Shown: positions 1-64,000 of the stretch, one piece after another
Layout of the letters: each line of letters begins with the position of its first letter
Numbering within the stretch: the stretch's first letter is position 1
Assembly (NCBI GenBank): GCA_963703165.1
Contig: OY969798.1
Span: forward strand, 4,622,585-4,686,584
Source of the DNA: an uncultured Actinomycetota bacterium
GTDB lineage: Bacteria; Actinomycetota; Actinomycetes; Sporichthyales; Sporichthyaceae
Length of the DNA stretch: 64,000 nucleotides
Direction of reading: 5' to 3'
Notes under the pieces: generated by a model
The model's database searches: none
What the model was told of the DNA's origin: nothing
The model's input: only the letters and a program-made list of their open reading frames with translations
Made by a program: the position numbers and the translations under genes

Positions 1-926
1 CCCTGCTCGGCGTTGACGATGGACTTGTCGATGAGCCCGGCGAGGGTGTCGAGGATGGCTTCGCGCGGCAGTTCGGCGTCGGAGCACACCACCTCGGCCG
101 CGGCCAGGTCGAAGGAACCGGTGAAGATCGCGAGGCGCGCCCACAGCAGCTGCTCCGCGGGTGTGCACAGGTCGTGGCTCCAGTCGACCGTCGCGCGCAG
201 CGTGCGGTGGCGAGCCGGTGCAGTCCGCCCACCTTCGACGAGCAACGCGAAACGGTCCTCCAACCGGGCGGCGAGGTCCGTGACGGTCAGCACCCGCAGT
301 CGCACCGCGGCCAGTTCCAGGGCCAGCGGAATGCCCTCCAGTCGCTGACAGACCCGGGTGACCGCGTCGACGTTGGACGCGTCGACGACGAACCCGGGCA
401 CGACGGTGGCCGCACGCTCGGCGAACAGGCGCGCGGCCACCGGAATCTCCAGCGGGTCGATCCGCAGGAGGATCTCCCCGGTCACGCCGAGGCGCTGTCG
501 GCTGGTGGTGACGACGTGCAGCCGGTCGGCCGCGCGCAACAACTCATCGACGACGCCGGCCGTCCGGTCGAGCAGATGCTCGCAGTTGTCCAGGATCAGC
601 AGCACCCGCCGGCGTCGCAGGAACTCGATCAGCGTCGTCATCGGGTTGCGCGCCGAGCGCTGGGAGATGCCCAGGCTGTCCACGATCGTGTGCGGCAGCA
701 GAGCGGGGTCGGCCAGCGCGGCGAGCTCGACCAGCCACACACCGTCCGGGAAGCCGGCCGCGAGTTCGGCCGCTGCCTGCTGCGCCAGGCGGGTCTTGCC
801 GACCCCGCCGACGCCGGACAGCGTGATCAGGCGTCCCTCGCCGAGCAACAGGCAGATCTCGTCCAGCTCGTCCCGGCGCCCGACGAAGCTTGTGATCGGC
901 GCGGGTACGTTGCCGCGCCAGGCCAT
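1..926 (-). CDS. large ATP-binding transcriptional regulator, N-terminal NB-ARC/AAA ATPase portion (LuxR-LAL or SARP/TPR type); C-terminus lies outside the window
   Basis: Reverse-strand translation from the ATG at 926..924 gives MAWRGNVPAPITSFVGRRDELDEI...LSGVGGVGKTRLAQQAA (Walker A) ...LLILDNCEHLL (Walker B-like) ...RQRLGVTGE... and stays open to the window edge. It is absent from the ORF track because it runs off the window. Confidence 0.6.
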   Translation of the reverse strand, partial: MAWRGNVPAPITSFVGRRDELDEICLLLGEGRLITLSGVGGVGKTRLAQQAAAELAAGFPDGVWLVELAALADPALLPHTIVDSLGISQRSARNPMTTLIEFLRRRRVLLILDNCEHLLDRTAGVVDELLRAADRLHVVTTSRQRLGVTGEILLRIDPLEIPVAARLFAERAATVVPGFVVDASNVDAVTRVCQRLEGIPLALELAAVRLRVLTVTDLAARLEDRFALLVEGGRTAPARHRTLRATVDWSHDLCTPAEQLLWARLAIFTGSFDLAAAEVVCSDAELPREAILDTLAGLIDKSIVNAEQ

Positions 927-950
927 GCGTCGGGAAGCTAGCACCCCGGC

Positions 951-1397
951 GTGTCACCGGGCGGCCCTGGGAGTTTGCCGAATACTCGATGGATGCTCCC
1001 CATCGCCCGTTCCGGGGTGGTCCTGGCCGCCGCCGCGCTGGTCGTCGTCGCCGTCCCGACCGTCACCCGGGCCGAATCGGTGCCACGGGGCCGGTTGGTG
1101 GTCTGCAACCACGCGAGCTACATCCACAAGGTCTACGCCGACGGGCCCTCCAGCCGGCAGGAGGATCTGGCCGGGGAGTCGGACGAGTGCACGCATTGGC
1201 GGCCGGTGCTGCCCGGCAGGTACAGCGTCGGCTACGTCGCCCGGATCCCGTCGAACAAGAACCTCGTGTTCTCGGCACGGGTGAAGCACGGCGACAAGCT
1301 CTTCTACAAAAAGGTCAAGCCGTTCGGGTACGGCGTTGCCGTCCACGTCACCCCCGGTGAGGTCACTCGGATCGACTGGTTCGTCCGCCGAGCGTGA
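951..1397 (+). CDS. hypothetical small secreted protein
   Basis: The 148-aa ORF has a signal-peptide-like N-terminus (LPIARSGVVLAAAALVVVAVPTVTRAES). An internal Met at 993 is an alternative start. I see no recognisable domain. Confidence 0.35.
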   Translation: MSPGGPGSLPNTRWMLPIARSGVVLAAAALVVVAVPTVTRAESVPRGRLVVCNHASYIHKVYADGPSSRQEDLAGESDECTHWRPVLPGRYSVGYVARIPSNKNLVFSARVKHGDKLFYKKVKPFGYGVAVHVTPGEVTRIDWFVRRA

Positions 1398-1473
1398 GGC
1401 GCAGAGTCGCCGGATATCAACAAACCCTCAACATGATGGTGTCGGCACCGGCCCGTCTGCTTGGCTCCTCGTC

Positions 1474-2157
1474 ATGAGGCCCGGTCAGGTTCTGGTCGTC
1501 GACGATGACGACGGCATCCGCACGGTCGTGACCTGGCAGCTGGAGCGCGACGGCTTCGCGGTCGAGGTGGCCCCCGACGGGGAGAGCGCGCTGGCCCAAA
1601 TCGCGGCCTCGGCGCCCGACCTGGTGGTGCTCGACCTCTCCCTGCCCGGACTGAGCGGGCTCGACGTCCTGGCGCTGCTGCGCCGGGCCGGCGATCTCCC
1701 GGTCATCGTGCTGACGGCGCGCAGTGGCGAGAACGATCGCGTCCTGGGCCTGGACCTCGGGGCCGACGACTACCTGGTCAAGCCGTTCTCCACCTTGGAG
1801 CTCGCCGCGCGCATCCGTTCCGTCCTGCGCCGCAGCCAGTCCGCGGAGCCGTCCCTGTTCCTGGACTTCGGGCGGCTGATGATCGACCTGCGCTCCCACG
1901 AGGTCCGACGTGACTCCCAACGGGTGCAGCTCACCGCCAAGGAGTACGAGCTGCTCGTCTGCCTGGCCGGTTCGCCGCGCACTGCCTTCACCCGCGCCGA
2001 ACTGCTCAGTACCGTGTGGCGGTCCTCGCCCGAGTGGCAGCGCGACAGCACGGTGACCGAACACATCCACCGCCTCCGGCACAAACTGGAGGACGACCCG
2101 GCCCGCCCCCGCTGGATCTGCACGGTCCGCGGCTCGGGCTACCTCTTCGAACCGTGA
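1474..2157 (+). CDS. OmpR-family two-component response regulator
   Basis: Receiver motifs VLVVDDDDGIRTV...LVVLDLSLPGLSGLDV...VIVLTARSGENDRVLGLDLGADDYLVKPFS are followed by a winged-helix C-terminus (TAKEYELL...VRGSGY). I chose the ATG at 1474 (MRPGQVLVVDDD), which lies inside the longer ORF. Confidence 0.85.
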   Translation: MRPGQVLVVDDDDGIRTVVTWQLERDGFAVEVAPDGESALAQIAASAPDLVVLDLSLPGLSGLDVLALLRRAGDLPVIVLTARSGENDRVLGLDLGADDYLVKPFSTLELAARIRSVLRRSQSAEPSLFLDFGRLMIDLRSHEVRRDSQRVQLTAKEYELLVCLAGSPRTAFTRAELLSTVWRSSPEWQRDSTVTEHIHRLRHKLEDDPARPRWICTVRGSGYLFEP

Positions 2158-3815
2158 GCGTCGACCTCTACAGCAGCGTGCTCGACCTGCTGGTCTCCGG
2201 CGCACCCCAGCAGCGAGTGCTTGAAACGATCACCGGCGCCCTCGAGCACCTGATCCCCGGATCCCTGGCTGCGGTGCTACTCCTGGACCGGAAGGCCGGT
2301 GTCCTTCGCGTCGGGGCCGGACAATCTCTGCCGGCGCAGTGGATCGAGTTCATCGATCCCTGGCCCGTCGGCCCCGGAGTCGGGTCCTGCGGCGACGCCG
2401 CCCACACCATGCGCCGGGTCGTCACCGCCGACGTGACGACCGACCCGCGCTGGGACGGCTTCCGGGAACTCGGCATCGCCTGCGGGCTGCGCGCCTGCTG
2501 GTCGACGCCCATCGTGGACGGGCAGGGCGAACTGCTCGGGACCTTCGCGATTTATCACGACCGACCGCACAGCCCCACCGAGCAGGAACTGGAGCTGGTG
2601 GATCGGTGCACCCACCTGGCCGCGGTTGCCGTCGAGCACGCAGCCGTGCAGGCACAGCGCAGCCGCGCCATCGAGGCGGAAGTGGCGCAGCGGACGGCGG
2701 AGACGGCGAGCCGGGCCAAGTCGCAATTCCTGTCCGCCATGAGCCATGAATTGCGGACCCCGTTGACGGCTCTGCTCGGCTTCGCGGCGCTGTTGGACAC
2801 CCTGGAGCCGGATCGGCGGGTCACCGCGATCAACCGGATCCAGGAGGCTGCGAGTCACGTCGTGGCGATCCTCGACGACGTGCTGGACATTGCCGCGATC
2901 GAGGCGAGCGCCGTCACGTTCGAACCGGAGCCGATCGCGCTGGATCTCTTGGTGCGTGAGGTGCTGGAACTCGTCGGTCCGCTGGCTGCCGAACGCGATG
3001 TCACGCTCTCCTTGCACACCGAGGGCCCGTCGGTCACGGTCAGCGCCGACGCACGACGGGCGCGGCAGGTCCTGCTGAACTTGACCACCAATGCGATCAA
3101 GTACAACCGGGTCGGCGGTGCGGTGCGCGTCGAGGTGACTCGGCGTCAGGACCACGGCCTGGCAAGGGTCATCGACACCGGAGCCGGGATCGCGCGGGAC
3201 CAGCTCTGGCGTGCCTTCGTGCCCTTCGACCGGCTCGGCGCCGAACGCACGGGCACGCAGGGGTCGGGACTCGGCCTGTCGCTGTCCCGCGCACTCACCC
3301 AGGCCATGCACGGGGAGCTGATCCTCGACAGCGCGGTGGGGGAGGGCACCACCGCGGAGCTGCGCCTTCCGCTGGCGAGCCGGGGAGCTCCGGGGTCGCG
3401 AACCGAACGCGAGAGCCCCGAGCGGGGCGGCCTGGCCGTGCGCAAGGACGTCCGCGGCATCGTCGTGCACGTCGAGGACGACCCGATCTGCGCAGACCTG
3501 GTGATGGAGCTGTTCCGCTGTCGGCCCGCGGTGCACCTGGTCAGTTGCCCGACCGGGGCCGCAGGCCTCACCGCGGCGGGCAAGCTGGCGCCGGACCTGA
3601 TCCTGCTGGACCTGGATCTGCCCGACATGACGGGCGAGGAGTTCATCGCCGCCCTGTCGCACCCTGAATTCGACGGACCCCCGCCGCCGATCGCGATCCT
3701 CAGCGGGCGCCCCGCGCTGGCGCCGGGGAACCTGCCGACGTTCCGCAAGCCGGTCGTGGTCACGGATCTGCTCGCGCACGTGGACGAACGGCTGCGTTCG
3801 GTACAGCCCCGATGA
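2154..3815 (+). CDS. hybrid sensor histidine kinase (GAF - HisKA - HATPase_c - C-terminal receiver)
   Basis: The GTG at 2154 overlaps the TGA of the response regulator (GTGA). I read a GAF domain (PIVDGQGELLGTFAIYHDRPHSPTEQELELV), an H-box (SHELRTPLTALLGFAALL), N/G boxes (LNLTTNAIKYNRVGG...DTGAGI...GSGLGLSLS) and a C-terminal REC domain (IVVHVEDDPICADLVMELF...LILLDLDLPDMTGEEF). Confidence 0.8.
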   Translation: MSVDLYSSVLDLLVSGAPQQRVLETITGALEHLIPGSLAAVLLLDRKAGVLRVGAGQSLPAQWIEFIDPWPVGPGVGSCGDAAHTMRRVVTADVTTDPRWDGFRELGIACGLRACWSTPIVDGQGELLGTFAIYHDRPHSPTEQELELVDRCTHLAAVAVEHAAVQAQRSRAIEAEVAQRTAETASRAKSQFLSAMSHELRTPLTALLGFAALLDTLEPDRRVTAINRIQEAASHVVAILDDVLDIAAIEASAVTFEPEPIALDLLVREVLELVGPLAAERDVTLSLHTEGPSVTVSADARRARQVLLNLTTNAIKYNRVGGAVRVEVTRRQDHGLARVIDTGAGIARDQLWRAFVPFDRLGAERTGTQGSGLGLSLSRALTQAMHGELILDSAVGEGTTAELRLPLASRGAPGSRTERESPERGGLAVRKDVRGIVVHVEDDPICADLVMELFRCRPAVHLVSCPTGAAGLTAAGKLAPDLILLDLDLPDMTGEEFIAALSHPEFDGPPPPIAILSGRPALAPGNLPTFRKPVVVTDLLAHVDERLRSVQPR

Positions 3816-3992
3816 ATTCTCAACAACCGTTGAGAATGGTCAGTCGATCAATTGTTGTTGTTTCCTGCAGGAAGCCGGCGACGAAGTAATTACCTGTCTG
3901 CGCCACAGGTGATCTTGTGGCTGGCGGACCGGTTCTTCTAGTTTGGCCACAGCCGCCAGAAGGCGGCTTCAAATTAAGCCGAGAGGCACATC

Positions 3993-4490
3993 ATGGTCGG
4001 CGTCGCCCTGATGTTCACCGGAGCGGTGCTCCTGGTGAACGGGCTGGCTCTGTGCGGAAAAGTGGACGGCCCGAGCGTCGCGGTGTTCAACCTGATCGCG
4101 GGCTCCCTGAACGTCGGAGTGGGGATCCACTCCGGCCTCAACGGCAATCCCTTCGGCATGGGCCAACTCTTCCTGTTCGCGTTCACCTATCTGTGGATGG
4201 CGTGGAACGTCCTGGCCGGGGTCAGTGACTGGCGCGCCTTCGGCTGGTACTGCGGGTTCGTGGCCGTGATGGCGGTGCCCACCTCGTTGACCACCTACGC
4301 GGCGGACGCCCCGTGGTTCGGTGGGTTCTGGATGTCCTGGGCGGTGCTCTGGTACCTGTTCTTCCTCATGTTCGGCCTCGGCCTGAAGATCCGCGACATG
4401 TTCGCGGGCGTGACCACGGCGACGATCGGGATCGCGACGGCGATGGTTCCGGGCTATCTGATCGCCTCCGGCACCTGGGGAGGTGGCTGA
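3993..4490 (+). CDS. AmiS/UreI-family proton-gated amide/urea channel
   Basis: The 165-aa polytopic protein matches AmiS/UreI signatures as I remember them (MVGVALMFTGAVLLVNGLALCGKVDGPSVAVFN...LFLFAFTYLWMAWNVLAGVSDWRAFGWYCGFVAV...WAVLWYLFF). A GAGAGG ribosome-binding site sits about 8 nt upstream. Confidence 0.65.
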   Translation: MVGVALMFTGAVLLVNGLALCGKVDGPSVAVFNLIAGSLNVGVGIHSGLNGNPFGMGQLFLFAFTYLWMAWNVLAGVSDWRAFGWYCGFVAVMAVPTSLTTYAADAPWFGGFWMSWAVLWYLFFLMFGLGLKIRDMFAGVTTATIGIATAMVPGYLIASGTWGGG

Positions 4491-4494
4491 TCCC

Positions 4495-5142
4495 ATGCGC
4501 GTGACGACTTGTCAGTTGCGTAGGACCGGCGCGGTGCTCGCCGCGACCGGAGCGCTCGGTCTGCTGTGCGGCCCGGCCGCCGCCGACGTCAGTGTCGCCT
4601 CCGGCGACGTGACCGCCGGCAGCACGGGATTCGTGGGTCTTGCCGTGTCCACCGAACGCCTCGACGCCGCGACCAACCGCGTCGAGTTGCGGCTCCCGAT
4701 CGATCGGACCTTCGCCACGGTGGCCGCCGGCGCGAAGCCCGGCTGGGACGTCTCGCTGGCGCGCGTCGGCACGGAGGCGATCAGCGCGATCACCTGGACC
4801 GCGCAGACCGACGCCTACGCGATCCGCCCGGGCAACTTCGAGATGTTCTCCGTCAAGCTCGGCCCGATGCCGGCCGACGTCGACCAGTTCGCACTCTCCG
4901 CCGTGCAGTCCTACACCGACGGCCAGACCGCACCCTCGACCGTCATGGTGGCCGTCCTCCAGGACCCGGCGATGGTGCCAGCGGCTGCAGTAGCGGAGGC
5001 CGCTGCGGCCCCTGCCGTCGAGGAGCCGGACAACGCCGCCCGGGTGGCGGCAGGGCTCGCCGTCGGCGTGGTCTTCCTGCTGCTGGGCGTCCTCGTTGCC
5101 GCAGCGGTGAATCGCCGCGGACGACAGCCCGATCCGGTCTGA
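4495..5142 (+). CDS. YcnI-like DUF1775 cell-surface protein (signal peptide plus C-terminal TM anchor)
   Basis: Signal peptide MRVTTCQLRRTGAVLAATGALGLLCGPAAA is followed by a DUF1775-like beta-sandwich core (GFVGLAVSTERLDAATNRVELRLPIDRTFATVAAGAKPGWDVSLARVGTEAISAITWTA...FEMFSVKLGPMP), an Ala/Pro-rich linker and a C-terminal TM helix LAVGVVFLLLGVLVAAAV. It starts 5 nt after the channel gene. Confidence 0.55.
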   Translation: MRVTTCQLRRTGAVLAATGALGLLCGPAAADVSVASGDVTAGSTGFVGLAVSTERLDAATNRVELRLPIDRTFATVAAGAKPGWDVSLARVGTEAISAITWTAQTDAYAIRPGNFEMFSVKLGPMPADVDQFALSAVQSYTDGQTAPSTVMVAVLQDPAMVPAAAVAEAAAAPAVEEPDNAARVAAGLAVGVVFLLLGVLVAAAVNRRGRQPDPV

Positions 5143-5152
5143 CCCAGGCCCG

Positions 5153-6493
5153 TCAATCCCAGGGTTCGGGTTCCGGGAAGGTGATCGGAACCAGCAGGCC
5201 CTGTTGGAGTTTCCAGTAGTCGAGGCGCACGGTCCACCCGCGATGATGCACGTCGAAGTGGTGCCGATCGCAGAGCAGGACGCCGTTCTCCGCTGACGTT
5301 TCGCCGTGGTCCCTTGTCCAGTGCTTCCGGTGGTGCGCGACGCAGTCATGGGCCGGGACATCGCATCCGGGGAAGGTGCAGCCGGTGTGTCGCGGGCGAC
5401 GATTGCGGCCCAGATCGCCGGGGGCCAGATGCGGGTCGTACGGCCCACCGAGAGCGGCTTGCCGTGCGGGTCGAGCACGATCGGGGTGATCTCCGCGTCG
5501 CAGAGGTGGCGCTGCAGGGCGGCGAGGGTCAGTGCCCCGCCGGTGGCGAGCGCGGCCTTGGTGATGTGAACCTGGGGGCGACGTCCGCGGCTGGTGGGGA
5601 GCTTCCCGTGCCTGAGTTCGCTGCCGAAGATGTGCACCATCGCGTCCGCGCGACGCTGGCCGGGGGTGCGCGGGTCCGTACCGCCGTTGGGTTGCGGGTT
5701 CGGTGCGTCGAGGGCCGATGGCGGTCTTGGCGGCGGCGATGTTGTCCACGCGGTCGCGCCAGGTGATCGACGCGGTGCCGTCGTGGTGGTCGCGGTAGTT
5801 CACCCCACGGACGCGTTCGGCGTCCTCGTCGTCCTTGAGTTTCCCGTCCGGGTCGGCTGCGTCCTGCAGCGCTTGCCCGACCTTGCGCAGGTCGTCGGCG
5901 TTGAGTTCGGCGGCCTTCTGCAGCAGGAGGTCGCGGGCGAACTCGCGGTGCTCGGTGGAGGTCTTGGGCGGGAGCATGTCCAGGGCCTTCACGGTGACCC
6001 GGAACTGGTCCCAGTTCACGTCACCGGAGCCCAACGCGGCGCCGACGGCGGCGTGGGGGCCTTTGCGGGTGCAGGCGACGGCCAGTTTCGCGGTGGCACC
6101 CGCGGCGGCGGGGGTCTCGCGCAGGCGGTGGCGCAGCCAGGCTTTGGTGCTCTTCGCGCCGGAGACCTCGGCGGCCCCGCGTTCGGTCATCTCGGCGACG
6201 CTGACGAGGTGGGCGTACTGGAACCGGCCGCGCAGGCGGTGGGTGCGTTCGACCAGGTCGACGGACTCGGCGTCGGTCCCGCGCCACGCCTCGTTCGCCG
6301 CGGCCTGGAGGAAGTCCTCCAGAGCTGCTTCGAGCACGCCGAGGGCAGCGTTGGCCGGGCTGGCCATGTGCTCTCCGACGTTGTTGTCCATACCCGGAAC
6401 TCTAGAGAGACCCACCGACAAGTTTTCGCCCGGAATGGGGCCCCCAGATAAGAGATTCCCTATATTGCCTGAGGGATCCTGACGCTCTGTCAT
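5153..6493 (-). pseudogene. DUF222-HNH endonuclease (13E12-repeat family), reading frame switched twice internally
   Basis: The listed frame gives a DUF222 N-terminus and an HNH C-terminus (CTFPGCDVPAHDCVAHHRKHWTRDHGETSAENGVLLCDRHHFDVHHRGW), but an Arg/Pro-rich nonsense stretch between them. The conserved middle segment (ITKAALATGGALTLAALQRHLCDAEITPIVLDPHGKPLSVGRTTRIWPPAIWAAIVARD) is encoded in a different minus frame (ORF 4366..5640). This implies two compensating 1-nt indels near 5390 and 5650-5750. Confidence 0.5.
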
Positions 6494-6598
6494 CTATTTC
6501 CACGGCAACCACAAGGGGCACCTCAGGCACACCTTGCGCCCACCCGCGCAGAGCACCTGAACAGCACCCCAGACCCCACCGACCATGCTTCCGACGGC

Positions 6599-7303
6599 TT
6601 ACCGTCCGCGCGACACCAGCGCAGTCAGCCGCGAGGCGCGGCGACGCAGGTGTTCGACGGCTGTTCGTTCGTCCACTTCACCGCTGACGAACACCAGACA
6701 CAGAGCAGCCAGAGATCCGTCAGCGAACCGCAACGGCGTGGCCAACGCGCTCAGCCCGGGGATCACCTCGCCGGTGGTGCGCACGTAGCCGCTCTCGCGG
6801 GCCCAAGGGATCTCAGGGCGCTCGTCCGGTTGCGGGGGACCGGCGGCGAGGATCGCCAGGCCGGGTGCTCCGCGGTCGAGGCGATGGCGCTGGCCCGGGT
6901 TGTGGGAGACGTGGGCTCGGGACCGGCGTGGTTCGACCGACAACAGCGTCACGGCCTCGGTGCCACTGGGCACCACGAGGAACGCGGTGGCGCCTAGCTC
7001 GTCGGCCAACTCGGCCAGTTCCGGGGTCGCGGCCGCCGCGAGTTCGGTCCGCACCGCGCGGGCGAGCCCGGCGACGGCGAGGCCGAGGCGGTAGCGGCCG
7101 TCGGGTTCGCGCTCGAGGAACGCGCGGTCCTCCAGCGTGCGGACTATGCGGTACGCGATCGAGCGGTGCACGCCGGCGGTGGTGGCGATCTCCGCGACCG
7201 TGCGCGGCAGACCGTCCGCCAATAGCTCGAGGACGTCGAGGCCGCGTTCGAGCGTCTGCAGGCGGACGCCGGCGGGTGCAGGGGGCTCCGGTACGCTCGG
7301 CAT
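6599..7303 (-). CDS. IclR-family transcriptional regulator
   Basis: N-terminal HTH (VRLQTLERGLDVLELLADGLPRTVAEIATTAGVHRSIAYRIVRTLED) and a C-terminal IclR effector domain. The start is at 7303 (MPSVPEP) or 7324. It is divergent from the StyA-like gene with a 64-bp spacer. Confidence 0.8.
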   Translation of the reverse strand: MPSVPEPPAPAGVRLQTLERGLDVLELLADGLPRTVAEIATTAGVHRSIAYRIVRTLEDRAFLEREPDGRYRLGLAVAGLARAVRTELAAAATPELAELADELGATAFLVVPSGTEAVTLLSVEPRRSRAHVSHNPGQRHRLDRGAPGLAILAAGPPQPDERPEIPWARESGYVRTTGEVIPGLSALATPLRFADGSLAALCLVFVSGEVDERTAVEHLRRRASRLTALVSRGR

Positions 7304-7367
7304 CGTTCGCTCATAGAACAGCATGCTCGATATCAGAGCAAGTCCTGCTGCAGATCGGAGTGGCGCC

Positions 7368-8624
7368 ATGACCAACATCGGCATCATCGGAGCGGGTGTC
7401 TCCGCCCTGCACCTGGGCTTGCGACTACGGCAGCACGACATCCCGGTCACCATCTACGCCGAGAAGACAGCCGAGGACCTGACCGGCTCGAAGCTGATGA
7501 ACACCGTCGCGCACCACGCCCCGACCCTGGAGCGGGAACGCCAACTCGGGGTGCACCACTGGGACTCCGCCGAGTACGGCTACTTCTGTCATCACCACTA
7601 CGTCGGTGGGCCGCACCCCATGGCGTTCCGCGGAGACTTCCTCCGCGAGTCCAGCGCGATCGACTACCGGCTCTACCTGCCGCGGCTGATGGCGGACTTC
7701 GAGGAGCGGGGCGGGCGGATCGAGATGCGCGGCGGGATCCAGGCCGACGATCTGGACGGGCTCAGCGCACCGCACGACCTACTGGTGGTCGCGGCGGGCA
7801 AGGGCTCGCTCGGGGCGATGTTCCCCAGGCGCGCGGACAAGTCGCCGTACGACCGGCCGCAGCGGCGGCTGTGCGTCGGGCTCTATCGCGGGATCGCGGA
7901 GTCCGAGCCCAAGGGCGTCACGCTGAGCATCTCGCCGGGAAACGGCGAACTGGTCGAGATCCCCATCCTGACCTTCGAGGGCAAGGTCGCCGCCCTGCTC
8001 TTCGAGAACATCCCGGGCGGCGAACTGGAGATGCTCGCGGACCTCGACCAGGACGCCGACCCGCAGACGTTCGAGGCCACGATCCTCGGTGTGCTGGAGA
8101 AGCACTACCCGTTGACCTTCGAACGGGTGAACCGGGCCGAGTTCGGGCTGACGCGGCCTCAGGACCTCCTGCAGGGCGGGCTGATCCCGCACCTGCGCGC
8201 CGATTACGCCCCACTGGGCAACGGGAAGTTCGCCCTCGCCATGGGCGACGTGCACGCGCTCCACGACCCATTGGTGGGCCAGGGCGCGAACTCCGCGTCA
8301 CACAGCGCCTGGGCGGTCGGCGACGTCATCCTGGAGGACATCGGCTTCGACGAACTGTTCTGCCGACGAGTCGTCCGCCGTCGCTCCGAGGTCGTCGAGG
8401 CGACCATGGACTGGACCAACCTCATGGTCGGCCCCCCGACGCCTCACCTGTTGGCGATGCTGATCGCGATGGCGCAGAACAAGCAGGTCGCCGACGAGTT
8501 CACCGCCAACTTCGGGGCCACGGATCAGCAGTGGACGAACCTCGCGACTCCCGAGCGCACCGCCGCCTATCTGCGCGGCCACGGCATCGACATGGGCGAG
8601 CTTCTCGCCGCGGCGGGGATGTGA
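7368..8624 (+). CDS. StyA/IndA-like FAD-dependent epoxidase (group E flavoprotein monooxygenase, oxygenase component only)
   Basis: MTNIGIIGAGVSALHLGLRLRQHDIPVTIY...LMNTVAHHAPTLERER...YFCHHHYVGGPHPMAFRGDF...AIDYRLYLPRLMADFEERGGRIE...RRLCVGLYRGI...LVGQGANSASHSAWAVGDVIL matches the styrene monooxygenase StyA sequence as I remember it along its whole length. No StyB-like reductase gene is adjacent. Confidence 0.7.
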   Translation: MTNIGIIGAGVSALHLGLRLRQHDIPVTIYAEKTAEDLTGSKLMNTVAHHAPTLERERQLGVHHWDSAEYGYFCHHHYVGGPHPMAFRGDFLRESSAIDYRLYLPRLMADFEERGGRIEMRGGIQADDLDGLSAPHDLLVVAAGKGSLGAMFPRRADKSPYDRPQRRLCVGLYRGIAESEPKGVTLSISPGNGELVEIPILTFEGKVAALLFENIPGGELEMLADLDQDADPQTFEATILGVLEKHYPLTFERVNRAEFGLTRPQDLLQGGLIPHLRADYAPLGNGKFALAMGDVHALHDPLVGQGANSASHSAWAVGDVILEDIGFDELFCRRVVRRRSEVVEATMDWTNLMVGPPTPHLLAMLIAMAQNKQVADEFTANFGATDQQWTNLATPERTAAYLRGHGIDMGELLAAAGM

Positions 8625-8629
8625 GTGCG

Positions 8630-9601
8630 ATGAGTGCCAAGCCGTTCGCCTCCTCTGCCGACCTCACCGCGAAGACCGAGACCCTGGAGACCCTCGCCGA
8701 CGGCGTCTGGGCGTTGACCGCCGAGGGTGACCCGAACGTCGGCGCCATCGAGGGCAAGGACTTCGTCGTCGCCTTCGAGGCCCGGGCCACCCCGGCGGCG
8801 GCCCGAGACTGGTTGCGGCAGCTGCGTGAGCTGACCGACAAGCCCGTCAAGTATCTGATTCTCAGTCACTATCATGCTGTGCGGGTACTCGGGGCCAGCG
8901 CGTTCGACGCCGAGGTGATCGTCGCGCACGAGAACACTCGCAAGCTCATCGCGGAGCGGGGCAAGGAGGACTGGGACTCCGAATACGGCCGGATGCCGCG
9001 ACTGTTCAAGGAGCCGGAAGGGATCCCGGGACTCACGTGGCCCGATGTCACGTTCTCCGACAAGGTGACGATCGACCTCGGTGGGGACCGCGGCGAACTG
9101 GTGCTGCAGTACTGCGGCCGTGGGCACACGGCAGGTGACATCGTCGCGTGGTTGCCGCGGCAGCGGATCCTGTTCGCGGGGGACCTCGTCGAGGCACAGG
9201 CCGCGCTGTACACCGGGGACGCCTTCCACACCGACTGGTCCACCGGGACGTTGGACCGGGTCGGCGCCTTCGAGGCCGAGGTCGTCGTCGGGGGCCGCGG
9301 CATCGTGCCGCGCGGCCGCGAGGCGGTGGATGCCGCGATCGCGCAGACCCGGGACTTCCTGCTGGTGATGCGCCGTGAGGTCGGTGCTGCGCACACGGCC
9401 GGCGGGACGTTGCGCGACGCGTTCGAGGCGACCCACGCGGCCCTGGCGCCGCAGTACAGCCAGTGGCCGATCTTCGAGCACTGCCTGCCCTTCAACGTGC
9501 AGCGACTGTGGGACGAGTTCGACGGCGTCGACTGGCCCCGGATCTGGACCGCGCAGCGGGATCGCGAGGTCTGGGACCAGTTGCAGAGCGACCCGACGTG
9601 A
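8630..9601 (+). CDS. MBL-fold metallo-hydrolase
   Basis: ILSHYHAVRVLGASAF...GHTAGDIVAWLPRQRILFAGDLVE carries the HxHxDH-type metal site. The ATG at 8630 lies 5 nt after the StyA-like stop. Confidence 0.75.
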   Translation: MSAKPFASSADLTAKTETLETLADGVWALTAEGDPNVGAIEGKDFVVAFEARATPAAARDWLRQLRELTDKPVKYLILSHYHAVRVLGASAFDAEVIVAHENTRKLIAERGKEDWDSEYGRMPRLFKEPEGIPGLTWPDVTFSDKVTIDLGGDRGELVLQYCGRGHTAGDIVAWLPRQRILFAGDLVEAQAALYTGDAFHTDWSTGTLDRVGAFEAEVVVGGRGIVPRGREAVDAAIAQTRDFLLVMRREVGAAHTAGGTLRDAFEATHAALAPQYSQWPIFEHCLPFNVQRLWDEFDGVDWPRIWTAQRDREVWDQLQSDPT

Positions 9602-11175
9602 CACGAGCCGTTGCCGTCGTCGGCAACGGGCCGGTCGGGCAGACCACGGCTTTGCTGTTTGCGCGGTGGGGGCTGCGCGTGGTGCTGCTCGATGCGCGGC
9701 CGACACGGGATCGGGTCGGGTCGAAGGCGATCTGCCAGCAGCGGGATGTGCTTGATCTGTGGGATTCCCTCGGCGCGGGCTGTTTGGCGACCGAGGGACT
9801 GACGTGGACGACGGCTCGGACCTTCCATGGCGAGCGGGAGCTGCACCACTGGTCGTTCGTGGACCGTGGATCCTCACCGTTGCCACCGTTCGTGAACATC
9901 GGGCAGCACCGGACCGAACAAGTGCTGGACGAGCTCATTGCCCGTCAGCCCCTGATCGACGTGCGGTGGGGGTGCGAGGTCCTCGGGCTCGAGCAGGACC
10001 AGCACGGCGTCCGGTTGAGCTGCGCGGACGGTTCCGCGGTGGAGGTCGGTCACGCGGTGGTGGCAGCGGGGGCGCACGCCACTTCCTTGCGCGAGGCGTT
10101 GGGGGTGAGCTTCCTCGGCGAGACCTTCGCTGATCGGTTCCTCATCTGCGACATCCGCGTCGACCTTCCGGGGTGGGAGAGCGAGCGGCGGTTCTGGTTC
10201 TCCCCGCCGTGGAATCCGGACCGGCAGGTGCTGATTCATCCGACCCCGGACTCGGTGTTCCGCATCGACTGGCAGGTCCCGCCGGACTACGACCTCGCCG
10301 CGGACGAGGCGAGCGGGGGACTGGACCGTCGGATCCGCATGATCGTGGGGGAGCGGCCCTACGAGGTCGTGTGGCGCAGCGTGTATCGGTTCTCGTCGTT
10401 GGTGGTTGATCGCATGCGGGTCGGGAGGGTGCTGCTGGCCGGCGACGCCGCGCATCTGATGGCACCGTTCGGGGCGCGCGGGCTGAACTCCGGGGTCGCG
10501 GACGCGGAGAACGCGGCCTGGAAGATCGCCGCGGTCGAGCACGGCTGGGCGCCGAAAGAGTTGCTCGCGACCTACGACTTGGAACGTCGCGCCGCTGCCG
10601 TCGAGAACCTCGAGATCACCGGGGCGACGATGCGCTTCCTCGCGCCGGCGGACGCCGCGCAGTGGGAGGCGCGGCGGTTGGCGCTCGCGGATGCCGATGC
10701 GGATCCTGAGGCCGCAGCGCGCATCGACTCCGGGCGGTTCGCCGAGCCCTACTGGTACGTCGACTCGCCGCTGACCACATCCAGTGTCGACAGGCCGTTC
10801 GTGGGGCGACCGCCCAAGGGGCATGCACCGGCGCCGGGGCCGGGGGTACTGATCCCGGACCTGCCGATCTCCGACCCGCACCGGCCCGAGGTCACCCGGC
10901 TGCGGCAGCTCGTCCGTGACGGGGTGCTGGTGTTGGTGAGCGGGGGCTTCGATGTGCCTGCGCTGGGGGTCGCTGTGAAGGATGCGGTCGCGGCACCGAC
11001 CCGGACGCTCGCATTCACCGATCTCGTCGGTGGCAGCGATCTGGTCGCCATGGTGGCCGCAGGGCCGGACGAGGCGTGGGTGGTCCGGCCGGACGGGCAC
11101 ATCGCCGCCGTCGTGCGCGTGGGTGATGGCAGCGAGGCCGTGGTTGCGGCGGTCCGGCGGGCATGGGGGTTCTGA
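9598..11175 (+). CDS. FAD-binding aromatic-ring hydroxylase (PheA/TfdB/MhpA class A flavoprotein monooxygenase)
   Basis: The GTG at 9598 overlaps the MBL stop (GTGA). Motifs: GxGxxG (VAVVGNGPVGQTTALLFARWGLRVVLLD), the DG motif (HAVVAAGAH), and GD...G...N.G..DA (VLLAGDAAHLMAPFGARGLNSGVADAENAAWKIA). Confidence 0.8.
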   Translation: MTRAVAVVGNGPVGQTTALLFARWGLRVVLLDARPTRDRVGSKAICQQRDVLDLWDSLGAGCLATEGLTWTTARTFHGERELHHWSFVDRGSSPLPPFVNIGQHRTEQVLDELIARQPLIDVRWGCEVLGLEQDQHGVRLSCADGSAVEVGHAVVAAGAHATSLREALGVSFLGETFADRFLICDIRVDLPGWESERRFWFSPPWNPDRQVLIHPTPDSVFRIDWQVPPDYDLAADEASGGLDRRIRMIVGERPYEVVWRSVYRFSSLVVDRMRVGRVLLAGDAAHLMAPFGARGLNSGVADAENAAWKIAAVEHGWAPKELLATYDLERRAAAVENLEITGATMRFLAPADAAQWEARRLALADADADPEAAARIDSGRFAEPYWYVDSPLTTSSVDRPFVGRPPKGHAPAPGPGVLIPDLPISDPHRPEVTRLRQLVRDGVLVLVSGGFDVPALGVAVKDAVAAPTRTLAFTDLVGGSDLVAMVAAGPDEAWVVRPDGHIAAVVRVGDGSEAVVAAVRRAWGF

Positions 11176-11186
11176 CACGCGCCGAA

Positions 11187-11216
11187 GGCCGGCCCGGGAG
11201 GTGTCCCGGACCGGCC
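11187..11216. terminator. GC-rich hairpin between convergent genes (candidate bidirectional intrinsic terminator)
   Basis: GGCCGGCCCGGGAGGTGTCCCGGACCGGCC forms a nested stem-loop 12 nt after the hydroxylase stop and 20 nt before the stop of the minus-strand gene at 11236. Confidence 0.35.
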
Positions 11217-11235
11217 TGAGGCGTGCTGGTTGCTA

Positions 11236-12399
11236 CTACGAGGAAGCGATGACGCCACGAGCCTCGAAGTCGTAGGTGGTGCCACCGATCTGCAGGGCGT
11301 CGACCGCACCGTGGAACTGGGAGTCACGGCCCTTGCTGATCGCGACGCTGTAGATCGTGGCGTCCGGCACCGCGGCGAGAGCCTGGACCAGGGTGCAGCT
11401 GTTGGCCGCGCCGCAGTTGGTGTCGGTGCCGGTGCCGCCGGTGAAGTACCAGTACCCGTCGGTGGACGCGAACTGGGTCCACGCGTTGCTCGTCGCGGCC
11501 TTGGTCGGGACGAAGTTCAGGGTGCTGTAGGTGCGGCCGGGCAGGTTCGGGTCGACCTCGATGGCGATGTTCGGCAGGTTGCCGGCGCTGATCGCGTTGT
11601 TCTCGCCGGTCTGGTAGACCGAGAAGCTCGGCGAGCCGATGGAGGACAGGGCGTCACCGGCGAAGTCGACCTCGTTACCGAAGGCGGCCTTGTCCGCGGA
11701 GGTGCCCACGTTGATCTCGAGGCTTCCCTTGCCGGACGGCACGTCGGCCAGCGGGCCGGGGCCCTGACGCAGCTGCGAGGTGGCCGAGCCGATGACGTTG
11801 CGCAGGACGCTGCCCCAGTTGGAGTCCACGGCGGCGGAGGCCTCGAGGGCGTCGACACGGGAGTCCAGCGCGGCCAGGTCGGCGTTCACCGCGGCGAGGC
11901 CTGCAACCAGATCCTCGATCGTGCCCTCGGCGGCCTTGATGCGCAGGCGCAGGTTCTCGAGCGCGGTGTCGATCTGGGTGTCCTTGAGCTCGAGCGCGGC
12001 GATGTCGGCGGCCGTCGCGGTGTCAGCGGCCTGCAGGTCCTCGATGTTGCCGAACGCCTCGTCGAACGCCATGCCGACCAGCTCGGCGAAGCCCTCGAGG
12101 CCCTCGTTGAGCTCGTCACGGGCGTCGTCGGACAGGTCCTTGAGCTCGAGCGAGCCGTTGCGGACCTCGGTGCCGCGGACGGTGCCGTTCTCGATGTCGC
12201 GCCAGGTGACCGAGTTGGTCTTGATGTCGGCGCCGGAGACGGTGCCGTTCTTGATGTCCGCGCCGGAGAGCGAGTTGTTCTTGACGTCCTTGCCGGTGAT
12301 GAAACCGTCGGCGGCGGCGGTGCCACCGAGACCCAGGGCCACGACGCCGACGGCGACGGCGGCGATGACGGTCGGACGGCGCAGGTTGTTGAGCTTCAT
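11236..12399 (-). CDS. secreted repeat protein of unknown function (signal peptide, N-terminal short repeats, coiled coil, C-terminal beta-rich domain)
   Basis: MKLNNLRRPTVIAAVAVGVVALGLGGTAAA signal peptide; repeats GADIKNGTVSGADIKTNSVTWRDIENGTVRGTEVRNGSLELKDL; an Ala/Leu/Glu coiled coil; a C-terminal domain with conserved Cys (TDTNCGAANSCTL). No enzymatic motif. Confidence 0.5.
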   Translation of the reverse strand: MKLNNLRRPTVIAAVAVGVVALGLGGTAAADGFITGKDVKNNSLSGADIKNGTVSGADIKTNSVTWRDIENGTVRGTEVRNGSLELKDLSDDARDELNEGLEGFAELVGMAFDEAFGNIEDLQAADTATAADIAALELKDTQIDTALENLRLRIKAAEGTIEDLVAGLAAVNADLAALDSRVDALEASAAVDSNWGSVLRNVIGSATSQLRQGPGPLADVPSGKGSLEINVGTSADKAAFGNEVDFAGDALSSIGSPSFSVYQTGENNAISAGNLPNIAIEVDPNLPGRTYSTLNFVPTKAATSNAWTQFASTDGYWYFTGGTGTDTNCGAANSCTLVQALAAVPDATIYSVAISKGRDSQFHGAVDALQIGGTTYDFEARGVIASS

Positions 12400-12595
12400 T
12401 TCGTGTATCCCCCGTGTGAGTGTCTCTGTGCGCCGTTCCCAACCGGTCGGCGTTGAAGACAACTCTGCGGTGGATCACGAAGATCTACATCGGACGTGCG
12501 GCCCGTCCTGAATCATGTGAATGATGAGTCGCCATCCACCTTTCGGGTGAGATCGGATGAACGCCACCAGAAAGGAACCTGAGCGCCAGACCGGC

Positions 12596-13462
12596 TCAAC
12601 GCTCCCAAACGAGCGGGAAGAGGTCACTGTCGATGCGCTCGCCAGGCGTGAGGTCGGGCAGGTCGACGTGGCCCATGAGCTCGATGTTGCTCCAGGCGTC
12701 ACCGGGGTGCGGCGCCCAGCGCACGTCGTCGCCGGTGTAGACGAGCGTCGTCGCCCGGCGGGCCGTGCGCGCCACGTTGGCGGGGCTGCCGTGCACGGCA
12801 CGGGGGTGGTGCAGGATCACGTCGCCCGGCTCGCACTCGCCGATCAGCCACTCGTGGCGGTGGTACTCGGCGCCGAAGTCGGGGATGGCTTCGAAGCCCG
12901 CGTTGTCGTACACGGAGGCGACCGGGTTGGACTCCTTGAAGCTGCGCGCCCGGTAGATCGGCCCACGGTGCGAGCCCTTGAGGTAGTGCACGGCGCCGTT
13001 GCCGGTGTTCACCACGTCGAGCGGGATCCACAACCGGAGAACCTGATCACCCGTCACGGAGGTGTAGGGCTGATCCTGGTGAAACGGCGTCACCTTCTTC
13101 GAACCGACCTCGCGGGCGAAGATCTGGTCGAAATACAGGTTGAGCCGCTTGGTCGGGGCGAGCACCTGGCGGGCGATCTCCACGCCGGGGCCGGACAGGG
13201 CCCACGCCCGGTGCACCGGGTCGAGGCGCCAGGCATAGGTCAAGGTGAAGAAGCGAGGGCCGTCGCCGCCCGCGAAGTCCATCGAGGGCACGCTCTCGGC
13301 CTGCATCAGGCGATCGGTCGCGGCGCGCAGCGCCTCGATCCAGGACATGGGCAGGATTCGGCGCAGGACGGTCGCGCCGTCCCGCCGGTAGTCGGCGATC
13401 TCGCCCGGCCCGACATTGCGAAGCGGCCCCTCGGTCGGGGCTACCTGTATCGCTCCGGTCAT
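12596..13462 (-). CDS. PhyH-family Fe(II)/2-oxoglutarate dioxygenase
   Basis: HxD...H facial triad context (FHQDQPY...AVHYLKGSHRGP...ILHHPRAVHGSP) typical of the phytanoyl-CoA dioxygenase family. The ATG at 13462 is preceded by a GAAAGGA ribosome-binding site. Confidence 0.7.
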   Translation of the reverse strand: MTGAIQVAPTEGPLRNVGPGEIADYRRDGATVLRRILPMSWIEALRAATDRLMQAESVPSMDFAGGDGPRFFTLTYAWRLDPVHRAWALSGPGVEIARQVLAPTKRLNLYFDQIFAREVGSKKVTPFHQDQPYTSVTGDQVLRLWIPLDVVNTGNGAVHYLKGSHRGPIYRARSFKESNPVASVYDNAGFEAIPDFGAEYHRHEWLIGECEPGDVILHHPRAVHGSPANVARTARRATTLVYTGDDVRWAPHPGDAWSNIELMGHVDLPDLTPGERIDSDLFPLVWER

Positions 13463-13489
13463 CACACCCATAGGTCCTTTCAATCACCT

Positions 13490-13537
13490 GCGACGTCCGA
13501 CGAACACCGTCCTACGGGTCAGTTCGTCGGACGTCGC
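13490..13537 (-). terminator. perfect 16-bp-stem hairpin downstream of the alkene/CoM operon
   Basis: GCGACGTCCGACGAAC-N16-GTTCGTCGGACGTCGC lies 14 nt after the stop of the last operon gene (13551) on the minus strand, followed by a T-containing tract. Confidence 0.5.
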
Positions 13538-13550
13538 TTGCGCAGTGAGG

Positions 13551-14654
13551 CTATTTCGTCAGCTCGGCACGGACGATCGCAGCGCCGTCGGCCAGGGCAC
13601 GGAGCTTGTTCTGCGCGATCATGCGCGGCAGGTTGATCAGCCCACAGTCGGTGCCCAACCCGAGCCGTTCGGCCGGAACGAACTCCATGACCGAGCGGAT
13701 GCGGTCCGCGACCTCGTCGGCGGTCTCCGTGATCGTGCTCTTCACGTCGATGACGCCGGCCACGAACGGCTTGTCCCAGTTGGCGTCGGCCAGCGGCTTG
13801 AGGTCGTCGGGTCCGGTGCGGCCGACCTCGTAGTTCAACGCGGTCACGTTCAGTTGGGTCACCTGCGGGAAGACGGCCTGGGCGCGGTGGGTGCCTGCGT
13901 TGCGGTCGCGGCTGCCGAGCACCGAGGCGTTCCAGACGTCCTTCTCCGTGTCATCGGGCGCGTAGCCGGGCGTGCCCGAGTAGTTGCCCCAGCAGGTGTG
14001 CACCCAGACGTCGCAGCTGACGCCCTCGACCGCGGTGTTGAAGGCGTCGACCTCCCAGTCGCCCATCCCGTAGGGCCAGACGAACTCGTCCATCTGGATG
14101 ATGTCGCAGCCGTTGTCGGCCAACTGCTTGAAGTCCTCGTTGAGGGCCCTGCCGATGGCCTGGGAGAGCTTCTTGATGTCGCCGTAGTGCGTATCGGTCG
14201 CGGCGGCTGCCAACACGCCCACGCCGCAGTAGGAGACCTTCACCGGCTTCTTGGTCGCCTTGCGCACGGCGCGCAGCGTGGCGAGGTGGAACGGGTGCTC
14301 CCGTTTGACGTCGCCGACGCAGGTGGGGGAGTAGAGCGTCGAATAGATCGGCAGCGGGATGGGCGGGCCGGACATCTTGAAGCCGGTCATCCGCTCGTAG
14401 TAGTGGTACACGAAGCCGGCGTAGGCGCTGTCGCCGCCGAAGACCTTGCCGTCGGAGATGATGTCGATCCCCGACATCTCCTGGTCGTGCACGATCGCCA
14501 GCACCGCGTCCTCGAGCGCCTCACGGCTGATCGTGTCGTAGATGAACTCGCCCTTGGGGAAGGTCGCGAACGCCTGCCCGTCGTACCACCGCGGATTCGG
14601 GTAGTTGCCGACCATCGAGGTGGGCAGAAGGATGTCTTGATTTCCGACTCGCAT
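13551..14654 (-). CDS. etnE: MetE-like zinc alkyltransferase; candidate epoxyalkane:coenzyme M transferase (EaCoMT, XecA/EtnE-like)
   Basis: The 367-aa protein has the cobalamin-independent methionine synthase C-terminal fold and Zn ligands (IQMDE, VHTCWGNY, GTDCGL). The ATG at 14654 has a GAGGAG ribosome-binding site. The gene sits directly downstream of 2-KPCC and a short-chain dehydrogenase in the same operon. Confidence 0.6.
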   Translation of the reverse strand: MRVGNQDILLPTSMVGNYPNPRWYDGQAFATFPKGEFIYDTISREALEDAVLAIVHDQEMSGIDIISDGKVFGGDSAYAGFVYHYYERMTGFKMSGPPIPLPIYSTLYSPTCVGDVKREHPFHLATLRAVRKATKKPVKVSYCGVGVLAAAATDTHYGDIKKLSQAIGRALNEDFKQLADNGCDIIQMDEFVWPYGMGDWEVDAFNTAVEGVSCDVWVHTCWGNYSGTPGYAPDDTEKDVWNASVLGSRDRNAGTHRAQAVFPQVTQLNVTALNYEVGRTGPDDLKPLADANWDKPFVAGVIDVKSTITETADEVADRIRSVMEFVPAERLGLGTDCGLINLPRMIAQNKLRALADGAAIVRAELTK

Positions 14655-14676
14655 GGGGCCAGCTCCTCTGGATCGA

Positions 14677-15411
14677 TCAGATCGATGTCCATCCACCGTC
14701 GAGCACGACGGCGGATCCGTTCATGTACGAAAGCCTGCCGGTGGCCAGCAGGGTGATTGCCTCGGCGATGTCGTCGGGAGCGGCGACTCGACCGAGCGGA
14801 ACCTTCGTCTCGATTGCCTCCCGTAGTTCCGGAACGTCCAACCGCCAGGCGGTCATCGGGGTGTGCACCATCCCGGGGCAGATGGCATTGGACCGGATGC
14901 CGGACGGTCCGTAGTCAACCGCCAGCGACTTCGCGAACATCAGGGCGGCACCCTTCGAGGTCGTGTACGCGCAGCGTCCAGGGAAGGCCACCATCCCTGC
15001 CACGGACGCGACAGTGATGACGTGACCGGACCTGCGCTCGAGCATGCCGGGAAGCACGGCGCGTGCACAGAGGTACGGGCCGCGAACATTGACCGCGTGC
15101 ACCCTGTCCCACTCCTCGATCGGGGTGGTGTGACAGGGCCCGGCCGCCGGGGAGCCGGTGATCCCCGCGTTCGCGACGAGCACGTCGACCCGGCCGAACT
15201 CGCGGAGGACGGCCTCGAAGGCGCCGCCGACGCTCGCTGCGTCGGCGACATCGACCTGAGCGGAGAATGCGGCGGAGCCGGCGACCTGCTTCGCCGCGTC
15301 GGCGTCCAGGTCGAGCACAGCGACCTGGAGACCGTCGGCGATCAGGCGCGCGCATGCGGCTGCCCCGATGCCGGAGCCGCCACCTGTGACCACCGCGACC
15401 GCGGCACTCAC
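14677..15411 (-). CDS. short-chain dehydrogenase/reductase; candidate 2-hydroxyalkyl-CoM dehydrogenase
   Basis: TGGGSGIG Rossmann motif, NAG, and a YxxxK catalytic motif (CAYTTSKGAA). The GTG at 15411 overlaps the 2-KPCC stop (GTGA). Length is 244 aa. Confidence 0.7.
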   Translation of the reverse strand: MSAAVAVVTGGGSGIGAAACARLIADGLQVAVLDLDADAAKQVAGSAAFSAQVDVADAASVGGAFEAVLREFGRVDVLVANAGITGSPAAGPCHTTPIEEWDRVHAVNVRGPYLCARAVLPGMLERRSGHVITVASVAGMVAFPGRCAYTTSKGAALMFAKSLAVDYGPSGIRSNAICPGMVHTPMTAWRLDVPELREAIETKVPLGRVAAPDDIAEAITLLATGRLSYMNGSAVVLDGGWTSI

Positions 15412-17006
15412 AGGTCGGTGAGATCCGTGTTGCCGGCGCGCAACCGGGAGAGTTGGATGAAGTGCTCCGGGTTGAGGAACAGCTCGTTCATCCACCCGAT
15501 CTCGTCGATCGTGATGCCCTTCTTGATGAGGTAGTCCAGATACTGGAACGCGTCCTTGGCGCCCATGCCGACGTGGTGCGCGCCGAGCATGCGGCGCGAC
15601 TTGTTGTCGTAGATGCACTTCTGGAATCCGGTCAGTTCCGGCCGGGTGTGCGCGTAGAGCATGGTGCCCTCCGACAACGGCAGGCAGATCTCGTCGTTGC
15701 GGATGCCCTTGGGCGGCATCTGAATCACCGTGATGTCGCCGTACTGCTCCCGGGCCTCCTCCTCGGACAGACCTACCCAGGTGACCTCGTACGTGGTGTG
15801 CAGGAAGTCGGGGTACTCCGAGAAGTCGAACTCGATGTCCTCCCCGGCGATGTTGCGGGCCGCGGTGACGCCGCACTTGCGGGCCTTGAACATCTCCATC
15901 GGGGAGCCGATGAGGTCGCCGATCGCATACACGCCCGGGACGTTGGTCTGCATGCGGCCGTTGACCTTCACGAAGCCCTTCTCGTCCACCTCCACACCGA
16001 GGGTGTCGACGTAGATCTGCGAGGCCGGACGTTCGCCGGTGCCGATGAAGACGAACGAGGTCTCGAAGATTTTCTCGGACCCGTCGGCAAGGCGCACCCG
16101 GACACCGGTGACCGCGCCGTTGATGTCAGCTGTGTCGCCGAGGACCTCGAGCGGTTCGCAGCCCTCGACGATGTCGATGCCGCGCAGCTTCATGTTATCC
16201 ACGACGTAGGTCCGCAGGTCTTCGTCGACGTGGTGCATGCTCTGCGTCCGCATCAGCGGGCTGCGGGACAGGATCGTGGTCCGGCAGCCGGCCGCCTGGT
16301 AGAAGGAGCCGTACTCCATCGCCACCTTGGACCCGCCGATGATCACGCAGCTGTCCGGCTCGAAGTCCAGGCCCGGGTCGATCAGCGAGGCGAAGTCGTA
16401 AACCCCCGGCCTGTCGAGGCTCAGGCCCTTGATCTCCGGCGGGACGTAGGTGTGCGCGCCGGTGGCGAGGACGAGGTTGTCCGAGGTGAAGATCCGTCCG
16501 GCGGCCTCGACGCGGAACTTGCCGTCCTCCGGGGGGAGCACCGTGGCCCACGCGTTGAGAATGTACTCCATGTCCAGTTGTTCCTTGGACTGCCAGTTCA
16601 TGAAGGCGTGCGCGTTGTTCCGGCCGTTCTTGAACAGGTTGATCATGTCGACGATCGAGGCCCTGGACTCATCGAACTTGGGGAACCAGAAAGTGTCGGA
16701 GTTCCAGCGCATGTAATCCATCTCGCGCGCAGCCTCGGAGAAGAGATGGTGCGGGACGCAGGCCTGGTGGGGGCATGAGCCACCGAGGAACGGCCACTTC
16801 TCGACGATGAGCTGGCGCAGCTCGCGGGCTTGGGCGAATGCCGAGCCGAAGCGCCCACCGGCCCCACCGCCGACGTAGATGACGTCGTAGTGGGTGCCCT
16901 TCTCCGTGTGCACATTCTCCAGCGGCTCGGTGACCTCACCAACCTCCGCCTGGTGGATGAGGGTCTCCCACTCGGCCATCGTCAGGTGCGTCTCGCGCAG
17001 GTCCAT
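15408..17006 (-). CDS. xecC: NADPH:2-ketopropyl-CoM oxidoreductase/carboxylase (2-KPCC, DSOR family, XecC-like)
   Basis: QLIVEKWPFLGGSCPHQACVPHHLF redox disulfide, MEMFKARK, DFLHTTYEVTWVGLSEEEAR, and a C-terminus FQKCIYDNKSRRMLGAHHVGMGAKDAFQYLDYLIKKGITIDEIGWMNELFLNPEHFIQLSRLRAGNTDL. This C-terminus carries F-x4-H (FLNPEHF) in place of the usual DSOR His/Glu. All of this matches Xanthobacter 2-KPCC as I remember it. The ATG at 17006 is preceded by an AGGAAGGA ribosome-binding site. Confidence 0.75.
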   Translation of the reverse strand: MDLRETHLTMAEWETLIHQAEVGEVTEPLENVHTEKGTHYDVIYVGGGAGGRFGSAFAQARELRQLIVEKWPFLGGSCPHQACVPHHLFSEAAREMDYMRWNSDTFWFPKFDESRASIVDMINLFKNGRNNAHAFMNWQSKEQLDMEYILNAWATVLPPEDGKFRVEAAGRIFTSDNLVLATGAHTYVPPEIKGLSLDRPGVYDFASLIDPGLDFEPDSCVIIGGSKVAMEYGSFYQAAGCRTTILSRSPLMRTQSMHHVDEDLRTYVVDNMKLRGIDIVEGCEPLEVLGDTADINGAVTGVRVRLADGSEKIFETSFVFIGTGERPASQIYVDTLGVEVDEKGFVKVNGRMQTNVPGVYAIGDLIGSPMEMFKARKCGVTAARNIAGEDIEFDFSEYPDFLHTTYEVTWVGLSEEEAREQYGDITVIQMPPKGIRNDEICLPLSEGTMLYAHTRPELTGFQKCIYDNKSRRMLGAHHVGMGAKDAFQYLDYLIKKGITIDEIGWMNELFLNPEHFIQLSRLRAGNTDLTDL

Positions 17007-17017
17007 GGTTGTCCTTC

Positions 17018-18016
17018 CTAGGGCGTGGCAGGCGTCTCGACGACCACCGCTGGGGTGAAGGCGTCGAAATAGATGTTCCGAGGCCGCACGCCGGCGCCGG
17101 TCAACAGCGGCACAGCGGCGGAGATCATGGGGGGCGGACCGCACAGGTACACGTCGTGGCTCAGGGTCGGGGACCAAGCGGCGATCGCGTCGGTCACGAA
17201 ACCGCCGACAACCGGGTGGAACTCGAAGCCGGGAAGTCGATCGCCGATGGCTGCGATCTCCTCGACGAGGTACAGGTCGGCCTCGGTGCGCGCTCCGAAG
17301 AAGAAGGTGATCGGGCGGTCGAACGCTTTGTCGGCGCAGTCACGGAGCAGCGACAGGATCGGCGCGAGACCGGAGCCACCGGCGATCATCAGCACGGGGC
17401 GGTGCGACAGGCGGATCCGTAGCTGACCGTACGGGCCGTGAACTCGGACGGGGTCGCCGGCGGTGGCCGCGCCGAGGAAGCGGGAGAACGCCCCGTCCGG
17501 GTACAGCTTGACGATCAGGTCGACCCGATCGTCCTGAGCCGGCGCGTTCGCCAACGAGAACGTTCGGACCAGGCCCGACGCGGGGACCTCCACGTTGACG
17601 AACTGCCCGGCGACGAAGGGCATCCGTTCGCCGACGATGCTCAGCCGGATGGCGGCGATGTCCGCGGTCAAGTGCTCGATCGAGTCCACCACGGTGTCGT
17701 AGGGCCGTGAGGTGTCGCCGGAGAGAAACTCGCCCTCGGTCAGCCCGGTGGGGTCGACGTCGACGACACAGTCCTCCAGTGGCACGCTCGCGCAGGCGAG
17801 CATCAGATCCTCGGCCCGGTCCTCGCTCGTCAATGCGAACGAGGACCCGTGCTCTTCGACGTCGCCGTCGACCAGTCGCACCTTGCAGGTCCCGCAGCCG
17901 CCGTACTTGCAGCCGTACTTGAGTAGCAGGTTGTTGCGCAGAGCGCCCTCGAGCACGGTTTCGGTGTCCGCGCACTCATACGAGTGCCCGAACGGCTCGA
18001 TGGTGATCTGCGGCAT
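17018..18016 (-). CDS. etnD: alkene monooxygenase reductase component ([2Fe-2S] ferredoxin plus FNR-like FAD/NAD domains; AmoD/EtnD-like)
   Basis: Plant-type ferredoxin cysteines (CKYGGCGTCKV...LACASVP), then RxFS (RTFSLAN) and a GGSGLAP NAD-binding motif. The ATG at 18016 lies 5 nt after the alpha-subunit stop. Confidence 0.8.
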   Translation of the reverse strand: MPQITIEPFGHSYECADTETVLEGALRNNLLLKYGCKYGGCGTCKVRLVDGDVEEHGSSFALTSEDRAEDLMLACASVPLEDCVVDVDPTGLTEGEFLSGDTSRPYDTVVDSIEHLTADIAAIRLSIVGERMPFVAGQFVNVEVPASGLVRTFSLANAPAQDDRVDLIVKLYPDGAFSRFLGAATAGDPVRVHGPYGQLRIRLSHRPVLMIAGGSGLAPILSLLRDCADKAFDRPITFFFGARTEADLYLVEEIAAIGDRLPGFEFHPVVGGFVTDAIAAWSPTLSHDVYLCGPPPMISAAVPLLTGAGVRPRNIYFDAFTPAVVVETPATP

Positions 18017-18021
18017 CGGAC

Positions 18022-19524
18022 TCAGCCGGCCAACGGGTTGCGGATCTCGTACCCGATCGCGCGGATGTCGTCGATCGTCCACATGCGCGGCAGGTCGAGC
18101 ATCGGCTGACCGATCAGGGTGTGCCCGTCGGGGCGGACCCCGCCCATGTCGAGGATGACGTCGGCCAGGTCCCAACCGTGGTAGCGCTCCCAGAACTGCT
18201 TCCGGTGGCGGTAAGCCTCGGGCCAGTTGCTGAAGACCCACTCGCAGCCCTCGCTGCACAACGCGTAGTTCTTCCCGCCCAGGTCGACGATGCGGGCTTC
18301 GTTGCAGTCCAGGCGCGGCATCACGCACGGCATCTGGCAGACCTGGCAGATCGGCGGCAGCCCAGGGAGCTCCTGCAACATCAGCCGGCCTACGGCAGGA
18401 TCGGCGAGGGCGCGGTAGCCCTCCCAGTAGCCCTGGTAGTAACCGGACCACCCGGGATAGTTGTTCTCGAACCACTCGAAGTCCGCCGGACCGGGGGCGT
18501 CCATCCGCCAGAAGTTCAACGGCCAGATCGCCCCGAGCACCTGGGCGATGGTGTGGTGACCCCACGTCACATCGTTGGCCGCGGCGGCCAGGCGGGAGGG
18601 TGGACGGACCCCGAACTCGGAGAGCCGTTCGACGAAGCCGCCGACGAAGTCGTCGACGACCCATTCCTCCCACTGGTTCTTGTAGCTCCACGGCCGGACC
18701 TTCGAGCCGTACTCGGAGGCGAACCCGACGAGCAGGTCAAACAGGCGGTGGCTGTGCCAGAAGTGCCGGTCCAGCGACTTGTTGAGGATCGGGACGTTCT
18801 CCTCCTCTGCCAGCAGCATCATGATCGCGCCGTAGCCATTGGCCATGTGCCGGGCCTCGTCGGACTGGATCGACATCATGACGCTGGCCAGCGCGTTGTC
18901 GCCGTTGGCCACGGCGACCTGCGGTGTCGCCACGAGCAGGATGTTGGTGTACGCGGTTTCCACGACGATGTTGAGCGCGACGATGCAGTCCAGGGGGTCA
19001 CCGGTGTTGAAGTGCTGGAACTCCCCGATGGTGGCCTGGGTCGCGGGGTGCAGGTACATGGAGCGCTGCCCGACGTCCCACCCGGCTGGGTCGGGGGAGT
19101 TGCGCACGTAGTAGTTGCGCAGCGACATCTCCAACTGCGCGTGGCGTACCTCGTCGAGCATCTGGGCGTTATAGCCCTGGCGCATCTCCTGGTTGTCGAT
19201 CGCCGAGATGATCATCCCGCAGCCGGCGACGGCCTGGTACTCCGCGTTGGTGAGGATCGGCAGGACCGGCTTCATGATCTCGTTGAAGCGCGGCTCGGCG
19301 CGGGTTGCCTCACGCATCCGCACGGCGCCGTCGAGAAACGCATGGGTGCGGTCGTCCTTCTCAGCCTCCATCTTCATGTAGTCCCGGATCAGGACGCGGA
19401 ACGGATCCTTGCCCTTCTTCGGCAGTTTGAACTTCGTCTCGAACTTCGGGCGTGACGTGACCGAGGTGAAGTCCCAGTCGTAGGACTTCGTCTTCTCGTG
19501 CAGCGCGCTGAGACTCGATGGCAT
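18022..19524 (-). CDS. etnC: soluble di-iron alkene monooxygenase alpha (hydroxylase large) subunit (AmoC/EtnC-like)
   Basis: The 500-aa protein carries the two di-iron-carboxylate motifs (DEVRHAQLEM; SIQSDEARHMANGY). It is a soluble di-iron monooxygenase (SDIMO) alpha-fold protein. The ATG at 19524 is preceded by AGGACTGAGGAA. Confidence 0.85.
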   Translation of the reverse strand: MPSSLSALHEKTKSYDWDFTSVTSRPKFETKFKLPKKGKDPFRVLIRDYMKMEAEKDDRTHAFLDGAVRMREATRAEPRFNEIMKPVLPILTNAEYQAVAGCGMIISAIDNQEMRQGYNAQMLDEVRHAQLEMSLRNYYVRNSPDPAGWDVGQRSMYLHPATQATIGEFQHFNTGDPLDCIVALNIVVETAYTNILLVATPQVAVANGDNALASVMMSIQSDEARHMANGYGAIMMLLAEEENVPILNKSLDRHFWHSHRLFDLLVGFASEYGSKVRPWSYKNQWEEWVVDDFVGGFVERLSEFGVRPPSRLAAAANDVTWGHHTIAQVLGAIWPLNFWRMDAPGPADFEWFENNYPGWSGYYQGYWEGYRALADPAVGRLMLQELPGLPPICQVCQMPCVMPRLDCNEARIVDLGGKNYALCSEGCEWVFSNWPEAYRHRKQFWERYHGWDLADVILDMGGVRPDGHTLIGQPMLDLPRMWTIDDIRAIGYEIRNPLAG

Positions 19525-19535
19525 CTGTGGGTTCC

Positions 19536-19841
19536 TCAGTCCTTGAACCGGTCGGGTTGGATGTCTGCGTAGATGTCGACCCGGCCGTCGCCCACGACGA
19601 TGCGCCCGTAGTAGCTGGCCATGTTCACCAGGAAGATGCTGGTGTCGATGTCCCGCCCGGCGATGTCGGACAGCTCGGTCATGTCGAAGCTCAGGACGTC
19701 GTCGCACTCGATCTTGTAGAAGCAGTCGCGGAAGTCGATGACCGCGTTGGGCTGACTTTCCGTCACATGCTCGACGGCTGCCTGGGTGTCGGAGGAATTC
19801 ATCAAGGAGATCCCGACGCGGCGCTTGGTGGTGGTGCTCAT
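19536..19841 (-). CDS. etnB: monooxygenase coupling/effector protein (MmoB/DmpM family; AmoB/EtnB-like)
   Basis: The 101-aa protein MSTTTKRRVGISLMNSSDTQAAVEHVTESQPNAVIDFRDCFYKIECDDVLSFDM... Its ATG at 19841 overlaps the beta-subunit stop (ATGA). Confidence 0.7.
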   Translation of the reverse strand: MSTTTKRRVGISLMNSSDTQAAVEHVTESQPNAVIDFRDCFYKIECDDVLSFDMTELSDIAGRDIDTSIFLVNMASYYGRIVVGDGRVDIYADIQPDRFKD

Positions 19842-20875
19842 GCCGACATCCCTGCCTCGTCGAGCGCCTGGCGCTGACGCTCGAGAGAACGGGTCAACGC
19901 TTCTTTCGCGCCCGCCTCGTTGACGCCGGCCGCGGCGAAGGCGGCGAGGAATGCGGTGGCTGCCGCCTCGCAGCGCGGGCCCCAGTCGTCGAGCCAGCCT
20001 CCGATGACCTTGGCGTTGTCGCCGCCGGTGTCCGGGTCCGCACACACCAGGCGAACCAGGGCGGCCACCCCGGTGATGTGCCGGTCGGTGTCCCGGATGG
20101 CTCCGGCGAGCACCGCGGGGGTCGCGCCGTCGCCGGCGTGCGCGGCGCGGTGGCTGAACAACTCGCTCTTGGCCAGACTGCCCAGCAGGGGTTCGAACAC
20201 CAGCGTGGTGATCACCAGGGCCTCGACCCAGTCCTCGCAGGCCACCAGGTGCTCGACGAGTTCTCGGATCGGCACCAGCGCAGGGTCGGACATCCAGGCC
20301 TCGCGCGCACCGGCGTCGGTGAAGGACTCGTCGGACTCGCCGAGATGATCGAGATGGAAGACGATGTCCTGGAGCAGGCGCATCCGGTCCGCGGCCTGGA
20401 ACACCACGGTGAACTGCACGGTGTCCGACATGGCTTGCCGGACGCCGTAGGCCAGGGACAGGAAGAGCCCGTACTCGACGAACGGCCAGGCGGCGTAGAG
20501 CCGACCCAGCACCTCGTCACGCCACGGGCCGGCCGCACTCGTGCCGCCGGGGCGGGTGAGCACGGGCAGGGTCCGTGCGAGCGCCTGTTGGTCCTGATTC
20601 GTGGCGCTCACGAAGGGGCGTTGCCACATGCCCGCCGGGTCGCGGTAGTCCCGCCACATGCTTGTGCGCACCGCGCTGCTGTCGTCGCTCCACGGCGGGG
20701 TGCCGTCGTCGAAGCGCACCGGCCAGTCGATGTGCAGCCACTGCCCGGGATCCGACTGCTGGCCGATCGTGTACGACTCGTACTCACTGGGCTTCCGCCG
20801 CGCCGGGGTGAACCAGGTGAAATTTCGATCGCCGGAGAATTCCTCAGCCGTGTGGCCGGGCACCGTCGCCGTCAT
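19838..20875 (-). CDS. etnA: soluble di-iron alkene monooxygenase beta (hydroxylase small) subunit (AmoA/EtnA-like)
   Basis: The 345-aa SDIMO beta-type protein is first in the operon. The gene order beta, coupling, alpha, reductase is the group-4 alkene monooxygenase arrangement. Confidence 0.75.
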   Translation of the reverse strand: MTATVPGHTAEEFSGDRNFTWFTPARRKPSEYESYTIGQQSDPGQWLHIDWPVRFDDGTPPWSDDSSAVRTSMWRDYRDPAGMWQRPFVSATNQDQQALARTLPVLTRPGGTSAAGPWRDEVLGRLYAAWPFVEYGLFLSLAYGVRQAMSDTVQFTVVFQAADRMRLLQDIVFHLDHLGESDESFTDAGAREAWMSDPALVPIRELVEHLVACEDWVEALVITTLVFEPLLGSLAKSELFSHRAAHAGDGATPAVLAGAIRDTDRHITGVAALVRLVCADPDTGGDNAKVIGGWLDDWGPRCEAAATAFLAAFAAAGVNEAGAKEALTRSLERQRQALDEAGMSA

Positions 20876-21035
20876 GGACCGCCTCCTCGTTGAGGACCTC
20901 CGAGGTCAGTGACGCTAGACACGTGCAGAAGGGCGTTCCTCTACCGATCCGGATGAAGTTTGTAGGGGAGTGTCGATCGGTTCTTACTCCCATCCGGGGT
21001 AGACAGTGCCGGGGTAGGCGTGGCTGGATGACGGG
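20876..21035. promoter_or_regulatory. divergent promoter/operator region between the alkene monooxygenase operon and the GAF-PucR regulator
   Basis: The 160-bp spacer contains the inverted repeat GGGGAGTgtCGATCGgttcttACTCCC around a CGATCG core. Confidence 0.3.
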
Positions 21036-23166
21036 GTGACGCTGCTGGCTGCGCGGGTCGGAACGACCTGGCCCACGCTCATCGAGACCCTGCTCGGGTC
21101 GAGAGCTGCTGCCGTCTCGGCGCCGAGGGTCGTCACCGAGACCGTGGCCGAACTGGCCGAGGCGCAAACCGTGGGCATTGTCGAGTGGGTGCGTGACGTG
21201 CCGAGCGTCGTGCACGAGGTCGGGCCGCCGTTGACCTTGACCGTCCGCCCGCCGGCGGGCCGGGCGGATGTCGCCGGCGTTCCCGCGGTGGTCGTCCAGG
21301 TCGATGACCACCGGGACCTGGTGGTGTTGCGCCCGGCAGGCGCCCCGGCGTTCACCGCCGAGGAGGCTGCCGCCATCGAGGCGGTCAGCACACTGCTCGG
21401 GCACTCCGCGGCGTTCGGTCGCAGGGAAGCCGCGGAGACGTTGAACCGGCTTGCGCGGGAGATCGTCGGCACCCTCGACCTCGACCGGGTGCTGCTCTCG
21501 ATCGCCAACTCCGCCGCCCGGTTGCTGGCCTCCGAGGTCACCGGCGTGCTGCTCGTGCACGGTCCGCCCGATCGCCCGGAACTGCGCATGCGCTGCACCG
21601 TCGGGCACCACTCGCCGGAGACTGCCCGGCTACGCATCCCCGCCGGTCGAGGTATGGCCGGCAAGGTGCTGGAGACCGGACGGCCGGCCCGGGTGGACAA
21701 CTACGCGACGGCGGAGTCGATCACCAAGGACTACCTGCCGATCGCGATCGAGGAGGGCACGCACTCCGGCCTCGCCGTGCCCGTGCTCGACGCCGGCGGG
21801 GCGATCATCGGGGTCCTGGCCGCCTGGCGGATGCGCCCCTCGGTCTACACCGACGAGGACGAGCAGGTTCTCGTCTCCTTGGCCGGTCTCGCGTCCATCG
21901 GTCTGGTCAACGCGCGGGCCTACAGCGACCAGCAACGGGTGACCGCCGAACTGGAGGCCGCGCGCACGGAACTGGCCGACCGGCTGGCCATCTCCGACGA
22001 GGCGGTCTCGATCCACCGTCGGCTGACCGCGATCGCGGCCGAGGGGCAGGACCTGTCGCGGTTGGCCGTCGCCGTGCAGGAGATCGTCGACGGCCCCGTG
22101 GTGATTGTGCCCAGCAGCGACCGCTCGGGCGCGCGCTGGCCGCCCGGGGCCGACGTCCCGCGCGAGCAGGACAGCCGACCCCTGCGCGTCGTGGCAGCCG
22201 AGAGCGGAAGGCTCCGGGCCCGTCTGGGTCCGGGTACCCATCGAGGCCGCGGGAGTGCAGCACGGCGTCCTGCACGCGCGGCTGCCCGCCCGGCCGCGGC
22301 CGCGGGACGTCGTCACCCTCGAACAGTCCGCCGTGATCTGCGCCCTGTTGCTCGGCCACGAGGACGCCGTTGCCGCAGCCTCGGCCCGGTTGCGTTCGGA
22401 GTTCGTCTGGGACCTGCTGGAGGGCCGCGGCGACGCGGATCAGGACAACGCGCTGCGGGCGGTCGCACTCGGCCTGCGCCTGGCGTTCCCGGCTCGGCTG
22501 CTCCTGCTGCGTGGCCGAGGGTTGCGGGAACTGGGCCGGAGCGAGGGATGGACTGCCGAGCAGGCCGAACGCAACCGCATCTGGTGGGGTGGGCGGGTCG
22601 CCTCCGCCGTCGAGGAGTTGACCGGGCACCTGGTCCCCGTGGCGCACCGTGACGAGCACGTGATCGCCATCCTGCCCGCGGCGGATGCCACGGCGGCCCA
22701 CGCGGCGGCGGCGGCTGCCCGATGTCCGTTCGGCGACGTCGTGGTGCAGGGCGGGCTGAGCCGCGAGGTGCCGGGACCTGCCGGACTGCCGCAGGCGCTG
22801 CACGAGGCGCGCGTCGCACTGGCCGCGGTGCCCGCCGGTGCCGCGGTCATGCGTTTCGACGACCTGGGGGTGCTCCAGTTCCTGGTCGCGCCCTCGGGCG
22901 GGGAGGGCCTGCACGCCTTCGCGGCCGGCGTGCTGGGGGACCTGATCGCCTACGACCGCAAGCACGGCACGGAGCTGATCGCGACGCTGGACAGCTGGTT
23001 CGAGAACAGCTGCAGTGTCGCGGGCACGGCGCGGGCGATGCGGGTGCACACGAAGACGTTGGCGTATCGGCTCCGCCGGATTCAGGAGGTCTCGGGCCTG
23101 GATCTGACCGATCGTCAGCGCCGCCTGGACGTCGAACTGGCGTTGCGGGTTCTCGGCCCCACGTGA
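21036..23166 (+). CDS. GAF-domain PucR/CdaR-family transcriptional regulator (frame switch near 22215-22235)
   Basis: The N-terminal frame (21036..22652) has a GAF domain (LDLDRVLLSIANSAARLL...AIIGVLAAWRMRPSVYTDEDEQVLVSLAGLASIGLVNARAY). The C-terminal frame (22105..23166) has a PucR C-terminal HTH (MRVHTKTLAYRLRRIQEVSGLDL). The two overlap out of frame, which implies a 1-nt indel. The gene is divergent from etnA. Confidence 0.6.
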
Positions 23167-23241
23167 ACTGTCGGCGCATGGCGCCCCGACGACACGCGAA
23201 CGGCAGTTTTCTTTCGCGATCGTGGGGGTAGGAGCGGCCGC

Positions 23242-23796
23242 GTGCTGCTGCTGAGACTGCCCGGCGTGTCCTGCCCGGACGACGACACCGCGATGTTGCT
23301 GGACTGCGTGCTCGAGCAGGACCTTGCCCCGGGGGCGAAGGTTCTGGATCTCGGGACGGATCCCGGCCTGATGGCCGGCCTGCTGGAGCAGGCCGGGGCG
23401 GAGGACGTGTCCACCATCGACCTGGGGCGTCGGCTCGGGCGGGCCCGGCTGCGCAGCCGGCGGATGCGCGACCGCTTCGACCTCGTCGTGGCCAACGTCC
23501 CCTTCCTCGCCTGCGGCGTCGAGGGCCGCGGTCGCCTGGACCGCATCTGCCGCGCCGCGCCCCGTCTTCTGGCCGAGGGTGGCGCCCTGTGGCTCGTGCA
23601 ATCCGAACTGTGCGACCCGCAGCTCACGCTCGGCCACCTGGCCGGCTCCGGGCTGCAGGCGCGGATCGTCGAGCGGGGCGAGGTCGCCTTCGGGCCCGCC
23701 ATGTGGTCCCGTGCGGCCGCGTTGCGCGCGCAGGGACGCATCGGCTCCGACCAGTGCACCGAGGACATCGTGGTGATCCGTGCCACTCGGTCCTGA
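23242..23796 (+). CDS. Mtq2/HemK-like class I methyltransferase paralog with degenerate SAM and substrate motifs (likely inactive)
   Basis: It shares its N-terminus (VLLLRLPGV...DDT.LL) and overall fold with the gene at 26093. Motif I reads DLGTDPG (versus DIGTGTG) and motif IV reads NVPF (versus NPPY). It is about 30 aa shorter. Confidence 0.5.
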   Translation: MLLLRLPGVSCPDDDTAMLLDCVLEQDLAPGAKVLDLGTDPGLMAGLLEQAGAEDVSTIDLGRRLGRARLRSRRMRDRFDLVVANVPFLACGVEGRGRLDRICRAAPRLLAEGGALWLVQSELCDPQLTLGHLAGSGLQARIVERGEVAFGPAMWSRAAALRAQGRIGSDQCTEDIVVIRATRS

Positions 23797-24259
23797 CTGG
23801 CTGACGTAGCGTCAGTTCACATCTCGGCAAACTACTTGCCGGTAAAGCGAGCTGGGTCACACCGTGGGGTGGGTTACCCGTCGGTTGTGACGCGAGGCAT
23901 CCCGCTCGGCTCTTGGGGGGGCGCTGCGCCGATGCCAGCATGGGCGCATGACTTGGACCCTCGAACCCATTGCCGACGACCGGATGCGCCTGATGACCCG
24001 CGCGCTCGCGGTTCAGAAGTCTCGCCCCGACGTGTTGATCGACGGACGTACCTCTCTGCACCCGGCCTTCGACGACTGGACCTCGCACCAGGACCCGGCA
24101 GGTCCGGGCCTGCTCTGGGACAGCTCCGCGCTGGTCACCGCGGACTGAGCGCCACGGGTGGCCCCTGGTTTATCCACAGGGTGAATGGGGAGTCACCGGC
24201 CAGACGACGAACTCGAATCACCGGGGACCGTCGCTCGACCCGCATCAAAGGCCGGGCAC

Positions 24260-25039
24260 ATGACCCTCGCACCTGAAGTATTTGACGCGACGCTCTCCGA
24301 TGAGGACCTCTTCAAGGCCCTCCGTCAGGCGGACACGGCGGAACGGGAACGCATCCAGACCCTGCTGGTGGATCGATACAGCGGCCTGGTCCGGGCCATC
24401 GCGGCGCGTTACGCGAACCCGGGCGTCGAGGTGGAGGAGCTCCGCCAGGTCGGCTATGTCGGGCTGGTGCTCGCCATCCAACGCTTCGACGTCGAACGCG
24501 GCATCGACTTCACCGCCTTCGCACGGCCGACCATCACCGGTGAGATCCGGCGCTGGTTCCGGGACAAGCGCCGGTGGGTGCGGCTCCCTCGGCGTGTGCA
24601 GGAGACCAAGGCAGGCCTGACCGTGGCCAACGAGGTGCTCACCCACCAACTCGGCCGGTCCCCAACAGTCTCGGAGCTCGCGGCTCACCTGCACGTCGGC
24701 GAGGAACTCGTGCTCGAGGCAATCACGATCGACGACGCCTTCGTGGCGCTCTCGCTCGATGCGCCGGGGGGCGGGGACGACTCTGACGACTGGACGCTGG
24801 GGGACACCCTCGGAGCCCGCGACGAACGACTGGACCTGATGCTCGACGTCGCTGTCCTCGCGCCGCTGATCGCGGACCTTCCCGAGCGGGAGCGGTCCAT
24901 CCTGCAGATGCGTTTCGGGGACGAACTCACCCAGGCAGAGATCGGCCGCCGGTTGGGGTACTCGCAGATGCACATCTCGCGAATCCTCAACCAGATCTTC
25001 GAGACCCTGCGGGCAGGTCTGGCTGAAGCGGAGTCCTGA
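24260..25039 (+). CDS. group 3 sigma-70 factor (SigF/SigB-like alternative sigma factor)
   Basis: Region 2 (LVDRYSGLVRAIAARY...VGYVGLVLAIQRFDVERGIDFTAFARPTITGEIRRWFRD), region 3, and region 4 HTH (ERERSILQMRFGDELTQAEIGRRLGYSQMHISRIL). Confidence 0.8.
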   Translation: MTLAPEVFDATLSDEDLFKALRQADTAERERIQTLLVDRYSGLVRAIAARYANPGVEVEELRQVGYVGLVLAIQRFDVERGIDFTAFARPTITGEIRRWFRDKRRWVRLPRRVQETKAGLTVANEVLTHQLGRSPTVSELAAHLHVGEELVLEAITIDDAFVALSLDAPGGGDDSDDWTLGDTLGARDERLDLMLDVAVLAPLIADLPERERSILQMRFGDELTQAEIGRRLGYSQMHISRILNQIFETLRAGLAEAES

Positions 25040-26030
25040 GGGAGGAGTGGCCGGCTTCCCAGGAGGTCAGCAGATGAGCGTCGAGCCGGTCGTCCAAGGC
25101 TGTGGCGGCCGCCATGCCGAACAACACGTCCCCCGCCACGTCTGGCTCGGCGCCCATCAGTTCCTCGATCGCCTCGCGCATCACCCGTTCATGCACCGCG
25201 TCCGCGACCGCGTGTTCGGCGTAGAACCGTTCGGCCTCCGGACCGCCTTCGAGCCGGCGGACAACCTCGACCATTCGCTGCGAGCCCAGCGGCGAGGTCA
25301 ATTCGACCACCGCCAACTGGCCCAGCAGCGCACCGCGCAGGGCGCGGTGCAGACCGCACAGGGACATGAAGTTGACGACGGCCAGCATGGGCGCGGGTAC
25401 GACATCGACGTACGCCCCGTACTCGGGAGACAAATCGAATGCCCGCATCAGATCGGCGAACAACCTGCTGTGCATGCGATCCGGGCGCCCACCGCCGTAC
25501 TCGTCGAACTCGACGGCAGCCACCAACGCCTTCGCGGCGCCCTCCAATCGCGGCAGCACCCAGGCCTGCGGATCCGCCTCCTTCAGGTGATACAGGGAGC
25601 GGTGGACCAACACCTCGCGCAGTTGGTCCCGGTCGGGCCGGCGCAGCAGATGCGCTCCCACGCCGGTGGCGGAAGGGGGCCGACGCAGGTCGTCGAACTT
25701 GTCCCGCACGGCAGTGGCGGCGTCGCCACCGTCGGTGTGAACCTCGCCCCGGAGGGCTTGAAGGAAGCGATGCTCCAATTGCTTCCGCAAGGCTAGGACG
25801 CCGAGGTCCCATTCGCGTTCGGCATCGACCGTGACGAAACCTCGGTAGTGCAGCTCGTAGCAGACGTACAACGCGAGCTGAAGGTCCTCGGAGAACGGTG
25901 CGGCGTCACCCAGCCCAGCCGGCACCATGGCGACGTCGTGCCGCAGCGCGCCGATCAGTGTGCTCGATACAGGTCCGCGTGGTTGCGGCAGGGTGGGCGC
26001 CGCCACCGCGATCACAGGTGCCATGGTCAT
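24987..26030 (-). CDS. heme-oxygenase-like di-iron (HDO) redox enzyme family protein
   Basis: The 347-aa protein has paired E/H ligand motifs in helices (YVCYELHYRGF; QLEHRF; VEFDEYGGGRPDRMHSRLF; FYAEHAVADAVHERV). This matches the PF14518-type iron-containing redox enzyme pattern. Confidence 0.55.
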   Translation of the reverse strand: MTMAPVIAVAAPTLPQPRGPVSSTLIGALRHDVAMVPAGLGDAAPFSEDLQLALYVCYELHYRGFVTVDAEREWDLGVLALRKQLEHRFLQALRGEVHTDGGDAATAVRDKFDDLRRPPSATGVGAHLLRRPDRDQLREVLVHRSLYHLKEADPQAWVLPRLEGAAKALVAAVEFDEYGGGRPDRMHSRLFADLMRAFDLSPEYGAYVDVVPAPMLAVVNFMSLCGLHRALRGALLGQLAVVELTSPLGSQRMVEVVRRLEGGPEAERFYAEHAVADAVHERVMREAIEELMGAEPDVAGDVLFGMAAATALDDRLDAHLLTSWEAGHSSLRTPLQPDLPAGSRRSG

Positions 26031-26092
26031 GAGCGACCCCTACCCGGGAGAACCGAATACATCACGGTGGCCGGTCGGGGTAAGCGTTCCTA

Positions 26093-26743
26093 GTGCTACT
26101 ACTACGACTTCCCGGCGTCTACGAACCAGAGGCCGACACCCATCTGCTCATCGACTCCGTCCTTGCCGAGGGCATCCCGCCGCACGCCCATGCGCTCGAC
26201 ATCGGAACCGGCACCGGCCGGATCGCTCTTGCACTGAAGGCGTCGGGCGCCGCCCGCGTGCAAGCCGTCGACATCTCGCGTCGGGCCGTGCTCTCAGCAC
26301 GCGTCAACGCATTCCTGCACGGGCTTCCGTTGCGCGTTCGCCGCGGCGATGTGCTGGAGCGTGTAACCGATCGCTTCGACCTGATCGTGGCCAATCCGCC
26401 CTACGTTCCGAGCGACGACAAACTCCGTGTCCGCGACCGGACGAGGACGTGGCACGGGGGAGCGGACGGGCGGGCGATCCTGGACCGGGTCTGCCGTGAC
26501 GCGCCGGCGTTGCTTGCGCCGGGCGGTGTGCTGTGGATCGTGCACTCCGCGTTGTGCGGACCACAGACCACGCTCGACCAGTTGGAATCTGCCGGTCTGC
26601 GCGCGCGGATCGAGCGTAAGGAACGCATCCCGTTCGGACCGGTGCTGCGCTCGCACCTGGAGTGGCTGCGCAAGGAGGGATTGCTCGGACCGGAGGACGC
26701 GTCCGAGGAACTCGTGGTGATCCGGGCGGCTCGGGATGGCTGA
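26093..26743 (+). CDS. Mtq2/HemK-like (TIGR00537-type) class I SAM methyltransferase with intact DIGTGTG and NPPY motifs
   Basis: It starts at GTG 26093 (VLLLRLPGVYEPEADTHLL). Motif I is DIGTGTGRIA. Motif IV is ANPPYVP, the N5-glutamine/N6-adenine methyltransferase signature. Confidence 0.65.
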   Translation: MLLLRLPGVYEPEADTHLLIDSVLAEGIPPHAHALDIGTGTGRIALALKASGAARVQAVDISRRAVLSARVNAFLHGLPLRVRRGDVLERVTDRFDLIVANPPYVPSDDKLRVRDRTRTWHGGADGRAILDRVCRDAPALLAPGGVLWIVHSALCGPQTTLDQLESAGLRARIERKERIPFGPVLRSHLEWLRKEGLLGPEDASEELVVIRAARDG

Positions 26744-26951
26744 GCCCGGGGGGCGTGTGCGCGTGCGGGTCGACCCGGAGGGGCCGACATACGTCGACGG
26801 ACCGGTCGAGGTGACGACGGACGGTGGGGAGCCGTTGCTCGTCGATCGGTTCCGCGTCGCGATCTGCGCCTGCCGCCGATCCGCGCAATACCCGTTGTGC
26901 GACGGCAGTCACCAGGCCCTCGCTGTGGAACGAACGGAGGACTCTCGTTGA
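26736..26951 (+). CDS. CDGSH iron-sulfur domain protein (mitoNEET-like)
   Basis: The 71-aa protein has ICACRRSAQYPLCDGSH (C-x-C-x..-CDGSH). Its ATG overlaps the methyltransferase stop (ATGGCTGA). Confidence 0.6.
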   Translation: MAEPGGRVRVRVDPEGPTYVDGPVEVTTDGGEPLLVDRFRVAICACRRSAQYPLCDGSHQALAVERTEDSR

Positions 26952-27015
26952 CGTGCCTCGCTGATGAACTTGAGGGCACGACCCGCTGGAGCGATAAGTA
27001 CCGGGGCGCCGGGTA

Positions 27016-27750
27016 GTGGACTCTGTTGTGAGCGATGAAACAGTGGCGCAGGCGCTGGCCAGGCAGTTCTACGACCTGAACGATCATCTGCTGGCCGGCG
27101 GCAGCCGCGAGAGGGCGATGCAGCGCTTGGTCGAACTGGCAGTGGCGGCGGTGCCCGGGTGCGCCTGGGCAGGGGTGACGACCTATACGCCGTCCAAGGG
27201 GGCCAAGGGTCTGGCCAGCAGCGACCCGATCAGTGTCACGGTCGACGAGATTCAGCACGAACTGGATGAGGGCCCGTGCGTGACCGCCGCGGTGATCGAC
27301 AGCTTTGCCTCGGTGCAGGTGGAGGACATCGACAAGGAATCCCGCTGGCCGCGGTTCTGCGCCCTGGTCGCCGAACGGACGCCCGTGCGCAGCATCATGT
27401 CGTTCCACCTGACCGGAGACCAGGCTCCGGCCCGGTCTGCGCTGAATCTCTACGGACCGGAACCGCAAGTTTTCACCGGCGAGTCCTTCGACGTGGGCGC
27501 ACTGTTCGCCACACACGCCGGGGCGCTGATGCTGCACTCGTACAGCGCGCATCAGGTGACCAACCTGAACGCGGCCCTGACCAGCAGTCGAGAGATCGGG
27601 ATGGCCATCGGCATTCTGATGGCGATGCACAGAATCACCTCCGAAGAGGCCTTCGAGATGCTCAGCGTCGCCAGTCAGCATCTGAACCGAAAATTGCGCG
27701 ACGTGGCCGACGACGTCGCCCGGACGGGGACGCTTCCCGGAAGATGTTGA
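27016..27750 (+). CDS. GAF-ANTAR RNA-binding antitermination regulator
   Basis: A GAF domain is followed by an ANTAR helix bundle (SREIGMAIGILMAMHRITSEEAFEMLSVASQHLNRKLRDVADDV). Confidence 0.75.
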   Translation: MDSVVSDETVAQALARQFYDLNDHLLAGGSRERAMQRLVELAVAAVPGCAWAGVTTYTPSKGAKGLASSDPISVTVDEIQHELDEGPCVTAAVIDSFASVQVEDIDKESRWPRFCALVAERTPVRSIMSFHLTGDQAPARSALNLYGPEPQVFTGESFDVGALFATHAGALMLHSYSAHQVTNLNAALTSSREIGMAIGILMAMHRITSEEAFEMLSVASQHLNRKLRDVADDVARTGTLPGRC

Positions 27751-27773
27751 GCCAACGATAATGTGACTAGCCG

Positions 27774-29219
27774 TCAGAAGAGCCTGTTGATGTCCGCGAA
27801 GGGCTCCTTCAGCACCATGCCGGTACTGGTCAACTGGAACTCGCGTACGTGCTTGTCGTGGTCGGAGCCGCGCATCTTCAGCATCTGGATGCCGCGCTTC
27901 ATCTCCCCGCCCACCGGCACGTAATGCAGCAGCGTGATCGCGTCGCTGATCGTCGAGACGTGCAGTTCCCCGGCGCCGTCGGCGCTGAGGAAGTCCGTGA
28001 CGCTCGAGGTCACCATGCCGGCCATGGACTGCAACTTGATGTAGTACGTCAGCCCCAGCACATACTCCCGAAAGCTTTTCACCGTCGAGATCCGCTGCAG
28101 GGCGGTGAGGCTGTCGATGGCAACCCGATCCGGCGCGAACGTGTCGATGGTCGACTTCATCCGCTGCAGGTGATCCTCGAGTGAGGCTGCCTCAGGCGTC
28201 TCGGCAACGATGCACAGGCGCCCCGAGTCCTCCATCGCTTCCAGATCCAAGCCCCAGGCGGCGGCATTGCGAAGCAGTTGCGGGCGGCTCTCCTCGAAGG
28301 AATGCAGCAGGGCGCGCTGTCCGGCGCGCACCCCACCGGCGGCGAAGTGCGTGGCGAGGAAGGACTTGCCGGTGCCCGTGGGACCGGCGACCAGCCACAA
28401 CGACTTCTCGTACAGCCCGCCGTGCAGCATGTCGTCGAGCGCGGGCACCCCGCAGCTGATGCGCGTGGTGGAGGTCGTGTAACCCATGGAACTCACGGCC
28501 AACGGCACGATCGCGAGTCCGTCGTTGAGCAGAGTGAACAGGTGCTCGCCCCGCATGTGCGAGCAGCCGCGCATCTTCAGGATCTCGATGCTGCGGCGTC
28601 GCTTCTCGTGCTCCAAGGAGTTGCGCAGGATCGCGACGTTGTCCGCGACGAACTCCTCGAAGCCCAGCCGTCCGATGGGGCCGTAGTCATCCGACCGTTC
28701 GGTGGTGATCACCGACGTGACGCCCGCTTCTTCCAGCGTCTCGGCCAGGCGGAACAAGGTGCGCCGCGCAGGGGTGACGTCGTCGAACTGGGAGACCAGG
28801 GAGCCGATTGAGTCGATCGCGACGCGACGCGCGCCGACGCTCTCGATGGCGTGGGTGATCCGGCTCAGCAGCGGGGTCAGGTCGTAGTCGTTCCCGGAGA
28901 ACACTGTGTCGACCTGGCGGGGCGCGCCGTCGACGAAGAGCCACTGGTTGCGCTCCTCCCAACCGGGGATGTCCCAGCCGAAGGAGCGCATGTTGCGGCG
29001 GATGCCTTCGGGACGTTCCTCGAAGGTGACGAAGACGCCGGGCTCGTCGTCGGCGATCCCACCGGCCAGGAACTGGCACAACAGAACGGTCTTGCCGCTG
29101 CCTGCGGTGCCGGCGACCAGCGTCAGCCGGTTGCGCGGCAGGCCACCGTAGGTGATCAGATCCAGCCCGGGGATGCCGGCGTCGATGCGATCCAGCTCAG
29201 TGGTACCAGCTGACCTCAC
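27774..29219 (-). CDS. kaiC: KaiC-family double RecA-fold ATPase/autokinase
   Basis: Two RecA/KaiC domains, each with a Walker A (GTAGSGKT; GPTGTGKS) and Walker B motif. Length is 481 aa. The GTG at 29219 lies 1 nt after the upstream PP2C-KaiB stop. Confidence 0.85.
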   Translation of the reverse strand: MRSAGTTELDRIDAGIPGLDLITYGGLPRNRLTLVAGTAGSGKTVLLCQFLAGGIADDEPGVFVTFEERPEGIRRNMRSFGWDIPGWEERNQWLFVDGAPRQVDTVFSGNDYDLTPLLSRITHAIESVGARRVAIDSIGSLVSQFDDVTPARRTLFRLAETLEEAGVTSVITTERSDDYGPIGRLGFEEFVADNVAILRNSLEHEKRRRSIEILKMRGCSHMRGEHLFTLLNDGLAIVPLAVSSMGYTTSTTRISCGVPALDDMLHGGLYEKSLWLVAGPTGTGKSFLATHFAAGGVRAGQRALLHSFEESRPQLLRNAAAWGLDLEAMEDSGRLCIVAETPEAASLEDHLQRMKSTIDTFAPDRVAIDSLTALQRISTVKSFREYVLGLTYYIKLQSMAGMVTSSVTDFLSADGAGELHVSTISDAITLLHYVPVGGEMKRGIQMLKMRGSDHDKHVREFQLTSTGMVLKEPFADINRLF

Positions 29220-29220
29220 G

Positions 29221-30228
29221 TCAGATCCCTTCCTCGGTCGCCGGAGTCACCGGAAGTTGCAGAGCCCGGGCCAGAACCAGCGGGGAATCGAACCACCCGA
29301 TCACGCGGACCGGGGGTTCCGGCACGGCACGCAGGACCGTGGGTGCGGCGAGTACCCCGGCCTCCTCGGTCATCGCGAACTTGGATGTCACGTCGATGAC
29401 CTCGACCGACAGCTCGATGTCCCGCACGACGGTCTCCAGTTGGGAGAGCGTCTCCAGCAGCGATCGGGTCCGCATATCGCGCGGATCCACGTAGGCCCGC
29501 AACAGGACGCGGCCGGTAGGCGGAGGGGGCAGGTCGATCGAGGTGCGGTTGGCCTCGACAGCCATCTGTACCGACACCACGGTGGCGTCGTCCCTCGGTT
29601 GGCCGAGGGCGTCGGTCGCGCGGCGGGCGAACTCCGAGGCCCACGCGGCCGCGCCGCCGATCCCGTTGCAGGCCTCGACCAGCGAGGCGATCGCCTCGGC
29701 GGTGTCCACGCCGGGTCGGTCCACGAGTCCGTCGGTGTAGAGAAACATCGCGGTGTCCGGAGCCAGGTCGTGGGCGAACTCCTTGCGCGAGTCGCCGGGT
29801 GCCCCGAGCGGTGGCCCGGCGACGCCGTCGAACAGTTCGACCCGAATGTTGTTGACGAAGATGAGGGGCGGATGGCCTGCGTTCGCGACCCGGACCACGC
29901 GGGCGGCCGGGTCGAGCACCGCGCAGATCAATGTGGCGACGTGGTCCCCGCCGCGAGCCTCCATGGCCGCGTCGAGCTCGGCGAGGACGGCAGAAGGTTC
30001 CTGGGTCTTGCGCAAGGTTCGGCGGACGCGGAAGCGCAGATCCTCCGCGGCGGACGCGGCGTCGGGGCCGATTCCGGTCGCGTCCCCGATGACGACGGCG
30101 ACCCGACCATCGTGCAGATCCACGACCTCGTGCAGGTCGCCGCCGGAGTCGGTAGGCGTCGGGCGCCAACACACCTCGATGACCACGCTCTGCATGTCCA
30201 TCGTGGTGGTGCGCCAGCGTCTGGGCAT
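29221..30228 (-). CDS. PP2C (SpoIIE/RsbU-type) serine phosphatase fused to a C-terminal KaiB-like domain
   Basis: PP2C motifs GDATGIG and DGLVD. The C-terminal 95 aa (VLLRAYVDPRDMRTRSLLETLSQLETVVRDIELSVEVIDVTSKFAMTEEAGVLAAPTVLRAVPEPPVRVIGWFDS) align with cyanobacterial KaiB as I remember it (LYVAG...VIDV...LAEE..ILATPTL..VLP.PVRRIIGDLSD). The ATG at 30228 has a GGAG ribosome-binding site. Confidence 0.7.
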   Translation of the reverse strand: MPRRWRTTTMDMQSVVIEVCWRPTPTDSGGDLHEVVDLHDGRVAVVIGDATGIGPDAASAAEDLRFRVRRTLRKTQEPSAVLAELDAAMEARGGDHVATLICAVLDPAARVVRVANAGHPPLIFVNNIRVELFDGVAGPPLGAPGDSRKEFAHDLAPDTAMFLYTDGLVDRPGVDTAEAIASLVEACNGIGGAAAWASEFARRATDALGQPRDDATVVSVQMAVEANRTSIDLPPPPTGRVLLRAYVDPRDMRTRSLLETLSQLETVVRDIELSVEVIDVTSKFAMTEEAGVLAAPTVLRAVPEPPVRVIGWFDSPLVLARALQLPVTPATEEGI

Positions 30229-30887
30229 CTCAGGTCTCCATGCGGGCGTCAGCCGCGCACGGTGGACGCGTAGTCCGGACCTGCCGCACCACGTCACTCC
30301 TCCCGGGTCATCACCGATCCGCGGCATTGTGGCTCACTCGGCGCGCTGCCCGCTGCGGCGTACGGCACACGGAAGAGCTGTGTTGCGTATGTCTCCCCAG
30401 GTCAGGGAGAGGATCAGAAGACCGGGCCGACGTCCGCGGCGACGATGTCGTCCAAGGCGGGTTCGGCCACCGCGGCGGCGGCCGGGCGAGGCAGGGCCAG
30501 CGTCAGGCCCGAGGCGGCCAGTCCGGCTAGCAGGGTGCGACGGCTCGGCGCGATCACACCGCTAGCTTACACCGTAAGTCTGTGTGGTGAGGATCGTTCC
30601 GGATCGCTCAGAACGGCAGGCGGCGACCGCTCGGCGAACGACGATCCACCTCGAATTGCGGGCGCGGGCGTGCGGGTCGGCGGATCTGGATCTGGTTGGA
30701 CATCGAAGCTCCCCGTCCTCGGCATCCTGACCTCCTCCGGTGCGGCCCGACCCTGGTGCCGGGAGTCAAATACTTCCCAGTAGGCCTGGGGATCAATCCG
30801 CTTGTGAGTAGGTCGTTTCTTGCATGAAGTACACGGGGTGCTTGTTTCGGCTGAAGTCACCGACTGTGAACTCTTATGACCACGCAA

Positions 30888-32000
30888 TCAGCCGCTGTCA
30901 CGATTGGCCAGATACAGCCAGATTCCGACGCCGACGATGATCGCGCCGAGTATCGACGCAAGGGTGATCTTGACCCAGCTGTAGGGCCGCTGGCCGTGCA
31001 CCTCGCCGGTGACGCCGTTGACGAATACCTGGAACGGCTTCTGCTGGAACATCACCACCAGCAGGAACAGCGGGAGCAGCAGGTGTCGGTAGGTCTGGCC
31101 CAGCCACGCCGTCGACATCGAGTGGATGCGTTGCTGGTCGCCGCCGATGTCGTGCTTGACCGCCGAGGTGATCTCCTCGGTCATCCGCCCCTGTGCGCTG
31201 CTGTGGCACTCGGCCAGCGAGCGCTCATAGGTCCGGGACACGGCACCGGCCAGATACTCGCGCCGGAAGCCGCGCGCGTCGCCCGTGGGCCACGGTTCGA
31301 GGTCACGTAGCCGATCGGTGTCCAGCGAGGTGTCGGCCCCGATCGCGACGTCGTCGAAGCCGAGATCGACGGTGCCCGAGGCGTGCCGCCAGACGGTGTA
31401 GGTCTCGGTGCGCTGGTTCTGCCCGGACCCGACGACGCGGGTGTGAGTGTCGCCGCGCTCGCCGCTGTACTCGGTGGAGGTCTGCGTGTCGAAGGTGAAG
31501 AACGGCAGGTACACCGCGGAGAACGAGCCGGTGGTGGAGTACTTCTTGAAGGCGTTCGGCGCGAACCACCGCTTCTTGATCCACGCCTCGACCTGCGTCT
31601 TGGCCTCGGGTTGATCCATCCCGAACGGCACCACCCCGTCGACGGGCAGACGCGCCGGCGAGGCGTGGATGTCGCTGCGTTGCACCGGGCTCGCGCAGTA
31701 CGGGCAGCGGGTGGCCGTGAGGGTGCCGCTGAAGCCGATGGTGCCTGCGCAGTTCGGGCAGGTCAGTTCCTGCTCCGGACCCGCCTCGCCCGGCGCCGCG
31801 ACGGCGGCGTCCGGATCGGCGAGAGTCGCCTCGAGGTCGCGCTCGGCGGGGCGTTCGCCGTCGTCGACGACCGGCTCCTGTCGACCGCAGTTCGGGCACA
31901 CCAGGGCCTGGGCGCGGCCCGCGAACACGAACCCGCCGCCGCAGGACGGACACCCGAAGGTGACCGAGGACAGGGGTGGTGGGGTGGGACCGTCGGTCAC
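30888..32000 (-). CDS. double zinc-ribbon membrane protein (partner of the SPFH protein)
   Basis: The GTG at 32000 overlaps the SPFH gene stop (GTGA). It has two C4 ribbons (CPSC..CPNC; CPNC..CPYC), a soluble domain and two C-terminal TM helices. In the track it is merged into the 741-aa ORF. Confidence 0.5.
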   Translation of the reverse strand: MTDGPTPPPLSSVTFGCPSCGGGFVFAGRAQALVCPNCGRQEPVVDDGERPAERDLEATLADPDAAVAAPGEAGPEQELTCPNCAGTIGFSGTLTATRCPYCASPVQRSDIHASPARLPVDGVVPFGMDQPEAKTQVEAWIKKRWFAPNAFKKYSTTGSFSAVYLPFFTFDTQTSTEYSGERGDTHTRVVGSGQNQRTETYTVWRHASGTVDLGFDDVAIGADTSLDTDRLRDLEPWPTGDARGFRREYLAGAVSRTYERSLAECHSSAQGRMTEEITSAVKHDIGGDQQRIHSMSTAWLGQTYRHLLLPLFLLVVMFQQKPFQVFVNGVTGEVHGQRPYSWVKITLASILGAIIVGVGIWLYLANRDSG

Positions 32001-33113
32001 TGCGAGGGCACCGGCGGGGGCGGGATCGGCGGGGGAGTCGTGAACAACCCGGCGAGCTGGGCGACCGACGACGCGGCCGCCCATCCGGCCATGCCCGTCG
32101 TCCACACGAGAGTGCTCGGCGTCAGCTGACCCGACGCAACGGCGCCGCGCAGTTGATCGAGGTTGAACGGGCCGGTCGGTTGGCCGCCCGACTCCACGTG
32201 GAACAGGACACCGATCGGCGGCGGTGTGGCAGCCGACGCCAGGCTGCTCGCCATCTGCTGGCCCGAGCGCCAGGCCGACACCCGCCCCGACCATCGAGCC
32301 GGCACCGCCACCCTGATTTTCCGCGGCGGCCAGCGTCGCGTCCGCGGCGCGGACCTGGGCCAACCGTCCGACGTCGCCGACGTTCTGGACGTAGCCCCGG
32401 GTCTCGATGCCCTTGGCGACGCCGGCGGTCATGGCCGCGGTGATCTCGTCTGGCAGCGACACGTTCATCGCGATCGAGTCGATGGCCAGCCCGAACTCGT
32501 CGTCGACGCGCTCCGCGACCATCGCGCGCAGCTTGTCGGCCAGCTCGGCGTTCTTGTGCTGCAGATCGATCGCACTCACGCCGGCACCGCCCATGAGGTC
32601 GGCGAACGCGGTCGCGATCAGGCGACGCAGCAGTTCGGTGAGTTCCTCGAGCTCGACGGCACTGTCCGTGCCGATGACCTGGCGCAGGAAGATCTCCGGG
32701 TCGGCGATCCGCAGCACGCACAGGCCGTTGGCGCGGAGCGGAATCGTGCCGAACTCGGCGTCGCGGATGACGATCGGTTGTGGCGTTCCCCAGCGCAGGT
32801 CGGTGACCGGGCGGGTGTTGATGAAGTAGACCTCGGAGCGGAACGGGGATTTGAACCCGTGCTTCCACCCCTGCAGCGTCGACAGGACCGGGAGCGCCTC
32901 GGTGGCCAGCTCGTAGTTGCCTGGGCCGAACCGGTCCGCCAGCGAACCGCGGTAGACGAACACGGCCTGCTGGCCCTCGCGCACGATCAGCTGCGCGCCG
33001 TTCTTGATCTCGTTGTTGTAGCGAGGGAAGCGCCAGGCGAGCGTGCTGCGTGAGTCATCGATCCACTCGATGATGTCGACCAGTTCGCCCTTGATCTTGT
33101 CGATCAGCCCCAT
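31997..33113 (-). CDS. SPFH/band-7 domain protein with C-terminal DUF4339 (GYF-like) domain; frame switch near 32255-32275
   Basis: The N-terminal SPFH domain (MGLIDKIKGELVDIIEWIDDSRSTLAWRFPRYNNEIKNGAQLIVREGQ...) and Gly-rich linker are in the 33113 frame. The C-terminal DUF4339 (GGQPTGPFNLDQLRGAVASGQLTPSTLVWTTGMAGWAAASSV) and the stop are in the 32311..31997 frame. Confidence 0.55.
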
Positions 33114-33176
33114 GCCGGCCTCCCCATGCGCGTGGTCACGTCTTCCGCGCCACCCTAACGAGAGGCAGGGGCGGGC

Positions 33177-33674
33177 CTACGGGAACAGCACATGACCCCG
33201 ATACGTGCAGACGGTTCCGCTGGGATTGCTGTCACTGCAGGCCCGGTACCAGGCACTCTCACGGGACAGCTGTCCGGTGGTTCCCTCCGACTGCGCGATG
33301 CGTCCCTCGTCCGGGTTCCCCAGGTTGTCCGTCGTCTCCAGCCAGACCGTGGCCGTCGGGTCGACCACCCAGGCAGGCACCTTCTCGACCTTCTGCACCG
33401 TCTTACCGTTCTTGTCCTTCGCCTCCACGGTCCGCTCCGCGAAGCCTTGCTTCACCACTGACGCACCCACCAACACGGTGGAACCGTCGGCGGCCAGCTG
33501 CATACGCAGCTCGCGGCCGTCGTCGAAGTAACCGACACAATCCTTGCCCTCCGTCGCCGGACGGCTGACGCAGGCCGGCGCGGGCTCGACGGTCGGCTCG
33601 GCCGCGGCGGCCGTTCCGGCGGCCAGAGCGGCCACGGCGAGCGCGGCCGCGAGGGACAGATGAGCCATGGTCAT
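33177..33674 (-). CDS. hypothetical secreted protein
   Basis: Signal peptide MTMAHLSLAAALAVAALAAGTAAAA. Four Cys residues. No known domain. Confidence 0.4.
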   Translation of the reverse strand: MTMAHLSLAAALAVAALAAGTAAAAEPTVEPAPACVSRPATEGKDCVGYFDDGRELRMQLAADGSTVLVGASVVKQGFAERTVEAKDKNGKTVQKVEKVPAWVVDPTATVWLETTDNLGNPDEGRIAQSEGTTGQLSRESAWYRACSDSNPSGTVCTYRGHVLFP

Positions 33675-33799
33675 GAGCGATCCTTCCCGTTCCGGGAACG
33701 CCACCACGCGCGAACCGTGGTCGGCGGACCAGTTCGCGTTGGGCCAGGAGCTTATGGGTCAGCGCGGCGCTCCGGTAGCCGTCACCTGCGCGGCTTCCA

Positions 33800-34394
33800 G
33801 CAGGCGGGCGCCCGCGCTCGCCGCCCACGCCTGCGCGGGTCATGCGCCAGCGCCAGTGCTCACCGGTGTGGCAGGGATGATCGCCTCCCCGGGCGCCGCC
33901 GACGTGCAGGTAGCCCAGCTTCGCCGGGATCGCGCCGCTCGCCGTGTTGGCCGGGTCGTGATGGATCTCGACGAGGTTCACCTCGGGCACGTCCAGGGCG
34001 ACCGCGGTCAGGGCGGCAGCGGCCAGGCCGGCGATGCCCTTGCCGACGTGCGCCGCGGCGATCCAGTACCCGATCTCCAGGGCGTCGGGGCCGAGTCGGG
34101 CGTGCAGACCACAGGTGCCGAGCACGGTGCCCGCGCGCGTTGCGCACGACGTAGGGGGCATCGATGACCGGTCCTTCGTCGCCTCACGCCGGCGCGGACG
34201 ATGAAGTCGACGACAGTTGCACGCGAGAAGTCGTGCGTCCACTCCATCCAGGGCCGCAGGTGCTCCAGCGAGGCGCTGATTGCCTCGAACAGCTCGTCCT
34301 CGTCGGCGGCGCACAGCCGACGCAGCGTCAGATCACCGGCGGTGACGCGCATCGGCAGGAGGAACCGTGGCGCGTCCGGCGGTGTCGAGGGCAT
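33800..34394 (-). pseudogene. GNAT (RimJ/RimL-like) N-acetyltransferase, frame-switched; 3' end uncertain
   Basis: The N-terminus (MPSTPPDAPRFLLPMRVTAGDLTLRRLCAADEDELFEAISASLEHLRPWMEW) is in one frame. The acetyl-CoA-binding core (GTCGLHARLGPDALEIGYWIAAAHVGKGIAGLAAAAL...LVEIHHDPANTASGAIPAKLGY) is in another, without an intervening stop. Confidence 0.35.
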
Positions 34395-34670
34395 GAAGCC
34401 CATGCTCCCCGCGGGATCCCGCGGGGAGCAACGCATTTCCCCTCCGTGGCGCAGCGGGAGCGATCAGGCGGGGCGGCGCTCCACGCTGTCGATGCCGCTC
34501 TCCATGATCGAGGCGAACTCGAAGCAGATCCGTCGGTCGGCGGCCAGGACCTGCTCCATGAGGTCGAAGGTGTACTCGACGGCCTCGGTCGGACGCAGCA
34601 CCGCTGCGGGCAGGAACGCGCGGAATGTCTCGGTGCTCGCGGACTCGGAGCATCCGATCGCCGGCCACGC

Positions 34671-36239
34671 TCAGCCGAGCACGATCTCCCGCAGCGCCGA
34701 GCGCAACAACGTGGCGGTCTCGTCCCAGGAGCGAGCCTGCGCCGCGCCGTCCTCGCGCTCGAGGTCGCCGTCGGTCTCGTCCGCGGACTTGCGCCACTGG
34801 GTGGACATCGCCTCGCAGTCGGCGATCAGGTTCAGCACCAGACGACGGTCGTGGCCGCAGATCCGGGCGACCTCGGCAGGGGTCAGCGTGCCGTCGTCGG
34901 CGGTCAGTTCGACGATCGTCAGCAACGCAGGGTGGCCGGCCTCGTCCGCGGACTCCGTGACCGGCGGTGCGGACTCGGCCTCCTCGAAGAATCGCCGCCC
35001 GCCGACCTCGGCGCGGAGCCGATCGTCCAGTTCGTCGGCCATCCCCATCATCAGGGTGACCGCCCACACGAGCAGCTCCGGGACGAACGGCTCGCACCAC
35101 AACTCGTGCGTGGCCAGGACGCGCCCGCCGCTCCAGGTCAACTTGGCGAAGCGGATTCTGTTGTTGGCCCGGTTGATCCGCTCCAGCGCGAGCACATCGC
35201 CGGAGGCGCCGACCAGCAGGGGCGAGAACAGCTCGACGACCGGAACCTCGCCGACCACGCGGATGAAGACCATCGCGCTGCCGGACCGGATCGGAATGTC
35301 CCCGTCCTCGTCACGCACTATCGGCTGGTTGAAGTGCGCCGCGAGGGTGGCTGCCACCTTGGTCCGCAGGTCGTCGCCGTTGTTTCCTGAGGGTGCATCA
35401 GGTCCGGGCAGGCCGGGCAGGTCCAGGAATGAAGGGTGCGGGACGTCGAAAATCTCCCGGGCGGTACGCACGATCAGGTCCACGAGGGCGTCGTTGGTCT
35501 CACCGGCGAGGGCGGCCACGAAGTTCGAGGACCCCTCCGCCCATTCGTCACCCGCAACGGCCGTCGGGGCCGTCCAGCCCAGGGCGACCAGCGCTGCCTG
35601 ACGGGCTTCGGACAGTTGTAGGCGAATGTCCAGATACTGGTTGCCGGACACCTCGGCGTGCAGGCGGTCACCGTCGGAACCGAGCACCTGGATGCTGGGC
35701 GCGGCGCCCTGCAGATCGGCCGGTTCCAGCGCGGTCGGCAGGCCGATGATCAGCGAGTCGGGCGCTCCCAGCTCGCCGAGGGAGACGCTCAGGCGTTCCG
35801 CGAAGGCGGACCAGGCCGACTCCACGGAGGCGTCGAGGTCGAAGGCGCCCGGCCGGCGCAGGCCCGTCGGCTCGGGGGAGTCCGCGGCCGGCAGCGTCTC
35901 CTCGCCCAGGTCGTGGAAGGCGATCAGGACGGTGCGCCGCAGCCGTTCCGCGTTGCGGCAGCTGGCCAGGTAACGCGCGTCGTCGTCGATCGCGAGGTCC
36001 CCGAGGCCGGCGCCGCGCAACTCACCGACCACCCAGGTCCGTGCGACGTCGTCGCGGCGCAGCCACCCGTCGCGCAGCGTGACCCACAGGTCCCGGACGA
36101 ACTGGGTCGTGGGGATCACCCCGTAGCGGCGCCGTAACGCCACCAGGGTGTCCCCGCTCAGTTCGAGGGACCTGGACACCTCGTCAAGGATCTCACCGGG
36201 CACGGACTCCCAGCGGAAGCGACTTTGCACGTCGCACAT
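34671..36239 (-). CDS. hypothetical acidic cytoplasmic protein (possibly tandem YbjN-like domains)
   Basis: The 522-aa ORF is from the ATG at 36239. I see no motif I can name with confidence. Confidence 0.4.
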   Translation of the reverse strand: MCDVQSRFRWESVPGEILDEVSRSLELSGDTLVALRRRYGVIPTTQFVRDLWVTLRDGWLRRDDVARTWVVGELRGAGLGDLAIDDDARYLASCRNAERLRRTVLIAFHDLGEETLPAADSPEPTGLRRPGAFDLDASVESAWSAFAERLSVSLGELGAPDSLIIGLPTALEPADLQGAAPSIQVLGSDGDRLHAEVSGNQYLDIRLQLSEARQAALVALGWTAPTAVAGDEWAEGSSNFVAALAGETNDALVDLIVRTAREIFDVPHPSFLDLPGLPGPDAPSGNNGDDLRTKVAATLAAHFNQPIVRDEDGDIPIRSGSAMVFIRVVGEVPVVELFSPLLVGASGDVLALERINRANNRIRFAKLTWSGGRVLATHELWCEPFVPELLVWAVTLMMGMADELDDRLRAEVGGRRFFEEAESAPPVTESADEAGHPALLTIVELTADDGTLTPAEVARICGHDRRLVLNLIADCEAMSTQWRKSADETDGDLEREDGAAQARSWDETATLLRSALREIVLG

Positions 36240-36368
36240 CCTGGCAGGCGGGTCCGAGGGGACAGGTTTAGGGGTTTTCCCCGTCGTCCGGGGCGGGTTT
36301 GAGTTCCTACGGTGAGGTAAGAGCTGGAGCAAACCGGCCACGCCCGACTGGTTCTGCCGATCGGAGTC

Positions 36369-36941
36369 ATGGTGCCTGCACGCGCCGAAGTGTCCGCGGT
36401 TCCTACGCCCGTACGCCCGGTGAGCACGATCGCGTCTGTCTTCCTTCGCCGCGTCGCTCGCCTTCGGCTTGCCCACCTCGCGGCAGGGTTGCTCGGGGCC
36501 GTCACAGCCGTCGGCATGACCGTCCTGCTGATCGTCGGGGCGTTCGCCGCTGCTCTGCTGGTCAGTCGGGTGCAGGACACCAGCCCTGGCGCCTTGGCCT
36601 CAGGCTTGGCCTCGGACGCCGCACCGGTCAGCGTCATCGGTGCTCTGCTGCTGTCCGCGATCGTGGTGACGGCCTTCGCCTGCGGCGGCTACGTCGCTGC
36701 CCGGCTGGCCGGTGGCGGCGCGCGGGCCCAGGCGGTGGCGGTGTGGACGTGGGCCGTCCTGCTCCCGGTGTTCTTCGCGCTCGCCGCGCTGCTGTCGTCC
36801 GCCCGCGACGTGGTCACCGCACTACGACCTGACGGTGCCGCGGCGCTGCTGATGGCGACCTTGGCCACGATGGCCCTGCTCGGTGCGCTGCTGGGCGGGG
36901 AGAGCGCCCGCCTGTCCTCACGGATCCAGGCCTGCGAATGA
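36369..36941 (+). CDS. hypothetical integral membrane protein
   Basis: Four or five hydrophobic helices. The stop overlaps the PBP start (ATGA). Confidence 0.45.
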   Translation: MVPARAEVSAVPTPVRPVSTIASVFLRRVARLRLAHLAAGLLGAVTAVGMTVLLIVGAFAAALLVSRVQDTSPGALASGLASDAAPVSVIGALLLSAIVVTAFACGGYVAARLAGGGARAQAVAVWTWAVLLPVFFALAALLSSARDVVTALRPDGAAALLMATLATMALLGALLGGESARLSSRIQACE

Positions 36942-39130
36942 GGCCCGACCGGTTCCGCCGGCGGGTCGCGGTGCTCGCGGCGGCGTTGCTGCTCCCGGCG
37001 ACCCTCTCGCTCTACTCGTTGACCAGTTCCGGCGCGGTCGCGCTGGCGGACTGGATGCCGGAGGACGCGCTCGGGGTCGAGTTGCCGGCCCGCTCGACGG
37101 TGTTGGCTGCCGACGGCTCGGTGCTGGCCACCTTCTTCGAACAGGACCGCATCCTGGTCGGGTTGGACGCGATCTCGCAGCCGATGAAGGACGCGGTCAT
37201 CGCCATCGAGGACGCGCGGTTCTACGAGCACGGGGCCCTCGACCCGGTCGCCCTGCTGCGCGCCGCGGCGGCGAACCTCGCCGCCGGCGAGGTCCGCGAG
37301 GGAGCGTCGACGCTCACTCAGCAGTACGCGAAGCAGGCCCTGGTCCACGAGGCCGACGACGACCAGGGGCGCAAGGCGGCCACCGAGATCAGCTTCTCGC
37401 GCAAGATGCGCGAACTCGGTCACGCGTTGGCCCTGGAGCAGGACCTCAGCAAGGACGAGATCCTCTCCCGGTACCTGAACATCGTGTACTTCGGGAACAG
37501 TGCCTGGGGGATCGAGGTCGCGGCACAGCGTTACTTCGGAATCCGGGCGATCGATCTCAGCGTGCCTCAGGCCGCTCTGTTGGCAGGCGTGATCAAGGGC
37601 CCCGTCAACTACGACCCGGTGGTGCACCCGCAGGCCGCGCTGGAGCGCCGCAACCTGGTGCTGGATCGGATGGTCGGGACGGGCGCCCTGGACCCGGCCA
37701 CAGCGAGCGCGTACAAGAACTCCGACCTCGGTCTGGAGGTGACCCGCCCGGAGCTCGGGTGCGCGGCGTCCGCGCATCCGTTCTTCTGTGACTACGTCCT
37801 GGCCGAGGTGCGGGCGATGCCGGCGCTCGGCAACACGTCGGCCGAACGCGTGCATCGCCTGCTGACTGGTGGGCTGACGGTGTACACCACCCTCGACCCG
37901 AAGATCCAGGACGGTGCGGACCGTGCCGTCCGCGCCCGGGTGCGTCCGGACCAGGAGCACGGCGCCGCGATCGTGATGACCGAACCCGGCACCGGGGCGG
38001 TGCGTGCCCTCGCGCTGAGCCGGGACTACGGCAAAGGCCCCGGGCGGACCGAGGTGAACTGGGCGTTGGACGCGACCCAGAGCGGCAGCCACGGATTCCA
38101 GGCCGGCTCGACCTTCAAACCGTTCCTGCTCGCCGCCGCCGCAGCCCGCGGCATCGGGCCGAAGACACGATTCGACGCCCCTGGCGCTGCCACGTTCACC
38201 GACTTCCGCCAGTGCGACGGCACGGCGAAGTTTCCCGCCTACCGCGTCGCGAACTATGACGGGCGGTCACACGGTCGCATCGACATGGCGACCGCGACGG
38301 TCCGGTCGGTCAACACCTGGTTCATGCGCCTGGAAGAACGGATCGGCCTCTGCGACGGTCCCGCGCTGGCCGAGAAGATGGGCCTGCGCCGAGCGGACGG
38401 GCAACCGCTGAGCCGGGTGCCGTCGTTCGTGCTCGGCGTCGACGAGGTGTCCCCGTTGCGGATGGCCGAGGCGTACGCGACCCTCGCCGCTCGGGGAAAC
38501 CACTGCACTTCCCACGCGATCTCCGCCATTCGAGATGCCTCCGGGAACGACCTGCCGGGAATCTCGCCGCACTGCGTGCAGGCGATGCCCCCCGATGAGG
38601 CGGACGCGGTCAGCGATCTGCTGCGCAAGGTCGTCGACGGCCCCGACACGCGACGAACCGGACGGGCGATGACCCTGGGCTCGGTGCGTGCTGCCGGCAA
38701 GACCGGCACCACCAACGACGCGACCGCCGTCTGGTTCGTCGGTTTCACCGACCGCCTCGCCACTGCGGTCTGGGCTGGGCACCCGGACGTGACGCGCCCG
38801 CTGCGCAACATCCGGGTCGGGGACCGGGTCTACGAGAAGCTCACCGGCGGCGCCCTGCCGGGGCCGATCTGGGCCGACGCCATGGCTGTCGCGCTCGACC
38901 TTCCCGCCGACGTCGCAGAACGCGAGGCCCTGGTTCCGCCGGAGCTTCTGGTGGCGCCCCCGAAGCCCGACAAGGACAAGGCGCGCCGACACGAGGACGA
39001 GTTCGAGGACTACGGCAACGGCCGTCAGCGAGATGGGGAAGACGAGCGGGACGAGGACTCCGAGGACGCCGACGACTACGAGCGCGCGGACTATCCCTGG
39101 GACTACTCCTGGCTGGACAACTTCGACTGA
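36938..39130 (+). CDS. ponA: class A penicillin-binding protein (glycosyltransferase plus transpeptidase, PBP1)
   Basis: GT51 motifs (AVIAIEDARFYEHGALD; GASTLTQQYAKQ). Transpeptidase motifs STFKP...SVN...KTGTT. N-terminal TM anchor. Acidic C-terminal tail. Confidence 0.85.
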   Translation: MRPDRFRRRVAVLAAALLLPATLSLYSLTSSGAVALADWMPEDALGVELPARSTVLAADGSVLATFFEQDRILVGLDAISQPMKDAVIAIEDARFYEHGALDPVALLRAAAANLAAGEVREGASTLTQQYAKQALVHEADDDQGRKAATEISFSRKMRELGHALALEQDLSKDEILSRYLNIVYFGNSAWGIEVAAQRYFGIRAIDLSVPQAALLAGVIKGPVNYDPVVHPQAALERRNLVLDRMVGTGALDPATASAYKNSDLGLEVTRPELGCAASAHPFFCDYVLAEVRAMPALGNTSAERVHRLLTGGLTVYTTLDPKIQDGADRAVRARVRPDQEHGAAIVMTEPGTGAVRALALSRDYGKGPGRTEVNWALDATQSGSHGFQAGSTFKPFLLAAAAARGIGPKTRFDAPGAATFTDFRQCDGTAKFPAYRVANYDGRSHGRIDMATATVRSVNTWFMRLEERIGLCDGPALAEKMGLRRADGQPLSRVPSFVLGVDEVSPLRMAEAYATLAARGNHCTSHAISAIRDASGNDLPGISPHCVQAMPPDEADAVSDLLRKVVDGPDTRRTGRAMTLGSVRAAGKTGTTNDATAVWFVGFTDRLATAVWAGHPDVTRPLRNIRVGDRVYEKLTGGALPGPIWADAMAVALDLPADVAEREALVPPELLVAPPKPDKDKARRHEDEFEDYGNGRQRDGEDERDEDSEDADDYERADYPWDYSWLDNFD

Positions 39131-39152
39131 GTGGTGCGATGTGCCCGCGCCG

Positions 39153-39959
39153 TCATGGTGCCGACGCCGCCGCGCTCGGTCCGTCAGCAGCGCCGTCCAG
39201 CACCGGGTTGCGCGAGCCACCGGGCAGCAGAGGCAGTTGGCCGGTGCGTTCCACATCGACGGCGATGTCGCGGAGCTTGCGGTTGAGCTGCTGGCTGGCT
39301 GCGCTCAACTGCGCGAAGGCCTGCTCCGACGTGATGAGCTGACGAGCCATCAGAATTCCCATGGCGGTGCCGATCTGGCGCGAGGACTGCAGGGCGGTCT
39401 CCAGGTTCGCCACGTCACGGGCATGCAGGGTGTTCTGCAGGGCCAGCGTGGCGAACGGGGCGAAAATTGCCCCCATCGCGCCGTCCAGCTCGGTGAAGGT
39501 GTCCAGTTCCTCGGAGTAGAAGTTCAGCGCTCCGCGGTCGTCGCCCGCGAGGATCAGCTTCACGCCGAGCATGCTGCGCACGGGGGTCTGCTCCACGCAC
39601 GCGCGCGTGAACGTCGGCCATCGGTCGTCGGTGATCAGATCGGGGGAACGCACGACCTCGCCGGACTGCGGGTCGTCCTCGCTCGCCTGCAGACAGGGAC
39701 CCTCGCCGGTGGCGTACTGCAGGGCATCCACCTGCAGGGGGACCGGTCCGGTGGCGGCGACCGTCTCCGGGCGGCGATTCGGCCGGATCAGGGTCAGACC
39801 GCAGTGCTGCGCGCTGGGCACAGCCCGCGCGGCGAACTGCACGACTCGATCGGGCGTCAAGGGCCCGCTTCGTGCGGCGACCGACAGGGCGGCCGCAAGC
39901 TCATCGAAGTGCTCGCTGAGCTGCCCCGACAGGGCGGCGTCGTCCTTCGGGCTGGACAT
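39153..39959 (-). CDS. GAF-ANTAR RNA-binding regulator (second paralog)
   Basis: GAF domain plus ANTAR (SRQIGTAMGILMARQLITSEQAFAQLSAASQQLNRKLRDIAVDV). ATG at 39959. Confidence 0.7.
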   Translation of the reverse strand: MSSPKDDAALSGQLSEHFDELAAALSVAARSGPLTPDRVVQFAARAVPSAQHCGLTLIRPNRRPETVAATGPVPLQVDALQYATGEGPCLQASEDDPQSGEVVRSPDLITDDRWPTFTRACVEQTPVRSMLGVKLILAGDDRGALNFYSEELDTFTELDGAMGAIFAPFATLALQNTLHARDVANLETALQSSRQIGTAMGILMARQLITSEQAFAQLSAASQQLNRKLRDIAVDVERTGQLPLLPGGSRNPVLDGAADGPSAAASAP

Positions 39960-40063
39960 GTCTCGACCTTCTGCGCTTCTGAGGAACCGGGTGCCGCGGT
40001 TGGTTCCACGGTGGGCACTGCGCGCGACAGCGTAGCCGGCCGCCGGTTTTCCTGCGGGGGCAC

Positions 40064-41902
40064 CTACGCAGGTTCGAAGGCTCCGGCGGCGCAGCGGTCG
40101 GGGCCACCGCTGCCGGGGCGGGCGACTCCGCGTTGGTCGGTGCCGAAGGCTCCGGTGCACAGGCCGCTGAGCACGGTCACGGCGGTGGCCGCCGGGCTGT
40201 CCGGGGCGACCGCGCGGGTGCGGGTGAGTCCACCGTTGTTCGCGAGCCCGCCCAGGCCGGCTCCGACCTCGGGGATGACGCGGCTTCCGGCGCCTGCGCG
40301 GACGCACGTCGTGTCGGAGGCGACGTTCCACCCGGCATCGATCAGTGGCGCGTTGAGCAGCAGGCAGTCGCTCGAGGTCCCGTTGTCGAACAGCGAGGCC
40401 GCCAGCGTCGTCGGGGCGTTGCTCACCAGACCCGCGGCGGTCTCGCTGGGCATTCCCGAGGTCCCCGAGGTGCTGCCCTTGCCTCCTGCGCCTGCCGCGC
40501 CGCCGAGGGCGCCGACGTTGGCCACGGCCGTCACGTGCATCGCGCTGTTGGTCATCGTCGCTGTGGGCCCGGCCAACATGATCAGGCCCGCAGCGACACT
40601 GCCGCCATCCCCACCGTCGCCGCCGGCCCTGGACCGCCCGACCCGCGCCAGGCCCGCCCGCCCGCCGGCGCCACCGGCTCCGGCGCGGTTGCCGCTGAAC
40701 GTGCTGTCGGAGAACCCGGTCACGGCCACGGTGCTCGAGGTGGTGGCCACGGTGCCCATGGCGGCGCCGCCGTTGCCACCGCGTCCGCCGTTGCCCGCGG
40801 GCAGGTAGGGGGAGGAGGTCCCACCCGGTCCGCCCACTCCGCCGACCGCGCCGCGGTGTCCGGACAGCGTGCTGCCGTCGACGGACAACTGCGGGCCCAG
40901 GTAGCTGATCCCGACGGCATCCCCGCCCTGACCGCCCTCGCCGCCGCTCGCGCCAGGCTTGCCCGCCACACCCTTGCCGCCGCGGCCGCCCCGGTTCCCG
41001 CTCAGTTCGGAATCGACGAACTCAGCTTTCGCGTCCGGTGCCGCCGTGTGGATGGTGGTCGAGTACGCGTCGCCGCCCCCGGCTCCGGTCCCGCCTCGCC
41101 CGCCGCGCAGGCCGCCGATCTCGCTCGCGACGACCCGCAGGCGACCGTCGGTGTTGACCCCGATCGCGGAGCCCCCCGCGCCGCCCAGCAGCGCGCTACG
41201 TGGACCGCGCGACCCGGAGCCGCCCGCGCCGCCACGCAGGTCGGTGATCCGCACGCCGTGGAGTTCCGTCGGACCGCCGATGCGGTCGATTCCGTACACC
41301 GATCCGCCCTCGCCTCCGGTGGTGTCCGTGGCGGCAGCGCCCTGTCCCCCGGTCAGTCGGTCGATGCGGACGTCGCTCACCTGCAGCAGGGCGGTTCCCG
41401 CCGCCTTGATGCCGGTCACGTAGGACCCGTGCCCGCCGCTGCCCGGCACCGCGTCGAAGCCGTGACCGGTGATCCGCAGCCCCTCCACGCGGACCGGGCG
41501 CTCGAAACCGGCGGCGATGGTCAGGGCCACCACTTCGGTGCTCTCGGGCAGCGGGGCCAGCAGGGTCGTGGCCGCGGAGCCGGCGCCGGCGATCGCCAAC
41601 GAGGCGAGCGACCCACGGCTGATGTGCACGCCGCCGTCGCGGGCGAAGAACGTGCCCGGTCCGATGCGGATGACGACGTCCCGCCCGGTCGCGGCGGGAC
41701 CCGCCGCGAGGTCGACGGCCTGCTGCAGATTGCGGCACGCGTGCGTCGAATCAAGGCAGTCGTTGTCCTGGGATCCCTCGCTCGCGACGAAAAGTTCGTA
41801 CGGGATCACAGCGGCCGACGCCGACGTCACGGGCAGCCCGGCGATGAGCATCGCGGCCAGCGCGATCACCGTTCGACGAATCCTGAGGGGGGCAGGGATC
41901 AC
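40064..41902 (-). CDS. secreted Gly-rich right-handed beta-helix protein (choice-of-anchor-Q-like)
   Basis: The GTG at 41902 gives signal peptide VIPAPLRIRRTVIALAAMLIAGLPVTSASA. Then an N-terminal CxxxxC module, long GGxGGxG-type repeats, and the C-terminus CAAGAFEPA. Confidence 0.5.
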   Translation of the reverse strand: MIPAPLRIRRTVIALAAMLIAGLPVTSASAAVIPYELFVASEGSQDNDCLDSTHACRNLQQAVDLAAGPAATGRDVVIRIGPGTFFARDGGVHISRGSLASLAIAGAGSAATTLLAPLPESTEVVALTIAAGFERPVRVEGLRITGHGFDAVPGSGGHGSYVTGIKAAGTALLQVSDVRIDRLTGGQGAAATDTTGGEGGSVYGIDRIGGPTELHGVRITDLRGGAGGSGSRGPRSALLGGAGGSAIGVNTDGRLRVVASEIGGLRGGRGGTGAGGGDAYSTTIHTAAPDAKAEFVDSELSGNRGGRGGKGVAGKPGASGGEGGQGGDAVGISYLGPQLSVDGSTLSGHRGAVGGVGGPGGTSSPYLPAGNGGRGGNGGAAMGTVATTSSTVAVTGFSDSTFSGNRAGAGGAGGRAGLARVGRSRAGGDGGDGGSVAAGLIMLAGPTATMTNSAMHVTAVANVGALGGAAGAGGKGSTSGTSGMPSETAAGLVSNAPTTLAASLFDNGTSSDCLLLNAPLIDAGWNVASDTTCVRAGAGSRVIPEVGAGLGGLANNGGLTRTRAVAPDSPAATAVTVLSGLCTGAFGTDQRGVARPGSGGPDRCAAGAFEPA

Positions 41903-42117
41903 CCAGTAGGGACGCGGCGCGCGGGCGCTCGGTGCCGTCGCTCGCCCAAGTGGGGCCGTGTAGGTGACGGGACATGTCCGGAACGTGCGGGCGTGACGGA
42001 TCGGTCCCTCACCGCCCTTGTTCGCCGAACCTCCGGCCCCCACTGATGATCTTGGCAGCGCGGGATGTCCTCTGTCGGCCTCAAGATCACCTGCAGTGTC
42101 CAAAATCCGCACGTGGC

Positions 42118-43776
42118 TCAGCAGGCCGGGCGGGTGGTCATCGCTCCGCACAGATCGCCGTCCGATCGACCGTCCGGGGCCTCGTCGTCCCCGCCGTCGC
42201 CGGATGGTCCGGAACCCCCGCCGCCCGACATGCTCGGGGTGGGTTCGAACGCGCCGGCAGCGCAGGGGGAGCCCAGCCGTGGCACTCCGCGTTGGTCGGC
42301 TCCCTCGCACAGCGGCCCGTCGGTCACCGCGGTGGCGGCGATGCTGTCGCGCCGGATGGAAATGGTGCGGGTCGTTCCGGGCGGGTTCGGTGCCAACGCC
42401 CCCAGGACGTTGTCTCCGGAGAACACGACCCCGAACTCGGTCGTGTCGGGCACGGAGACGGTGGTGAAGGGGCACGGTCCCACGCCGATCACGTTGAACC
42501 CACCGTCGCTGAGGATGTCCAGGTTCGGATCGGCAACCTGGCAGTTGACCTGATTGCTCAGCAGCGACGCCGACATGATGACGGTGGACGGCTGGATCAC
42601 GTTGCCGCCGATCACAAGACCGGCGTCGTAGACGGCATCGGCACCGGGGGCGCCCAGAGAACCGCCCGCGCCGCCCGAGCCGACGGGCCCGGCGGCGTTG
42701 TTCACGATCGTCACATGGCGGAGGTCGCCGTTGCCGGCGTCCTCGACCCATACCCCAGCACCTGATCCGGCTTGACCGCCCGCACCGCCGGGAGCGGTCG
42801 TGGCCGCTCCGCCCGTTCCGCCCGCTCCGCCGGCGTTGAACGCGAACGTGCTGTCGGTGACGTCGACGGCCGCCCCGTCGACGTAGAGGCCGGCACCGTC
42901 CCCGCCCCCGCCGCCCGCCCCGCCGAGAACTGCGTTGGTGGACTGGGCCCCGCCGTCCCCGCCCGCGCCGCCGACGATCGAGGCGAAGGTCGAGTTGTCG
43001 ATGGTGAGGGCGCCGGTGCCGAAGTGATCGACCCCGTAGGCGTCCCCGCCGAGCCCGCCCGGGTCGCCCTCCGTGCCGCCCTCGCCCGCCCCCGCTGCAC
43101 CGCCGACCACATCTCTGATCTCGGTGTTGGTGATCTCGACAGGACTCGTGCCGCCGATGGAGATCCCGATGGTGTCGCCGCCCCCCTCGCCCGCACCGTT
43201 CAGCCCCTCTTCGTCCCTACCGTCCCCGCCGGCGAGGTCCTCGATGAGCACACCGCGGACGGTTGCCAGGCTGCCGCCGTAACCGGCGCGAATGCCGGTC
43301 ACGTCAGCGCGGAAGCCGGGGGTCCCGCCGGCGGCGATGCGCAGGTCGGCGATGGTGACCGGAAAGTTGGCGCTGTCCTCGACCGCCGTGTAGGCGAAGC
43401 TGCCGTACACCGCGGTCCGTAACGTCGTGCCCACCAGGGGGTTGTCGTCGGTACCCGCACCGATGATGGTCAGCGACTGGACGCTGCCCTCGTCGGTGGG
43501 GATGCGGACCGTAAATTCTGGGACGTAGTCGCCGGCCGCGATCCGGATGGTGATGTCGCCCGTCAGGTCGAGGGCCTCGTTCACGGCATGCTGGACGGTG
43601 GCGCAGGGATCCGCCGCGACCTGGCAGTTGTTGGTCGTGTCGCTGCCGGTGTCGTCGACCCAGAGCGTCTCGTTCGCCGCGTACGCCGAGGGGGCGAACA
43701 GGGCGCCCAGGCCCGCAATGGAAAGAGTGACGACGAGACCGGTGGCGGGACGGCGACGCGCGTGAGACTGAGGCAT
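42118..43776 (-). CDS. secreted Gly-rich right-handed beta-helix protein (paralog of 40064..41902)
   Basis: Signal peptide MPQSHARRRPATGLVVTLSIAGLGALFAPSAYA. N-terminus LWVDDTGSDTTNNCQVAADPCATVQHAVNEA. GGAGG repeats. ...CAAGAFEP followed by a Gly/Ser tail. Confidence 0.55.
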   Translation of the reverse strand: MPQSHARRRPATGLVVTLSIAGLGALFAPSAYAANETLWVDDTGSDTTNNCQVAADPCATVQHAVNEALDLTGDITIRIAAGDYVPEFTVRIPTDEGSVQSLTIIGAGTDDNPLVGTTLRTAVYGSFAYTAVEDSANFPVTIADLRIAAGGTPGFRADVTGIRAGYGGSLATVRGVLIEDLAGGDGRDEEGLNGAGEGGGDTIGISIGGTSPVEITNTEIRDVVGGAAGAGEGGTEGDPGGLGGDAYGVDHFGTGALTIDNSTFASIVGGAGGDGGAQSTNAVLGGAGGGGGDGAGLYVDGAAVDVTDSTFAFNAGGAGGTGGAATTAPGGAGGQAGSGAGVWVEDAGNGDLRHVTIVNNAAGPVGSGGAGGSLGAPGADAVYDAGLVIGGNVIQPSTVIMSASLLSNQVNCQVADPNLDILSDGGFNVIGVGPCPFTTVSVPDTTEFGVVFSGDNVLGALAPNPPGTTRTISIRRDSIAATAVTDGPLCEGADQRGVPRLGSPCAAGAFEPTPSMSGGGGSGPSGDGGDDEAPDGRSDGDLCGAMTTRPAC

Positions 43777-43834
43777 TGCCGGATGGTGGGACCTGAGGGA
43801 GCCTCAGGAAAGGGCCGAGCGGGTGGTACCGATG

Positions 43835-47458
<3,624 letters not shown>

Positions 47459-47469
47459 GTGGCGTCCTG

Positions 47470-47625
47470 TCTCGGGGTCCGCGCCCCGGATCGGCGGATC
47501 GGCGACCGGGAGTTCCTGGCTTCCGGGCTGGGCCCGGTCACAGTCGCGGGACGGCACCGGCCTCGAACCGGTTTCCTCCGCTGGTCGTCGATGAACTGCG
47601 GCAACTCTGACACACCGGCCAGTCG
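47470..47625 (-). promoter_or_regulatory. candidate cobalamin (B12) riboswitch in the cobN 5' leader
   Basis: Minus-strand leader: GGAGGAAACCGGTTCGAGGCCGGTGCCGTCCCGCGACTGTGACCGGGCCCAGCCCGGAAGCCAGGAACTCCCGG. The core GGAA.CCGGT..GA..CCGG..C.GTCCCGC.ACTGT and a B12-box-like GCCAGGAACTCCC follow the cobalamin riboswitch consensus. Confidence 0.5.
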
Positions 47626-47699
47626 GGCCCCGCGTCTACGCTGGGGCTGCGGCGCCTTGCGACCGCGGCGAGCAGGAGAACGGGTCAGGAGCGCGACGG

Positions 47700-48272
47700 A
47701 TGTCGTTGTCGGTGGTGAGTGACACGCTCACGCGGGAGCAGCTCGCGCGGGGGGCGTCGGTTCGCATACCGATGACGTGGGAAGAGTGGCAGGCCCTCGG
47801 CGAGACCAAGCACTTCGAATGGTCCGAGGGAGTCCTGTACGTGAACCCGCCGAATCGTTGGCATGTACTCGTGGCCAAGCGCCTCACTCGCCTGCTGGAC
47901 GACGTCGCCCCACCGGGGACGGTCGCCTACCCGGAGTGGGGACTGCGCACGACCGGTGGCGACTTCGAACCGGACATCATGCTTGCGGCCGAGGACCAAG
48001 CCGACGTCGAGCATTACACGACGGTGATACCTCTGCTCGTGGTGGAGGTCGGGTCGCCCACCACTCGCGATCTGGACAAACAATTGAAGTTCTCGGCCTA
48101 CGCGCAAGCAGGCGTCTCCTGGTACTGGATTGTCGATCGCGACCTGCTCACCGTGTACGAGAACGTCGACGGCACGTTCGTGGAGCGCCAGCGGGTCGAG
48201 GCCGGTTCGCCGCAGAACACGGTGGGGCCCGTCGGTCTGCTGCTCGACCCGAGCACCCTCACCGACCGCTGA
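47700..48272 (+). CDS. Uma2-family (DUF820) PD-(D/E)XK endonuclease
   Basis: Typical Uma2 layout (EWQALGETKHFEWSEGVLYVNPP...PDIMLAAED...LLVVEVGSPTTRDLD...KFSAYAQAGVSWYWIVD). Confidence 0.65.
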   Translation: MSLSVVSDTLTREQLARGASVRIPMTWEEWQALGETKHFEWSEGVLYVNPPNRWHVLVAKRLTRLLDDVAPPGTVAYPEWGLRTTGGDFEPDIMLAAEDQADVEHYTTVIPLLVVEVGSPTTRDLDKQLKFSAYAQAGVSWYWIVDRDLLTVYENVDGTFVERQRVEAGSPQNTVGPVGLLLDPSTLTDR

Positions 48273-48319
48273 CTTCTGCGGCGGGCGATGGCGTGGCTAC
48301 TCCTCCGTAGGATTCGGGG

Positions 48320-49213
48320 GTGACCGCCCCCTCCACCCGCCGCTCCGGGCCCGACCTCTGTCCTGGGGTCCGGTCCGTGTGGTCGGCGGCCGACGGGGGA
48401 CTGGCGCGGGTCCGGATCCCCGGCGGGCGACTCTCCGCCGATCAGCTGCGCCTGCTTGCCGACGCTGCTGACGACCTCGGCAACGGGCTCCTGGAGCTCA
48501 CCGTCCGCGCGAACGTGCAGGTCCGCGGGTTGAGTGCCGGGCGTGAGCAGGATCTCGCTGCCAGGTTGCGGGTCGGCGGACTGCTGCCCAGCGACACCCA
48601 CGACCGCGTCCGCAACATTCTCGGCTCGCCGCTGGCCGGCGGCGGACGGTCGCGGACCTGATCTCTACCCTCGACGAGGAACTCTGCGACCGGCCCGCGC
48701 TCGAGGCGCTGCCCGGCCGATTCCTCTTCGCCCTCGATGACGGCTCAGCCGACGTCGCCGCGCTCGGGGCGGACGTCGGGGCCGATCGTCGTCGGGGGGT
48801 CTGTTCGCGCTGCTGCTCGGTGGCGCGCCGTGCGGCCGGTGGGTCGCTGCACGAGGACGTCGTCGCGACGCTGCTGGCGGCCGCCGAGGCGTTCCTCGAC
48901 GAACGCGGTGCGCAGTGCTCGCCGGCCTGGCGTCTCGCCGGAATTGACTGACGGACCGTCACGGGTGCTCGCAGGCGTCGCCCAGCGTGTGTCGCTGGCT
49001 GACGCAGGAACGGCGGTTCCCGACCTGTCGGAGCCGAACGCGCCGAGCGGTCCCGAGGTCGTCGAGGTGCCGGACGGCAGGCTGACCAGTGCGCGGGCCC
49101 GGGAGATCGCGGCCATGGGCGACGACCTTCGGGTGACGCCGTGGCGCAGCATCGTCGTGCCGGCGCCTGTTGACCGCAGGGAACACGCATCGCAAGGTGG
49201 GGGAGTGAAGTGA
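48320..49213 (+). pseudogene. cobG: precorrin-3B synthase CobG, multiply frame-switched and/or truncated
   Basis: N-terminal segment GGLARVRIPGGRLSADQLRLLADAADDLGNGLLELTVRANVQVRGL (48320..48661). The middle segment TVADLISTLDEELCDRPALEALPGRFLFALDDGSADVAALGADVG is readable only in another frame. The C-terminal segment VPDGRLTSARAREIAAMGDDLRVTPWRSIVVPA is back in the first frame. Total length is only about 298 codons. Its stop overlaps the cobH start (GTGA). Confidence 0.45.
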
Positions 49214-49849
49214 GTACCGAGTTGGACTACGTGCGCGACGGGACGGAGATCTACCGCCGCTCGTTCGCGACCATCCGGGCCGAGGCGAACCTCGACCGGC
49301 TGCCGCCGGACGTCGCGCAGGTCGCCGTGCGCATGATTCATGCGTGCGGCATGGTCGACCTCGTCGATGATCTGAGGTGGAGTCAGAACGTGGTGGGTGC
49401 CGCGCGGGCGGCCCTCCGCAACGGTGCTCCGATCCTGTGTGACGCGACCATGGTGGCGTCCGGTATCACCCGCAAGCGGTTGCCCGCCGACAACGAGATC
49501 CTCTGTCTGCTCAGCGACCCGCAGGTTCCCGAGCTGGCCGCGGCGATGGGCAACACGCGTTCGGCTGCCGCCGTCGATCTGTGGGGCGACCGCCTGGGCG
49601 GTGCGGTGGTGGCCTTCGGCAATGCGCCCACTGCCCTGTTCCGACTGCTGGAGCTGCTCGCCGACGGCGCCCCGCGTCCGGCCGCGGTGCTCGGGCTGCC
49701 CGTCGGCTTCATCGGGGCCGCGGAGTCCAAGGACGCGTTGGCGGCAAGTCGACCAGGAGTACCTGCTGGTTCGTGGTCGCCGCGGGGGATCGGCCATGGC
49801 CGTCGCCGCCATCAATGCCATCGCCCACGAGCAGGAGCTGCCGGTATGA
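49210..49849 (+). CDS. cobH: precorrin-8X methylmutase CobH (1-nt frame switch near 49745)
   Basis: The first about 178 aa ([55 protein letters not shown]...) are in the 49210 frame. The conserved C-terminus [28 protein letters not shown] is in the 49397..49849 frame, and its TGA overlaps the cobIJ ATG. Confidence 0.65.
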
Positions 49850-51366
49850 CAGGCACCTTGTACGGCGTAGGGCTGGGGCCGGGCGACCCCGAGCTGGTGA
49901 CGGTCAAGGCGGCCCGGTTGCTCGCGAGCGCGGAGGTCATCGCGTTCCACTCCGCCCGACACGGCAACAGCGTGGCGCGCGGGATCGCGGAGGAGTACCT
50001 CAACGGCAACCAGGTCGAGGAACCCCTTCGGTATCCGGTGACAGTCGAGACCACCGACCACCCCGGCGGGTACCGCGGCGCGCTCGAGGAGTTCTACGAC
50101 GACGCGGCCGCACGCCTCGCCGTCCATCTGGACGACGGCCGCGACGTGGTCGTGCTCTGCGAGGGCGACCCGCTCTTCTACGGCTCCTATATGCATCTGC
50201 ACAAGCGCCTGGCCGACCGGTACCCAGCGGTCGTCGTCCCCGGTGTGACCTCGGTGGCCGGCGCCGCGGCGGAACTGGGCCGCCCGCTGGTCGAGGGCGA
50301 GGAGGTGCTGACGATCCTGCCCGGAACCCTGCCGCCGACCGTGCTCGCCGAACGCCTGGCCGCAGCCGACTCGGTGGCCATCATGAAGCTGGGTCGCACC
50401 TTCACCGGGGTGCGCGACGCCCTCGCGGCATCCGGGCGCCTCGACGAGGCCTGGTACATCGAGCGAGCGACCACCGATCGGCAGCGCATCGCACCGTTGA
50501 GCGAGGTCGAGCCGGCGAGCGTGCCCTACTTCTCCCTTGCGCTGCTCCCGAGCAAGCTCTCGCCGGGACTGCGTGCGGCCGCCGCCCCCGATGCGGTCGA
50601 GCAGATCGCGACCGGGCGGGGCGAGGTCGTCGTGGTCGGCCTCGGGCCGGCCGGGCGGGACTGGCTGACCCCGCAGGCACAAGCCGCGCTGTCCGCGGCG
50701 GAGGATCTCGTCGGCTACGGCCCGTACCTGGACCGCGTTCCGCCCAACCCGCGCCAACGCCGCCACGCCTCGGACAACCAGGTGGAGGACGTCCGCGCCG
50801 AGTTCGCCCTCGATCTGGCCCGGCGTGGGCGCCGCGTCGCCGTTGTCTCCTCCGGGGACCCCGGCATTTTCGCGATGGCCGCCGCGGTGCTCGAGGCCGC
50901 CGAGGGCCAGGAGTACAAGGACGTCCCGATCCGGGTGCTGCCCGGACTGACCGCCGCGGCCGCCGTGGCCAGCCGGGTCGGCGCCCCGCTCGGCGGTGAC
51001 TTCTGCGTGCTCTCGCTGTCCGACCGACTCAAGCCGTGGGAGCTCATCGAGAAGCGCTTGTCCGGTGTGGCCGCCGCCGATCTGGTCATCGCCATCTACA
51101 ACCCCGCCTCGAAGTCCCGGACCTGGCAGTTGGCCCGGGCCCAGGAACTGCTGCTGGAGCACCGGGGACCGGACACCCCGGTCGTCATCGGGCGCGACGT
51201 CGGTGGCCCGGCCGAGCGGATCGTGGTGCGTACCCTCGCCGACCTCGACCCCACCGAGGTCGACATGCGGTGCCTGCTGATCGTCGGCTCCTCGACCACC
51301 CGGCTGCTCACCCGCGGCGACGGATCGGTCGCCGTTCTGACGCCCCGTCGCTGCACCCCCGCCTGA
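49846..51366 (+). CDS. cobIJ: fused precorrin-2 C20-methyltransferase / precorrin-3B C17-methyltransferase CobIJ
   Basis: Two tetrapyrrole methylase domains ([26 protein letters not shown]...; [24 protein letters not shown]...). Length is 506 aa. ATGA overlap with cobH. Confidence 0.85.
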
Positions 51367-51616
51367 GGGATATTTGCGCCACCGCAAGCACCGAGGAGTC
51401 ACACCAGGTGACCGGTATCGTGCACATCGTGACCCCTGCGACGAGGCGGCTGAATGACGTGCAGTCACGCACGTCCAAATGGTGCGAATGGGCCGTTGAC
51501 GTGCGGAAACGTACCTGTGGCAATTGGCAGACAGGTTCGTTCGGCAGCGCGCGGGACGATCTTCGGTCACCCTGTTCGGTGGGGACGCACCTGGTAAGAG
51601 GGGAGCTAGCAGTCGC

Positions 51617-52618
51617 ATGAGCGCGCCGATTTTGGTCACCGGCGGTACGGGGATGCTCGGGCGTCTGCTGGTCCGCGAACTTCTGGAGCGAGGCCGCGAG
51701 GTTCGCGTGCTGAGCCGCAAGCCGCAGCCCGGTGTGCCCGCCGGAACGCCCGCCGCTCCCGGTGAGGCGCACTGGTTCGTCGGCGACCTGCACTCCGGTC
51801 TCGGCCTGCCCGCAGCGCTCGACGGCGTCACCTCGGTGGCGCATTGCGCGGTCGGCAGTCGCGGCGACGCCCAGATGGGCGCGCAACTGATGATCGCCGC
51901 GTCCCGCGCCGGCAACCCGCACATCGTGTTCCACTCCGCCACCGGCGCCGAGGCGATCCGCAGCAACTACTACCGGGACAAGCGCGCGATGGAGCGCCTG
52001 CTCGAGGACGGCTCGCTGCCGTGGACCGTCCTGCGCACCACCCACATGCACGAGGTGATCGAGGCAGGCCTGGCCCACGCCGCCCGGCTCCCGCTCATGC
52101 GCGTGGCCTCCGACGAGAAGTTCCAGCCGGTCGCCGGCGACGAGGTTGCCGTGCGCCTGGCCGACTGGTGCACCGGCATCATCCCCGGCCACCACGTGCC
52201 GTCGCTGGCCGGCCCGCAGGCGCTCACCGCGCTCGAGCTGGCCGAGATCTGGCTCAAGGAGAACCGCAAGACCCGCAAGCTCGTGGCGATGAAGCTGCCC
52301 GGCACCGAGCACGAGGGCTGGCGCATCGGCGCGCACCTGCTCGGCCCGGAGCGCATGGTCGGCGACCAGACCTTCGTCGAGTTCCTGGTCGCGAACCGTG
52401 AAGGTCAGCTGGCCGACGAGGAGTCGCGCAAGGTCTCCAAGGCCGCCGCGAAAGAGGCCGAGAAGGCCGCCGAGCGCGAGGCCAAGGAGGCAGTGAAGGC
52501 CGAGAAGGCCGCCCGCGAGGAGCAGAAGGCCGCCGAGAAGGCAGCCCGCGCGGCCGAGAAGGACAAGCGGTCGAGCACCGAGCGGTCCGGCAACGACCCG
52601 GCGCCGCACGCGGGTTGA
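51617..52618 (+). CDS. NmrA-like NAD(P)-binding protein with Lys/Glu/Ala-rich C-terminal tail
   Basis: ILVTGGTGMLGRLLVRELLERG Rossmann motif. C-terminal low-complexity KAAAKEAEKAAEREAKEAVKAEKAAREEQKAAEKAARAAEKDK. An AAGAGGGGAG ribosome-binding site precedes the ATG at 51617. Confidence 0.6.
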   Translation: MSAPILVTGGTGMLGRLLVRELLERGREVRVLSRKPQPGVPAGTPAAPGEAHWFVGDLHSGLGLPAALDGVTSVAHCAVGSRGDAQMGAQLMIAASRAGNPHIVFHSATGAEAIRSNYYRDKRAMERLLEDGSLPWTVLRTTHMHEVIEAGLAHAARLPLMRVASDEKFQPVAGDEVAVRLADWCTGIIPGHHVPSLAGPQALTALELAEIWLKENRKTRKLVAMKLPGTEHEGWRIGAHLLGPERMVGDQTFVEFLVANREGQLADEESRKVSKAAAKEAEKAAEREAKEAVKAEKAAREEQKAAEKAARAAEKDKRSSTERSGNDPAPHAG

Positions 52619-52620
52619 GC

Positions 52621-53352
52621 TCAGCTCTCCAGCCACTGCAGCGCGGTGGGCACGTCGGCGACGACAGTGACGTCCGCGTCGGGCAGCGGCGGTCTGTCGA
52701 CCATGACCACCGGAATGCCGCGCTCGCGGGCGACGGTCAGCTTGGCCGCGGTCAGGTCGCCACCGCTGTCCTTGGTCACCAGCACCCCGATGCCGTGTCG
52801 CTCGAGCAGCTCGCGTTCGGAGTCGAGGTCGTAGGGGCCGCGGGCGAGCAGGACCTCATGGTCGGCGGGCAGGGGCGGCTCGGGCGGGTCGACGGCGCGG
52901 ATCACGAAGCGGTGCGGCAGGTCGGCGAAGGTTGCCAGGCCCCCGCGGCCGGTGGTCAGCAGCACCGGGCCGGGGTGCTCCCGCAGCGCGGCGGCGGCGG
53001 CGGGCATGTCCGGGACACGGTGCCACCGGTCCTCGGGGCCCTCGCGCCAGCCGGGCCGGCGCAGTACCAGCAGGGGGATGCCGGTGAGTTCGCAGGCCGT
53101 GACCGCCGACGCGCTGATTCGGGCGGCGAAGGGATGGGTTGCGTCGACGACGGCGCGCACGCACTCCGTGCGAAGCCAGGCCGCCAGGCCCTCCGGTCCA
53201 CCGAACCCGCCGATGCGGACCTCGCCGAGGGGGAGTAACGGGTCGGAAACCCTACCGGCGAGGGAACTGACGACCCGTCCGGTGTTGCGATCGGCCAGCA
53301 CCCGGGCCAGCGCGCGAGCCTCGCCCGTACCGCCGAGGATCAGCACCGTCAC
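52621..53352 (-). CDS. cobK: precorrin-6A reductase CobK
   Basis: MTVLILGGTGEARALARVL... CobK/CbiJ family. Its stop lies 2 nt before the NmrA-like gene end (convergent). Its ATG overlaps the cobM stop. Confidence 0.8.
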   Translation of the reverse strand: MTVLILGGTGEARALARVLADRNTGRVVSSLAGRVSDPLLPLGEVRIGGFGGPEGLAAWLRTECVRAVVDATHPFAARISASAVTACELTGIPLLVLRRPGWREGPEDRWHRVPDMPAAAAALREHPGPVLLTTGRGGLATFADLPHRFVIRAVDPPEPPLPADHEVLLARGPYDLDSERELLERHGIGVLVTKDSGGDLTAAKLTVARERGIPVVMVDRPPLPDADVTVVADVPTALQWLES

Positions 53353-54095
53353 AGGGTGCGGTCCCGCTCCGCGCTGTACAGATGGCTGTCGCAGAACTGA
53401 CCGGCGCCCAGCACGGCACCCACGAGGATGACGGCGGTGCGTCGGACGTCGGCGGCGCGTACCCGCTCGGCGATGTCGGCCAGTGTCCCGCGCAGCACCA
53501 GTTCGTCCGGGCGGCTGGCCCGCGCGACCACAGCGACCGGTGTCGCGGGGGCGTAGTGGGGGAGCAGGTCCGCGACGACGGTCTCGATGTCCTGCACCGC
53601 CAGATGCAGCGCCAGGGTGACTCCGCTGCGGGCGAGGGTCGCGAGGTCCTCGCCCGGAGGCATCGGCGTGGAGCGCTTCGAGATGCGCGTGAGCAGCACC
53701 GACTGGCCGATGCCGGGCACGGTCAACTCACGGGCCAGGGTCGCGGCCGCGGCGGCGTAGGCCGGCACGCCCGGTGTCACGTCGTAGGGGACACCGGCGG
53801 CGTCGAGGCGGCGCATCTGCTCGGCCATCGCGGAGTACAGCGACGGATCTCCGGAGTGCAGCCGGGCGACGTCGTGGCCGGCGACGTGGGCCGCGACCAA
53901 CTCGGCGACGATCGCGTCCAGGTCCAGATGCGCCGTGTCGACGAGCCGGGCCCCCGGCGGGCACCAGGTGAGCATCTCCGCCGGGACCAAGGCCCCCGCG
54001 TAGAGGCACACCGGCGACGTCGCGATCAGGTCGCGGCCGCGCAGGGTGATCAGATCCGCGGCTCCAGGGCCGGCGCCGATGAAGTGGACCGTCAC
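53349..54095 (-). CDS. cobM: precorrin-4 C11-methyltransferase CobM
   Basis: The GTG at 54095 overlaps the cobL stop (GTGA). VTVHFIGAGPGAADLITLRGRDLI... tetrapyrrole methylase. Confidence 0.85.
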   Translation of the reverse strand: MTVHFIGAGPGAADLITLRGRDLIATSPVCLYAGALVPAEMLTWCPPGARLVDTAHLDLDAIVAELVAAHVAGHDVARLHSGDPSLYSAMAEQMRRLDAAGVPYDVTPGVPAYAAAAATLARELTVPGIGQSVLLTRISKRSTPMPPGEDLATLARSGVTLALHLAVQDIETVVADLLPHYAPATPVAVVARASRPDELVLRGTLADIAERVRAADVRRTAVILVGAVLGAGQFCDSHLYSAERDRTL

Positions 54096-55309
54096 TTGGT
54101 CACGGTCCACTGCGTGACCGGGTGCGCGGCCTGCCATCCGGAGAACCGGCCCAGGGCCACCGCGCGGGAGATCTCGAGGCGCACCAGATCGCCGCCGAGC
54201 CGTCCCGCGTGCTCCACGACCACGGCCTCGGTCTGCAACGTGACGGCGTTGACGACCATCCGCCCACCGGGGGCCAGCGCCGCCCAACACCGGTCGAGCA
54301 GGAGCGGGTCGCTCCCACCCCCACCGACGAACACCGCGTCCGGGGCGGGCAGGCCGGCCAGTGCCACAGGGGCCTCCCCGAGCACGACCTGCAGGTCGGG
54401 CACACCGAGGCGGGACGCGTTCCCGGTGATACGGGCCGCTCGCTCCGCGTGCCGCTCCACGGCGATCGCCTTCGCCCCGACCGCGGCGCGCATCCATTCG
54501 ATGCCGACGCTGCCCGCCCCGCCGCCGATGTCCCAGAGCAGCGCTCCGGGCAGCGGCACCAGGCGGGCCAGGGTCAACGTCCGGATCTCGCGCTTGGTGA
54601 GCTGACCGTCGTGCTCGAAGGCCTCGTCCGGAAGACCGGTCCGGCCCAGGACGGCGCTCGGGTCGTCGGCCAGGACCTCGACGGCCACCACGTTGAGCGG
54701 GTCGAAGCCGGCCTCGGGCGCCTTCAGATCACCCGCGGTGCCCGCGGTGATCCGCTCGCCCGGTCCGTCCAGTTGCTCCAGCACCCACAACCGGCTCGCA
54801 CCGTAGCCGGCGTCGGCGAGTACGGCGCGCACCGCGTCCGGGGTGGTTGCCCCAGAGCTCAGCACCAGCACCCGCGCGCCCGGCGACAGATCGGCTCGCA
54901 GCTTGTCCAGCGGACGCCCGACCGCCGAACGGACCGTCAGATCCTCTGTGGACCAGCGCAGGCGCGCGCAGGCCAGTGACACGGATCCGGGGTGCGGCAC
55001 CACCTCGACGGCGTCCGCACCGAGGAGCCGGACCAGTGTCGAGCCGATGCCGTAGAACATCGGGTCCCCGCTGGCCAGGACGCACACGCGTAGACCCGCC
55101 AGCGTCTCCAGGACCGCCGGCAGGTTCTCCGCGGGGCGCGACGGCAGCGGTACCCGCAGCCCCGGCAGTGGCGCAGGCAGGTACGCCAGTTGCCGCTCGC
55201 TGCCGATCACCGCGTCGGCCGAGGCCACGGCGGTGCGGGCCGGGCCGGTCAGCCCGTCCCACCCGTCGGCCCCGATACCGACGACGACGATCGCCGCGAC
55301 CTCGGTCAT
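54092..55309 (-). CDS. cobL: precorrin-6Y C5,15-methyltransferase (decarboxylating) CobL
   Basis: MTEVAAIVVVGIGADGWDGL... CbiE-like domain plus a CbiT-like domain (LWDIGGGAGSVGIE). Its ATG overlaps the upstream PPOX gene stop (ATGA). Confidence 0.85.
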   Translation of the reverse strand: MTEVAAIVVVGIGADGWDGLTGPARTAVASADAVIGSERQLAYLPAPLPGLRVPLPSRPAENLPAVLETLAGLRVCVLASGDPMFYGIGSTLVRLLGADAVEVVPHPGSVSLACARLRWSTEDLTVRSAVGRPLDKLRADLSPGARVLVLSSGATTPDAVRAVLADAGYGASRLWVLEQLDGPGERITAGTAGDLKAPEAGFDPLNVVAVEVLADDPSAVLGRTGLPDEAFEHDGQLTKREIRTLTLARLVPLPGALLWDIGGGAGSVGIEWMRAAVGAKAIAVERHAERAARITGNASRLGVPDLQVVLGEAPVALAGLPAPDAVFVGGGGSDPLLLDRCWAALAPGGRMVVNAVTLQTEAVVVEHAGRLGGDLVRLEISRAVALGRFSGWQAAHPVTQWTVTK

Positions 55310-55740
55310 GCGCGTCCGAGCATCCGCTCGAGCTTGAGAAGGATGACGATGCGCTCCGGGTTCGGCCCCGGGACGCGGTATCGGAGGCCGTAGCGGCGCT
55401 CGGCCTCCGCGACATCCCCGGGATCGGCGGAGATCGTCGCCCGACCCTCCGCCGTGGTCCACCGGCCGCCGTCGATCTGACACACCGCGACCGGCGCCCC
55501 GGCAGGGCCGGCCGCCATGATCTGACGGACCTTCAGCGACCCTCGACCGGCGATGATCCGCACCAGCCCCGCCTCCGGGTCGAGCGTCGCCCCGACGGCC
55601 ACGACGTGCGGGCGCCCGTCGGCGTGCAGGGTCGTCAACGAGCACAGGTGCCGTTCGGACCAGAACGCGATCAAGGCCGGATCGTCGAACGCGATGCCGG
55701 GGGAGCGCCGCCGTACCGGGCTGATCACGGGATCGCTCAC
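55306..55740 (-). CDS. PPOX-class (pyridoxamine-phosphate-oxidase-fold) putative F420-dependent enzyme
   Basis: Split-barrel PNPOx-fold signature (GIAFDDPALIAFWSERHLCSLTTLHADGRPHVVAVGATLDP...RIIAGRGSLKVRQI...). The GTG at 55740 overlaps the cobF stop (GTGA). An alternative ATG lies at 55782. Confidence 0.6.
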   Translation of the reverse strand: MSDPVISPVRRRSPGIAFDDPALIAFWSERHLCSLTTLHADGRPHVVAVGATLDPEAGLVRIIAGRGSLKVRQIMAAGPAGAPVAVCQIDGGRWTTAEGRATISADPGDVAEAERRYGLRYRVPGPNPERIVILLKLERMLGRA

Positions 55741-56498
55741 GTGGTGGTCCGTCGTCGCAGGAGGTAGCTGTCCATGATCCATCCCTTGCGGTCGCGGGCC
55801 GCGGCCCGGAGTTCGCCAATCTCCGTCTTGCATTCCTGCAGGTCCCCGGCGACGAGCAGCTCGTCCGGCATGCCGAGGTAGGCCCCCCAGTAGATGTCCA
55901 GGTCGGTGTCGAGCAGTTTCTCGAACGCCCCGGACCCGTCGAGCATCACGAGGATGTCGTCCAGTTCGGCGGGCATGCCGCCGAGCAGTCGCCGACCTGT
56001 GGTCACGTGCACAGGCTCGCCGAGGCCGGTGAAGGTCACCTGATGGGCCGCGGCGAGCACCTGCAGGCTGGTGATGCCCGGGACGACGTGCGTTGCGAAT
56101 TCCGTGACCCCACGCGCCCGCACCCGGTCCAGCACCCGCAGGGTGCTGTCGTAAAGCGCGGGGTCGCCCCAGACGAGGATGCCGCCGGACTCCTCAGGAC
56201 CGAGCGACGCCGCGATCGCCTCCTCGAAGGCGATGGCCCGCAGGTCGTACCAGTCGTTGACCGCGCCGGGGTAGTCGGCGGCAGCGCGGTCGCGCGACTG
56301 CTCGGGGATCGTTACCAACCGGTAGGGCCGGGTGATGTGCCGGCGACAGATCTCCTCGCGCACCGCGACGAGTTCCGCGGTAGGCGCTCCCTTGTCGACG
56401 ACGAACACCACGTCGAGGTCGCCCAGCACCCGGACCGCCTGCAGGGTCAGTTGCTCGGGGTCGCCGGAGCCGATGCCGATCACATGAACGTTACGCAC
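55737..56498 (-). CDS. cobF: precorrin-6A synthase (deacetylating) CobF
   Basis: VRNVHVIGIGSGDPEQLTLQAVRVL... tetrapyrrole methylase fold. The start is assigned to the GTG at 56498 by comparison with CobF N-termini. The longer upstream ORF extension is Arg-rich nonsense. Confidence 0.7.
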   Translation of the reverse strand: MRNVHVIGIGSGDPEQLTLQAVRVLGDLDVVFVVDKGAPTAELVAVREEICRRHITRPYRLVTIPEQSRDRAAADYPGAVNDWYDLRAIAFEEAIAASLGPEESGGILVWGDPALYDSTLRVLDRVRARGVTEFATHVVPGITSLQVLAAAHQVTFTGLGEPVHVTTGRRLLGGMPAELDDILVMLDGSGAFEKLLDTDLDIYWGAYLGMPDELLVAGDLQECKTEIGELRAAARDRKGWIMDSYLLRRRTTT

Positions 56499-56711
56499 CG
56501 GTACACCTTGCCGGCCACGCTCCGAGCAGGTACTCGGCGCATCTGTCGTGTCGCCGCCGTCACGCTCCAAAGAGCCATGTGTTGTCGCCGCCGTCACTGC
56601 GCCGACCCGGGCACGCCAATAGGGTCGAGGGAGGCATCGATCGCGCTTGGCACGCCCCGCCCGTGCTCAGCGGTCGCCGGTTTCGTCCCCGGCCGGAAGA
56701 AAGAGGCACAG

Positions 56712-59700
56712 GTGTTCGAGCGCATTGCCATCGTCAACCGCGGCGAGGCGGCCGTCCGTCTGATCCGCGCCGTGCGGGAGCTGAACGAGGAACGCGGGCT
56801 GAACATCCGCACCGTTGCGATGCACACCGAGGGTGAGCGTTCGGCAATGTTCGTGCGCCAGGCCGACGAGGCCGTCCTGCTGCAGCCCAGCAAGACGGCC
56901 TCGGTCCCTTATCTGGACTACGCCGAACTGGAGCGGGCGTTGGTCGCCTGCGGTGCCGACGCGGTCTGGGTCGGCTGGGGCTTCGTGTCCGAGCACCCCG
57001 CCTTCGTCGAGGTCTGCGACCGGCTGGGCATCAACTTCATCGGTCCCAAGGCCGACGCCATGCGTCTGCTCGGGGACAAGATCGAGGCCAAGCTCGTCGC
57101 CGAGCGCGTCGGGGTCCCGGTCGCCGCGTGGAGCGGCGCGGGCAGCGTCGAGTCATACGCCGACGCGCAACGGCACGCCTCGGCCATCGGCTACCCCCTG
57201 ATCATCAAGGCCAAGGCCGGCGGCGGCGGGCGCGGCATCCGCAAGGTGATGGAGCCCTCCGAACTGCAGGCCGCCTTCGAGGGCGTCAAGACCGACGCCG
57301 CCCGCTACTTCGGCGACGACGGCGTGTTCCTCGAGGCCCTGGTGACCGGCGGGCGCCACGTCGAGGTGCAGATCATCGCCGACAAGCACGGCAACGTCTG
57401 GGCACCCGGCGTGCGTGACTGCTCCATCCAACGACGCAACCAGAAGATCATCGAGGAGTCCGCCTCCCCGGTGCTCACCCCCGAGCAGTCACTCGAGTTG
57501 CGCCGGGTCTCGATCGAACTCATCAAGGAGGTCGGCTACCACGGTGCGGGCACCGTCGAGTACCTCTACGACCCGGTCCGTAAGACCTTCGCGTTCCTCG
57601 AGGTCAACACCCGGCTGCAGGTCGAACACCCGATCACCGAGGCGGCCACCGGCATCGACCTGGTGAAGCTGCAGATCCTTCTCGCCGCGGACGAGGCGCT
57701 GGCGGGGGAGTGCCCGCCGGAACTGCGCCACGCCATCGAGATCCGGCTCAACGCGGAGGACCCCGACAACGGCTTCTCGCCGGCGCCCGGCAAGGTCGTC
57801 TTCCTGGACTTCCCGCAGGGTCCCGGTATCCGCGTCGACTCCGGCATCGCGCAGGGCGACGTGATTCCGCAGGAGTTCGACTCGATGGTCGCCAAGATCA
57901 TCGCCATCGGGGTCGACCGGAACGAGGCGCTGGCCCGACTGCGCCGCGCGCTGCGCGACACCACAGTGGTCATCGAGGGCGGCACCACCAACAAGTCCTT
58001 CGTGCTCGACCTGCTCAGCCGCGCCGAGGTGCTCTCCGGCTCGGCGGACACCGCGTGGTTGGACCGCACGGGCCTGGACAGCAAGACCCTGCCCGCCCAC
58101 GCCGATGTCGCGCTCTACGCCGTGGCGATCGACGTCTACGCCCACGAGGAAGCGGTGGAACGCGAGGCGTTCCTCGCCTCGGCACGTGGCGGTCGCCCGC
58201 AGGCCAATCACGCCATCGGTCGCGACGTCGAGGTTCGGTACCGCGGTCAGAACTACAAACTGACGGTCAATCAGCTCGCGCCGAACCGGTACCGGATCAC
58301 TGTGGCGGGCACGAGCGTGGAGGCCCGGGTGGACCGGCAGGGCCGGTTCCTGTTCCGGCTCTCCGTCGCCGGCAAGGTCCACCGGATCGTGCTCGCACGT
58401 GGGGCGGCCGATCACCTCGTCGAGGTCGACGGCATCAGCCACCGCGTCGCCCGCGACGAGGGCGGCGTCATCCGTGCCTCGGCACCCGCGGTCATCGTCT
58501 CGCTGCCGGTCAAGGTCGGGGACACCGTCGAGGCCGGGGCCACCGTCGCCGTGCTCGAGGCGATGAAGATGGAGACCCCGATCCTCGCGCCGGTCTCCGG
58601 GCGGGTGCGCGACGTGTTCGCCGTCGCCAACTCGCAGGTCCCCGCGGGCACCCCGCTGCATGCGCATCGACCCGGACTCCACCGACACCGGCCCGTCGGA
58701 CGCCCCCGTGGTGGCCTTCGAGACGGACGGCGCCACCGAGGTCGACCCGCGTACCCATGCCACCGAACTGCTGGGTTCGCTGCGCGCCCTGGTCACCGGC
58801 TACGACATCACCGCCAAGGACGGCCGGGCGCTGGTCTCCGACTACTCCGCGGTGCGCAAGTCGCTACCTGCCGACGACGCGGAACTGCTCGCCGCCGAGC
58901 TGAGTCTGCTCACCGTGTTCGCCGACGTCGCCGAGATGTCGCGTAACAAGCCGGTGGCCGAGGAGGAGCACTCCGACACGCGTGTGCACAGCCCGCGCGA
59001 GCATCTGCACTCCTACCTGCAGTCCCTCGACCTGGAGCGCGAAGGCCTGCCGGACTCCTTCCGCACGCGCCTGACCCGGGTGTTGGCCCACTACGGGGTG
59101 TCCGACCTGGAGCCCACGGGGCGCCTCAAGGACGCTGTCTTCCGCGTGTTCCTGGCTCTGGAGCGCACCGAGTCGCAGGTACCGGTCGTCAACGCGATGC
59201 TCGAGCGCTGGATGGACGTCGCAGATGTCACCGCGGCGCACGACGCCCTCGCCGAGGTTCTCGAGCGGCTCGTGGTGGCCACTCAGATTCGCTACCCGGT
59301 GATCGCCGACGTGGCCCGGGCCGTGCGCTACCGCTACTTCGACAAGCCGCTGCACATGGCGGCCCGCCAGTCCGAGATCTCCCGCGTCCGGGAGCAGCTC
59401 GGGTACCTCGTGCAGAACCCGGCCGCGCCCGACCGGGCCGACCGCGTCGAAGCGATGGTCGTCTCCCCGGAGCCGGTCATCGGGCTGATGAGCGAGTGGA
59501 TCGGCACCGGTACGGCCGACCTCGGTCCGCTGCTGGAGGTCCTGACCCGCCGGTACTACCGCTCCCGCGAGCTGGAGAACGTGCGGTTGTTCGAGCACGG
59601 TCTGCGCCAGATGGTCACCGCCGACTTCGAGCTCAACGCGAATCGGCTCTATCTGATCAACACCGTCGGCGACTTCAGCGAACTTGCGGCGTTGGCCGCA

Positions 59701-62220
59701 TCGGTCGCCGAGGTGGCGGAGGGCACCGCGGCCTTCGAGCCGCGCACGCTGGTCGTGGACATCTACCTGTCCTGGGCCGACGCCCCCGCCGACCAGGGCC
59801 AGGTCGCCGCGGCGTTGCGGGACGCTCTCGCGGAGCTACCGCTGCCGGACACGCTGCGTCGCGTCACCATCGGTGTCGCGGGCGAACTTGCCGCACGGGC
59901 GCACTATCTGACGTTCCGTCCGATCGAGGGCAGCCTCCAGGAGGACCGCCTCATCCGCGGCCTGCACCCGCTGGTGGCACAGCGCCTGGACCTGGCTCGG
60001 TTGAAGAATTTCGAACTGACCCGCCTGCCTGCCGACGAGGGTGTCTACCTGTTCAGGGCCGTCGGCCGGGAGAACCCGGAGGACGAACGACTCATCGCCC
60101 TCGGCGAGATCCGCGACGTCCACCCGTTGCGCGACGCGGCCGGCCGAGTGCTGGCCGTGCCCACGGTGGAGCGCGTCCTCGGTGGTTGCGTGGAGGCGAT
60201 CCGGGCGGAGCATTCGCAGCTGCCGGCAAAGCGACGTGCGGAGTCCAACCGCATCGTGCTCTCGGTCGCCCCGACCGCGAAGGTGCCGCTGGCGGAGATG
60301 CACCACGTGGTGCGCAACCTGGTTCCCATGACCGCCGGTGCGGGCCTCGAGGAGGTCATGGTCGTCGGTCGGCTGCAGGAGGCGGACAACGTCGAGGCCC
60401 ACGAGGTCGCGGTGCTGATCTCCTACCGCCACGGTGCAGGCGTGCAGATCTCGGTCACCGAACGGCCGAAGGAGCCGCTCCCGCCGCTGGACGAGTACGC
60501 GATGAAGGTGCGCTCCTCGGCCGCCCGCGGCACCATCTATCCCTACGAACTCGTCAAGATGCTGGTCGGCGAGAACGGCAACTTCGTCGAGCACGATCTC
60601 GACGACGACGGGACGCTCGTCCCGGTGCGTCGTGCCCCCGGCAAGAACAAGGCGGGCATCGTCGCGGGCCTGGTCACGACCCCGACCGAGCGCTACCCGG
60701 AGGGCATGACCCGGGTGATCCTGCTCGGCGACCCGACGAAGTCTCTGGGCTCGGTGGCCGAGGCCGAGTGCCACCGCGTCTGCGCCGCGTTGGACCTGGC
60801 CGAGTCCAAGGGCTACCCCGTCGAGTGGTTCGCCCTGTCCTCCGGTGCCCGCATCTCCATGGAATCCGGCACGGAGAACATGGACTGGGTCTCCCGTGCA
60901 TTGCGCCGGATCATCGAGTTCACCCAGGCCGGCGGCGAGGTCAACGTCGTCGTCGCGGGCATCAACGTCGGTGCCCAGCCGTACTGGAACGCCGAAGCCA
61001 CGATGCTCATGCACACCAAGGGCATCCTGGTGATGACGCCGGACTCGGCGATGGTGCTGACCGGCAAGCACTCACTGGACTACGCGGGCGGTGTTTCCGC
61101 CGAGGACAACTTCGGCATCGGTGGCTACGACCGCGTCATGGGCCCGAACGGTCAGGCGCAGTACTGGGCGCCGAACATGACCGCCGCCATCCACATCCTC
61201 TTCACCCACTACGAGCACGCCTACCGGGCGCCGGGGGAGCGCTTCCCCCGTCAGGCCTCGACGACCGACCCGCGCGAGCGGGATGTGCGCGACTACCCGC
61301 ATGTGCACCCAGGCAGCGACTTCACCCGGGTCGGGGACATTTTCTCGGAGGAGAAGAACGGCGAACGCAAGAAGCCCTTCGACATCCGCACCGTGATGCG
61401 TGCGGTCTCCGACGCCGATCACGCGGTGATGGAGCGGTGGGCCGGCATGGCCGACGCGGACACCTCGGTGGTGTTCGACGCGCACCTCGGCGGTATCCCG
61501 GTGCAGCTGATCGGCATCGAGTCCAAGCCGATCCCGCGTCGGGGCTACCTACCCAAGGACGGACCGGACATCTGGACCGGCGGCACGTTGTTCCCGATGT
61601 CGTCGAAGAAGACCGCGCGCGCCATCAACGCCGCCAGCGGTGTGCGTCCGCTGGTGGTGCTGGCGAACCTCTCCGGCTTCGACGGCTCACCGGAGTCGCT
61701 GCGCAACACCCAGCTCGAACTCGGCGCCGAGATCGGCCGGGCCATCGTGAACTTCGACGGCCCGATCGTCTTCACCGTCATCTCCCGCTACCACGGTGGT
61801 GCCTTCGTGGTGTTCTCCGGCGCGTTGAACGAGAACATGGAGGTCATCGCCGTCGAAGGCTCCTACGCCTCGGTGCTCGGTGGTGCGCCGGCGGCGGCCA
61901 TCGTGTTCGTCGGTGAGGTGCGCAAGCGCACCAACTCGGACCCCCGGATCAAGGAGCTCGAGGCGGCGCTGGCCGCTGCCGAGGGTTCGGCGGCGGCGGC
62001 CTTGCGGGTGGAGCTCGCCGACCTGCGCAACACCGTGCGGATCGAGAAGCTCGGGGAGGTCGCGGACGAGTTCGAGAGCATCCATGACATCCGTCGGGCG
62101 CAGAAGGTCGGCTCGGTACACACGATCATCGCGGCGTCGGACCTGCGTCCGTACCTGATCAGCGCAGTCGAGCGGGGCATGGCCCGCACGCTCGGAACCG
62201 CTCCTGACCAAGGCATCTGA
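56712..62220 (+). CDS. eukaryote-like single-chain acyl-CoA carboxylase (biotin carboxylase - BCCP - central domain - carboxyltransferase), frame switch near 58655
   Basis: The GTG at 56712 is preceded by an AAGAGG ribosome-binding site. BC domain (FERIAIVNRGEAAVRLIRAV...). BCCP domain (ATVAVLEAMKMETPILAPVSGRV). After a 1-nt frame change at about 58655, a long central domain. Then an ACC-type CT domain (GIVAGLVTTPTERYPEGMTRVILLGDPT...MLMHTKGILVMTPDSAMVLTGK). Combined length is about 1835 aa. Confidence 0.65.
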
Positions 62221-62288
62221 CCCTCCGACAGGAATGGTGAATGGCCGGGCGGCCACCACCGCCCGGCCATTCACTGTCGAGCTGTCGG

Positions 62289-63146
62289 TCAGACCGCCGG
62301 CGCCGACGACGGGGAGACGTCGCCGTGCTTCGCGCCGTTCTTGTGCGGCTGCTCGACCTTCGCGTGGCCCTTGCCGATCTTGGCATCGGTGTCGTCGGCG
62401 TCGGTGTCGTCGCCTGCTGCCTTCTTGACCTGGCCGGGGGCGGTGGCCTTGCCCTTGCCGGCGGCAGGCTGGCCGTCCTCCTTCAGCTGGCCGGGAGCGG
62501 TCGCCTTGCCCTTGCCGGCGGCAGGCCGGCCGTCCTCCTTCAGCTGGCCGGGAGCGGTCGCCTTGCCGTTCTCGCCGTCCTCCTCCGCCGCGGTGACCGG
62601 GCTCTCGACCGGCGCGACAGGAGTGGTGCCGAGAATGCCGAGGCAGAAGGCGGACACCTGCTCCGGTCCGCCGGCGGCCGTGATGAGGCGCGCGAACGCG
62701 GTGCTGTCGGCAGCCTTGCCGGGGTTCTTCAGCGCGTTGCCCTCGGTGGCCGCGGTGCACAGTCCGCTCCAGTCCCGGACCTTGGTCTCCTTGGCGGCCT
62801 TCTCCGCCTTGGCCTTCTTCGCGGCCTTCGCTTCCGAGCCGACGATCGGGGTGTCCGACGGGACGGGAAGGGCGCCGGTGCCGGCTGCCAGTGCGACGCC
62901 ACCCATTCCGGTGACGGCGATGGTCAGCGCGGCGGCCTTGACGGTGAGTACGCGGGCGACACGGTTCATGAAGGGAACGCTCCTCGGGTCGTGGACTTCT
63001 CGCCGAGCCGCCCGGAACGCTGCCAGCGCGGCAGCCTCACCCCGCATGTCCGCGGGGGACGCCGGCGCGGCCGCGGCCTGCAGCAGCTCGGCGAGGCGCT
63101 CCGACGGGGCGTCGGAGCGGAACGGGGGAATCGGCTCGGTGTTCAT
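62289..63146 (-). CDS. putative anti-sigma factor (membrane-spanning, with tandem 19-aa repeats)
   Basis: Its ATG overlaps the ECF sigma stop (ATGA). Central TM helix (VKAAALTIAVTGMGGVALAA). Repeat GKGKATAPGQLKEDG(R/Q)PAA occurs three times. Confidence 0.5.
   Translation of the reverse strand: MNTEPIPPFRSDAPSERLAELLQAAAAPASPADMRGEAAALAAFRAARREVHDPRSVPFMNRVARVLTVKAAALTIAVTGMGGVALAAGTGALPVPSDTPIVGSEAKAAKKAKAEKAAKETKVRDWSGLCTAATEGNALKNPGKAADSTAFARLITAAGGPEQVSAFCLGILGTTPVAPVESPVTAAEEDGENGKATAPGQLKEDGRPAAGKGKATAPGQLKEDGQPAAGKGKATAPGQVKKAAGDDTDADDTDAKIGKGHAKVEQPHKNGAKHGDVSPSSAPAV
62425..62576. repeat. 57-bp tandem repeat (about 2.5 copies) inside the anti-sigma factor gene
   Basis: The unit GGCCGGGAGCGGTCGCCTTGCCCTTGCCGGCGGCAGGC(T/C)GGCCGTCCTCCTTCAGCT is repeated head-to-tail. 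Confidence 0.5.
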
Positions 63147-63781
63147 CTCACTTCCTTCAGCGCATCGGCCTGGATTTCTGTCACACCTGGCTCCTCGGCG
63201 AGCACCTGAGCCAGCCGCGCCAGGCCCCGTGAGGCGCAGGTACGCACCGCTCCGGCCTTCTTGCCGAGCACGTCAGCCGCGCTCTGAGCGTCCAGTCCCA
63301 CGACGACGCGCAGCAGCACGGCCTCCGCCTGGTCCTGGGGCAGCGTCGCGATCAGTGCCAGCGCACGATCGGTGCTGATCCGTTCGGCCACCGCTTCCAG
63401 TACGTCATCGGACGCCATCGGTTCCGGTACCGCGTCGAGTTCGAGGTCGGACAGTTGTGGGCGACTACGGGCACGGCGTAGGTGGTCCAGCGCCCGGTTG
63501 CGCGCGATGGTCGCACTCCAGGCGCGAAAGGCCCGCCCGTCCCCGGAGAACTTCGGCAGGTCCCGCACGATCTGCAGCCACGCCTCGGCCGCGACGTCCT
63601 CCGCCTCGGAGCCGACGAGCGCGCCGAGGTAGCGCACCAGGCCGGCGGCAACCGTCCGGTAGACGACGATGAAGGCGACCTCGTCTCCGCCGGCCGCGGC
63701 GAGGACGGCGGCCGTCAGAGCGGCGCCGCGATCCTCGGTCGAGGTCTCGGATTGCTCGGGCGAGCGACGTTGGCGCAGCAC
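63143..63781 (-). CDS. ECF (group 4) sigma-70 factor
   Basis: Region 2 (AEAWLQIVRDLPKF) and region 4 HTH (QDQAEAVLLRVVVGLDAQSAADVLGKKAGAVRTCASRGLARL). Length is 212 aa. Confidence 0.8.
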   Translation of the reverse strand: MLRQRRSPEQSETSTEDRGAALTAAVLAAAGGDEVAFIVVYRTVAAGLVRYLGALVGSEAEDVAAEAWLQIVRDLPKFSGDGRAFRAWSATIARNRALDHLRRARSRPQLSDLELDAVPEPMASDDVLEAVAERISTDRALALIATLPQDQAEAVLLRVVVGLDAQSAADVLGKKAGAVRTCASRGLARLAQVLAEEPGVTEIQADALKEVR

Positions 63782-64000
63782 GCCGTGGCACCTCCTCGGA
63801 CGGACAGGGCGTATCGGTCGGACGCCGTCCGGGGGTGGCGCGTTGCATCGCAGCCGGGAAACAGGTCGTCCGGAGGATGCGTGGATGGTCCGTTCGGCTG
63901 ACGGTCAGGCAATTGCCGGCGAGATTCTGACCGTCACTCAGGCACGCGGGTTGGTCCCCGTACGGGGGCATCTTCACCCCCTTCTTACTCGGTTCTTCCG

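Follow-up and report, generated by a model that had tools for sequence, protein, structure and literature searches.

Methyltransferases of the Mtq2/HemK2 type (N6AMT1, KMT9) carry an NPPY motif, methylate planar amide or amine nitrogens, and are produced with a small metal-binding protein, the zinc-knuckle Trm112, while in bacteria release factors are canonically methylated by PrmC. Heme-oxygenase-like di-iron enzymes can be differentiated by their chemistry, which includes C-C cleavage, desaturation, and further reactions besides N-oxygenation. In the streptozotocin system, SznE/SznF, an N-methyltransferase is combined with a di-iron N-oxygenase of this class; similarly, HrmI/BelK and RohS are single-domain, stand-alone N-oxygenases that make nitro groups and sit in natural-product clusters (hormaomycin, azomycin) without a methyltransferase or CDGSH partner. 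RohS has been assayed in vitro with the artificial reductant phenazine methosulfate (PMS) and NADH, with no native electron donor named (PMC13133933). Type 4 CDGSH proteins, whose structure and distribution have been described, predominate in Actinobacteria (Lin et al. 2011, PMC3174974), and a term search of that paper turned up nothing on operons, gene neighbours, or methyltransferases. Among SigB/SigF regulons, the SigF consensus of M. smegmatis is GTTT-N14-19-GGGTA, with sites 9–10 nt from start codons (PMC4694148), and the nine SigB homologues of S. coelicolor recognise GGGnA -10 elements (PMC8346170); no methyltransferase/CDGSH member matching the genes described below was found by term search of these two papers.

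The window, meaning the whole stretch of 64,000 nucleotides that was analysed, carries five open reading frames at the positions and on the strands given in an earlier note, namely a degenerate methyltransferase paralogue (MT1), a sigma factor, a heme-oxygenase-like di-iron enzyme (HDO), an intact methyltransferase (MT2), and a CDGSH protein, and profile searches (Pfam, NCBIfam) on HDO, CDGSH, sigma, and MT2 agree with its gene and domain calls. Conservation of the arrangement, which the note had proposed to check, holds for three of the genes and fails for the five-gene set, which is not one conserved system. By comparative data, the functional unit is HDO (24987–26030, minus strand) together with MT2-CDGSH (26093–26951, plus strand). 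HDO relatives are encoded in at least 597 genomes; among the best 80 of these, which represent many genera and in which the neighbourhoods were compared, the trio of HDO, methyltransferase, and CDGSH is complete at 72 loci, four loci are cut by contig ends, three have HDO with CDGSH only, and a lone HDO occurs in two. The 72 complete loci show three gene orders, HDO-MT-CD (39), MT-CD-HDO (22), and convergent (11), in all of which the methyltransferase invariably precedes CDGSH, its stop codon overlapping the CDGSH start in 70 of the 72 across all three arrangements. In the window this overlap is 8 bp, ATGGCTGA, in keeping with the translational coupling noticed earlier; likewise, HDO and MT2 diverge across a 62-bp spacer and the 3' ends of HDO and the sigma gene overlap by 53 bp. 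No further gene family is common to trio loci across genera among the neighbours of these best 80, and neither a second methyltransferase nor a sigma gene is a general neighbour, one methyltransferase only being found beside HDO in the 80 genomes. The degenerate MT1 is a local addition, and only within the Sporichthyaceae is the sigma gene retained as a neighbour. HDO, an Mtq2-like methyltransferase, and a small CDGSH protein stay together across at least several hundred actinobacterial species.

A chance juxtaposition, in which MT2 is a housekeeping release-factor or rRNA methylase, HDO and CDGSH are unrelated to it, and the promoter-like GGGTA elements described below are coincidental, would find some encouragement in annotation pipelines, which label MT2 homologues "release factor glutamine methyltransferase" or "HemK2/MTQ2 family". 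This reading is contradicted by the adjacency of the trio in 72 of the 80 genomes and many genera, by the three gene orders, and by a roughly 100-fold enrichment of GGGTA at a fixed start distance; moreover, MT2 orthologues were never seen beside prfA or other housekeeping genes in the trio loci compared, and we regard the reading as extremely improbable. The three genes are functionally linked and appear undescribed; a literature search found no published account of the HDO-MT-CDGSH trio, in line with the earlier note, which knew of no described system of this kind.

MT2 (26093..26743, plus strand; 216 aa) is an intact HemK2/Mtq2-type class I methyltransferase that scores 121 bits against the HemK2/MTQ2 model TIGR00537 (cutoff 87 bits) and finds its best PDB match in N6AMT1/HemK2 (E 6e-15). 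The motifs GxGxG, NPPY, and WxGGxxGR of the Mtq2 group are present, and across 74 orthologues GTG.G, AVD, NPPYVP, and WDaG.DGR are kept at 70–90% or more. Its partner gene (26736..26951, plus strand; 71 aa) encodes a type 4 CISD, a CDGSH [2Fe-2S] protein (PF09360, 53.3 bits), residues 13–63 of which align to RsCISD (PDB 3TBM; E 1e-7). Like RsCISD, the trio protein is a single domain of about 70 aa with C-x-C-x8-C-x3-H ligands (C44, C46, C55, and H59) and the lid proline; its orthologues mostly read CDTSH instead of CDGSH, and related CDGSH domains occur fused to FNR-type reductases, Fer4_19, and Fer2+Rieske modules. The conserved pairing with HDO and a methyltransferase is a new context for type 4 CDGSH proteins. 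Unlike Mtq2/HemK2-Trm112, the system is bacterial and the small co-produced partner is a [2Fe-2S] protein rather than a zinc knuckle.

HDO (24987..26030, minus strand; 347 aa; PF14518, 174.7 bits) gives an AF2 model of pLDDT 90.8 whose top PDB matches are the N-oxygenases SznF, HrmI, and RohS, so that it is closest to N-oxygenases among solved relatives, at an identity to characterised N-oxygenases of only 18–20%. The central domain of SznF, the top structural match, aligns with HDO, and the alignment takes in the six ligands as well as an additional carboxylate, E151. In the HDO alignment, the ligands E177, H187, E243, H273, D277, and H280 are invariant, as is E151; the ligands fall on the metal-binding helices of SznF, and the full SznF-type di-iron set is kept. 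HDO shares only 19–21% identity with SznF and has no cupin domain; its size is similar to that of HrmI/BelK and RohS, with which it shares TM-scores of 0.66–0.78, profile E-values of 1e-12 to 4e-11, and 17–19% identity. In contrast to SznE/SznF, the trio always has CDGSH, stands alone without a biosynthetic cluster, and is spread over hundreds of species instead of being confined to a rare producer; its methyltransferase, being of the Mtq2/NPPY type, is presumably unrelated to SznE.

Two readings of the trio's chemistry were weighed against each other. One is macromolecule modification: MT2 would be an Mtq2-like protein (Gln/Lys) or RNA N-methyltransferase, CDGSH its obligate small partner, as Trm112 is for Mtq2, with an activity possibly dependent on redox state, and under stress HDO would act on that same protein or RNA, by hydroxylation or oxidative demethylation. 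MT2 passing the HemK2/MTQ2 model with the Mtq2-type NPPYVP...WxxGxDGR loop kept, its best solved relatives being N6AMT1/HemK2 chains of which several were deposited with Trm112/TRMT112, and the trio lacking accompanying biosynthetic genes all speak for it; so does the invariant methyltransferase-CDGSH order, which together with the stop/start overlap suggests stoichiometric co-production. That coupling would fit equally well with CDGSH as a methyltransferase partner by analogy with Trm112. However, CDGSH stays with HDO in the four genomes where the methyltransferase is absent (L013, L037, L069, and L089), and no complete locus with methyltransferase and HDO but without CDGSH was seen among the trio loci compared; moreover, CDGSH bears no sequence relation to Trm112, the closest HDO relatives all act on small molecules, and the neighbourhood encodes no candidate protein substrate, which leaves macromolecule modification a minority view, at about one chance in a few. 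In the preferred reading, MT2, as a member of the Mtq2-type NPPY class, would methylate a nitrogen of its substrate, with a polar small amine or amino acid as a first guess for the latter; since HDO is closest to SznF, HrmI, and RohS, an O2-dependent oxygenation of the same substrate is proposed, most likely at nitrogen. The CDGSH protein would then supply the di-iron site with electrons, in keeping with its persistence beside HDO where the methyltransferase is absent and with the reductase fusions of related CDGSH domains.

In most cases a GGGTA stands some 10 nt ahead of the start codon in the transcription units of the trio and in MT1, and GTTT or GNTT is often present 13–17 nt further 5', a motif that matches the SigB/SigF type and shares the architecture of the M. 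smegmatis and S. coelicolor promoters, including their distance to start codons; dependence on such a sigma factor would follow from this match. In the window, the candidate MT1 promoter GTTT-N16-GGGTAG (23206..23231, plus strand) ends 10 nt before the GTG start and is the single match to GTTT-N14-17-GGGTA in 64 kb, where 0.11 is expected. When GTTT-N13-17-GGGNA is allowed, the window has two matches only, this one and a candidate autoregulatory sigma promoter, GTTT-N15-GGGGAG (24168..24192, plus strand), whose sequence is kept in L082. The window scan also located -10-like elements 9 nt before the start codons of HDO (GGGTAG, 26040..26045, minus strand) and MT2 (GGGTAA, 26078..26083, plus strand), and GGGTA-N10-12-start sites number five across the window, four of them at MT1, HDO, MT2, and a GAF-ANTAR gene. 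Among homologues, GGGTAG precedes HDO in L081, L082, L088, and L089 (as well as in L083, given a re-assigned start), and GGGTA(C/T)-N9-10-ATG occurs at HDO in 36 of the 80 loci, the majority from Streptomyces. At 43 of 74 loci the methyltransferase start codon has GGGTA 14–19 nt ahead of it, with 10 further relaxed matches, against an expectation of about 0.5%, which amounts to the enrichment cited above; GNTT at N13-17 accompanies it in all 10 methyltransferase-first loci versus 2.3% in controls. In the HDO-MT-CD order of Streptomyces, the -35 region of the internal methyltransferase promoter falls within the HDO coding sequence and has no GNTT, and in L089, where the methyltransferase is lost, GGGTAG still stands in front of CDGSH. 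For MT1 homologues, GGGTA about 10 nt before the start is found in L082, L085, and L086, and in L087 only if the start is re-assigned, with a GTTT/GGTT -35 element visible in the window, L082, L085, and L086. No sigma-70-type promoter was found in 23100–27100. The G-rich GGGTA(G)GAG could partly be a Shine-Dalgarno element, and MT1 has AGGAG 7 nt before its GTG. The spacing to the start codon suggests leaderless or nearly leaderless mRNAs, and since SigB/F-type promoters precede MT1, HDO, and MT2-CDGSH, these genes are read as targets of a sigma factor, that is, as its outputs.

The sigma gene (24257..25039, plus strand; 260 aa) encodes a group 3 factor of the SigB/SigF/SigG family (TIGR02980, 242.4 bits; cutoff 234.35 bits) in which a profile search finds regions 2, 3, and 4 all present; of the alternative starts at 24185 and 24257, the ATG at 24257 is most likely because the L082 orthologue begins at the aligned position. 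It adjoins the trio in five Sporichthyaceae genomes, those of the window, L082, L083, L088, and L089 (the latter four at 54–75% identity), and outside this family just two of the 80 loci (L037 and L049) have a sigma gene close to the trio. In contrast to known SigB/SigF systems, no RsbW/UsfX-type anti-sigma or antagonist gene is adjacent to it in the window; instead, a small conserved ORF, orf66 (23948..24148, plus strand; GC3 0.84–0.85), precedes it, with no Pfam match and 64% identity to the 66-aa ORF that occupies the corresponding place in L082, and a KaiC homologue with a PP2C(SpoIIE)-KaiB fusion lies downstream (27774..30327, minus strand; Pfam, NCBIfam matches). The PP2C-KaiB gene and a KaiC fragment are also near the trio in L082, and the pair is possibly an input to a partner-switching pathway. 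The GAF-ANTAR regulator (27011..27750, plus strand; Pfam ANTAR, GAF_2) is preceded by GGGTAG (GGGTA-N12-GTG); it may start at GTG 27028 and is possibly a fourth target of the same promoter type, with ANTAR homologues near the trio in only three of the 80 loci. The trio of L081 is surrounded by STAS, DosS/DosR-like, and Usp genes.

The earlier note had raised the possibility that the genes form a redox- or oxygen-sensing module feeding the sigma factor; in such a module, MT1 would join the Fe-S and di-iron proteins in sensing a signal and in setting the activity of the SigF-like sigma. The link to the sigma gene stands in the five Sporichthyaceae genomes, and the density of signalling genes (GAF-PucR, GAF-ANTAR, KaiC, and PP2C-KaiB in the window; those just named in L081) and the conservation of the MT1 family despite its degeneracy would favour such a module. 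However, the direction of feeding is less likely, in that the genes carry promoters of the kind that this sigma class recognises, which marks them as outputs; outside one bacterial family the trio is found with neither a sigma gene nor a second methyltransferase, MT1 follows a PucR gene and has unrelated contexts in L085 and L086, and no protein of the locus resembles known anti-sigma factors or antagonists in Pfam and NCBIfam profiles. A five-gene sensing module is therefore improbable, and most likely control runs from the sigma to the module and not the reverse. In the window genome the adjacent sigma would be the likely driver; actinomycetes carry many SigB/F paralogues, and therefore the driver need not be the adjacent one.

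MT1 (23242..23796, plus strand; 184 aa) is a degenerate paralogue of the trio methyltransferase, as the earlier note had recognised: it has 43% identity to MT2 with 31 gap positions in two deletions, fails TIGR00537 (only 30 bits), and reads DLGTDPG/NVPF where MT2 reads DIGTGTG/NPPY. Both deletions and N(V/A)PF are common to all 11 proteins of its family, and the central glycine of motif I is lost in 10 of the 11. Its AF2 model (pLDDT 83), the inspection of which the note had suggested, is without beta3/helix C and best matches KMT9/N6AMT1 in the PDB (TM 0.63), and MT1 is probably not a SAM-dependent enzyme. The near-exact DNA identity that had been reported for the first 15 or so codons dissolves on a hand count of the alignment (32 of 45 bases, 71%; 21 of 27 in the first nine codons); it is the peptide MLLLRLPGV that is common, the DNA differences being mostly synonymous. 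Nor do the two paralogues bracket one unit, since MT1 travels with the upstream PucR-type regulator (GAF - GGDEF_2 - HTH_30 by Pfam; 21036..23166, plus strand) and not with sigma or HDO. The PucR-then-MT1 order is kept in L082 and L087, MT1 is linked to this regulator and a soluble di-iron monooxygenase locus, and in most genomes with MT1 it is not encoded beside MT2; in the window the PucR gene is split by a +1 frameshift near 22184–22208, as tblastn with the L087 and L082 orthologues (715–717 aa) shows by a change of frame. METTL14 is a pseudo-methyltransferase and the partner of METTL3, and by analogy MT1 keeps the fold with degenerate motifs I and IV and is conserved as a family; unlike METTL14, its pairing with MT2 would be hypothetical. 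MT1 is a lineage-specific duplicate that lost its catalytic and SAM-binding motifs and kept the promoter type, and behind PucR it may, tentatively, act as a non-catalytic binder or decoy.

Taken as a whole, the model of a conserved three-gene module beside the sigma that probably transcribes it, including its chemistry and the role of MT1, is about as likely to be right as wrong. The transcription units of the trio would start, leaderless or nearly so, from SigB/SigF-type promoters; because the trio promoters are of this type, the module would be a conserved member of the SigB/F-type stress regulon of actinobacteria.

The five open reading frames lying between 23242 and 26951, which an earlier note had suggested could be one redox- or oxygen-sensing module feeding a sigma factor, are all recovered by ORF calling, and their domain assignments are upheld by Pfam and TIGR profile scores. 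Along the window, these comprise a degenerate methyltransferase paralogue (MT1; 23242-23796, +; 184 aa; a weak MTS match, and 30.3 bits on TIGR00537, below the cutoff of 87); a group-3 sigma factor with a probable start at ATG 24257 (260 aa; 242.4 bits on TIGR02980 against a threshold of 234.35, with Sigma70_r2, r3, and r4 all present); a heme-oxygenase-like di-iron enzyme (HDO; 24987-26030, −; 174.7 bits on PF14518, threshold 28.9); an intact HemK2/MTQ2-type methyltransferase (MT2; 26093-26743, +; 121.2 bits on TIGR00537, threshold 87); and a small CDGSH protein (26736-26951, +; 71 aa; 53.3 bits on PF09360, threshold 29.5). The junctions had also been described correctly: MT2 and CDGSH overlap by 8 bp (ATGGCTGA), HDO and MT2 are separated by 62 bp, and the 3' ends of sigma and HDO overlap by 53 bp. 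Two details had been overstated. The first 15 codons of MT1 and MT2, described as nearly identical in DNA, match at 32 of 45 bases (manual count on the alignment); because the differences are mostly synonymous, the likeness reflects a common peptide, MLLLRLPGV, and not an unusual DNA repeat. The start of the sigma gene is most likely ATG 24257, since it fits both the called gene on a read assembly and the orthologue start in the related locus L082. In base composition, GC3 is lower in sigma, HDO, MT2, and CDGSH (0.78-0.84 across 24257-26951) than in MT1 and the neighboring PucR and KaiC genes (0.88-0.91), and total GC is 0.66-0.68 across 24-28 kb versus approximately 0.70 for the window. Farther downstream, positions 43835-53352 encode CobN, a CbiC-TP_methylase fusion, CbiJ/CobK, and a NIR_SIR ferredoxin-like ORF, all unrelated to the genes considered here.

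An HDO profile search of a species-representative genome collection returned at least 597 loci, the best 80 of which were examined; their genera include Streptomyces, Pseudonocardia, Nocardiopsis, Kineococcus, Actinomadura, Actinoallomurus, Saccharopolyspora, Amycolatopsis, Nocardia, and Mycobacterium. HDO, one MT2-like gene, and CDGSH lie side by side in 72 of these best 80 loci, and four further loci are broken at contig ends in a manner compatible with this trio; HDO is accompanied by CDGSH without a methyltransferase in three loci and stands alone in two. The trio occurs as HDO-MT-CDGSH (39 loci), as MT-CDGSH-HDO (22 loci), or with HDO convergent with MT-CDGSH (11 loci), and a fourth, divergent arrangement is found in the window and its closest relatives. 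CDGSH invariably follows the methyltransferase, with a stop/start overlap of 4-29 nt in 70 of the 72 loci. Survival of the linkage through such rearrangement is strong evidence of common function, so the functional linkage proposed in the earlier note stands for HDO, MT2, and CDGSH; the same neighborhood check, by which that note would have recognized a chance juxtaposition of genes, leaves such a juxtaposition scarcely credible. The proposed extent of the system did not survive it, as each examined locus carries only one methyltransferase, and neither a second methyltransferase nor a sigma gene was found as a general neighbor among the best 80 loci. The conserved unit is the trio, not a quintet. 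All-against-all ORF clustering within 7-8 kb on either side of the 80 loci yielded no further family common across genera, the leftover flank clusters being Streptomyces synteny (e.g., an FMN-dependent dehydrogenase and a small secreted protein). No Rosetta-stone fusion of HDO, MT, and CDGSH was found in the top 120 HDO, top 120 MT2, and top 150 CDGSH matches; an apparent MT-CDGSH read-through in locus L020 was rejected as an artefact of a different methyltransferase gene. A DAO-Rieske protein, encoded next to HDO in the related loci L081, L082, and L083, was likewise considered as a core member and rejected because it is absent from the window.

Within the trio, the catalytic motifs are intact. 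MT2 carries DIGTGTG (motif I) and NPPY (motif IV), and among solved structures its best relatives are N6AMT1/HemK2 (E 6e-15). Across 74 orthologues, motif I, the acidic residue of AVD, NPPYVP, and the Mtq2-type WDaG.DGR loop are kept at 70-90% or more, and these motifs mark MT2 as a predicted active member of the enzymes that methylate planar nitrogen. Annotation pipelines name its homologues 'HemK2/MTQ2 family' or 'release factor glutamine methyltransferase'; the earlier note had allowed that the methyltransferases might prove to be ordinary rRNA or release-factor methylases in housekeeping surroundings, and MT2 was never seen in a housekeeping context in the examined loci. Its constant association with HDO and CDGSH argues for a substrate other than the GGQ glutamine of release factors, as far as gene context can indicate.

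The HDO residues E177, H187, E243, H273, D277, and H280 are invariant in 24 of 24 orthologues and form a set of three histidines and three to four carboxylates. By profile alignment, these residues fall on the ligand positions of SznF, with E151 on its extra carboxylate. The AF2 model (pLDDT 90.8) is all-helical with a heme-oxygenase-like fold, and among solved structures it matches SznF, HrmI, and RohS best (TM 0.66-0.78), followed by FlcD, CADD, and PqqC. The three best matches are all N-oxygenases, from the subgroup (SznF, HrmI/BelK, RohS) that N-hydroxylates or N-oxidizes an amine or guanidine, and are the nearest solved relatives of HDO by both sequence and fold, although identity is only 17-21%.

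CDGSH carries the 3Cys-1His ligand motif C44-x-C46-x8-C55-D-G-S-H59, and residues 13-63 of this single domain, which has N-terminal beta-strands, align to residues 13-63 of RsCISD (3tbm), a type 4 CISD, with E 1.1e-7. The protein is accordingly classed by alignment as a type 4 CISD and a putative [2Fe-2S] protein. Type 4 CISDs predominate in actinobacteria (PMC3174974), and text searches of PMC3174974 and PMC5859297 turned up no gene-context or functional assignment for bacterial type 4 CDGSH proteins. Two roles for CDGSH within the trio can be weighed. According to the main rival explanation, MT2 is a macromolecule-modifying Mtq2-like enzyme and CDGSH serves as its Trm112-like partner, a reading favored by the invariant coupling of the methyltransferase to CDGSH; a Pfam scan detected no Trm112-like domain among the genes of window 21-30 kb. 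This explanation is rather unlikely. An electron-donor role is favored instead, because CDGSH stays with HDO where the methyltransferase is missing (loci L013, L037, L069, and L089) and because an HMMER search through all 1.84 billion representatives finds related CDGSH domains in fusions with FNR-type reductase modules, Fer4_19, and Fer2 plus Rieske, which are electron-transfer contexts.

The genes also share a conserved promoter motif. In the 64-kb window, GTTT-N14-17-GGGTA has a single match (0.11 expected), at 23206-23230, 11 nt 5' of the MT1 start. Five window sites have GGGTA-N10-12-ATG/GTG opening a real ORF, and four of these belong to consecutive genes, namely MT1, HDO, MT2, and a GAF-ANTAR gene. 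Within the 62-bp spacer between HDO and MT2, two GGGTA elements stand back to back, each at a distance of 9 nt from its own start codon; the HDO element reads GTGATG-N14-GGGTAG, and its hexamers and their spacing are those of the Streptomyces coelicolor promoter SCO7446p, which has been mapped by experiment (PMC8346170, Table 2). In the GAF-ANTAR gene (27011-27031), GGGTAG overlaps the first GTG at 27016; counted from a second, in-frame GTG at 27028, the -10-to-start spacing would equal that of MT1, HDO, and MT2. Neither sigma-70-type promoters nor intrinsic terminators were found in window 23100-27100. Among the related loci, GGGTA stands 14-19 nt 5' of the methyltransferase start in 43 of 74, with 10 near-matches, compared with approximately 0.5% expected; all 10 of the methyltransferase-first loci with the strict motif have GNTT at a distance of 13-17 nt upstream, and 5 of them have GTTT (controls, 2.3% and 0.27%). 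In the HDO-MT-CDGSH order of Streptomyces, 36 loci have GGGTA(C/T)-N9-10-ATG at HDO, and a second GGGTAC, for the methyltransferase, lies within the end of the HDO gene, with no recognizable -35 element. The element likewise occurs 5' of MT1 homologues. Near this junction in the Streptomyces loci L015-L079, a CCCATAYWTCCTGA-like sequence is conserved at the HDO 3' end and HDO-MT junction, approximately 10-25 nt 5' of the GGGTAC; either the coding constraint imposed by the HDO C-terminus and its stop codon or a regulatory site might explain it.

At the level of sequence motif, this signature matches the SigB/SigF type by comparison with characterized promoters. The SigF consensus of Mycobacterium smegmatis is GTTT-N14-19-GGGTA, with some sites 9-10 nt from start codons (PMC4694148), and the -10 elements of nine S. 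coelicolor SigB homologues have an invariant GGG and an A at position 5 (PMC8346170). Within the window, the bipartite consensus is complete only 5' of MT1, while HDO, MT2, and ANTAR have the -10 element alone. The spacing from GGGTA to the start codon suggests leaderless or near-leaderless transcripts. Alternatively, GGGTA might be taken as a Shine-Dalgarno variant; this was set aside as the leading interpretation, since a promoter accounts better than an anti-Shine-Dalgarno match for the invariant T-A, for C/T at position 6, and for the GNTT farther upstream. It stays as a caveat for MT1, which also has AGGAG as a possible ribosome-binding site.

Within Sporichthyaceae, the sigma gene is a conserved neighbor of the trio in differing arrangements. 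In the window, a small ORF (orf66) and then sigma precede a convergent HDO; L082 has the same layout with a DAO-Rieske gene in between; in the Sporichthya polymorpha assembly (L083), sigma is two genes away; in L088, it is followed by the methyltransferase and CDGSH; and in a Sporichthyaceae MAG (L089, 8988-10280), it is followed directly by CDGSH, the methyltransferase being lost and HDO convergent. The CDGSH gene of this MAG keeps GGGTAG 9 nt 5' of its start. Pairwise identity among the five sigma proteins ranges from 54 to 89%, and the window protein shares 54-75% with the other four. Of the best 80 loci, L037 and L049 were the only ones outside Sporichthyaceae with sigma close to the trio. 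The DAO-Rieske fusion of L082 occupies 9004-10506, between HDO and sigma, and in L081 it directly adjoins HDO; the 53-bp overlap of the convergent sigma and HDO genes in the window (24987-25039) probably arose when this fusion gene was lost. The small ORF 5' of sigma (23948-24148, +; 66 aa) has a coding-like GC3 of 0.84-0.85 and 64% identity to an ORF that occupies the corresponding position in L082, the only homologue among the compared loci, and has no Pfam match.

Upstream of the window sigma, GTTT-N15-GGGGAG at 24168-24192 is conserved in L082 and is, besides that of MT1, the only GTTT-N13-17-GGGNA match in the window, which suggests that sigma may be autoregulated. No adjacent anti-sigma (HATPase_c) or STAS gene was found by Pfam scan among the genes of window 21-36 kb; these may lie elsewhere in the genome. 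A PP2C(SpoIIE)-KaiB phosphatase gene lies 4 kb from sigma, and L081 has a STAS gene 3' of CDGSH and a DosS/DosR/Usp-like set. The trio genes of L088 and L089 lie among typical general-stress genes, namely those for CsbD, Hsp20, alpha-amylase-family enzymes that are possibly trehalose-related, G6PD, and an MS channel. At 27774-30327 (−) in the window, a KaiC homologue (565 bits on PRK09302) adjoins the PP2C/SpoIIE-KaiB-like fusion; a PP2C-KaiB gene and a KaiC fragment are found near the trio in L082, and PP2C-KaiB-like matches occur near it in L013 and L052. KaiC may control an input to a partner-switching pathway; nothing relevant to a KaiC/KaiB/PP2C/anti-sigma link was found in the literature searched. 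In the earlier model, the genes sense redox state or oxygen and signal to sigma; with SigB/F-type promoter motifs 5' of HDO, MT2-CDGSH, and MT1, its direction is probably wrong, and the model as a whole is improbable.

MT1 was correctly recognized as a degenerate paralogue. It is 43% identical to MT2, with 31 gap positions in two deletions, and reads DLGTDPG and NVPF where MT2 has DIGTGTG and NPPY, so that neither the motif I nor the motif IV pattern is recovered. Its family has only 11 proteins, whose identity to the window MT1 is 55-71%, depending on the alignment. All 11 have both deletions, with N(V/A)PF replacing NPPY; 10 of the 11 have lost the central glycine of motif I, the exception (P0125) keeping GTGRG; the family has conserved C-terminal motifs of its own (FGPAMWSRAAALR and DQCTE). 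The common deletions and distinct motifs point to a family that is maintained, not decaying. The MT1 model (pLDDT 83) is a trimmed Rossmann-like fold without beta3 and helix C, with KMT9/N6AMT1 as best match (TM 0.63). MT1 is closest to the trio methyltransferases of Sporichthyaceae (46-52% identity), which fits a lineage-specific duplication.

MT1 belongs to a different gene context from the trio. In the window and in loci L082 and L087, a PucR regulator gene (GAF-GGDEF_2-HTH_30) lies directly 5' of MT1 and is divergent from a soluble di-iron monooxygenase cluster; the MT1 genes of L085 and L086 sit in other contexts. In the window, the monooxygenase locus (approximately 15400-20900, −) includes two Phenol_Hydrox subunits (18022-19707 and 19838-20875, −) and a pyridine-nucleotide-disulfide oxidoreductase (15408-17177, −), and the succession of Phenol_Hydrox, divergent PucR, and MT1 recurs in L082 and L087, the latter also with MmoB. 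The PucR gene (21036-23166) has a +1 frameshift at 22184-22208 relative to the intact 715-717 aa orthologues of L082 and L087, and the halves on either side are 83-86% identical to L082; the frameshift would indicate either a pseudogene or a sequencing error.

From these observations, a course of action for the trio can be proposed. A SigB/F-type sigma factor, here probably the adjacent one, would turn on HDO and MT2-CDGSH under stress; MT2 would N-methylate a substrate, HDO would oxygenate the same substrate with O2, probably at nitrogen, and CDGSH would re-reduce the HDO di-iron site. As to the substrate, flavin amine oxidase genes adjoin the trio in L083 (6366-7958), L059 (7642-9156), and L061 (12216-13718), a copper amine oxidase gene lies beside it in L081 (10763-12667), and DAO-Rieske genes lie beside it in six loci; these neighbors, of which the amine oxidase genes come from several unrelated genomes, faintly hint at an amine. 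A bolder reading, less likely than not, would make the trio an unrecognized, Actinomycetota-wide general-stress effector under SigB/F control with leaderless transcripts, in which type 4 CDGSH would be the dedicated physiological electron donor of an HDO N-oxygenase that, with an Mtq2-like N-methyltransferase, would yield an N-methylated, N-oxygenated metabolite or a macromolecule mark under stress.

Each component belongs to a known family; the combination would join an HDO-type oxygenation pathway to a dedicated Fe-S partner and an Mtq2-type methyltransferase under a stress sigma factor. No description of this combination, its breadth, or its regulatory signature was found in the literature searched, which is thin on subscription journals and is not proof of absence; the trio is unmentioned in a 2026 HDO review and in two CDGSH surveys (PMC3174974 and PMC5859297). 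The earlier note had likewise known of no described system, and its observations largely hold, while its view of the extent of the system fails.

HDOs are an active field in which the characterized enzymes come from rare natural-product pathways, and RohS, for instance, was assayed with the artificial reductant system PMS/NADH (PMC13133933). For a stand-alone HDO, the regular company of a [2Fe-2S] protein gene is a pointer to a native electron donor. If the bolder reading is true, it would provide the first native redox partner for HDOs and the first defined function for bacterial CDGSH proteins, a family that includes the human disease proteins CISD1-3; the trio context already offers a testable function for the bacterial type 4 members. 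The MT1 family, in turn, offers a small and clean case of a pseudo-methyltransferase in bacteria. If a bacterial Mtq2-type methyltransferase acts elsewhere than on release factors, the widespread pipeline annotation 'release factor glutamine methyltransferase' would need correcting, and the conserved promoter signature would assign the trio, from Streptomyces to Pseudonocardia and Nocardia, to the SigB/SigF stress regulon, a placement that can be tested directly in model strains.

What the first reader, a model, noticed from the sequence alone, without database searches (positions are those of the whole stretch)
47470..47625. Candidate cobalamin riboswitch in the cobN leader
The minus-strand leader contains the conserved B12-element core (GGAAACCGGTTCGAGGCCGGTGCCGTCCCGCGACTGTGACC) and a B12-box-like GCCAGGAACTCCC ending about 40 nt before the cobN start codon. 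This implies feedback control of cobalt insertion by adenosylcobalamin.
Basis: partly seen in the sequence, partly recalled or inferred. Interest (0 to 1): 0.5.

Follow-up and report, generated by a model that had tools for sequence, protein, structure and literature searches.

The report
Cobalamin riboswitch before cobN
The leader of the cobalt-chelatase gene cobN carries a real but ordinary vitamin-B12-sensing riboswitch of the compact type, so B12 most likely shuts off its own synthesis here by blocking translation of cobN.

Summary
Both quoted strings sit exactly where stated on the minus strand. Rfam RF00174 gives its only hit in the window at 47626..47490 (-): 37.7 bits against a gathering score of 31.5, E 5.6e-6.

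The gene downstream is cobaltochelatase CobN (TIGR02257 1103 bits, cutoff 822; ATG at 47458). It lies in an aerobic-type cob cluster.

The same element precedes cobN in 76 of 80 actinomycete relatives. Its helices covary.

I revise the anatomy to a compact 91-nt aptamer (47590-47500):
- P1 adjoins P3 directly and there is no P2.
- P6 is a short hairpin without the P7-P11 extension, which is a class-II-like architecture.
- A conserved hairpin, P13 (47488-47473), follows. Its loop is complementary to L5 (kissing loop) and it abuts the Shine-Dalgarno sequence.

The most likely mechanism is a translational OFF switch. There is no intrinsic terminator.

The parts
47604..47609 (-). Putative -10 promoter hexamer CAGAGT, preceded by TGT (inferred, weak). 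The transcription start would then lie near 47599-47596.
   Evidence: Relatives carry TANNNT or nAGAGT hexamers at the same offset upstream of P1, several with TTGACN about 18 nt further upstream. The simple sigma-70 scan found nothing. No transcript data are available.
47583..47590 (-). P1, 5' strand CGACGACC. It pairs with 47507-47500 with one A.C mismatch.
   Evidence: Cognate 5'/3' flanks pair at -14.2 kcal/mol against -10.9 for permuted partners: z -10.6, 0 of 20000 permutations. Six of 8 P1 pairs show changes on both sides. Rfam's alternative P1 further upstream has 7 of 12 non-standard pairs.
47573..47582 (-). J1/3 AGC (47582-47580), P3 5' strand GGAG (47579-47576), and J3/4 GAA (47575-47573). 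Together with G47576 the last two give the conserved GGAA motif.
   Evidence: Rfam alignment. P3 was recovered by RNAalifold. P3 is 87% paired in 19 sequences.
47556..47572 (-). P4 hairpin ACCGG/CCGGU with loop L4 UUCGAGG. UUCGA is a canonical T-loop sequence, where relatives have UGCGA.
   Evidence: P4 is 99% paired and 2 pairs show compensatory change. The role of L4 as a T-loop that docks L6 comes from PMC7367189 and PMC6158498.
47545..47553 (-). P5 (CG/CG) with loop L5 UCCCG (47551-47547), the aptamer half of the kissing loop.
   Evidence: P5 covaries: CG in the window and L002, GC elsewhere. L5 is complementary to L13 and the two co-vary across relatives.
47516..47544 (-). P6: CUG (47543-47541) pairs with CAG (47518-47516). 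Inside it is a short hairpin CCGGG/CCCGG (47537-47533 with 47527-47523) with loop CCCAG. There is no P7-P11 extension.
   Evidence: Rfam model positions 90-150 (61 nt) are replaced by 7 nt. All 5 pairs of the hairpin show compensatory changes.
47508..47522 (-). B12 box region AAGCCAGGAACUCCC. It includes J6/3 GAA (47515-47513) and the P3 3' strand CUCC (47512-47509).
   Evidence: J6/3 is GAA here, whereas it is GAGA in 23 of 26 long-form relatives and never GAGA in short forms.
47500..47507 (-). P1, 3' strand GGUCGCCG.
47489..47499 (-). Single-stranded linker J1/13, AUCCGCCGAUC. It is part of an 8-nt tandem duplication, GCCGAUCC x2, at 47503-47488.
   Evidence: Read directly from the sequence. 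The linker is not conserved in relatives.
47473..47488 (-). P13 hairpin CGGGG/CCCCG with loop L13 CGCGGA (47483-47478), the regulatory half of the kissing loop. Proposed pairs are U47551-A47478, C47550-G47479, C47549-G47480, C47548-G47482 and G47547-C47483, with C47481 bulged.
   Evidence: GGGGCG[C/A]GGACCCC is conserved 21-30 nt after the B12 box in most relatives. P13 is 96% paired and its outer pair covaries. L5 UCCCG goes with L13 CGNGGA, and L5 UCGCG with L13 CGCGA...
47456..47468 (-). Shine-Dalgarno AGGA (47468-47465), a 6-nt spacer, and the cobN start codon ATG (47458-47456).
   Evidence: CobN homologues align from residue 2-6 of this start. In relatives the start codon lies 13-20 nt after P13, with an SD-like motif 0-5 nt after P13.
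43835..47458 (-). cobN, the regulated gene (1207 aa).
   Evidence: Pfam PF02514, 1289 bits. NCBIfam TIGR02257 cobaltochelatase subunit CobN scores 1102.8 bits (cutoff 822). BchH scores 659, below its cutoff of 829.

Best explanation
This is a cobalamin (B12) riboswitch in the 5' leader of cobN, built on the compact, class-II-like plan. P1 leads directly into the four-way junction P3-P4-P5-P6. P6 is a short hairpin, and there is no P2 arm and no P7-P11 extension. When a cobalamin is bound in the junction, loop L5 (UCCCG) pairs with loop L13 (CGCGGA) of the downstream hairpin P13 to form a kissing loop. P13 ends 4 nt before the Shine-Dalgarno sequence AGGA and 15 nt before the ATG. Docking P13 onto the ligand-bound aptamer therefore most likely keeps the 30S subunit off the start site and switches cobN translation off. 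Loss of translation may secondarily lower the mRNA level. The result is end-product feedback on the cobalt-insertion step of aerobic B12 synthesis. Shown here: family membership, the helices and their covariation, L5/L13 complementarity and co-variation, the fixed P13-SD-start spacing, and the identity of the gene. Inferred: ligand binding itself, the isoform sensed, occlusion of the SD as the regulatory step, and the promoter position.
For: - RF00174 hit above the gathering score, unique in the window.
- CobN is identified by an equivalog model and sits in a cob cluster with CobG, CobH-I-J, CobK and CobL.
- The core is present upstream of cobN in 76 of 80 relatives by pattern. Twelve of 15 sampled loci pass Rfam's gathering score.
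- My structure on 19 short-form sequences: 92.2% of cells paired against 37-48% for slid controls, 15 pairs with compensatory change, covariation score 0.242 against 0.081 shuffled, 0 of 500 shuffles as high.
- RNAalifold independently recovers P3, P4, P5, P6 and P13.
- P1: cognate against permuted flanks gives z -10.6.
- Kissing loop: L5 UCCCG always goes with L13 CGNGGA. In the 16 Mycobacteriales loci, L5 UCGCG always goes with CGCGA/U...
- P13 to start-codon distance is 13-20 nt in most distinct leaders, with the SD abutting P13.
- No intrinsic terminator.
- The KL-based translational mechanism is established for class-II switches (PMC5028336). L5-L13 kissing loops are common to all classes (PMC7367189).
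Against: - The Rfam score is modest (37.7 bits), because the model expects the P6 extension and a P2 arm.
- The first third of Rfam's alignment is poorly paired.
- MFE folding of the leader is no more stable than shuffles (z +1.89).
- Within the short-form set, the kissing-loop nucleotides are invariant. The KL covariation therefore rests mainly on one clade-level switch (Mycobacteriales) and may reflect few independent events.
- The SD lies next to P13, not inside L13 as in env8, so occlusion is an inference.
- No binding, probing or expression data exist.
- cobG next door looks frameshifted. The pathway in this genome may be decaying, or the assembly may carry indels.
Confidence: 0.85

Rival explanations
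1. The same riboswitch acts mainly at the transcript level. Ligand binding exposes the untranslated leader and early cobN mRNA to Rho-dependent termination or RNase attack, rather than acting mainly through SD occlusion.
For: - The SD is outside L13, so direct sequestration is less obvious than in env8.
- Translational cobalamin switches are known to act together with mechanisms that control mRNA abundance (PMC5028336).
- The M. tuberculosis metE switch shows Rho-linked effects (PMC11260477).
- There is no intrinsic terminator, so any termination would have to be factor-dependent.
Against: - The tight and conserved spacing of P13, SD and start codon (13-20 nt) points to translation initiation as the controlled step.
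- No C-rich, G-poor rut-like tract was identified.
- This rival is not exclusive of the best explanation.
Confidence: 0.2
2. The element is a decaying, non-functional relic of a class-I riboswitch that lost its P6 extension and no longer binds or regulates.
For: - The Rfam score is low relative to long-form relatives (37.7 against 71-95 bits).
- L4 deviates from the family consensus (UUCGAGG).
- There is an 8-nt duplication in the linker.
- The neighbouring cobG appears frameshifted.
Against: - Every helix is intact, and P1, P5, P6 and P13 keep pairing through compensatory change.
- The L5/L13 complementarity is intact.
- The short form is shared by many genera with conserved core nucleotides.
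- L4 UUCGA is still a canonical T-loop.
- Short P6 is the defining trait of functional class-II switches (PMC7367189).
Confidence: 0.05
3. The Rfam hit is a chance resemblance in G+C-rich intergenic DNA.
For: The sequence is 69% G+C and the bit score is only 6 bits above threshold.
Against: - E-value 5.6e-6 for the whole window against all 4227 families.
- The position is directly upstream of a B12-synthesis gene.
- The element is conserved and covaries at the orthologous position in 76 of 80 relatives.
Confidence: 0.01

Closest known systems
Rfam RF00174 Cobalamin riboswitch (B12 element)
   Same: It shares the GGAA J3/4 motif, the P4 T-loop hairpin, the C-rich L5, the ACUG...GCCAG B12 box and P3. 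It passes the gathering score. It also lies upstream of a B12-biosynthesis gene, as is typical.
   Different: It lacks the 61 model positions of the P6 extension and has no P2 arm. The true P1 lies inside the region that Rfam aligned as P2.
Class-II cobalamin riboswitches: Cbl-IIa env8 (PDB 4FRN/4FRG), and Cbl-IIb including the M. tuberculosis ppe2 switch (PMC7367189, PMC5028336, PMC11260477)
   Same: - There is no P2 and the J1/3 is short.
- P6 is capped by a short hairpin.
- An L5-L13 kissing loop has an unpaired nucleotide in L13 (C47481, which is C or A in relatives), echoing the conserved bulged purines of env8.
- The output is a translational OFF switch.
- GGAA at J3/4 matches what is reported for class IIb.
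   Different: - The SD follows P13 instead of lying in L13.
- J1/3 is only AGC/C, too short for the env8-type J1/3 T-loop.
- J6/3 is GAA, not the UCU reported for class IIb (PMC11260477).
- Ligand selectivity is unknown.
Streptomyces lividans/coelicolor RF00174 element upstream of cobD-cobQ-cobN (PMC8079986)
   Same: It is an actinomycete cobalamin riboswitch governing an operon that contains cobN, and it was found with the same Rfam model.
   Different: In Streptomyces, cobN is the third gene of the operon. Here the switch sits directly before cobN, which appears to be the only cob gene in its transcription unit.

Membership tests
Cobalamin riboswitch (RF00174 / clan CL00101) | Covariance-model score at or above the curated gathering score | tested here: met
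   37.7 bits against 31.5, E 5.6e-6. It is the only hit in the window.
Cobalamin riboswitch (RF00174 / clan CL00101) | Conserved four-way junction P3-P6 with a B12 box, supported by covariation | tested here: met
   92.2% of cells paired, 15 compensatory pairs, 0 of 500 shuffles as high. RNAalifold recovers P3, P4, P5 and P6.
Cobalamin riboswitch (RF00174 / clan CL00101) | L5-L13 kissing loop linking the aptamer and the expression platform | tested here: met
   The window shows five complementary pairs with one bulge. L5 and L13 switch together between two states across 77 leaders. The independent events are probably few.
Cobalamin riboswitch (RF00174 / clan CL00101) | Direct, specific binding of a cobalamin and ligand-dependent regulation | not testable with these tools
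   This needs in-line probing or ITC and reporter assays.
Cobalamin riboswitch (RF00174 / clan CL00101) | Location in the leader of a B12 synthesis, transport or B12-independent isozyme gene | tested here: met
   CobN is identified by TIGR02257 at 1102.8 bits. The aptamer ends 41 nt before the ATG.
Class I (Cbl-I, AdoCbl-selective) | Large P6 extension (P7-P11) and a P2 loop-stem-loop module (PMC7367189) | tested here: not met
   The 61 model positions of the extension are replaced by 7 nt. P1 adjoins P3 through AGC/C. J6/3 is GAA, not the GAGA of long-form relatives.
Class II (Cbl-II) | No P2 module, short J1/3, and a simple stem-loop on P6 (PMC7367189) | tested here: met
   The P6 hairpin is 5 bp with a 5-nt loop.
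Class IIa (MeCbl/HOCbl-selective, env8 type) | Bulged J1/3 that forms a 5-nt T-loop contacting J6/3 (PMC6158498) | tested here: not met
   J1/3 is only 3 nt (AGC) opposite a single C, which is too short for the T-loop.
Class IIb (AdoCbl-selective) | Short mismatched or paired J1/3, a short P6 hairpin, GGAA at J3/4 and UCU at J6/3 (PMC7367189, PMC11260477) | tested here: inconclusive
   J1/3, the P6 hairpin and GGAA are present. J6/3 is GAA, not UCU. The primary paper defining IIb (Polaski 2017) could not be read.

The most novel reading that the evidence does not exclude
The orthologous cobN leaders of actinomycetes form a natural series in which the P6 extension has been lost or shortened repeatedly, from 113 nt to 5 nt, even within Dactylosporangium. 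Each loss comes with a matching change in J6/3 (GAGA to GAA/ACA/ACC). The compact form in this window would then sense a different cobalamin isoform (MeCbl/HOCbl, or broadly any corrinoid) than its long-form orthologues, so the feedback signal on cobalt insertion differs between close relatives.
Probability: 0.2. Interest if true: 0.45.

Novelty: already known. Interest (0 to 1): 0.15.

Why it matters
It confirms that cobalt insertion (CobN) in this actinomycete is under direct end-product control by an RNA sensor, which is useful for annotation and for reading the B12 regulon. The added value is modest:
- The anatomy is corrected to a compact class-II-like aptamer with P13 and a kissing loop. 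Rfam's P1/P2 alignment probably overlaps the promoter.
- There is a caution against assuming AdoCbl as the effector.
- Orthologous cobN leaders span long, short and minimal P6 forms, with co-varying J6/3 and L5/L13. This could serve as a natural test set for what determines cobalamin-isoform selectivity.

Tried and rejected
- **Thermodynamic folding.** Folding the 201-nt leader gave an MFE no better than shuffles (z +1.89) and a structure that only partly matches the aptamer. It was not informative.
- **Promoter and terminator scan.** The sigma-70/terminator scan found nothing in 47300-47900. This rejects an intrinsic-terminator platform and leaves the promoter to comparative inference.
- **Rfam's outer P1 and P2.** I rejected Rfam's P1 (47618-47606 with 47508-47495) and its P2 hairpin. 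Seven of 12 P1 pairs are non-standard, and a better, covarying P1 lies at 47590-47583 / 47507-47500.
- **A longer CobN.** I rejected a CobN starting at GTG 47557, which would put the aptamer in coding sequence. Homologues align only from residue 2-6 of the ATG-47458 protein.
- **Direct L5-SD pairing.** L5 GUCC against the GGAC of the SD is possible in the window but is not conserved in relatives.
- **A conserved anti-SD in the linker.** None was found.
- **Source genome.** The exact CobN protein is not on record. The Uma2 look-up gave no usable DNA.
- **Literature.** Polaski 2017 (JBC) and Johnson 2012 (Nature) are not held. The class definitions were taken from PMC7367189, PMC6158498 and PMC11260477.
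- **Sister-family score.** The lower-scoring overlapping hit to a sister family of the clan is hidden by the tool, so RF01482 and RF01689 scores could not be compared.

Full report
**Observation.** The 41-nt core is at 47576..47536 and GCCAGGAACTCCC is at 47520..47508. A scan of the whole window against all 4227 Rfam families gives a single match, RF00174 (Cobalamin), at 47626..47490 (-). It scores 37.7 bits against a gathering score of 31.5, with E 5.6e-6. Nothing else appears even at E<=1. One detail is off: the B12 box ends 49 nt, not about 40 nt, before the start codon.

**Context.**
- The ORF downstream on the minus strand (ATG 47458, stop 43835, 1207 aa) is CobN. It scores 1289 bits on Pfam PF02514 and 1102.8 bits on NCBIfam TIGR02257 'cobaltochelatase subunit CobN' (cutoff 822). 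The Mg-chelatase H model stays below its cutoff.
- Homologues align from residue 2-6 of this start. The longer GTG-47557 reading frame that would swallow the aptamer is therefore not the gene.
- Upstream and divergent lies a Uma2-family gene (47700-48272).
- Next come a CobG-like remnant, a CobH-CobI-CobJ fusion ORF, an NAD-binding protein, CobK and CobL. Together these form an aerobic, late-cobalt-insertion cob cluster.
- The closest CobN relatives are Sporichthyaceae MAGs (85% and 81% identity), followed by many Pseudonocardiales, Micromonosporales and Mycobacteriales.

**Conservation.** Rfam finds RF00174 directly upstream of cobN in 12 of 15 sampled relatives. A pattern for the core finds it in 76 of 80. 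The element comes in three forms:
- Long forms have a 70-113 nt insert in P6 and score 71-95 bits.
- Short forms have a 17-39 nt hairpin and score 32-43 bits. The window belongs here with a 20-nt insert.
- Minimal forms in Rhodococcus and Nocardia have only 5-6 nt. Rfam misses these at the gathering score.

**Anatomy (window coordinates, minus strand).** In Rfam's own alignment, 7 of 12 pairs of the outer P1 helix are non-standard. The 61 model positions of the P6 extension are replaced by 7 nt. Comparative analysis gives a more compact structure:
- P1: 47590-47583 (CGACGACC) with 47507-47500 (GGUCGCCG).
- J1/3: AGC, opposite C47508.
- P3: GGAG with CUCC.
- J3/4: GAA.
- P4: 47572-47568 with 47560-47556, with loop UUCGAGG. 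UUCGA is a canonical T-loop sequence.
- P5: CG/CG, with L5 UCCCG (47551-47547).
- P6: CUG/CAG plus a 5-bp hairpin, 47537-47533 with 47527-47523.
- B12 box, with J6/3 GAA.
- An 11-nt linker.
- P13: 47488-47484 with 47477-47473, with L13 CGCGGA (47483-47478).
- SD AGGA (47468-47465) and ATG 47458.

**Support for the structure.** On 19 diverse short-form leaders this structure has 92.2% of cells paired, against 37-48% when partners are slid. Fifteen pairs show changes on both sides. The covariation score is 0.242 against 0.081 in shuffles, with 0 of 500 shuffles as high. RNAalifold, given no structure, recovers P3, P4, P5, P6 and P13. For P1, the cognate 5' and 3' flanks pair at -14.2 kcal/mol on average against -10.9 for permuted partners (z -10.6, 0 of 20000 permutations). 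MFE folding of the single sequence was uninformative (z +1.89).

**Promoter (inferred).** Relatives carry TANNNT or nAGAGT hexamers at a fixed offset 8-14 nt upstream of P1, several with TTGACN about 18 nt further upstream. The window has TGT-CAGAGT at 47612-47604. If this is the -10 element, transcription starts near 47599-47596. The 5' third of the Rfam alignment would then be promoter DNA rather than RNA. This is inference only, and the simple sigma-70 scan found nothing.

**Expression platform.**
- The hairpin GGGG-CG(C/A)GGA-CCCC lies 21-30 nt after the B12 box in most relatives.
- Its loop is complementary to L5: U-A, C-G, C-G, a bulged C or A, then C-G and G-C.
- The one variable loop position is exactly the predicted unpaired nucleotide. 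This echoes the conserved unpaired purines of the env8 kissing loop (PMC5028336).
- Across leaders the two loops switch together. L5 UCCCG is always found with L13 CGNGGA (one variant, CGGGUGA, moves the bulge). All 16 Mycobacteriales leaders have L5 UCGCG with L13 CGCGA/U.., giving five contiguous pairs.
- Within the short-form set the loop nucleotides never vary. The covariation therefore rests on few, possibly one, evolutionary events.
- P13 ends 13-20 nt before the start codon in most distinct leaders, with an SD-like motif starting 0-5 nt after it. In the window the distance is 15 nt.
- No intrinsic terminator is present.

**Mechanism.** L5-L13 kissing loops that are stabilised by bound cobalamin and occlude the ribosome-binding site are the established mechanism of translational cobalamin switches (PMC5028336, PMC7367189). 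The most likely reading is therefore a translational OFF switch. Bound cobalamin locks P13 onto the aptamer, and the adjacent SD and start become inaccessible. Secondary mRNA loss or Rho termination is possible. Here the SD lies beside L13 rather than inside it, so the occlusion step is inferred, not shown.

**Which cobalamin?** In class-I switches the adenosyl pocket is built with the help of the P7-P11 extension. Class II lacks P2 and the extension, and its members range from MeCbl/HOCbl-selective (IIa) to AdoCbl-selective (IIb), with intermediates (PMC7367189, PMC6158498, PMC11260477).
- The window's aptamer fits class II in architecture.
- Its 3-nt J1/3 is too short for the IIa T-loop.
- It has the GGAA of IIb but GAA instead of UCU at J6/3.
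- J6/3 tracks the extension among orthologues. It is GAGA in 23 of 26 long forms and never GAGA in 39 short or 13 minimal forms. The pocket region has therefore changed along with the loss.

'Adenosylcobalamin' is plausible but unproven. 'A cobalamin' is the supported statement.

**Comparison and novelty.** This is a member of RF00174 at a typical location. An RF00174 element controlling a cobN-containing operon in Streptomyces is already documented (PMC8079986). Standard Rfam-based annotation would find this one. I rate it as already known in kind and of low interest. The points that go beyond routine annotation are the corrected compact anatomy, the isoform caveat, and the long/short/minimal series among orthologous cobN leaders.

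**Confidence.** That this is a genuine cobalamin riboswitch regulating cobN: about 0.85 to 0.9. That the regulated step is translation initiation through the kissing loop: about 0.6. That AdoCbl is the preferred effector: about even.

Noticed in passing
window 48320-49213 (+): cobG (precorrin-3B synthase) looks disrupted. A relative's CobG aligns in three pieces in frames 3, 2 and 3 (48341-48634, 48658-48936, 48941-49159). The first ORF covers only model positions 3-98 of 388 and scores below the cutoff. This is either a pseudogene or assembly indels.
   Followed up: partly
window 47700-48272 (+): A Uma2-family (putative restriction-endonuclease-like) gene sits between the cobN leader and cobG. 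The same arrangement is seen in the Sporichthyaceae relative L001. In other relatives cobG is directly divergent from cobN.
   Followed up: partly
window 42118-43776 (-) and within 40064-42751 (-): Two paralogous glycine-rich proteins with signal-peptide-like N-termini lie just downstream of cobN, and they share a cysteine-containing C-terminal motif. Neither has a Pfam hit and the first (42118-43776) has no NCBIfam hit. Whether they are co-transcribed with cobN is unknown.
   Followed up: no
loci L001-L080, about 100-300 nt upstream of the CobN match: Orthologous cobN leaders carry P6 inserts from 5 to 113 nt, and the length varies even within Dactylosporangium (20, 26, 34, 77, 113). J6/3 is GAGA only in long forms. 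Rfam's gathering score misses L001 (enlarged P4 arm) and the minimal Rhodococcus form L049.
   Followed up: partly
L004, L006, L011, L013, L015 (Saccharopolyspora); L014, L072 (Micromonospora): In these relatives P13 and the SD lead into an ATG 15 nt downstream. This ATG opens a short upstream ORF, out of frame with cobN and overlapping its start. The arrangement is reminiscent of the riboswitch-controlled uORF of M. tuberculosis ppe2 (PMC11260477).
   Followed up: no
window 47488-47503 (-): There is an 8-nt tandem duplication, GCCGATCC GCCGATCC, spanning the end of P1, the linker and the first base of P13. It is not seen in relatives and it lengthens the J1/13 linker.
   Followed up: no
window 49210-51366 (+): A single 718-aa ORF combines precorrin-8X methylmutase (CobH), precorrin-2 C20-methyltransferase (CobI) and precorrin-3B C17-methyltransferase (CobJ). 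No riboswitch precedes this plus-strand cob operon.
   Followed up: no
window 47604-47612 (-) and the equivalent positions in relatives: -10-like hexamers (TANNNT or nAGAGT) lie at a fixed offset upstream of P1 across genera, several with TTGACN about 18 nt upstream. This suggests that the transcript begins only a few nucleotides before P1.
   Followed up: partly

Follow-up and report, generated by a model that had tools for sequence, protein, structure and literature searches.

The 64-kb window, the whole stretch of DNA that was analysed, contains a five-gene operon on the minus strand, cobF-PPOX-cobL-cobM-cobK, in which a small PPOX-fold gene is the second cistron. Further cobalamin genes lie downstream of it on both strands. 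In the direction of transcription of the operon, the features are as follows.

55737..56498, minus strand: cobF, precorrin-6A synthase, 253 aa from its probable GTG start (TIGR02434 at 314 bits)
55737..55740, minus strand: GTGA overlap of the cobF stop and the PPOX start (read from the sequence)
55306..55740, minus strand: PPOX-fold gene, very probably FDOR-B4, a homologue of the Rv2074 type, 144 aa (profile, structure-model and GC3 evidence)
55306..55309, minus strand: ATGA overlap of the PPOX stop and the cobL start (read from the sequence)
54092..55309, minus strand: cobL, precorrin-6B C5,15-methyltransferase/decarboxylase (CbiE+CbiT fusion), 405 aa (TIGR02467 at 156 bits, TIGR02469 at 107 bits)
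53349..54095, minus strand: cobM, precorrin-4 C11-methyltransferase, 248 aa (TIGR01465 at 290 bits)
52621..53352, minus strand: cobK, precorrin-6A reductase, 243 aa (PF02571 at 245 bits, NF005968 at 328 bits)
51524..52618, plus strand: NmrA-like NAD(P)-binding protein, convergent with cobK (PF13460/PF05368)
49210..51366, plus strand: cobH and cobIJ in one 718-aa ORF (PF02570 and two PF00590 matches; tblastn frames)
48320..49213, plus strand: remnant of cobG, precorrin-3B synthase (tblastn with mycobacterial and Sporichthyaceae CobG)
47490..47626, minus strand: cobalamin riboswitch upstream of cobN (RF00174 at 37.7 bits, gathering score 31.5)
43835..47557, minus strand: cobN cobaltochelatase subunit, longest ORF (PF02514 at 1289 bits, match from aa 134)

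All four junctions of the operon are 4-nt overlaps. The PPOX ORF starts with the GTG at 55740-55738, which shares bases with the cobF stop codon TGA at 55739-55737, and its own stop codon, TGA at 55308-55306, shares bases with the cobL ATG at 55309-55307. An earlier sequence-only reading had described both overlaps correctly, but its picture of a gene "translationally welded" into the operon is too strong because every junction overlaps by 4 nt: cobL and cobM share a GTGA at 54092-54095, and cobM and cobK share another at 53349-53352. Such overlaps are not peculiar to PPOX and are the ordinary architecture of high-GC operons. Since each stop codon in the operon overlaps the next start, the PPOX product is produced alongside the enzymes that take precorrin-4 to precorrin-8. 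Rfam shows no cobalamin riboswitch before the cobF operon, nor upstream of PPOX in the cob-linked loci. A scan of positions 52000-57500 for promoters and terminators, uninformative at 70% GC, found none.

The PPOX ORF is intact over 144 codons and is a real coding gene, because GC at its codon positions 1, 2 and 3 (0.73, 0.56 and 0.88) is as in the flanking cob genes and its product aligns end to end with homologues. The first ~19 residues are unconserved and were modelled at low confidence (pLDDT 63-80 in the AlphaFold2 model). An alternative in-frame GTG at 55728 (codon 5) would leave a gap of ~8 nt to cobF and no overlap. The same two 4-nt overlaps surround the PPOX gene of a close relative (P0013), where the genes were called independently. 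The longest cobF ORF extends to 56597; the TIGR02434 match begins at aa 35 of this long ORF and the CobF of a relative aligns with its first residue at 56498, which suggests that the true start is probably the GTG at 56498. The cobL start is backed by homologues that align from residues 1-7.

We identified the PPOX protein by profile, sequence and structure comparison. PF01243 is its sole match in Pfam (42.7 bits), and its score of 66.2 bits against TIGR03618 (Rv1155_F420, PPOX class) lies under the curated cutoff of 79.05 bits. The corresponding scores are 78.2 bits for P0013, 80.6 for the Actinosynnema copy, 84.4 for a Streptomyces copy and 95.7 for a Mycobacterium copy; judged by its score, the window protein is a divergent member. 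Its best solved relative is M. tuberculosis Rv2074 (F-BVR; PDB 2ASF and 5JAB), with an E-value of 1.1e-31 and 51% identity over the whole core. Rv1155 (FDOR-B3; PDB 4QVB) shares the superfamily and fold, binds F420 and is the seed of NCBIfam TIGR03618, but its identity to the window protein is low, at about 20% (E = 1.7e-3), with an rmsd of 3.6 Å. The AlphaFold2 model (pLDDT 93) gave Rv2074 chains as its top four Foldseek matches, the first being the Rv2074-F420 complex 5JAB (rmsd 1.5 Å, TM 0.79-0.89, 50% identity), whereas identity to Rv1155, Rv2991, MSMEG_3380 and MSMEG_6526 was 19-24%.

The protein is a PNPOx-like split beta-barrel within the ~130-145 residues of FDOR-B4 proteins, and it is nearer to Rv2074 than to the other FDOR subgroups. 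In an alignment of 16 homologues, 34 of the 38 family-invariant columns, the presumed cofactor and substrate site, are identical in Rv2074. Source databases label homologues "F420H(2)-dependent biliverdin reductase". Profile matches, similarity to Rv2074 and Foldseek thus agree with the PPOX-fold, F420-class assignment made from the sequence alone, and we conclude with high confidence that the protein is an FDOR-B4 reductase of the Rv2074 class. That reading had called the link to corrin maturation unexplained, but the enzyme family is characterised: Rv2074 is a published F420H2-dependent biliverdin reductase in vitro (PDB 5JAB; PMC8498797). Reduction of biliverdin to bilirubin with F420H2 has been demonstrated only for Rv2074 and for MSMEG_3880, the orthologue in the B12 producer M. 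smegmatis, and the physiological relevance of the family's biliverdin activity "remains to be established" according to the same review (PMC8498797).

A different cofactor assignment would have the protein use FMN or FAD in another flavin step: it could be a CobR-like reductase, supply electrons to CobG or be a genuine pyridoxamine-phosphate oxidase. The fold does lie within the FMN-binding split-barrel superfamily, the score is below the TIGR03618 cutoff for the F420 class, and the scan of window genes turned up no F420 biosynthesis gene (fbi/cof). Nevertheless, all significant family matches are to the F420 PPOX class, the nearest structure, 50% identical, has F420 bound, and neither Flavin_Reduct (the CobR family) nor any PdxH model nor the PNPOx C-terminal domain is matched, so that we regard a flavin user as very improbable. 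At 144 aa the protein is too short for PdxH (~200 aa). CobR (cob(II)yrinic acid a,c-diamide reductase) is a split-barrel reductase of the flavin type that serves cobalamin synthesis alone, but it belongs to another Pfam family, carries out a one-electron cobalt reduction and works at a late stage of the pathway, away from CobL. F420 is an obligate hydride carrier and ill suited to one-electron cobalt reduction. The absence of matches to their models led us to reject both CobR and PdxH as the identity of the protein. CobK/CbiJ is encoded in the same operon, belongs to the same pathway segment and delivers a hydride to a tetrapyrrole macrocycle, as the PPOX protein may do, but it has an unrelated fold, belongs to another family (PF02571) and depends on NADPH. 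The PPOX protein has no PF02571 match, and the true CobK is encoded at 52621-53352.

The link between PPOX and cobalamin genes is real but partial. Among 160 sampled homologues of at least 47% identity, 16 (about 10%) have cob genes within the available sequence; adjacency was further found in the window, in P0013, P0028 and P0108, and in Mycobacterium. It spans at least five orders and at least five arrangements, a pattern expected of a cob-associated accessory gene, though not a universal one. In these arrangements, the PPOX gene lies upstream of cobL, is flanked by cobF and cobL, adjoins cobN, is transcribed away from cobL, or forms a mini-operon with cobL-cobM. The full cobF-PPOX-cobL-cobM-cobK layout recurs in the Sporichthyaceae-like relatives P0013 and P0028 and in locus L011. 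PPOX is immediately 5' of cobL on the same strand in Actinosynnema, Saccharothrix, Streptosporangium, Sinosporangium, Actinomadura and one Micromonospora, as well as in metagenome loci L099, L101, L108 and L115. It adjoins cobN in L061 and L154, and it is divergent from SDR-cobL-cobM-cobK in Mycobacterium and L140. The link persists across cluster types, from cobF-type and cbiD-type clusters to an isolated PPOX-cobL-cobM mini-operon.

The sequence-only reading had named a lack of synteny beyond this genome as its refutation, and the loci show the opposite: the association also occurs in Mycobacterium, in Pseudonocardiales and Streptosporangiales, in one Micromonospora and in Sporichthyaceae-like relatives. 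The claim of a conserved link holds in that it recurs across orders, but it describes a minority pattern. PPOX directly precedes cobL in about 8% of loci with adequate flank; the chance rate of directly preceding cobL is in the order of 1 in several thousand genes, an estimate rather than a computed value. In 7 of the 11 loci elsewhere in which PPOX precedes cobL, its stop overlaps the cobL start (-4, -8 or -11 nt). A neighbour-joining tree, which as a tree of short sequences without support values is indicative only, places cob-linked copies at no fewer than four separate positions, and monophyly of these copies was rejected on this indication. One cluster of the tree (Streptosporangiales, Pseudonocardiales and one Micromonospora) is mostly cob-linked.

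The M. tuberculosis locus was likewise said to have Rv2074 next to cobL. By coordinates the gene is near cobL (PMC8477398), and both it and the window gene lie less than 1 kb from cobL in an aerobic-type cob cluster (PMC8477398). However, they are not adjacent in mycobacteria: Rv2074 is divergent, an SDR gene of the Rv2073c type intervenes, and it is this SDR gene that overlaps cobL. The window gene is instead an internal cistron, flanked by cobF and cobL and overlapping at both ends. The window protein further differs from Rv2074 in its unconserved N-terminal extension of ~19 residues and in a TIGR03618 score of 66 bits, compared to 96 bits for a mycobacterial orthologue.

Most sampled homologues are not linked to cob genes. 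Around 55 copies from Streptomyces, Kitasatospora and Yinghuangia are divergent from clpB in a heat-shock cluster, as has been described for a Streptomyces F-BVR homologue (PMC10060970). This homologue (bvr of S. atratus; PMC10060970) is 57-63% identical to the window protein and shares the same invariant residues, but it belongs to a heat-shock and oxidative-stress cluster and has no cob gene within 8 kb. Micromonosporaceae copies follow and overlap a DUF2252 gene, and other unlinked copies adjoin a chorismate mutase, TetR, P450/aldo-keto reductase or LacI gene. Streptomycetales and most Micromonosporales are without cob adjacency.

These unlinked copies are one argument for a rival view in which PPOX encodes a housekeeping enzyme, an F420H2-dependent biliverdin reductase or an antioxidant. 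It would deal with products of haem breakdown or protect against stress in general, and its position among cob genes would be a historical accident that implies no mechanistic tie to corrin synthesis. Biliverdin reduction is the only activity demonstrated in the family (5JAB; PMC8498797), and in Streptomyces the gene belongs to a clpB/dnaJ stress cluster (PMC10060970). No alignment column separates 18 cob-linked from 93 securely unlinked copies; therefore, one biochemical function must fit all contexts. An exhaustive family profile search of 1.84 billion representatives yielded 800 members at E <= 1e-3, and among the 150 best of these no fusion of PPOX to a Cob protein was found. Of these 150, the ten longest contain lactonase, SnoaL or NUDIX parts, or fragments of aconitase or Hsp70, but no Cob domain. 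The lack of such fusions and of a B12 riboswitch before the cobF operon is also in line with a housekeeping enzyme. Against it stand the cob adjacency in at least five orders and as many different arrangements, and the frequent stop/start overlap with cobL, which would be unexpected under hitch-hiking. Moreover, no canonical haem oxygenase gene adjoins the cob-linked copies, and the only Haem_oxygenas_2-family gene of the window is 30 kb away from PPOX. To our knowledge, mycobacterial haem degradation by MhuD yields no biliverdin, which makes biliverdin doubtful as the natural substrate in mycobacteria too. On balance, we consider a purely housekeeping role somewhat unlikely.

Accessory binding proteins have been proposed in the aerobic pathway, and the PPOX protein might be one: a non-catalytic or incidentally catalytic tetrapyrrole carrier that hands a labile precorrin (6A, 6B or 8) to CobL. 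Its position right before cobL, translationally coupled in many lineages, favours equal stoichiometry, and the haem- or tetrapyrrole-binding split-barrel proteins HutZ and HupZ are among the Foldseek matches (ranks 34-49). These haem-binding relatives are just 15-17% identical, however, while 34 of the 38 invariant residues are common to an enzyme crystallised with F420 and the sequence bears no sign of cofactor-site loss. A carrier thus seems improbable.

Our best reading, which falls slightly short of an even chance, is an auxiliary F420H2-dependent tetrapyrrole reductase that is co-expressed with the enzymes leading from precorrin-5 to precorrin-8 and whose substrate is putative. By analogy with its characterised homologue, the PPOX protein would be a homodimer that binds reduced coenzyme F420. 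The deazaflavin would donate a hydride from its C5, and an electrophilic methine or C=C carbon of the bound tetrapyrrole would accept it, the acceptor in the Rv2074 case being C10 of biliverdin. Gene context suggests that the physiological tetrapyrrole, here and in other cob-linked lineages, may come from the corrin pathway around the CobF, CobK and CobL steps. We regard a corrin-related physiological role in itself as plausible, if less than evenly likely. The small share of cob-linked homologues, the lack of fbi/cof genes among those scanned in the window and the TIGR03618 score under the cutoff speak against our best reading.

An auxiliary role is the most likely one, and a core step less so, because CobK is always retained and, as far as we know, the aerobic pathway leaves no redox step unassigned from precorrin-4 to precorrin-8. 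Reduction of precorrin-6A, which the sequence-only reading had proposed to assay, is not an open step, since cobK lies in the same operon; it is also present in every linked cluster examined. Replacement of CobK by PPOX was rejected, cobK being present in this operon and in all linked clusters whose sequence extends far enough. Two candidate roles would be compatible with an auxiliary tetrapyrrole reductase. Driven by F420H2, it could convert precorrin-6A to precorrin-6B and so supply CobL, or it could re-reduce or detoxify oxidised precorrin by-products.

A bolder extension, which we consider unlikely, is that corrin-pathway macrocycles rather than biliverdin are the native substrates of FDOR-B4 ("F-BVR") proteins. 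The enzyme would then be an F420H2-dependent precorrin reductase, serving as a second, deazaflavin-driven 6A to 6B route with direct supply of CobL, or in the repair of air-oxidised precorrins by re-reduction. The literature searched, which did not include Ahmed 2016 and Biswal 2006, nowhere ties F420, FDOR-B4 or Rv2074 to cobalamin synthesis. If the extension is true, coenzyme F420 and the biosynthesis of vitamin B12 would be linked for the first time in aerobic actinobacteria, and the location of Rv2074 near cobL in M. tuberculosis would be explained. The B12 supply of mycobacteria and soil actinomycetes would be bound to F420 redox metabolism, and several hundred genes would be re-annotated. 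If not, the PPOX gene would be an ordinary F-BVR homologue that happens to occupy a cob operon. We know of hardly any biochemical study of the actinobacterial aerobic B12 pathway. The recurrent, coupled placement before cobL provides a concrete and cheap hypothesis on the physiological role of Rv2074 and FDOR-B4.

Two of the remaining cobalamin genes of the window, cobG and cobH (48.3-49.9 kb), show apparent frameshifts, as does a carboxylase gene at about 58.64 kb. The cobG remnant is readable only across two frameshifts (tblastn matches in frames 2, 1 and 2). Within the 718-aa ORF, cobH occupies 49219-49837, with a frameshift near 49750, and is followed by cobIJ at 49840-51366. The riboswitch upstream of cobN is the sole cobalamin riboswitch in the 64 kb, and the true start of cobN is downstream of it, inside the longest ORF. 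The NmrA-like gene convergent with cobK is kept at the same position in the cob clusters of the relatives P0013 and P0028.

The PPOX gene is an integral cistron of a five-gene operon, cobF-PPOX-cobL-cobM-cobK. Its neighbours, as named in a sequence-only reading of this DNA, were borne out by matches of cobF (TIGR02434, 314 bits), cobL (CbiE and CbiT), cobM (TIGR01465, 290 bits) and cobK (PF02571, 245 bits). GC content at codon positions 1, 2 and 3 of the PPOX ORF is 0.73, 0.56 and 0.88, a signature shared by the neighbouring cob genes (window GC 69.7%). The start/stop overlaps claimed at both junctions are present.

PPOX ORF and its junctions, the latter read from the sequence
55740..55306, minus strand: PPOX ORF, 144 codons
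55737-55740, minus strand: GTGA overlap of the upstream-gene (cobF) TGA and the PPOX GTG start (55740-55738)
55306-55309, minus strand: ATGA overlap of the PPOX TGA (55308-55306) and the downstream-gene (cobL) ATG

GTGA overlaps also occur between cobL and cobM and between cobM and cobK, so that all four junctions of the operon overlap. The gene described as "welded" into the operon is thus truly part of it, but the overlaps are this operon's usual style and no peculiarity of the PPOX gene. Independent gene calls in P0013, a Sporichthyaceae-like relative (72% identical), give the same two 4-nt overlaps. Residues 1 to ~19 of the PPOX protein lack conservation and have low model confidence, and an alternative GTG start lies at codon 5. 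The real cobF start is probably 56498.

The protein adds a slightly divergent member to an enzyme family that is already known. PNPOx_N was its sole Pfam match, and it scored 66.2 bits against the F420 PPOX-class model TIGR03618, below the cutoff of 79.05. Since homologues from Mycobacterium (96 bits), Streptomyces (84) and Actinosynnema (81) pass (P0013 scored 78), the window protein is somewhat divergent. Among PDB sequences, Rv2074 of Mycobacterium tuberculosis was the top match by far (2ASF; 5JAB, "biliverdin reductase Rv2074"; E = 1.1e-31), followed by Rv1155 (E = 1.7e-3). The AlphaFold model (pLDDT 93.2) superimposed on the Rv2074-F420 complex 5JAB with a TM-score of 0.79-0.89, an rmsd of 1.5 Å and 50% identity; the next structure matches were other F420-binding FDOR-B proteins at ~20% identity. 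Overall identity to Rv2074 is 51%, and 34 of the 38 positions invariant across 16 diverse homologues are identical in Rv2074. Together with PNPOx_N and the sub-cutoff TIGR03618 score, these matches uphold the proposed F420-type PPOX fold, and there is good support for the protein being an Rv2074-type F420-dependent tetrapyrrole reductase; a non-F420 flavin role is very improbable. Rv2074 belongs to subgroup FDOR-B4 and is a published F420H2-dependent biliverdin reductase, although according to a FEMS review the physiological occurrence of this reaction remains to be established (PMC8498797). The family is small; a search of 1.84 billion proteins yielded 800 representatives (E ≤ 1e-3).

The association with cob genes recurs in other genomes. 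We queried 160 loci, 80 from genomes and 80 from metagenomes, all encoding homologues of at least 47% identity, with the window's Cob proteins, and found cob genes adjoining PPOX in seven and nine of them, respectively. Six of the genome loci (Actinosynnema, Saccharothrix, Streptosporangium, Sinosporangium, one Micromonospora and the MAG locus L011) carry PPOX on the same strand immediately 5' of cobL, while in Lipingzhangella cobN is convergent with PPOX. The metagenome loci comprise PPOX followed by cobL (L099, L101, L108, L115), cobL downstream with cobF divergent (L121), a divergent cobL (L140), cobK or cobK and another tetrapyrrole methylase nearby (L152, L155), and cobN followed by PPOX (L154). 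Exact-protein look-ups added two Sporichthyaceae-type relatives, Actinomadura and Mycobacterium. Both relatives share the entire window layout: a divergent carboxylase, cobF-PPOX-cobL-cobM-cobK, a convergent NmrA-like gene, cobIJ, cobH, cobG and then cobN. In Actinomadura, PPOX-cobL-cobM stands alone as a mini-operon. Of 11 PPOX-cobL loci, 7 show a 4-, 8- or 11-nt overlap between the end of PPOX and the start of cobL.

Mycobacterium carries cobG-cobH-cobIJ, then opposite-strand cobK-cobM-cobL-SDR, a 36-bp gap and a divergent PPOX, matching published H37Rv coordinates (PMC8477398). Rv2074, said earlier to sit next to cobL, therefore shares the cob region, but the SDR intervenes and PPOX is divergent.

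The PPOX link is also kept in clusters with CbiD, normally the "anaerobic" C1 methyltransferase, in place of CobF. In cobN-type actinobacterial clusters without cobF, a CbiD gene lies between cobM and cobK (L001 10245-11312, L043 10477-11679, L057 10719-12023).

The cob link is nevertheless far from universal, comprising ~10% of loci flanked on both sides by at least 2 kb (locus L061 included). In ~55 Streptomyces, Kitasatospora and Yinghuangia loci PPOX is divergent from clpB, and the window's Cob proteins found no cob genes within 8 kb. In line with this, the S. atratus homologue has been described as part of a heat-shock/oxidative-stress cluster, a setting called "very different" from that in M. 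tuberculosis (PMC10060970). Other contexts include chorismate mutase, TetR, P450/aldo-keto reductase and LacI genes. Micromonosporaceae have a DUF2252 gene overlapping the PPOX gene that follows it; DUF2252 is a second recurrent FDOR-B4 partner with a stop/start overlap (L022 6434-8393; L171 3556-5423; L173 3574-5417).

Linked copies fall in at least four separate places of an indicative neighbour-joining tree, no alignment column discriminated linked (n = 18) from securely unlinked (n = 93) copies, and no PPOX-Cob fusion was found among the best 150 family representatives. That the protein is simply a housekeeping F-BVR whose place in the operon is an accident is rather unlikely; recurrence in at least five orders, in several arrangements and with tight cobL coupling, suggests that in several lineages the enzyme may meet a tetrapyrrole of the corrin pathway. 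We consider a corrin-related role possible, if tentative. By analogy to Rv2074, F420H2 would donate a hydride to an electrophilic carbon of the bound tetrapyrrole.

In the aerobic pathway, every redox step between precorrin-4 and precorrin-8 is, to our knowledge, already assigned. As cobK is also kept in every linked cluster examined and linked and unlinked sequences are indistinguishable, the data suggest an auxiliary role with a general substrate range rather than an absent core step. Candidates are the reduction of precorrin-6A by F420H2, with the product feeding CobL, and the re-reduction or detoxification of oxidised precorrins; a carrier role is improbable. We found no literature linking F420/FDOR, Rv2074, Rv2073c or FDOR-B4/MSMEG_3880 with cobalamin, precorrin or cobL, though the primary Rv2074 papers may contain such a remark. 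Of the conserved enzyme-corrin link proposed from the sequence, gene placement and recurrent synteny were confirmed, and its interpretation is backed in part only. The conserved association offers a real lead that can be tested, though one of only moderate strength.

No cobalamin riboswitch was found ahead of the cobF operon; the window's only one precedes cobN.

Other features of the cob region
47490-47626, minus strand: cobalamin riboswitch ahead of cobN
47700-48272, plus strand: Uma2-family endonuclease gene, between riboswitch and cobG
48320-49213, plus strand: cobG (precorrin-3B synthase), in three frame segments
49210-51366, plus strand: apparent 718-aa CobH-CobI-CobJ fusion ORF
56712-62220, plus strand: multidomain acyl-CoA carboxylase (biotin carboxylase, BCCP, ACC_central, carboxyltransferase)

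The Uma2-family gene was not seen at the corresponding place in the relatives' cob clusters. cobG is readable only as segments 48353-48640 (frame 2), 48604-48948 (frame 1) and 49067-49159 (frame 2), implying two frameshifts, so that it is a pseudogene or else the assembly has artefactual indels here. The apparent fusion stems from a frameshift close to 49750, at the cobH 3' end, with cobIJ starting at 49840; residues 184-209 of a relative's CobH match in a different frame. A frameshift near 58640 splits the carboxylase, divergent from cobF here and in relatives, into two overlapping ORFs (one 1831-aa protein in relatives), bringing the total to four within 14 kb.

A second accessory oxidoreductase, its type differing by lineage, accompanies actinobacterial cob clusters: in the window (51524-52618, plus strand) and relatives it is an NmrA-like NAD(P)-binding gene that follows cobIJ, in Mycobacterium (L166 7216-7965) an SDR (adh_short, Rv2073c type) overlapping cobL at its stop, and in Sinosporangium a 6PGDH-like NAD-binding gene after cobL. 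A gene of the Haem_oxygenas_2/iron-containing redox enzyme family, which is no canonical haem oxygenase, lies 30 kb from PPOX (24987-26030, minus strand). A more distant gene group (13551-20875) resembles alkene/epoxide (coenzyme-M type) assimilation clusters.

Members of the 13551-20875 group
13551-14696, minus strand: MetE-like Meth_synt_2 protein
15408-17177, minus strand: pyridine-nucleotide disulphide oxidoreductase, 589 aa
18022-19707 and 19838-20875, minus strand: soluble di-iron monooxygenase alpha and beta subunits

Follow-up and report, generated by a model that had tools for sequence, protein, structure and literature searches.

A single-chain, eukaryote-type acyl-CoA carboxylase gene interrupted by one extra base in a deposited contig of an uncultured Sporichthyaceae bacterium

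Introduction

The SACE_4237 family of homodimeric multidomain ACCs was characterised in 2019 (Livieri et al. 2019, PMC6491548). SACE_4237 of Saccharopolyspora erythraea is a single chain of ~200 kDa that carries biotin carboxylase (BC), biotinyl (BCCP), central and carboxyltransferase (CT) regions (PMC6491548), a layout shared by the protein described here, and in enzymes of this type, as in ours, the nearest counterparts of the CT and central parts are those of eukaryotic ACCs. SACE_4237, an enzyme with both ACC and PCC activity, is essential in S. erythraea, and the bacterial enzyme, unlike eukaryotic ACC, does not need citrate for activity or oligomerisation (PMC6491548). LCC, which is also a single-polypeptide biotin carboxylase of bacteria, has an N-terminal CT and a C-terminal BC-BCCP without a central region, forms a hexamer and prefers long chains (PMC6491548). 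Here we describe an ACC gene in a 64-kb stretch of an uncultured Sporichthyaceae genome (hereafter the window, meaning the whole 64,000-nucleotide stretch analysed). Judged by its sequence, the window protein is an orthologue of the SACE_4237-type enzyme, and it differs from SACE_4237 in that the frame of the record is interrupted by one extra base.

Gene layout and domain organisation

The gene is opened in frame 0 on the + strand by GTG 56712 and remains coding in this frame until the CTG codon for L649 at 58656-58658, after which the +1 frame starts with ATG 58660 and continues to the carboxylase stop codon (Table 1), giving a joined product of 649 + 1186 = 1835 aa. The Shine-Dalgarno-like GAAAGAGG in front of the start forms a duplex whose strength is matched by only 4.9% of positions within the ACC gene; consensus scans of 56300-62500 found no promoter or terminator. 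GC at third positions in frame 0 is 0.90-0.98 up to ~58650, past which it falls to 0.4-0.5 in frame 0 and climbs to 0.86-1.00 in frame +1, and the Viterbi path of a codon model placed the switch at 58657/58658. The deposited record (a 5,196,240-bp contig) has the ACC break, and its gene calls are pieces of 744 aa and 1101 aa, the first of which (56712-58946) takes in the out-of-frame tail. The initial annotation had proposed one eukaryote-type single-polypeptide carboxylase of 1835 aa with a +1 frame change as its sole break, and Pfam, reading frames and alignment all bear this out; the change, which it had put at about 58655, lies at 58658/58660.

Table 1 Features of the carboxylase locus in window coordinates
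Feature	Position	Strand	Evidence or remark
Shine-Dalgarno-like GAAAGAGG	56699..56706	+	5' of GTG start; duplex with 16S 3' tail, -9.2 kcal/mol
Biotin carboxylase (BC), residues 1-451	56712..58064	+	Pfam Biotin_carb_N, CPSase_L_D2, Biotin_carb_C
BC-BCCP linker, position of BT domain	58065..58484	+	Aligns full-length with the matching part of MCC alpha 3u9s_A
Biotinyl (BCCP), residues 592-652	58485..58668	+	Pfam Biotin_lipoyl; frame break inside
Single extra base, CTG-C-A-TG, C58659 or A58660	58659..58660	+	DNA alignment to L001 (CTGC-TGCGC)
Out-of-frame tail of frame-0 ORF, non-coding	58659..58946	+	95 Arg/Pro/Gly-rich codons and stop; third-position GC 0.43-0.51
Central (non-catalytic) region	58669..60699	+	Pfam ACC_central at 59842-60324
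Carboxyltransferase (CT), residues 1330-1776	60700..62040	+	Pfam Carboxyl_trans, E = 6.9e-30
Carboxylase stop codon	62218..62220	+	Sequence read

The present analysis establishes both the family assignment and the domain anatomy. On the 1835-aa joined protein, Pfam found six domains in the order BC, BCCP, ACC_central and Carboxyl_trans; this six-domain single chain is obtained only after removing one base, as the deposited record splits the ORF. The BC part comprises Biotin_carb_N (residues 1-117), CPSase_L_D2 (residues 122-330) and Biotin_carb_C (residues 343-451), is matched by NCBIfam accC-type models with E down to 1e-140, and contains the motifs GGGGRG at residue 170 and NTRLQVEHP at residue 299. 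No Pfam model covers the linker that follows it. The Biotin_lipoyl match crosses the junction and spans profile positions 8-73 of 73, i.e. to the last one, and the biotin-accepting Lys619 in EAMKME can be read directly from the sequence at 58566-58568. The C-terminal part, for which the initial annotation had called for domain annotation, passes both the ACC_central and the Carboxyl_trans profiles: ACC_central matches residues 1044-1204, its score of 57.4 bits exceeding the cut-off of 23.2 (E = 1.1e-15), and spans only profile positions 496-654 of 726, and the CT motifs SGARI and GFDGS occur at residues 1377 and 1655.

The order of domains is the same as in eukaryotic cytosolic ACC (yeast Acc1 5csk, human ACC1 6g2i), and the window protein is ~400-500 residues shorter (1835 aa versus 2218-2407 aa). 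For the central and CT half, the top matches among solved structures are eukaryotic ACCs (yeast, Chaetomium and human). A sequence search matched the central region to the crystal constructs of the yeast and Chaetomium ACC central domains (5cs4, 5i6e, 5csa). The top solved-structure matches of CT are eukaryotic ACC CT domains (5csk, 6g2i, 3tv5; E = 1e-27 to 1e-20), whereas bacterial PCC beta matches the CT half only marginally (E = 6e-4), suggesting that, among solved-structure matches, the CT domain groups with eukaryotic ACC CT rather than with the PccB/AccD type. Over its first 655 residues the protein aligns from end to end with the free-standing alpha subunit 3u9s_A (E = 8e-107); in contrast to the heteromeric AccA/PccA, AccD/PccB and epsilon systems, both halves are fused in all intact relatives. 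In the window protein the LCC order is reversed and an ACC_central region is present.

Relatives and genomic neighbourhood

The window protein is 88-91% identical to the intact Sporichthyaceae proteins P0001 and P0181. Among reference proteins, identity is 56-58% to orthologues of the genus Saccharopolyspora (57% as the overall figure) and 61-62% to Rhodococcus and Mycobacterium proteins, in each case end-to-end, i.e. as single alignments over residues 1 to ~1825. An uninterrupted ORF of ~1829 aa was present in 77 of the 80 species loci that were fetched; the sole broken ACC among these related loci is on a MAG contig, where the gene changes frame three times. The family has more than 7990 database matches of ~1820-1855 aa, and a species-level genome scan confirmed at least 579 of at least 600 pattern-matched stretches as relatives. 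A megablast of the locus against plasmid sequences matched nothing beyond parts of homologous genes, at 74-79%. The 'minority architecture' of the initial annotation is overstated: the single-chain ACC family has been known since 2019 (PMC6491548), when its domain fusion and its kinship with eukaryotic ACCs were described as well, and it is very common in Actinomycetota, where hundreds of genomes carry annotated orthologues. The window ACC is an ordinary member of it.

The flanks of the ACC gene (cob genes and a sigma factor) are syntenic with those of a relative, and the conserved ACC neighbours are cobalamin-synthesis genes; such surroundings, with a cob cluster and an ECF-type sigma factor, are particular to the Sporichthyaceae lineage and differ from those of SACE_4237. 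The alkene monooxygenase/CoM genes are found at 13.5-20.9 kb of the window, which leaves 35.8 kb or more between them and the ACC gene, and none of the 80 other ACC loci had a CoM or monooxygenase gene closer than 10 kb. With these distances and cob/sigma flanks, the earlier suggestion of a link to the CoM pathway finds no support.

The extra base and its surroundings

Aligned at the DNA level with L001, the closest locus, the gene shows a single frame-breaking indel in 5.5 kb, the extra base at 58659/58660. It lies 5-6 residues short of the BCCP domain end, and the junction aligns without gaps with 38 intact homologues of the pattern AG(T/A)PL followed by (L/M/V/I)R(I/L/V)DP. Because the intact relatives have L or M at this residue (PL-L-RIDP in P0001 and PL-M-RIDP in P0181), either C58659 or A58660 may be the extra base. 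The joined reading AGTPL-MRIDPD, as initially annotated, is the literal sequence of P0181, and we accordingly dropped the idea of an inserted A that had turned CTG into ATG, given the native Met650 codon in this intact relative. We also noted 6-bp palindromes at the insertions in the ACC gene (GCATGC) and in cbiC (GTCGAC); since the insertion site in a PmoR-like regulator gene (AGGCTCC) has none, they are best put down to chance in a genome of 70% GC.

Outside the break, the gene is undamaged. Deleting one base restores a single 1835-codon ORF without other stops, all 350 columns that are invariant among 120 homologues are kept (111 before the break and 239 after it), dN/dS relative to L001 is 0.15 on the 5' side of the break and 0.17 on the 3' side, and the catalytic and biotinylation motifs GGGGRG, NTRLQVEHP, EAMKME, SGARI and GFDGS are all intact.

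At least three further one-base frame breaks were found in the window, in cbiC (a one-base insertion near 49749, in an otherwise intact cob cluster), the PmoR-like regulator gene (a one-base insertion at 22212) and a DUF222 gene (split near 5713, and seemingly also truncated at its 3' end). The regulator is intact in the Logan assembly of run ERR12037361, where its protein P0121 has 709 aa, is identical at 708/709 positions and is accompanied by an identical neighbour, P0179. This places an intact allele in one read set, and the frameshifted allele may still occur in the population. None of the three exactly placed insertions is in a homopolymer run, and they are thus unlike the most typical long-read errors.

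Explanations of the break

Given several frame breaks in the window and a regulator that is intact in an independent assembly, a consensus indel error is the likeliest explanation and a recent pseudogene is less likely. Our joint reading, which we hold with good though not full confidence, is one SACE_4237-type ACC gene that is intact in the organism, with the break as an insertion error in the consensus; the damage pattern of the window and the one independent assembly indicate that the break itself is most probably of this kind. The initially reported frame switch is real in the record and is most likely a matter of sequence quality, as in the other affected genes of the window, rather than a feature of the enzyme. 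Direct look-ups at the ACC junction were negative: an exact look-up found neither the M650 nor the L650 version of the corrected 1835-aa protein in the protein collection, and a pattern scan of JGI metagenome contigs for both forms of the junction, the one carrying the extra base and the one lacking it, gave 0 matches. A search with a 301-aa junction-centred protein found nothing but fragments, none above 69% identity, and also missed known close homologues.

Should the extra base be real, the ACC gene would be a very recent pseudogene or loss-of-function allele, and the cell would depend on a heteromeric AccA/AccD-type carboxylase elsewhere, which we regard as unlikely. The deposited record does carry the break, many actinobacteria with a single-chain ACC also have heteromeric carboxylases (PMC6491548), and several frameshifted genes in one window, including the apparently truncated DUF222 gene, would fit a lineage that is gathering real pseudogenes. 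However, with no second lesion in 5.5 kb, all invariant residues kept and equal dN/dS on both sides, any inactivation of the ACC gene must have been extremely recent. The equally fresh insertion in the regulator is contradicted by the independent assembly, that in cbiC stands alone within its cluster, and the orthologue is essential in S. erythraea.

A fixed and functional extra base, with ACC assembled from a BC-BCCP protein with a disordered tail and a central-CT protein from Met650 (ATG 58660), or else made through a ribosomal +1 shift at CUG-C-AUG, is very improbable, even though the break falls 5-6 residues before the end of free-standing alpha subunits (MCC alpha 3u9s_A) and an ATG stands exactly where the new frame begins: that ATG is merely the native Met650 codon in P0181, it is not preceded by a Shine-Dalgarno sequence (-2.6 kcal/mol, a value that 68% of random positions surpass, against -9.2 kcal/mol at the GTG start), a split here would cost the BCCP domain its last strand, the frame-0 ORF continues for 95 nonsense codons without a nearby stop, which makes translational coupling unlikely, CUG-C-AUG has neither a slippery or homopolymer run nor an adjacent in-frame stop to drive a +1 shift, and a break at this position was seen in none of the ~200 homologues inspected. 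The locus thus lacks the conserved site and the slippery or stop context of a prfB-like programmed +1 frameshift, as well as the ORF end at the BCCP end and the separate ribosome-binding site of a two-subunit alpha/beta operon. The absence of a Shine-Dalgarno sequence before ATG 58660 and the position of the break within the BCCP fold argue against two separate genes, an outcome that would have overturned the initial annotation.

Discussion

The above analyses suggest that the window encodes one fused carboxylase of the acetyl/propionyl-CoA type, whose catalytic activity and substrates can be predicted by orthology; activity, dimer state and essentiality have been described for SACE_4237. By analogy with SACE_4237, BC would use ATP and bicarbonate to load a carboxyl group onto the biotin of BCCP Lys619, and the swinging BCCP would hand it over to the C-terminal CT domain, which would produce malonyl-CoA (and methylmalonyl-CoA) for fatty-acid synthesis, while the non-catalytic central region would act as a scaffold.

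The finding carries little biological weight, and its practical value is as a quality flag for the deposited contig. Several one-base insertions in this stretch break up or falsely join conserved genes (ACC, cbiC, the PmoR-like regulator and the DUF222 gene), so that the gene calls and pseudogene counts of the record are not trustworthy at face value. If the frameshift were true, the locus would be a natural experiment in which a fused carboxylase is split at the BCCP/CT boundary, the old alpha/beta boundary.

Reading frames of the carboxylase gene

The gene for a single-chain, multidomain acetyl/propionyl-CoA carboxylase (ACC, 56712–62220) lies in two open reading frames, the first of which is preceded by GAAAGAGG upstream of its GTG start. 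The final sensible residue of frame 0 is L649 (58656–58658), beyond which the translation yields 95 Arg/Pro/Gly-rich codons up to a stop at 58946. Third-position GC in frame 0 is 0.90–0.98 to ~58650 and then falls to 0.4–0.5, where that of frame +1 climbs to 0.86–1.00, and a codon-usage Viterbi path places the frame switch at 58657/58658. The initial annotation had described a carboxylase of 1835 aa interrupted by a one-nucleotide frame switch, and the ORFs, translation, third-position GC and Viterbi path therefore bear out its coordinates, length and junction sequence.

Reading frames, frame breaks and gene cluster in the window
Feature	Position	Strand	Basis or context
ACC, frame-0 ORF, holds VFERIAIVNRGE...	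from GTG 56712	+	ORF listing and translation
ACC, frame +1 ORF	ATG 58660 to stop 62220	+	ORF listing and translation
cbiC (precorrin-8X methylmutase type)	49210–49849, extra base near 49749	+	comparison with L001
DUF222 gene, two frames	5387–6389, break near 5713	-	Pfam profile positions 5–164 versus 194–306
PmoR-like GAF/GGDEF_2/HTH_30 regulator	21036–23163, split ~22200, extra base at 22212	+	protein alignment with P0121
Alkene-monooxygenase/CoM-type cluster, soluble diiron	13551–20905	-	in Sporichthyaceae-like genome

Removal of one base gives an open frame of 1835 codons. In the DNA alignment with L001, the closest retrievable locus (84.7% identity), three indels were found in 5.5 kb, namely 3 nt, 6 nt and, where the two frames join, a single additional base (CTGC[A]TGCGC, bracketed as aligned). 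By sequence comparison, the extra base would be either C58659 or A58660, because intact Sporichthyaceae relatives differ there (PL-L-RIDP in P0001; PL-M-RIDP in the equally close P0181, identical to the joined reading of the initial annotation). All 350 columns invariant across 120 homologues are kept in the window protein (111 before the break, 239 after), dN/dS against L001 is 0.15 before the break and 0.17 after, and we found no further sign of ACC decay in the invariant columns, dN/dS or L001 alignment. No Shine-Dalgarno sequence precedes ATG 58660 (duplex of -2.6 kcal/mol, weaker than 68% of random in-gene positions, versus -9.2 kcal/mol at the true start), and the junction holds no slippery run or adjacent stop able to drive +1 recoding. 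None of the homologues examined is broken at the junction site; frame-broken fragments of ACC were also found on other long contigs.

Exact look-ups returned two gene calls on the 5,196,240-bp NCBI/ENA contig, one of 744 aa (56712–58946, nonsense tail included) and one of 1101 aa (58915–62220), and neither corrected version of the 1835-aa protein. The deposited record itself already contains the ACC break; no downstream step introduced it.

Other frame breaks in the window

The cob cluster around cbiC is otherwise intact, and it is because of the one extra base that the record's gene caller joins cbiC with the downstream methylase gene into a 718-aa product. A cobalamin riboswitch (Rfam RF00174, 37.7 bits; 47490–47626, minus strand) lies upstream of cobN (1178 aa, 43836–47372). 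In the DUF222 gene the direction of the shift is as expected from a one-base insertion; its coding signal stops at ~5387 though the open frame continues to 4366, and the gene may be a true remnant.

The regulator is homologous to PmoR and adjoins the monooxygenase cluster. Its intact counterpart P0121 (709 aa, Logan assembly of public run ERR12037361) is identical at 708/709 residues and has the same neighbouring genes, the product of one being identical throughout. Residues 1–392 of P0121 map to 21036–22211 and residues 393–709 to 22213–23163, so the extra base at 22212 is absent from an independently made assembly of this population. Each of the three exactly placed insertions is one extra base, none at a homopolymer site.

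At 33177–34463 (minus strand) the codon model shifts frame twice (33740, 34184) around a GNAT acetyltransferase matched by Pfam only over profile positions 61–137, and further frame errors may be present. Two long overlapping ORFs at 40064–43803 (minus strand) have no Pfam match and a coding signal (40134–41867 and 42317–43714) that ends well before their stops; they may represent a single broken gene or a pair of unknown genes.

The most economical reading of the combined evidence is that the ACC frame break is probably a base wrongly inserted into the consensus of the deposited assembly, because ACC is otherwise intact, several one-base breaks share the window and the regulator is intact in an independent assembly. 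A real and very recent ACC frameshift is possible but less likely, since the independent sequence concerns the regulator and not the ACC site.

Domains and relatives of the carboxylase

Pfam domains on the joined protein follow the order Biotin_carb_N, CPSase_L_D2, Biotin_carb_C, Biotin_lipoyl, ACC_central and Carboxyl_trans, and the Biotin_lipoyl match (residues 592–652) spans the junction and reaches the last profile position. The N-terminal 655 residues align end to end with free-standing alpha subunits, for example MCC alpha (3u9s_A); as this alignment stops at ...GTPLLRIDPD, the frame break falls 5–6 residues short of the BCCP domain end. For the C-terminal 1186 residues the best matches are eukaryotic ACCs (yeast 5csk, 1e-27; Chaetomium; human ACC1), central-domain crystal constructs among them, whereas bacterial PCC beta matches at just 6e-4. 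With six domains in order and a central/CT half closest to eukaryotic ACCs, the eukaryote-like anatomy first proposed is right.

A search of 5.8 billion proteins gave >7990 matches, the best 120 of which are all 1816–1856 aa with the same Pfam set, a few lacking only the weaker ATP-grasp-type matches; they include Sporichthyaceae (88% identity), Sporichthya polymorpha (74%), Rhodococcus, Mycolicibacterium and others. With one genome scanned for each species, at least 579 relatives were confirmed among 600 pattern-matched stretches. In 77 of 80 kept loci the ORF is uninterrupted between the BC N-terminus and the stop of the CT domain (median 1829 aa), two others being cut by contig ends and one (L022) frame-broken. 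In L022 (8063–13507, MAG contig MFD05513.bin.2.193) the frame of the orthologous ACC changes three times, an illustration of frequent breakage of this long gene in such assemblies.

SACE_4237 of Saccharopolyspora erythraea is a ~200 kDa homodimer that carboxylates acetyl-CoA and propionyl-CoA and is indispensable to fatty-acid synthesis; it clusters with eukaryotic ACCs in its central region and CT domain, and has orthologues across many actinobacterial families (PMC6491548). Orthologues from the genus Saccharopolyspora share 56–58% end-to-end identity with the window protein, and those of Rhodococcus and Mycobacterium 61–62%. The protein's family is known, common and experimentally characterised, and the frame switch seen here is probably a record artefact.

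Genomic neighbourhood and the CoM pathway

The CoM-type cluster includes a MetE-like Meth_synt_2 protein in the epoxyalkane:CoM transferase position and a Pyr_redox_2/dimerisation protein (2-KPCC-like disulfide oxidoreductase) in the 2-ketopropyl-CoM carboxylase position, together with a short-chain dehydrogenase, a reductase, two diiron hydroxylase subunits and an MmoB coupling protein. At least 35.8 kb separate it from ACC, and KaiC/KaiB-SpoIIE genes, an SPFH protein and the cobalamin cluster lie between. At 27774–30333 (minus strand), a KaiC homologue with two KaiC ATPase domains adjoins a SpoIIE phosphatase-KaiB domain fusion.

The immediate flanks of ACC are syntenic with L001. On the upstream side they comprise four cob genes of the tetrapyrrole-methylase type along with cbiJ and a PNPOx-like gene; the downstream side has a hypothetical gene and an ECF-type sigma factor. 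Downstream of the sigma factor and overlapping its stop codon (ATGA), a 285-aa gene (62289–63146, minus strand) encodes a protein in which GKGKATAPGQ(L/V)K... is repeated in tandem; the location of the gene points to an anti-sigma factor. Among 80 other ACC loci, none has these flanking genes, and within 10 kb none has any gene for a monooxygenase or the CoM pathway. The CoM pathway noted in the initial annotation is thus present in the window, while its functional link to ACC is unsupported; the distance, the syntenic flanks and the lack of CoM genes near other ACCs mark ACC as a housekeeping backbone gene.
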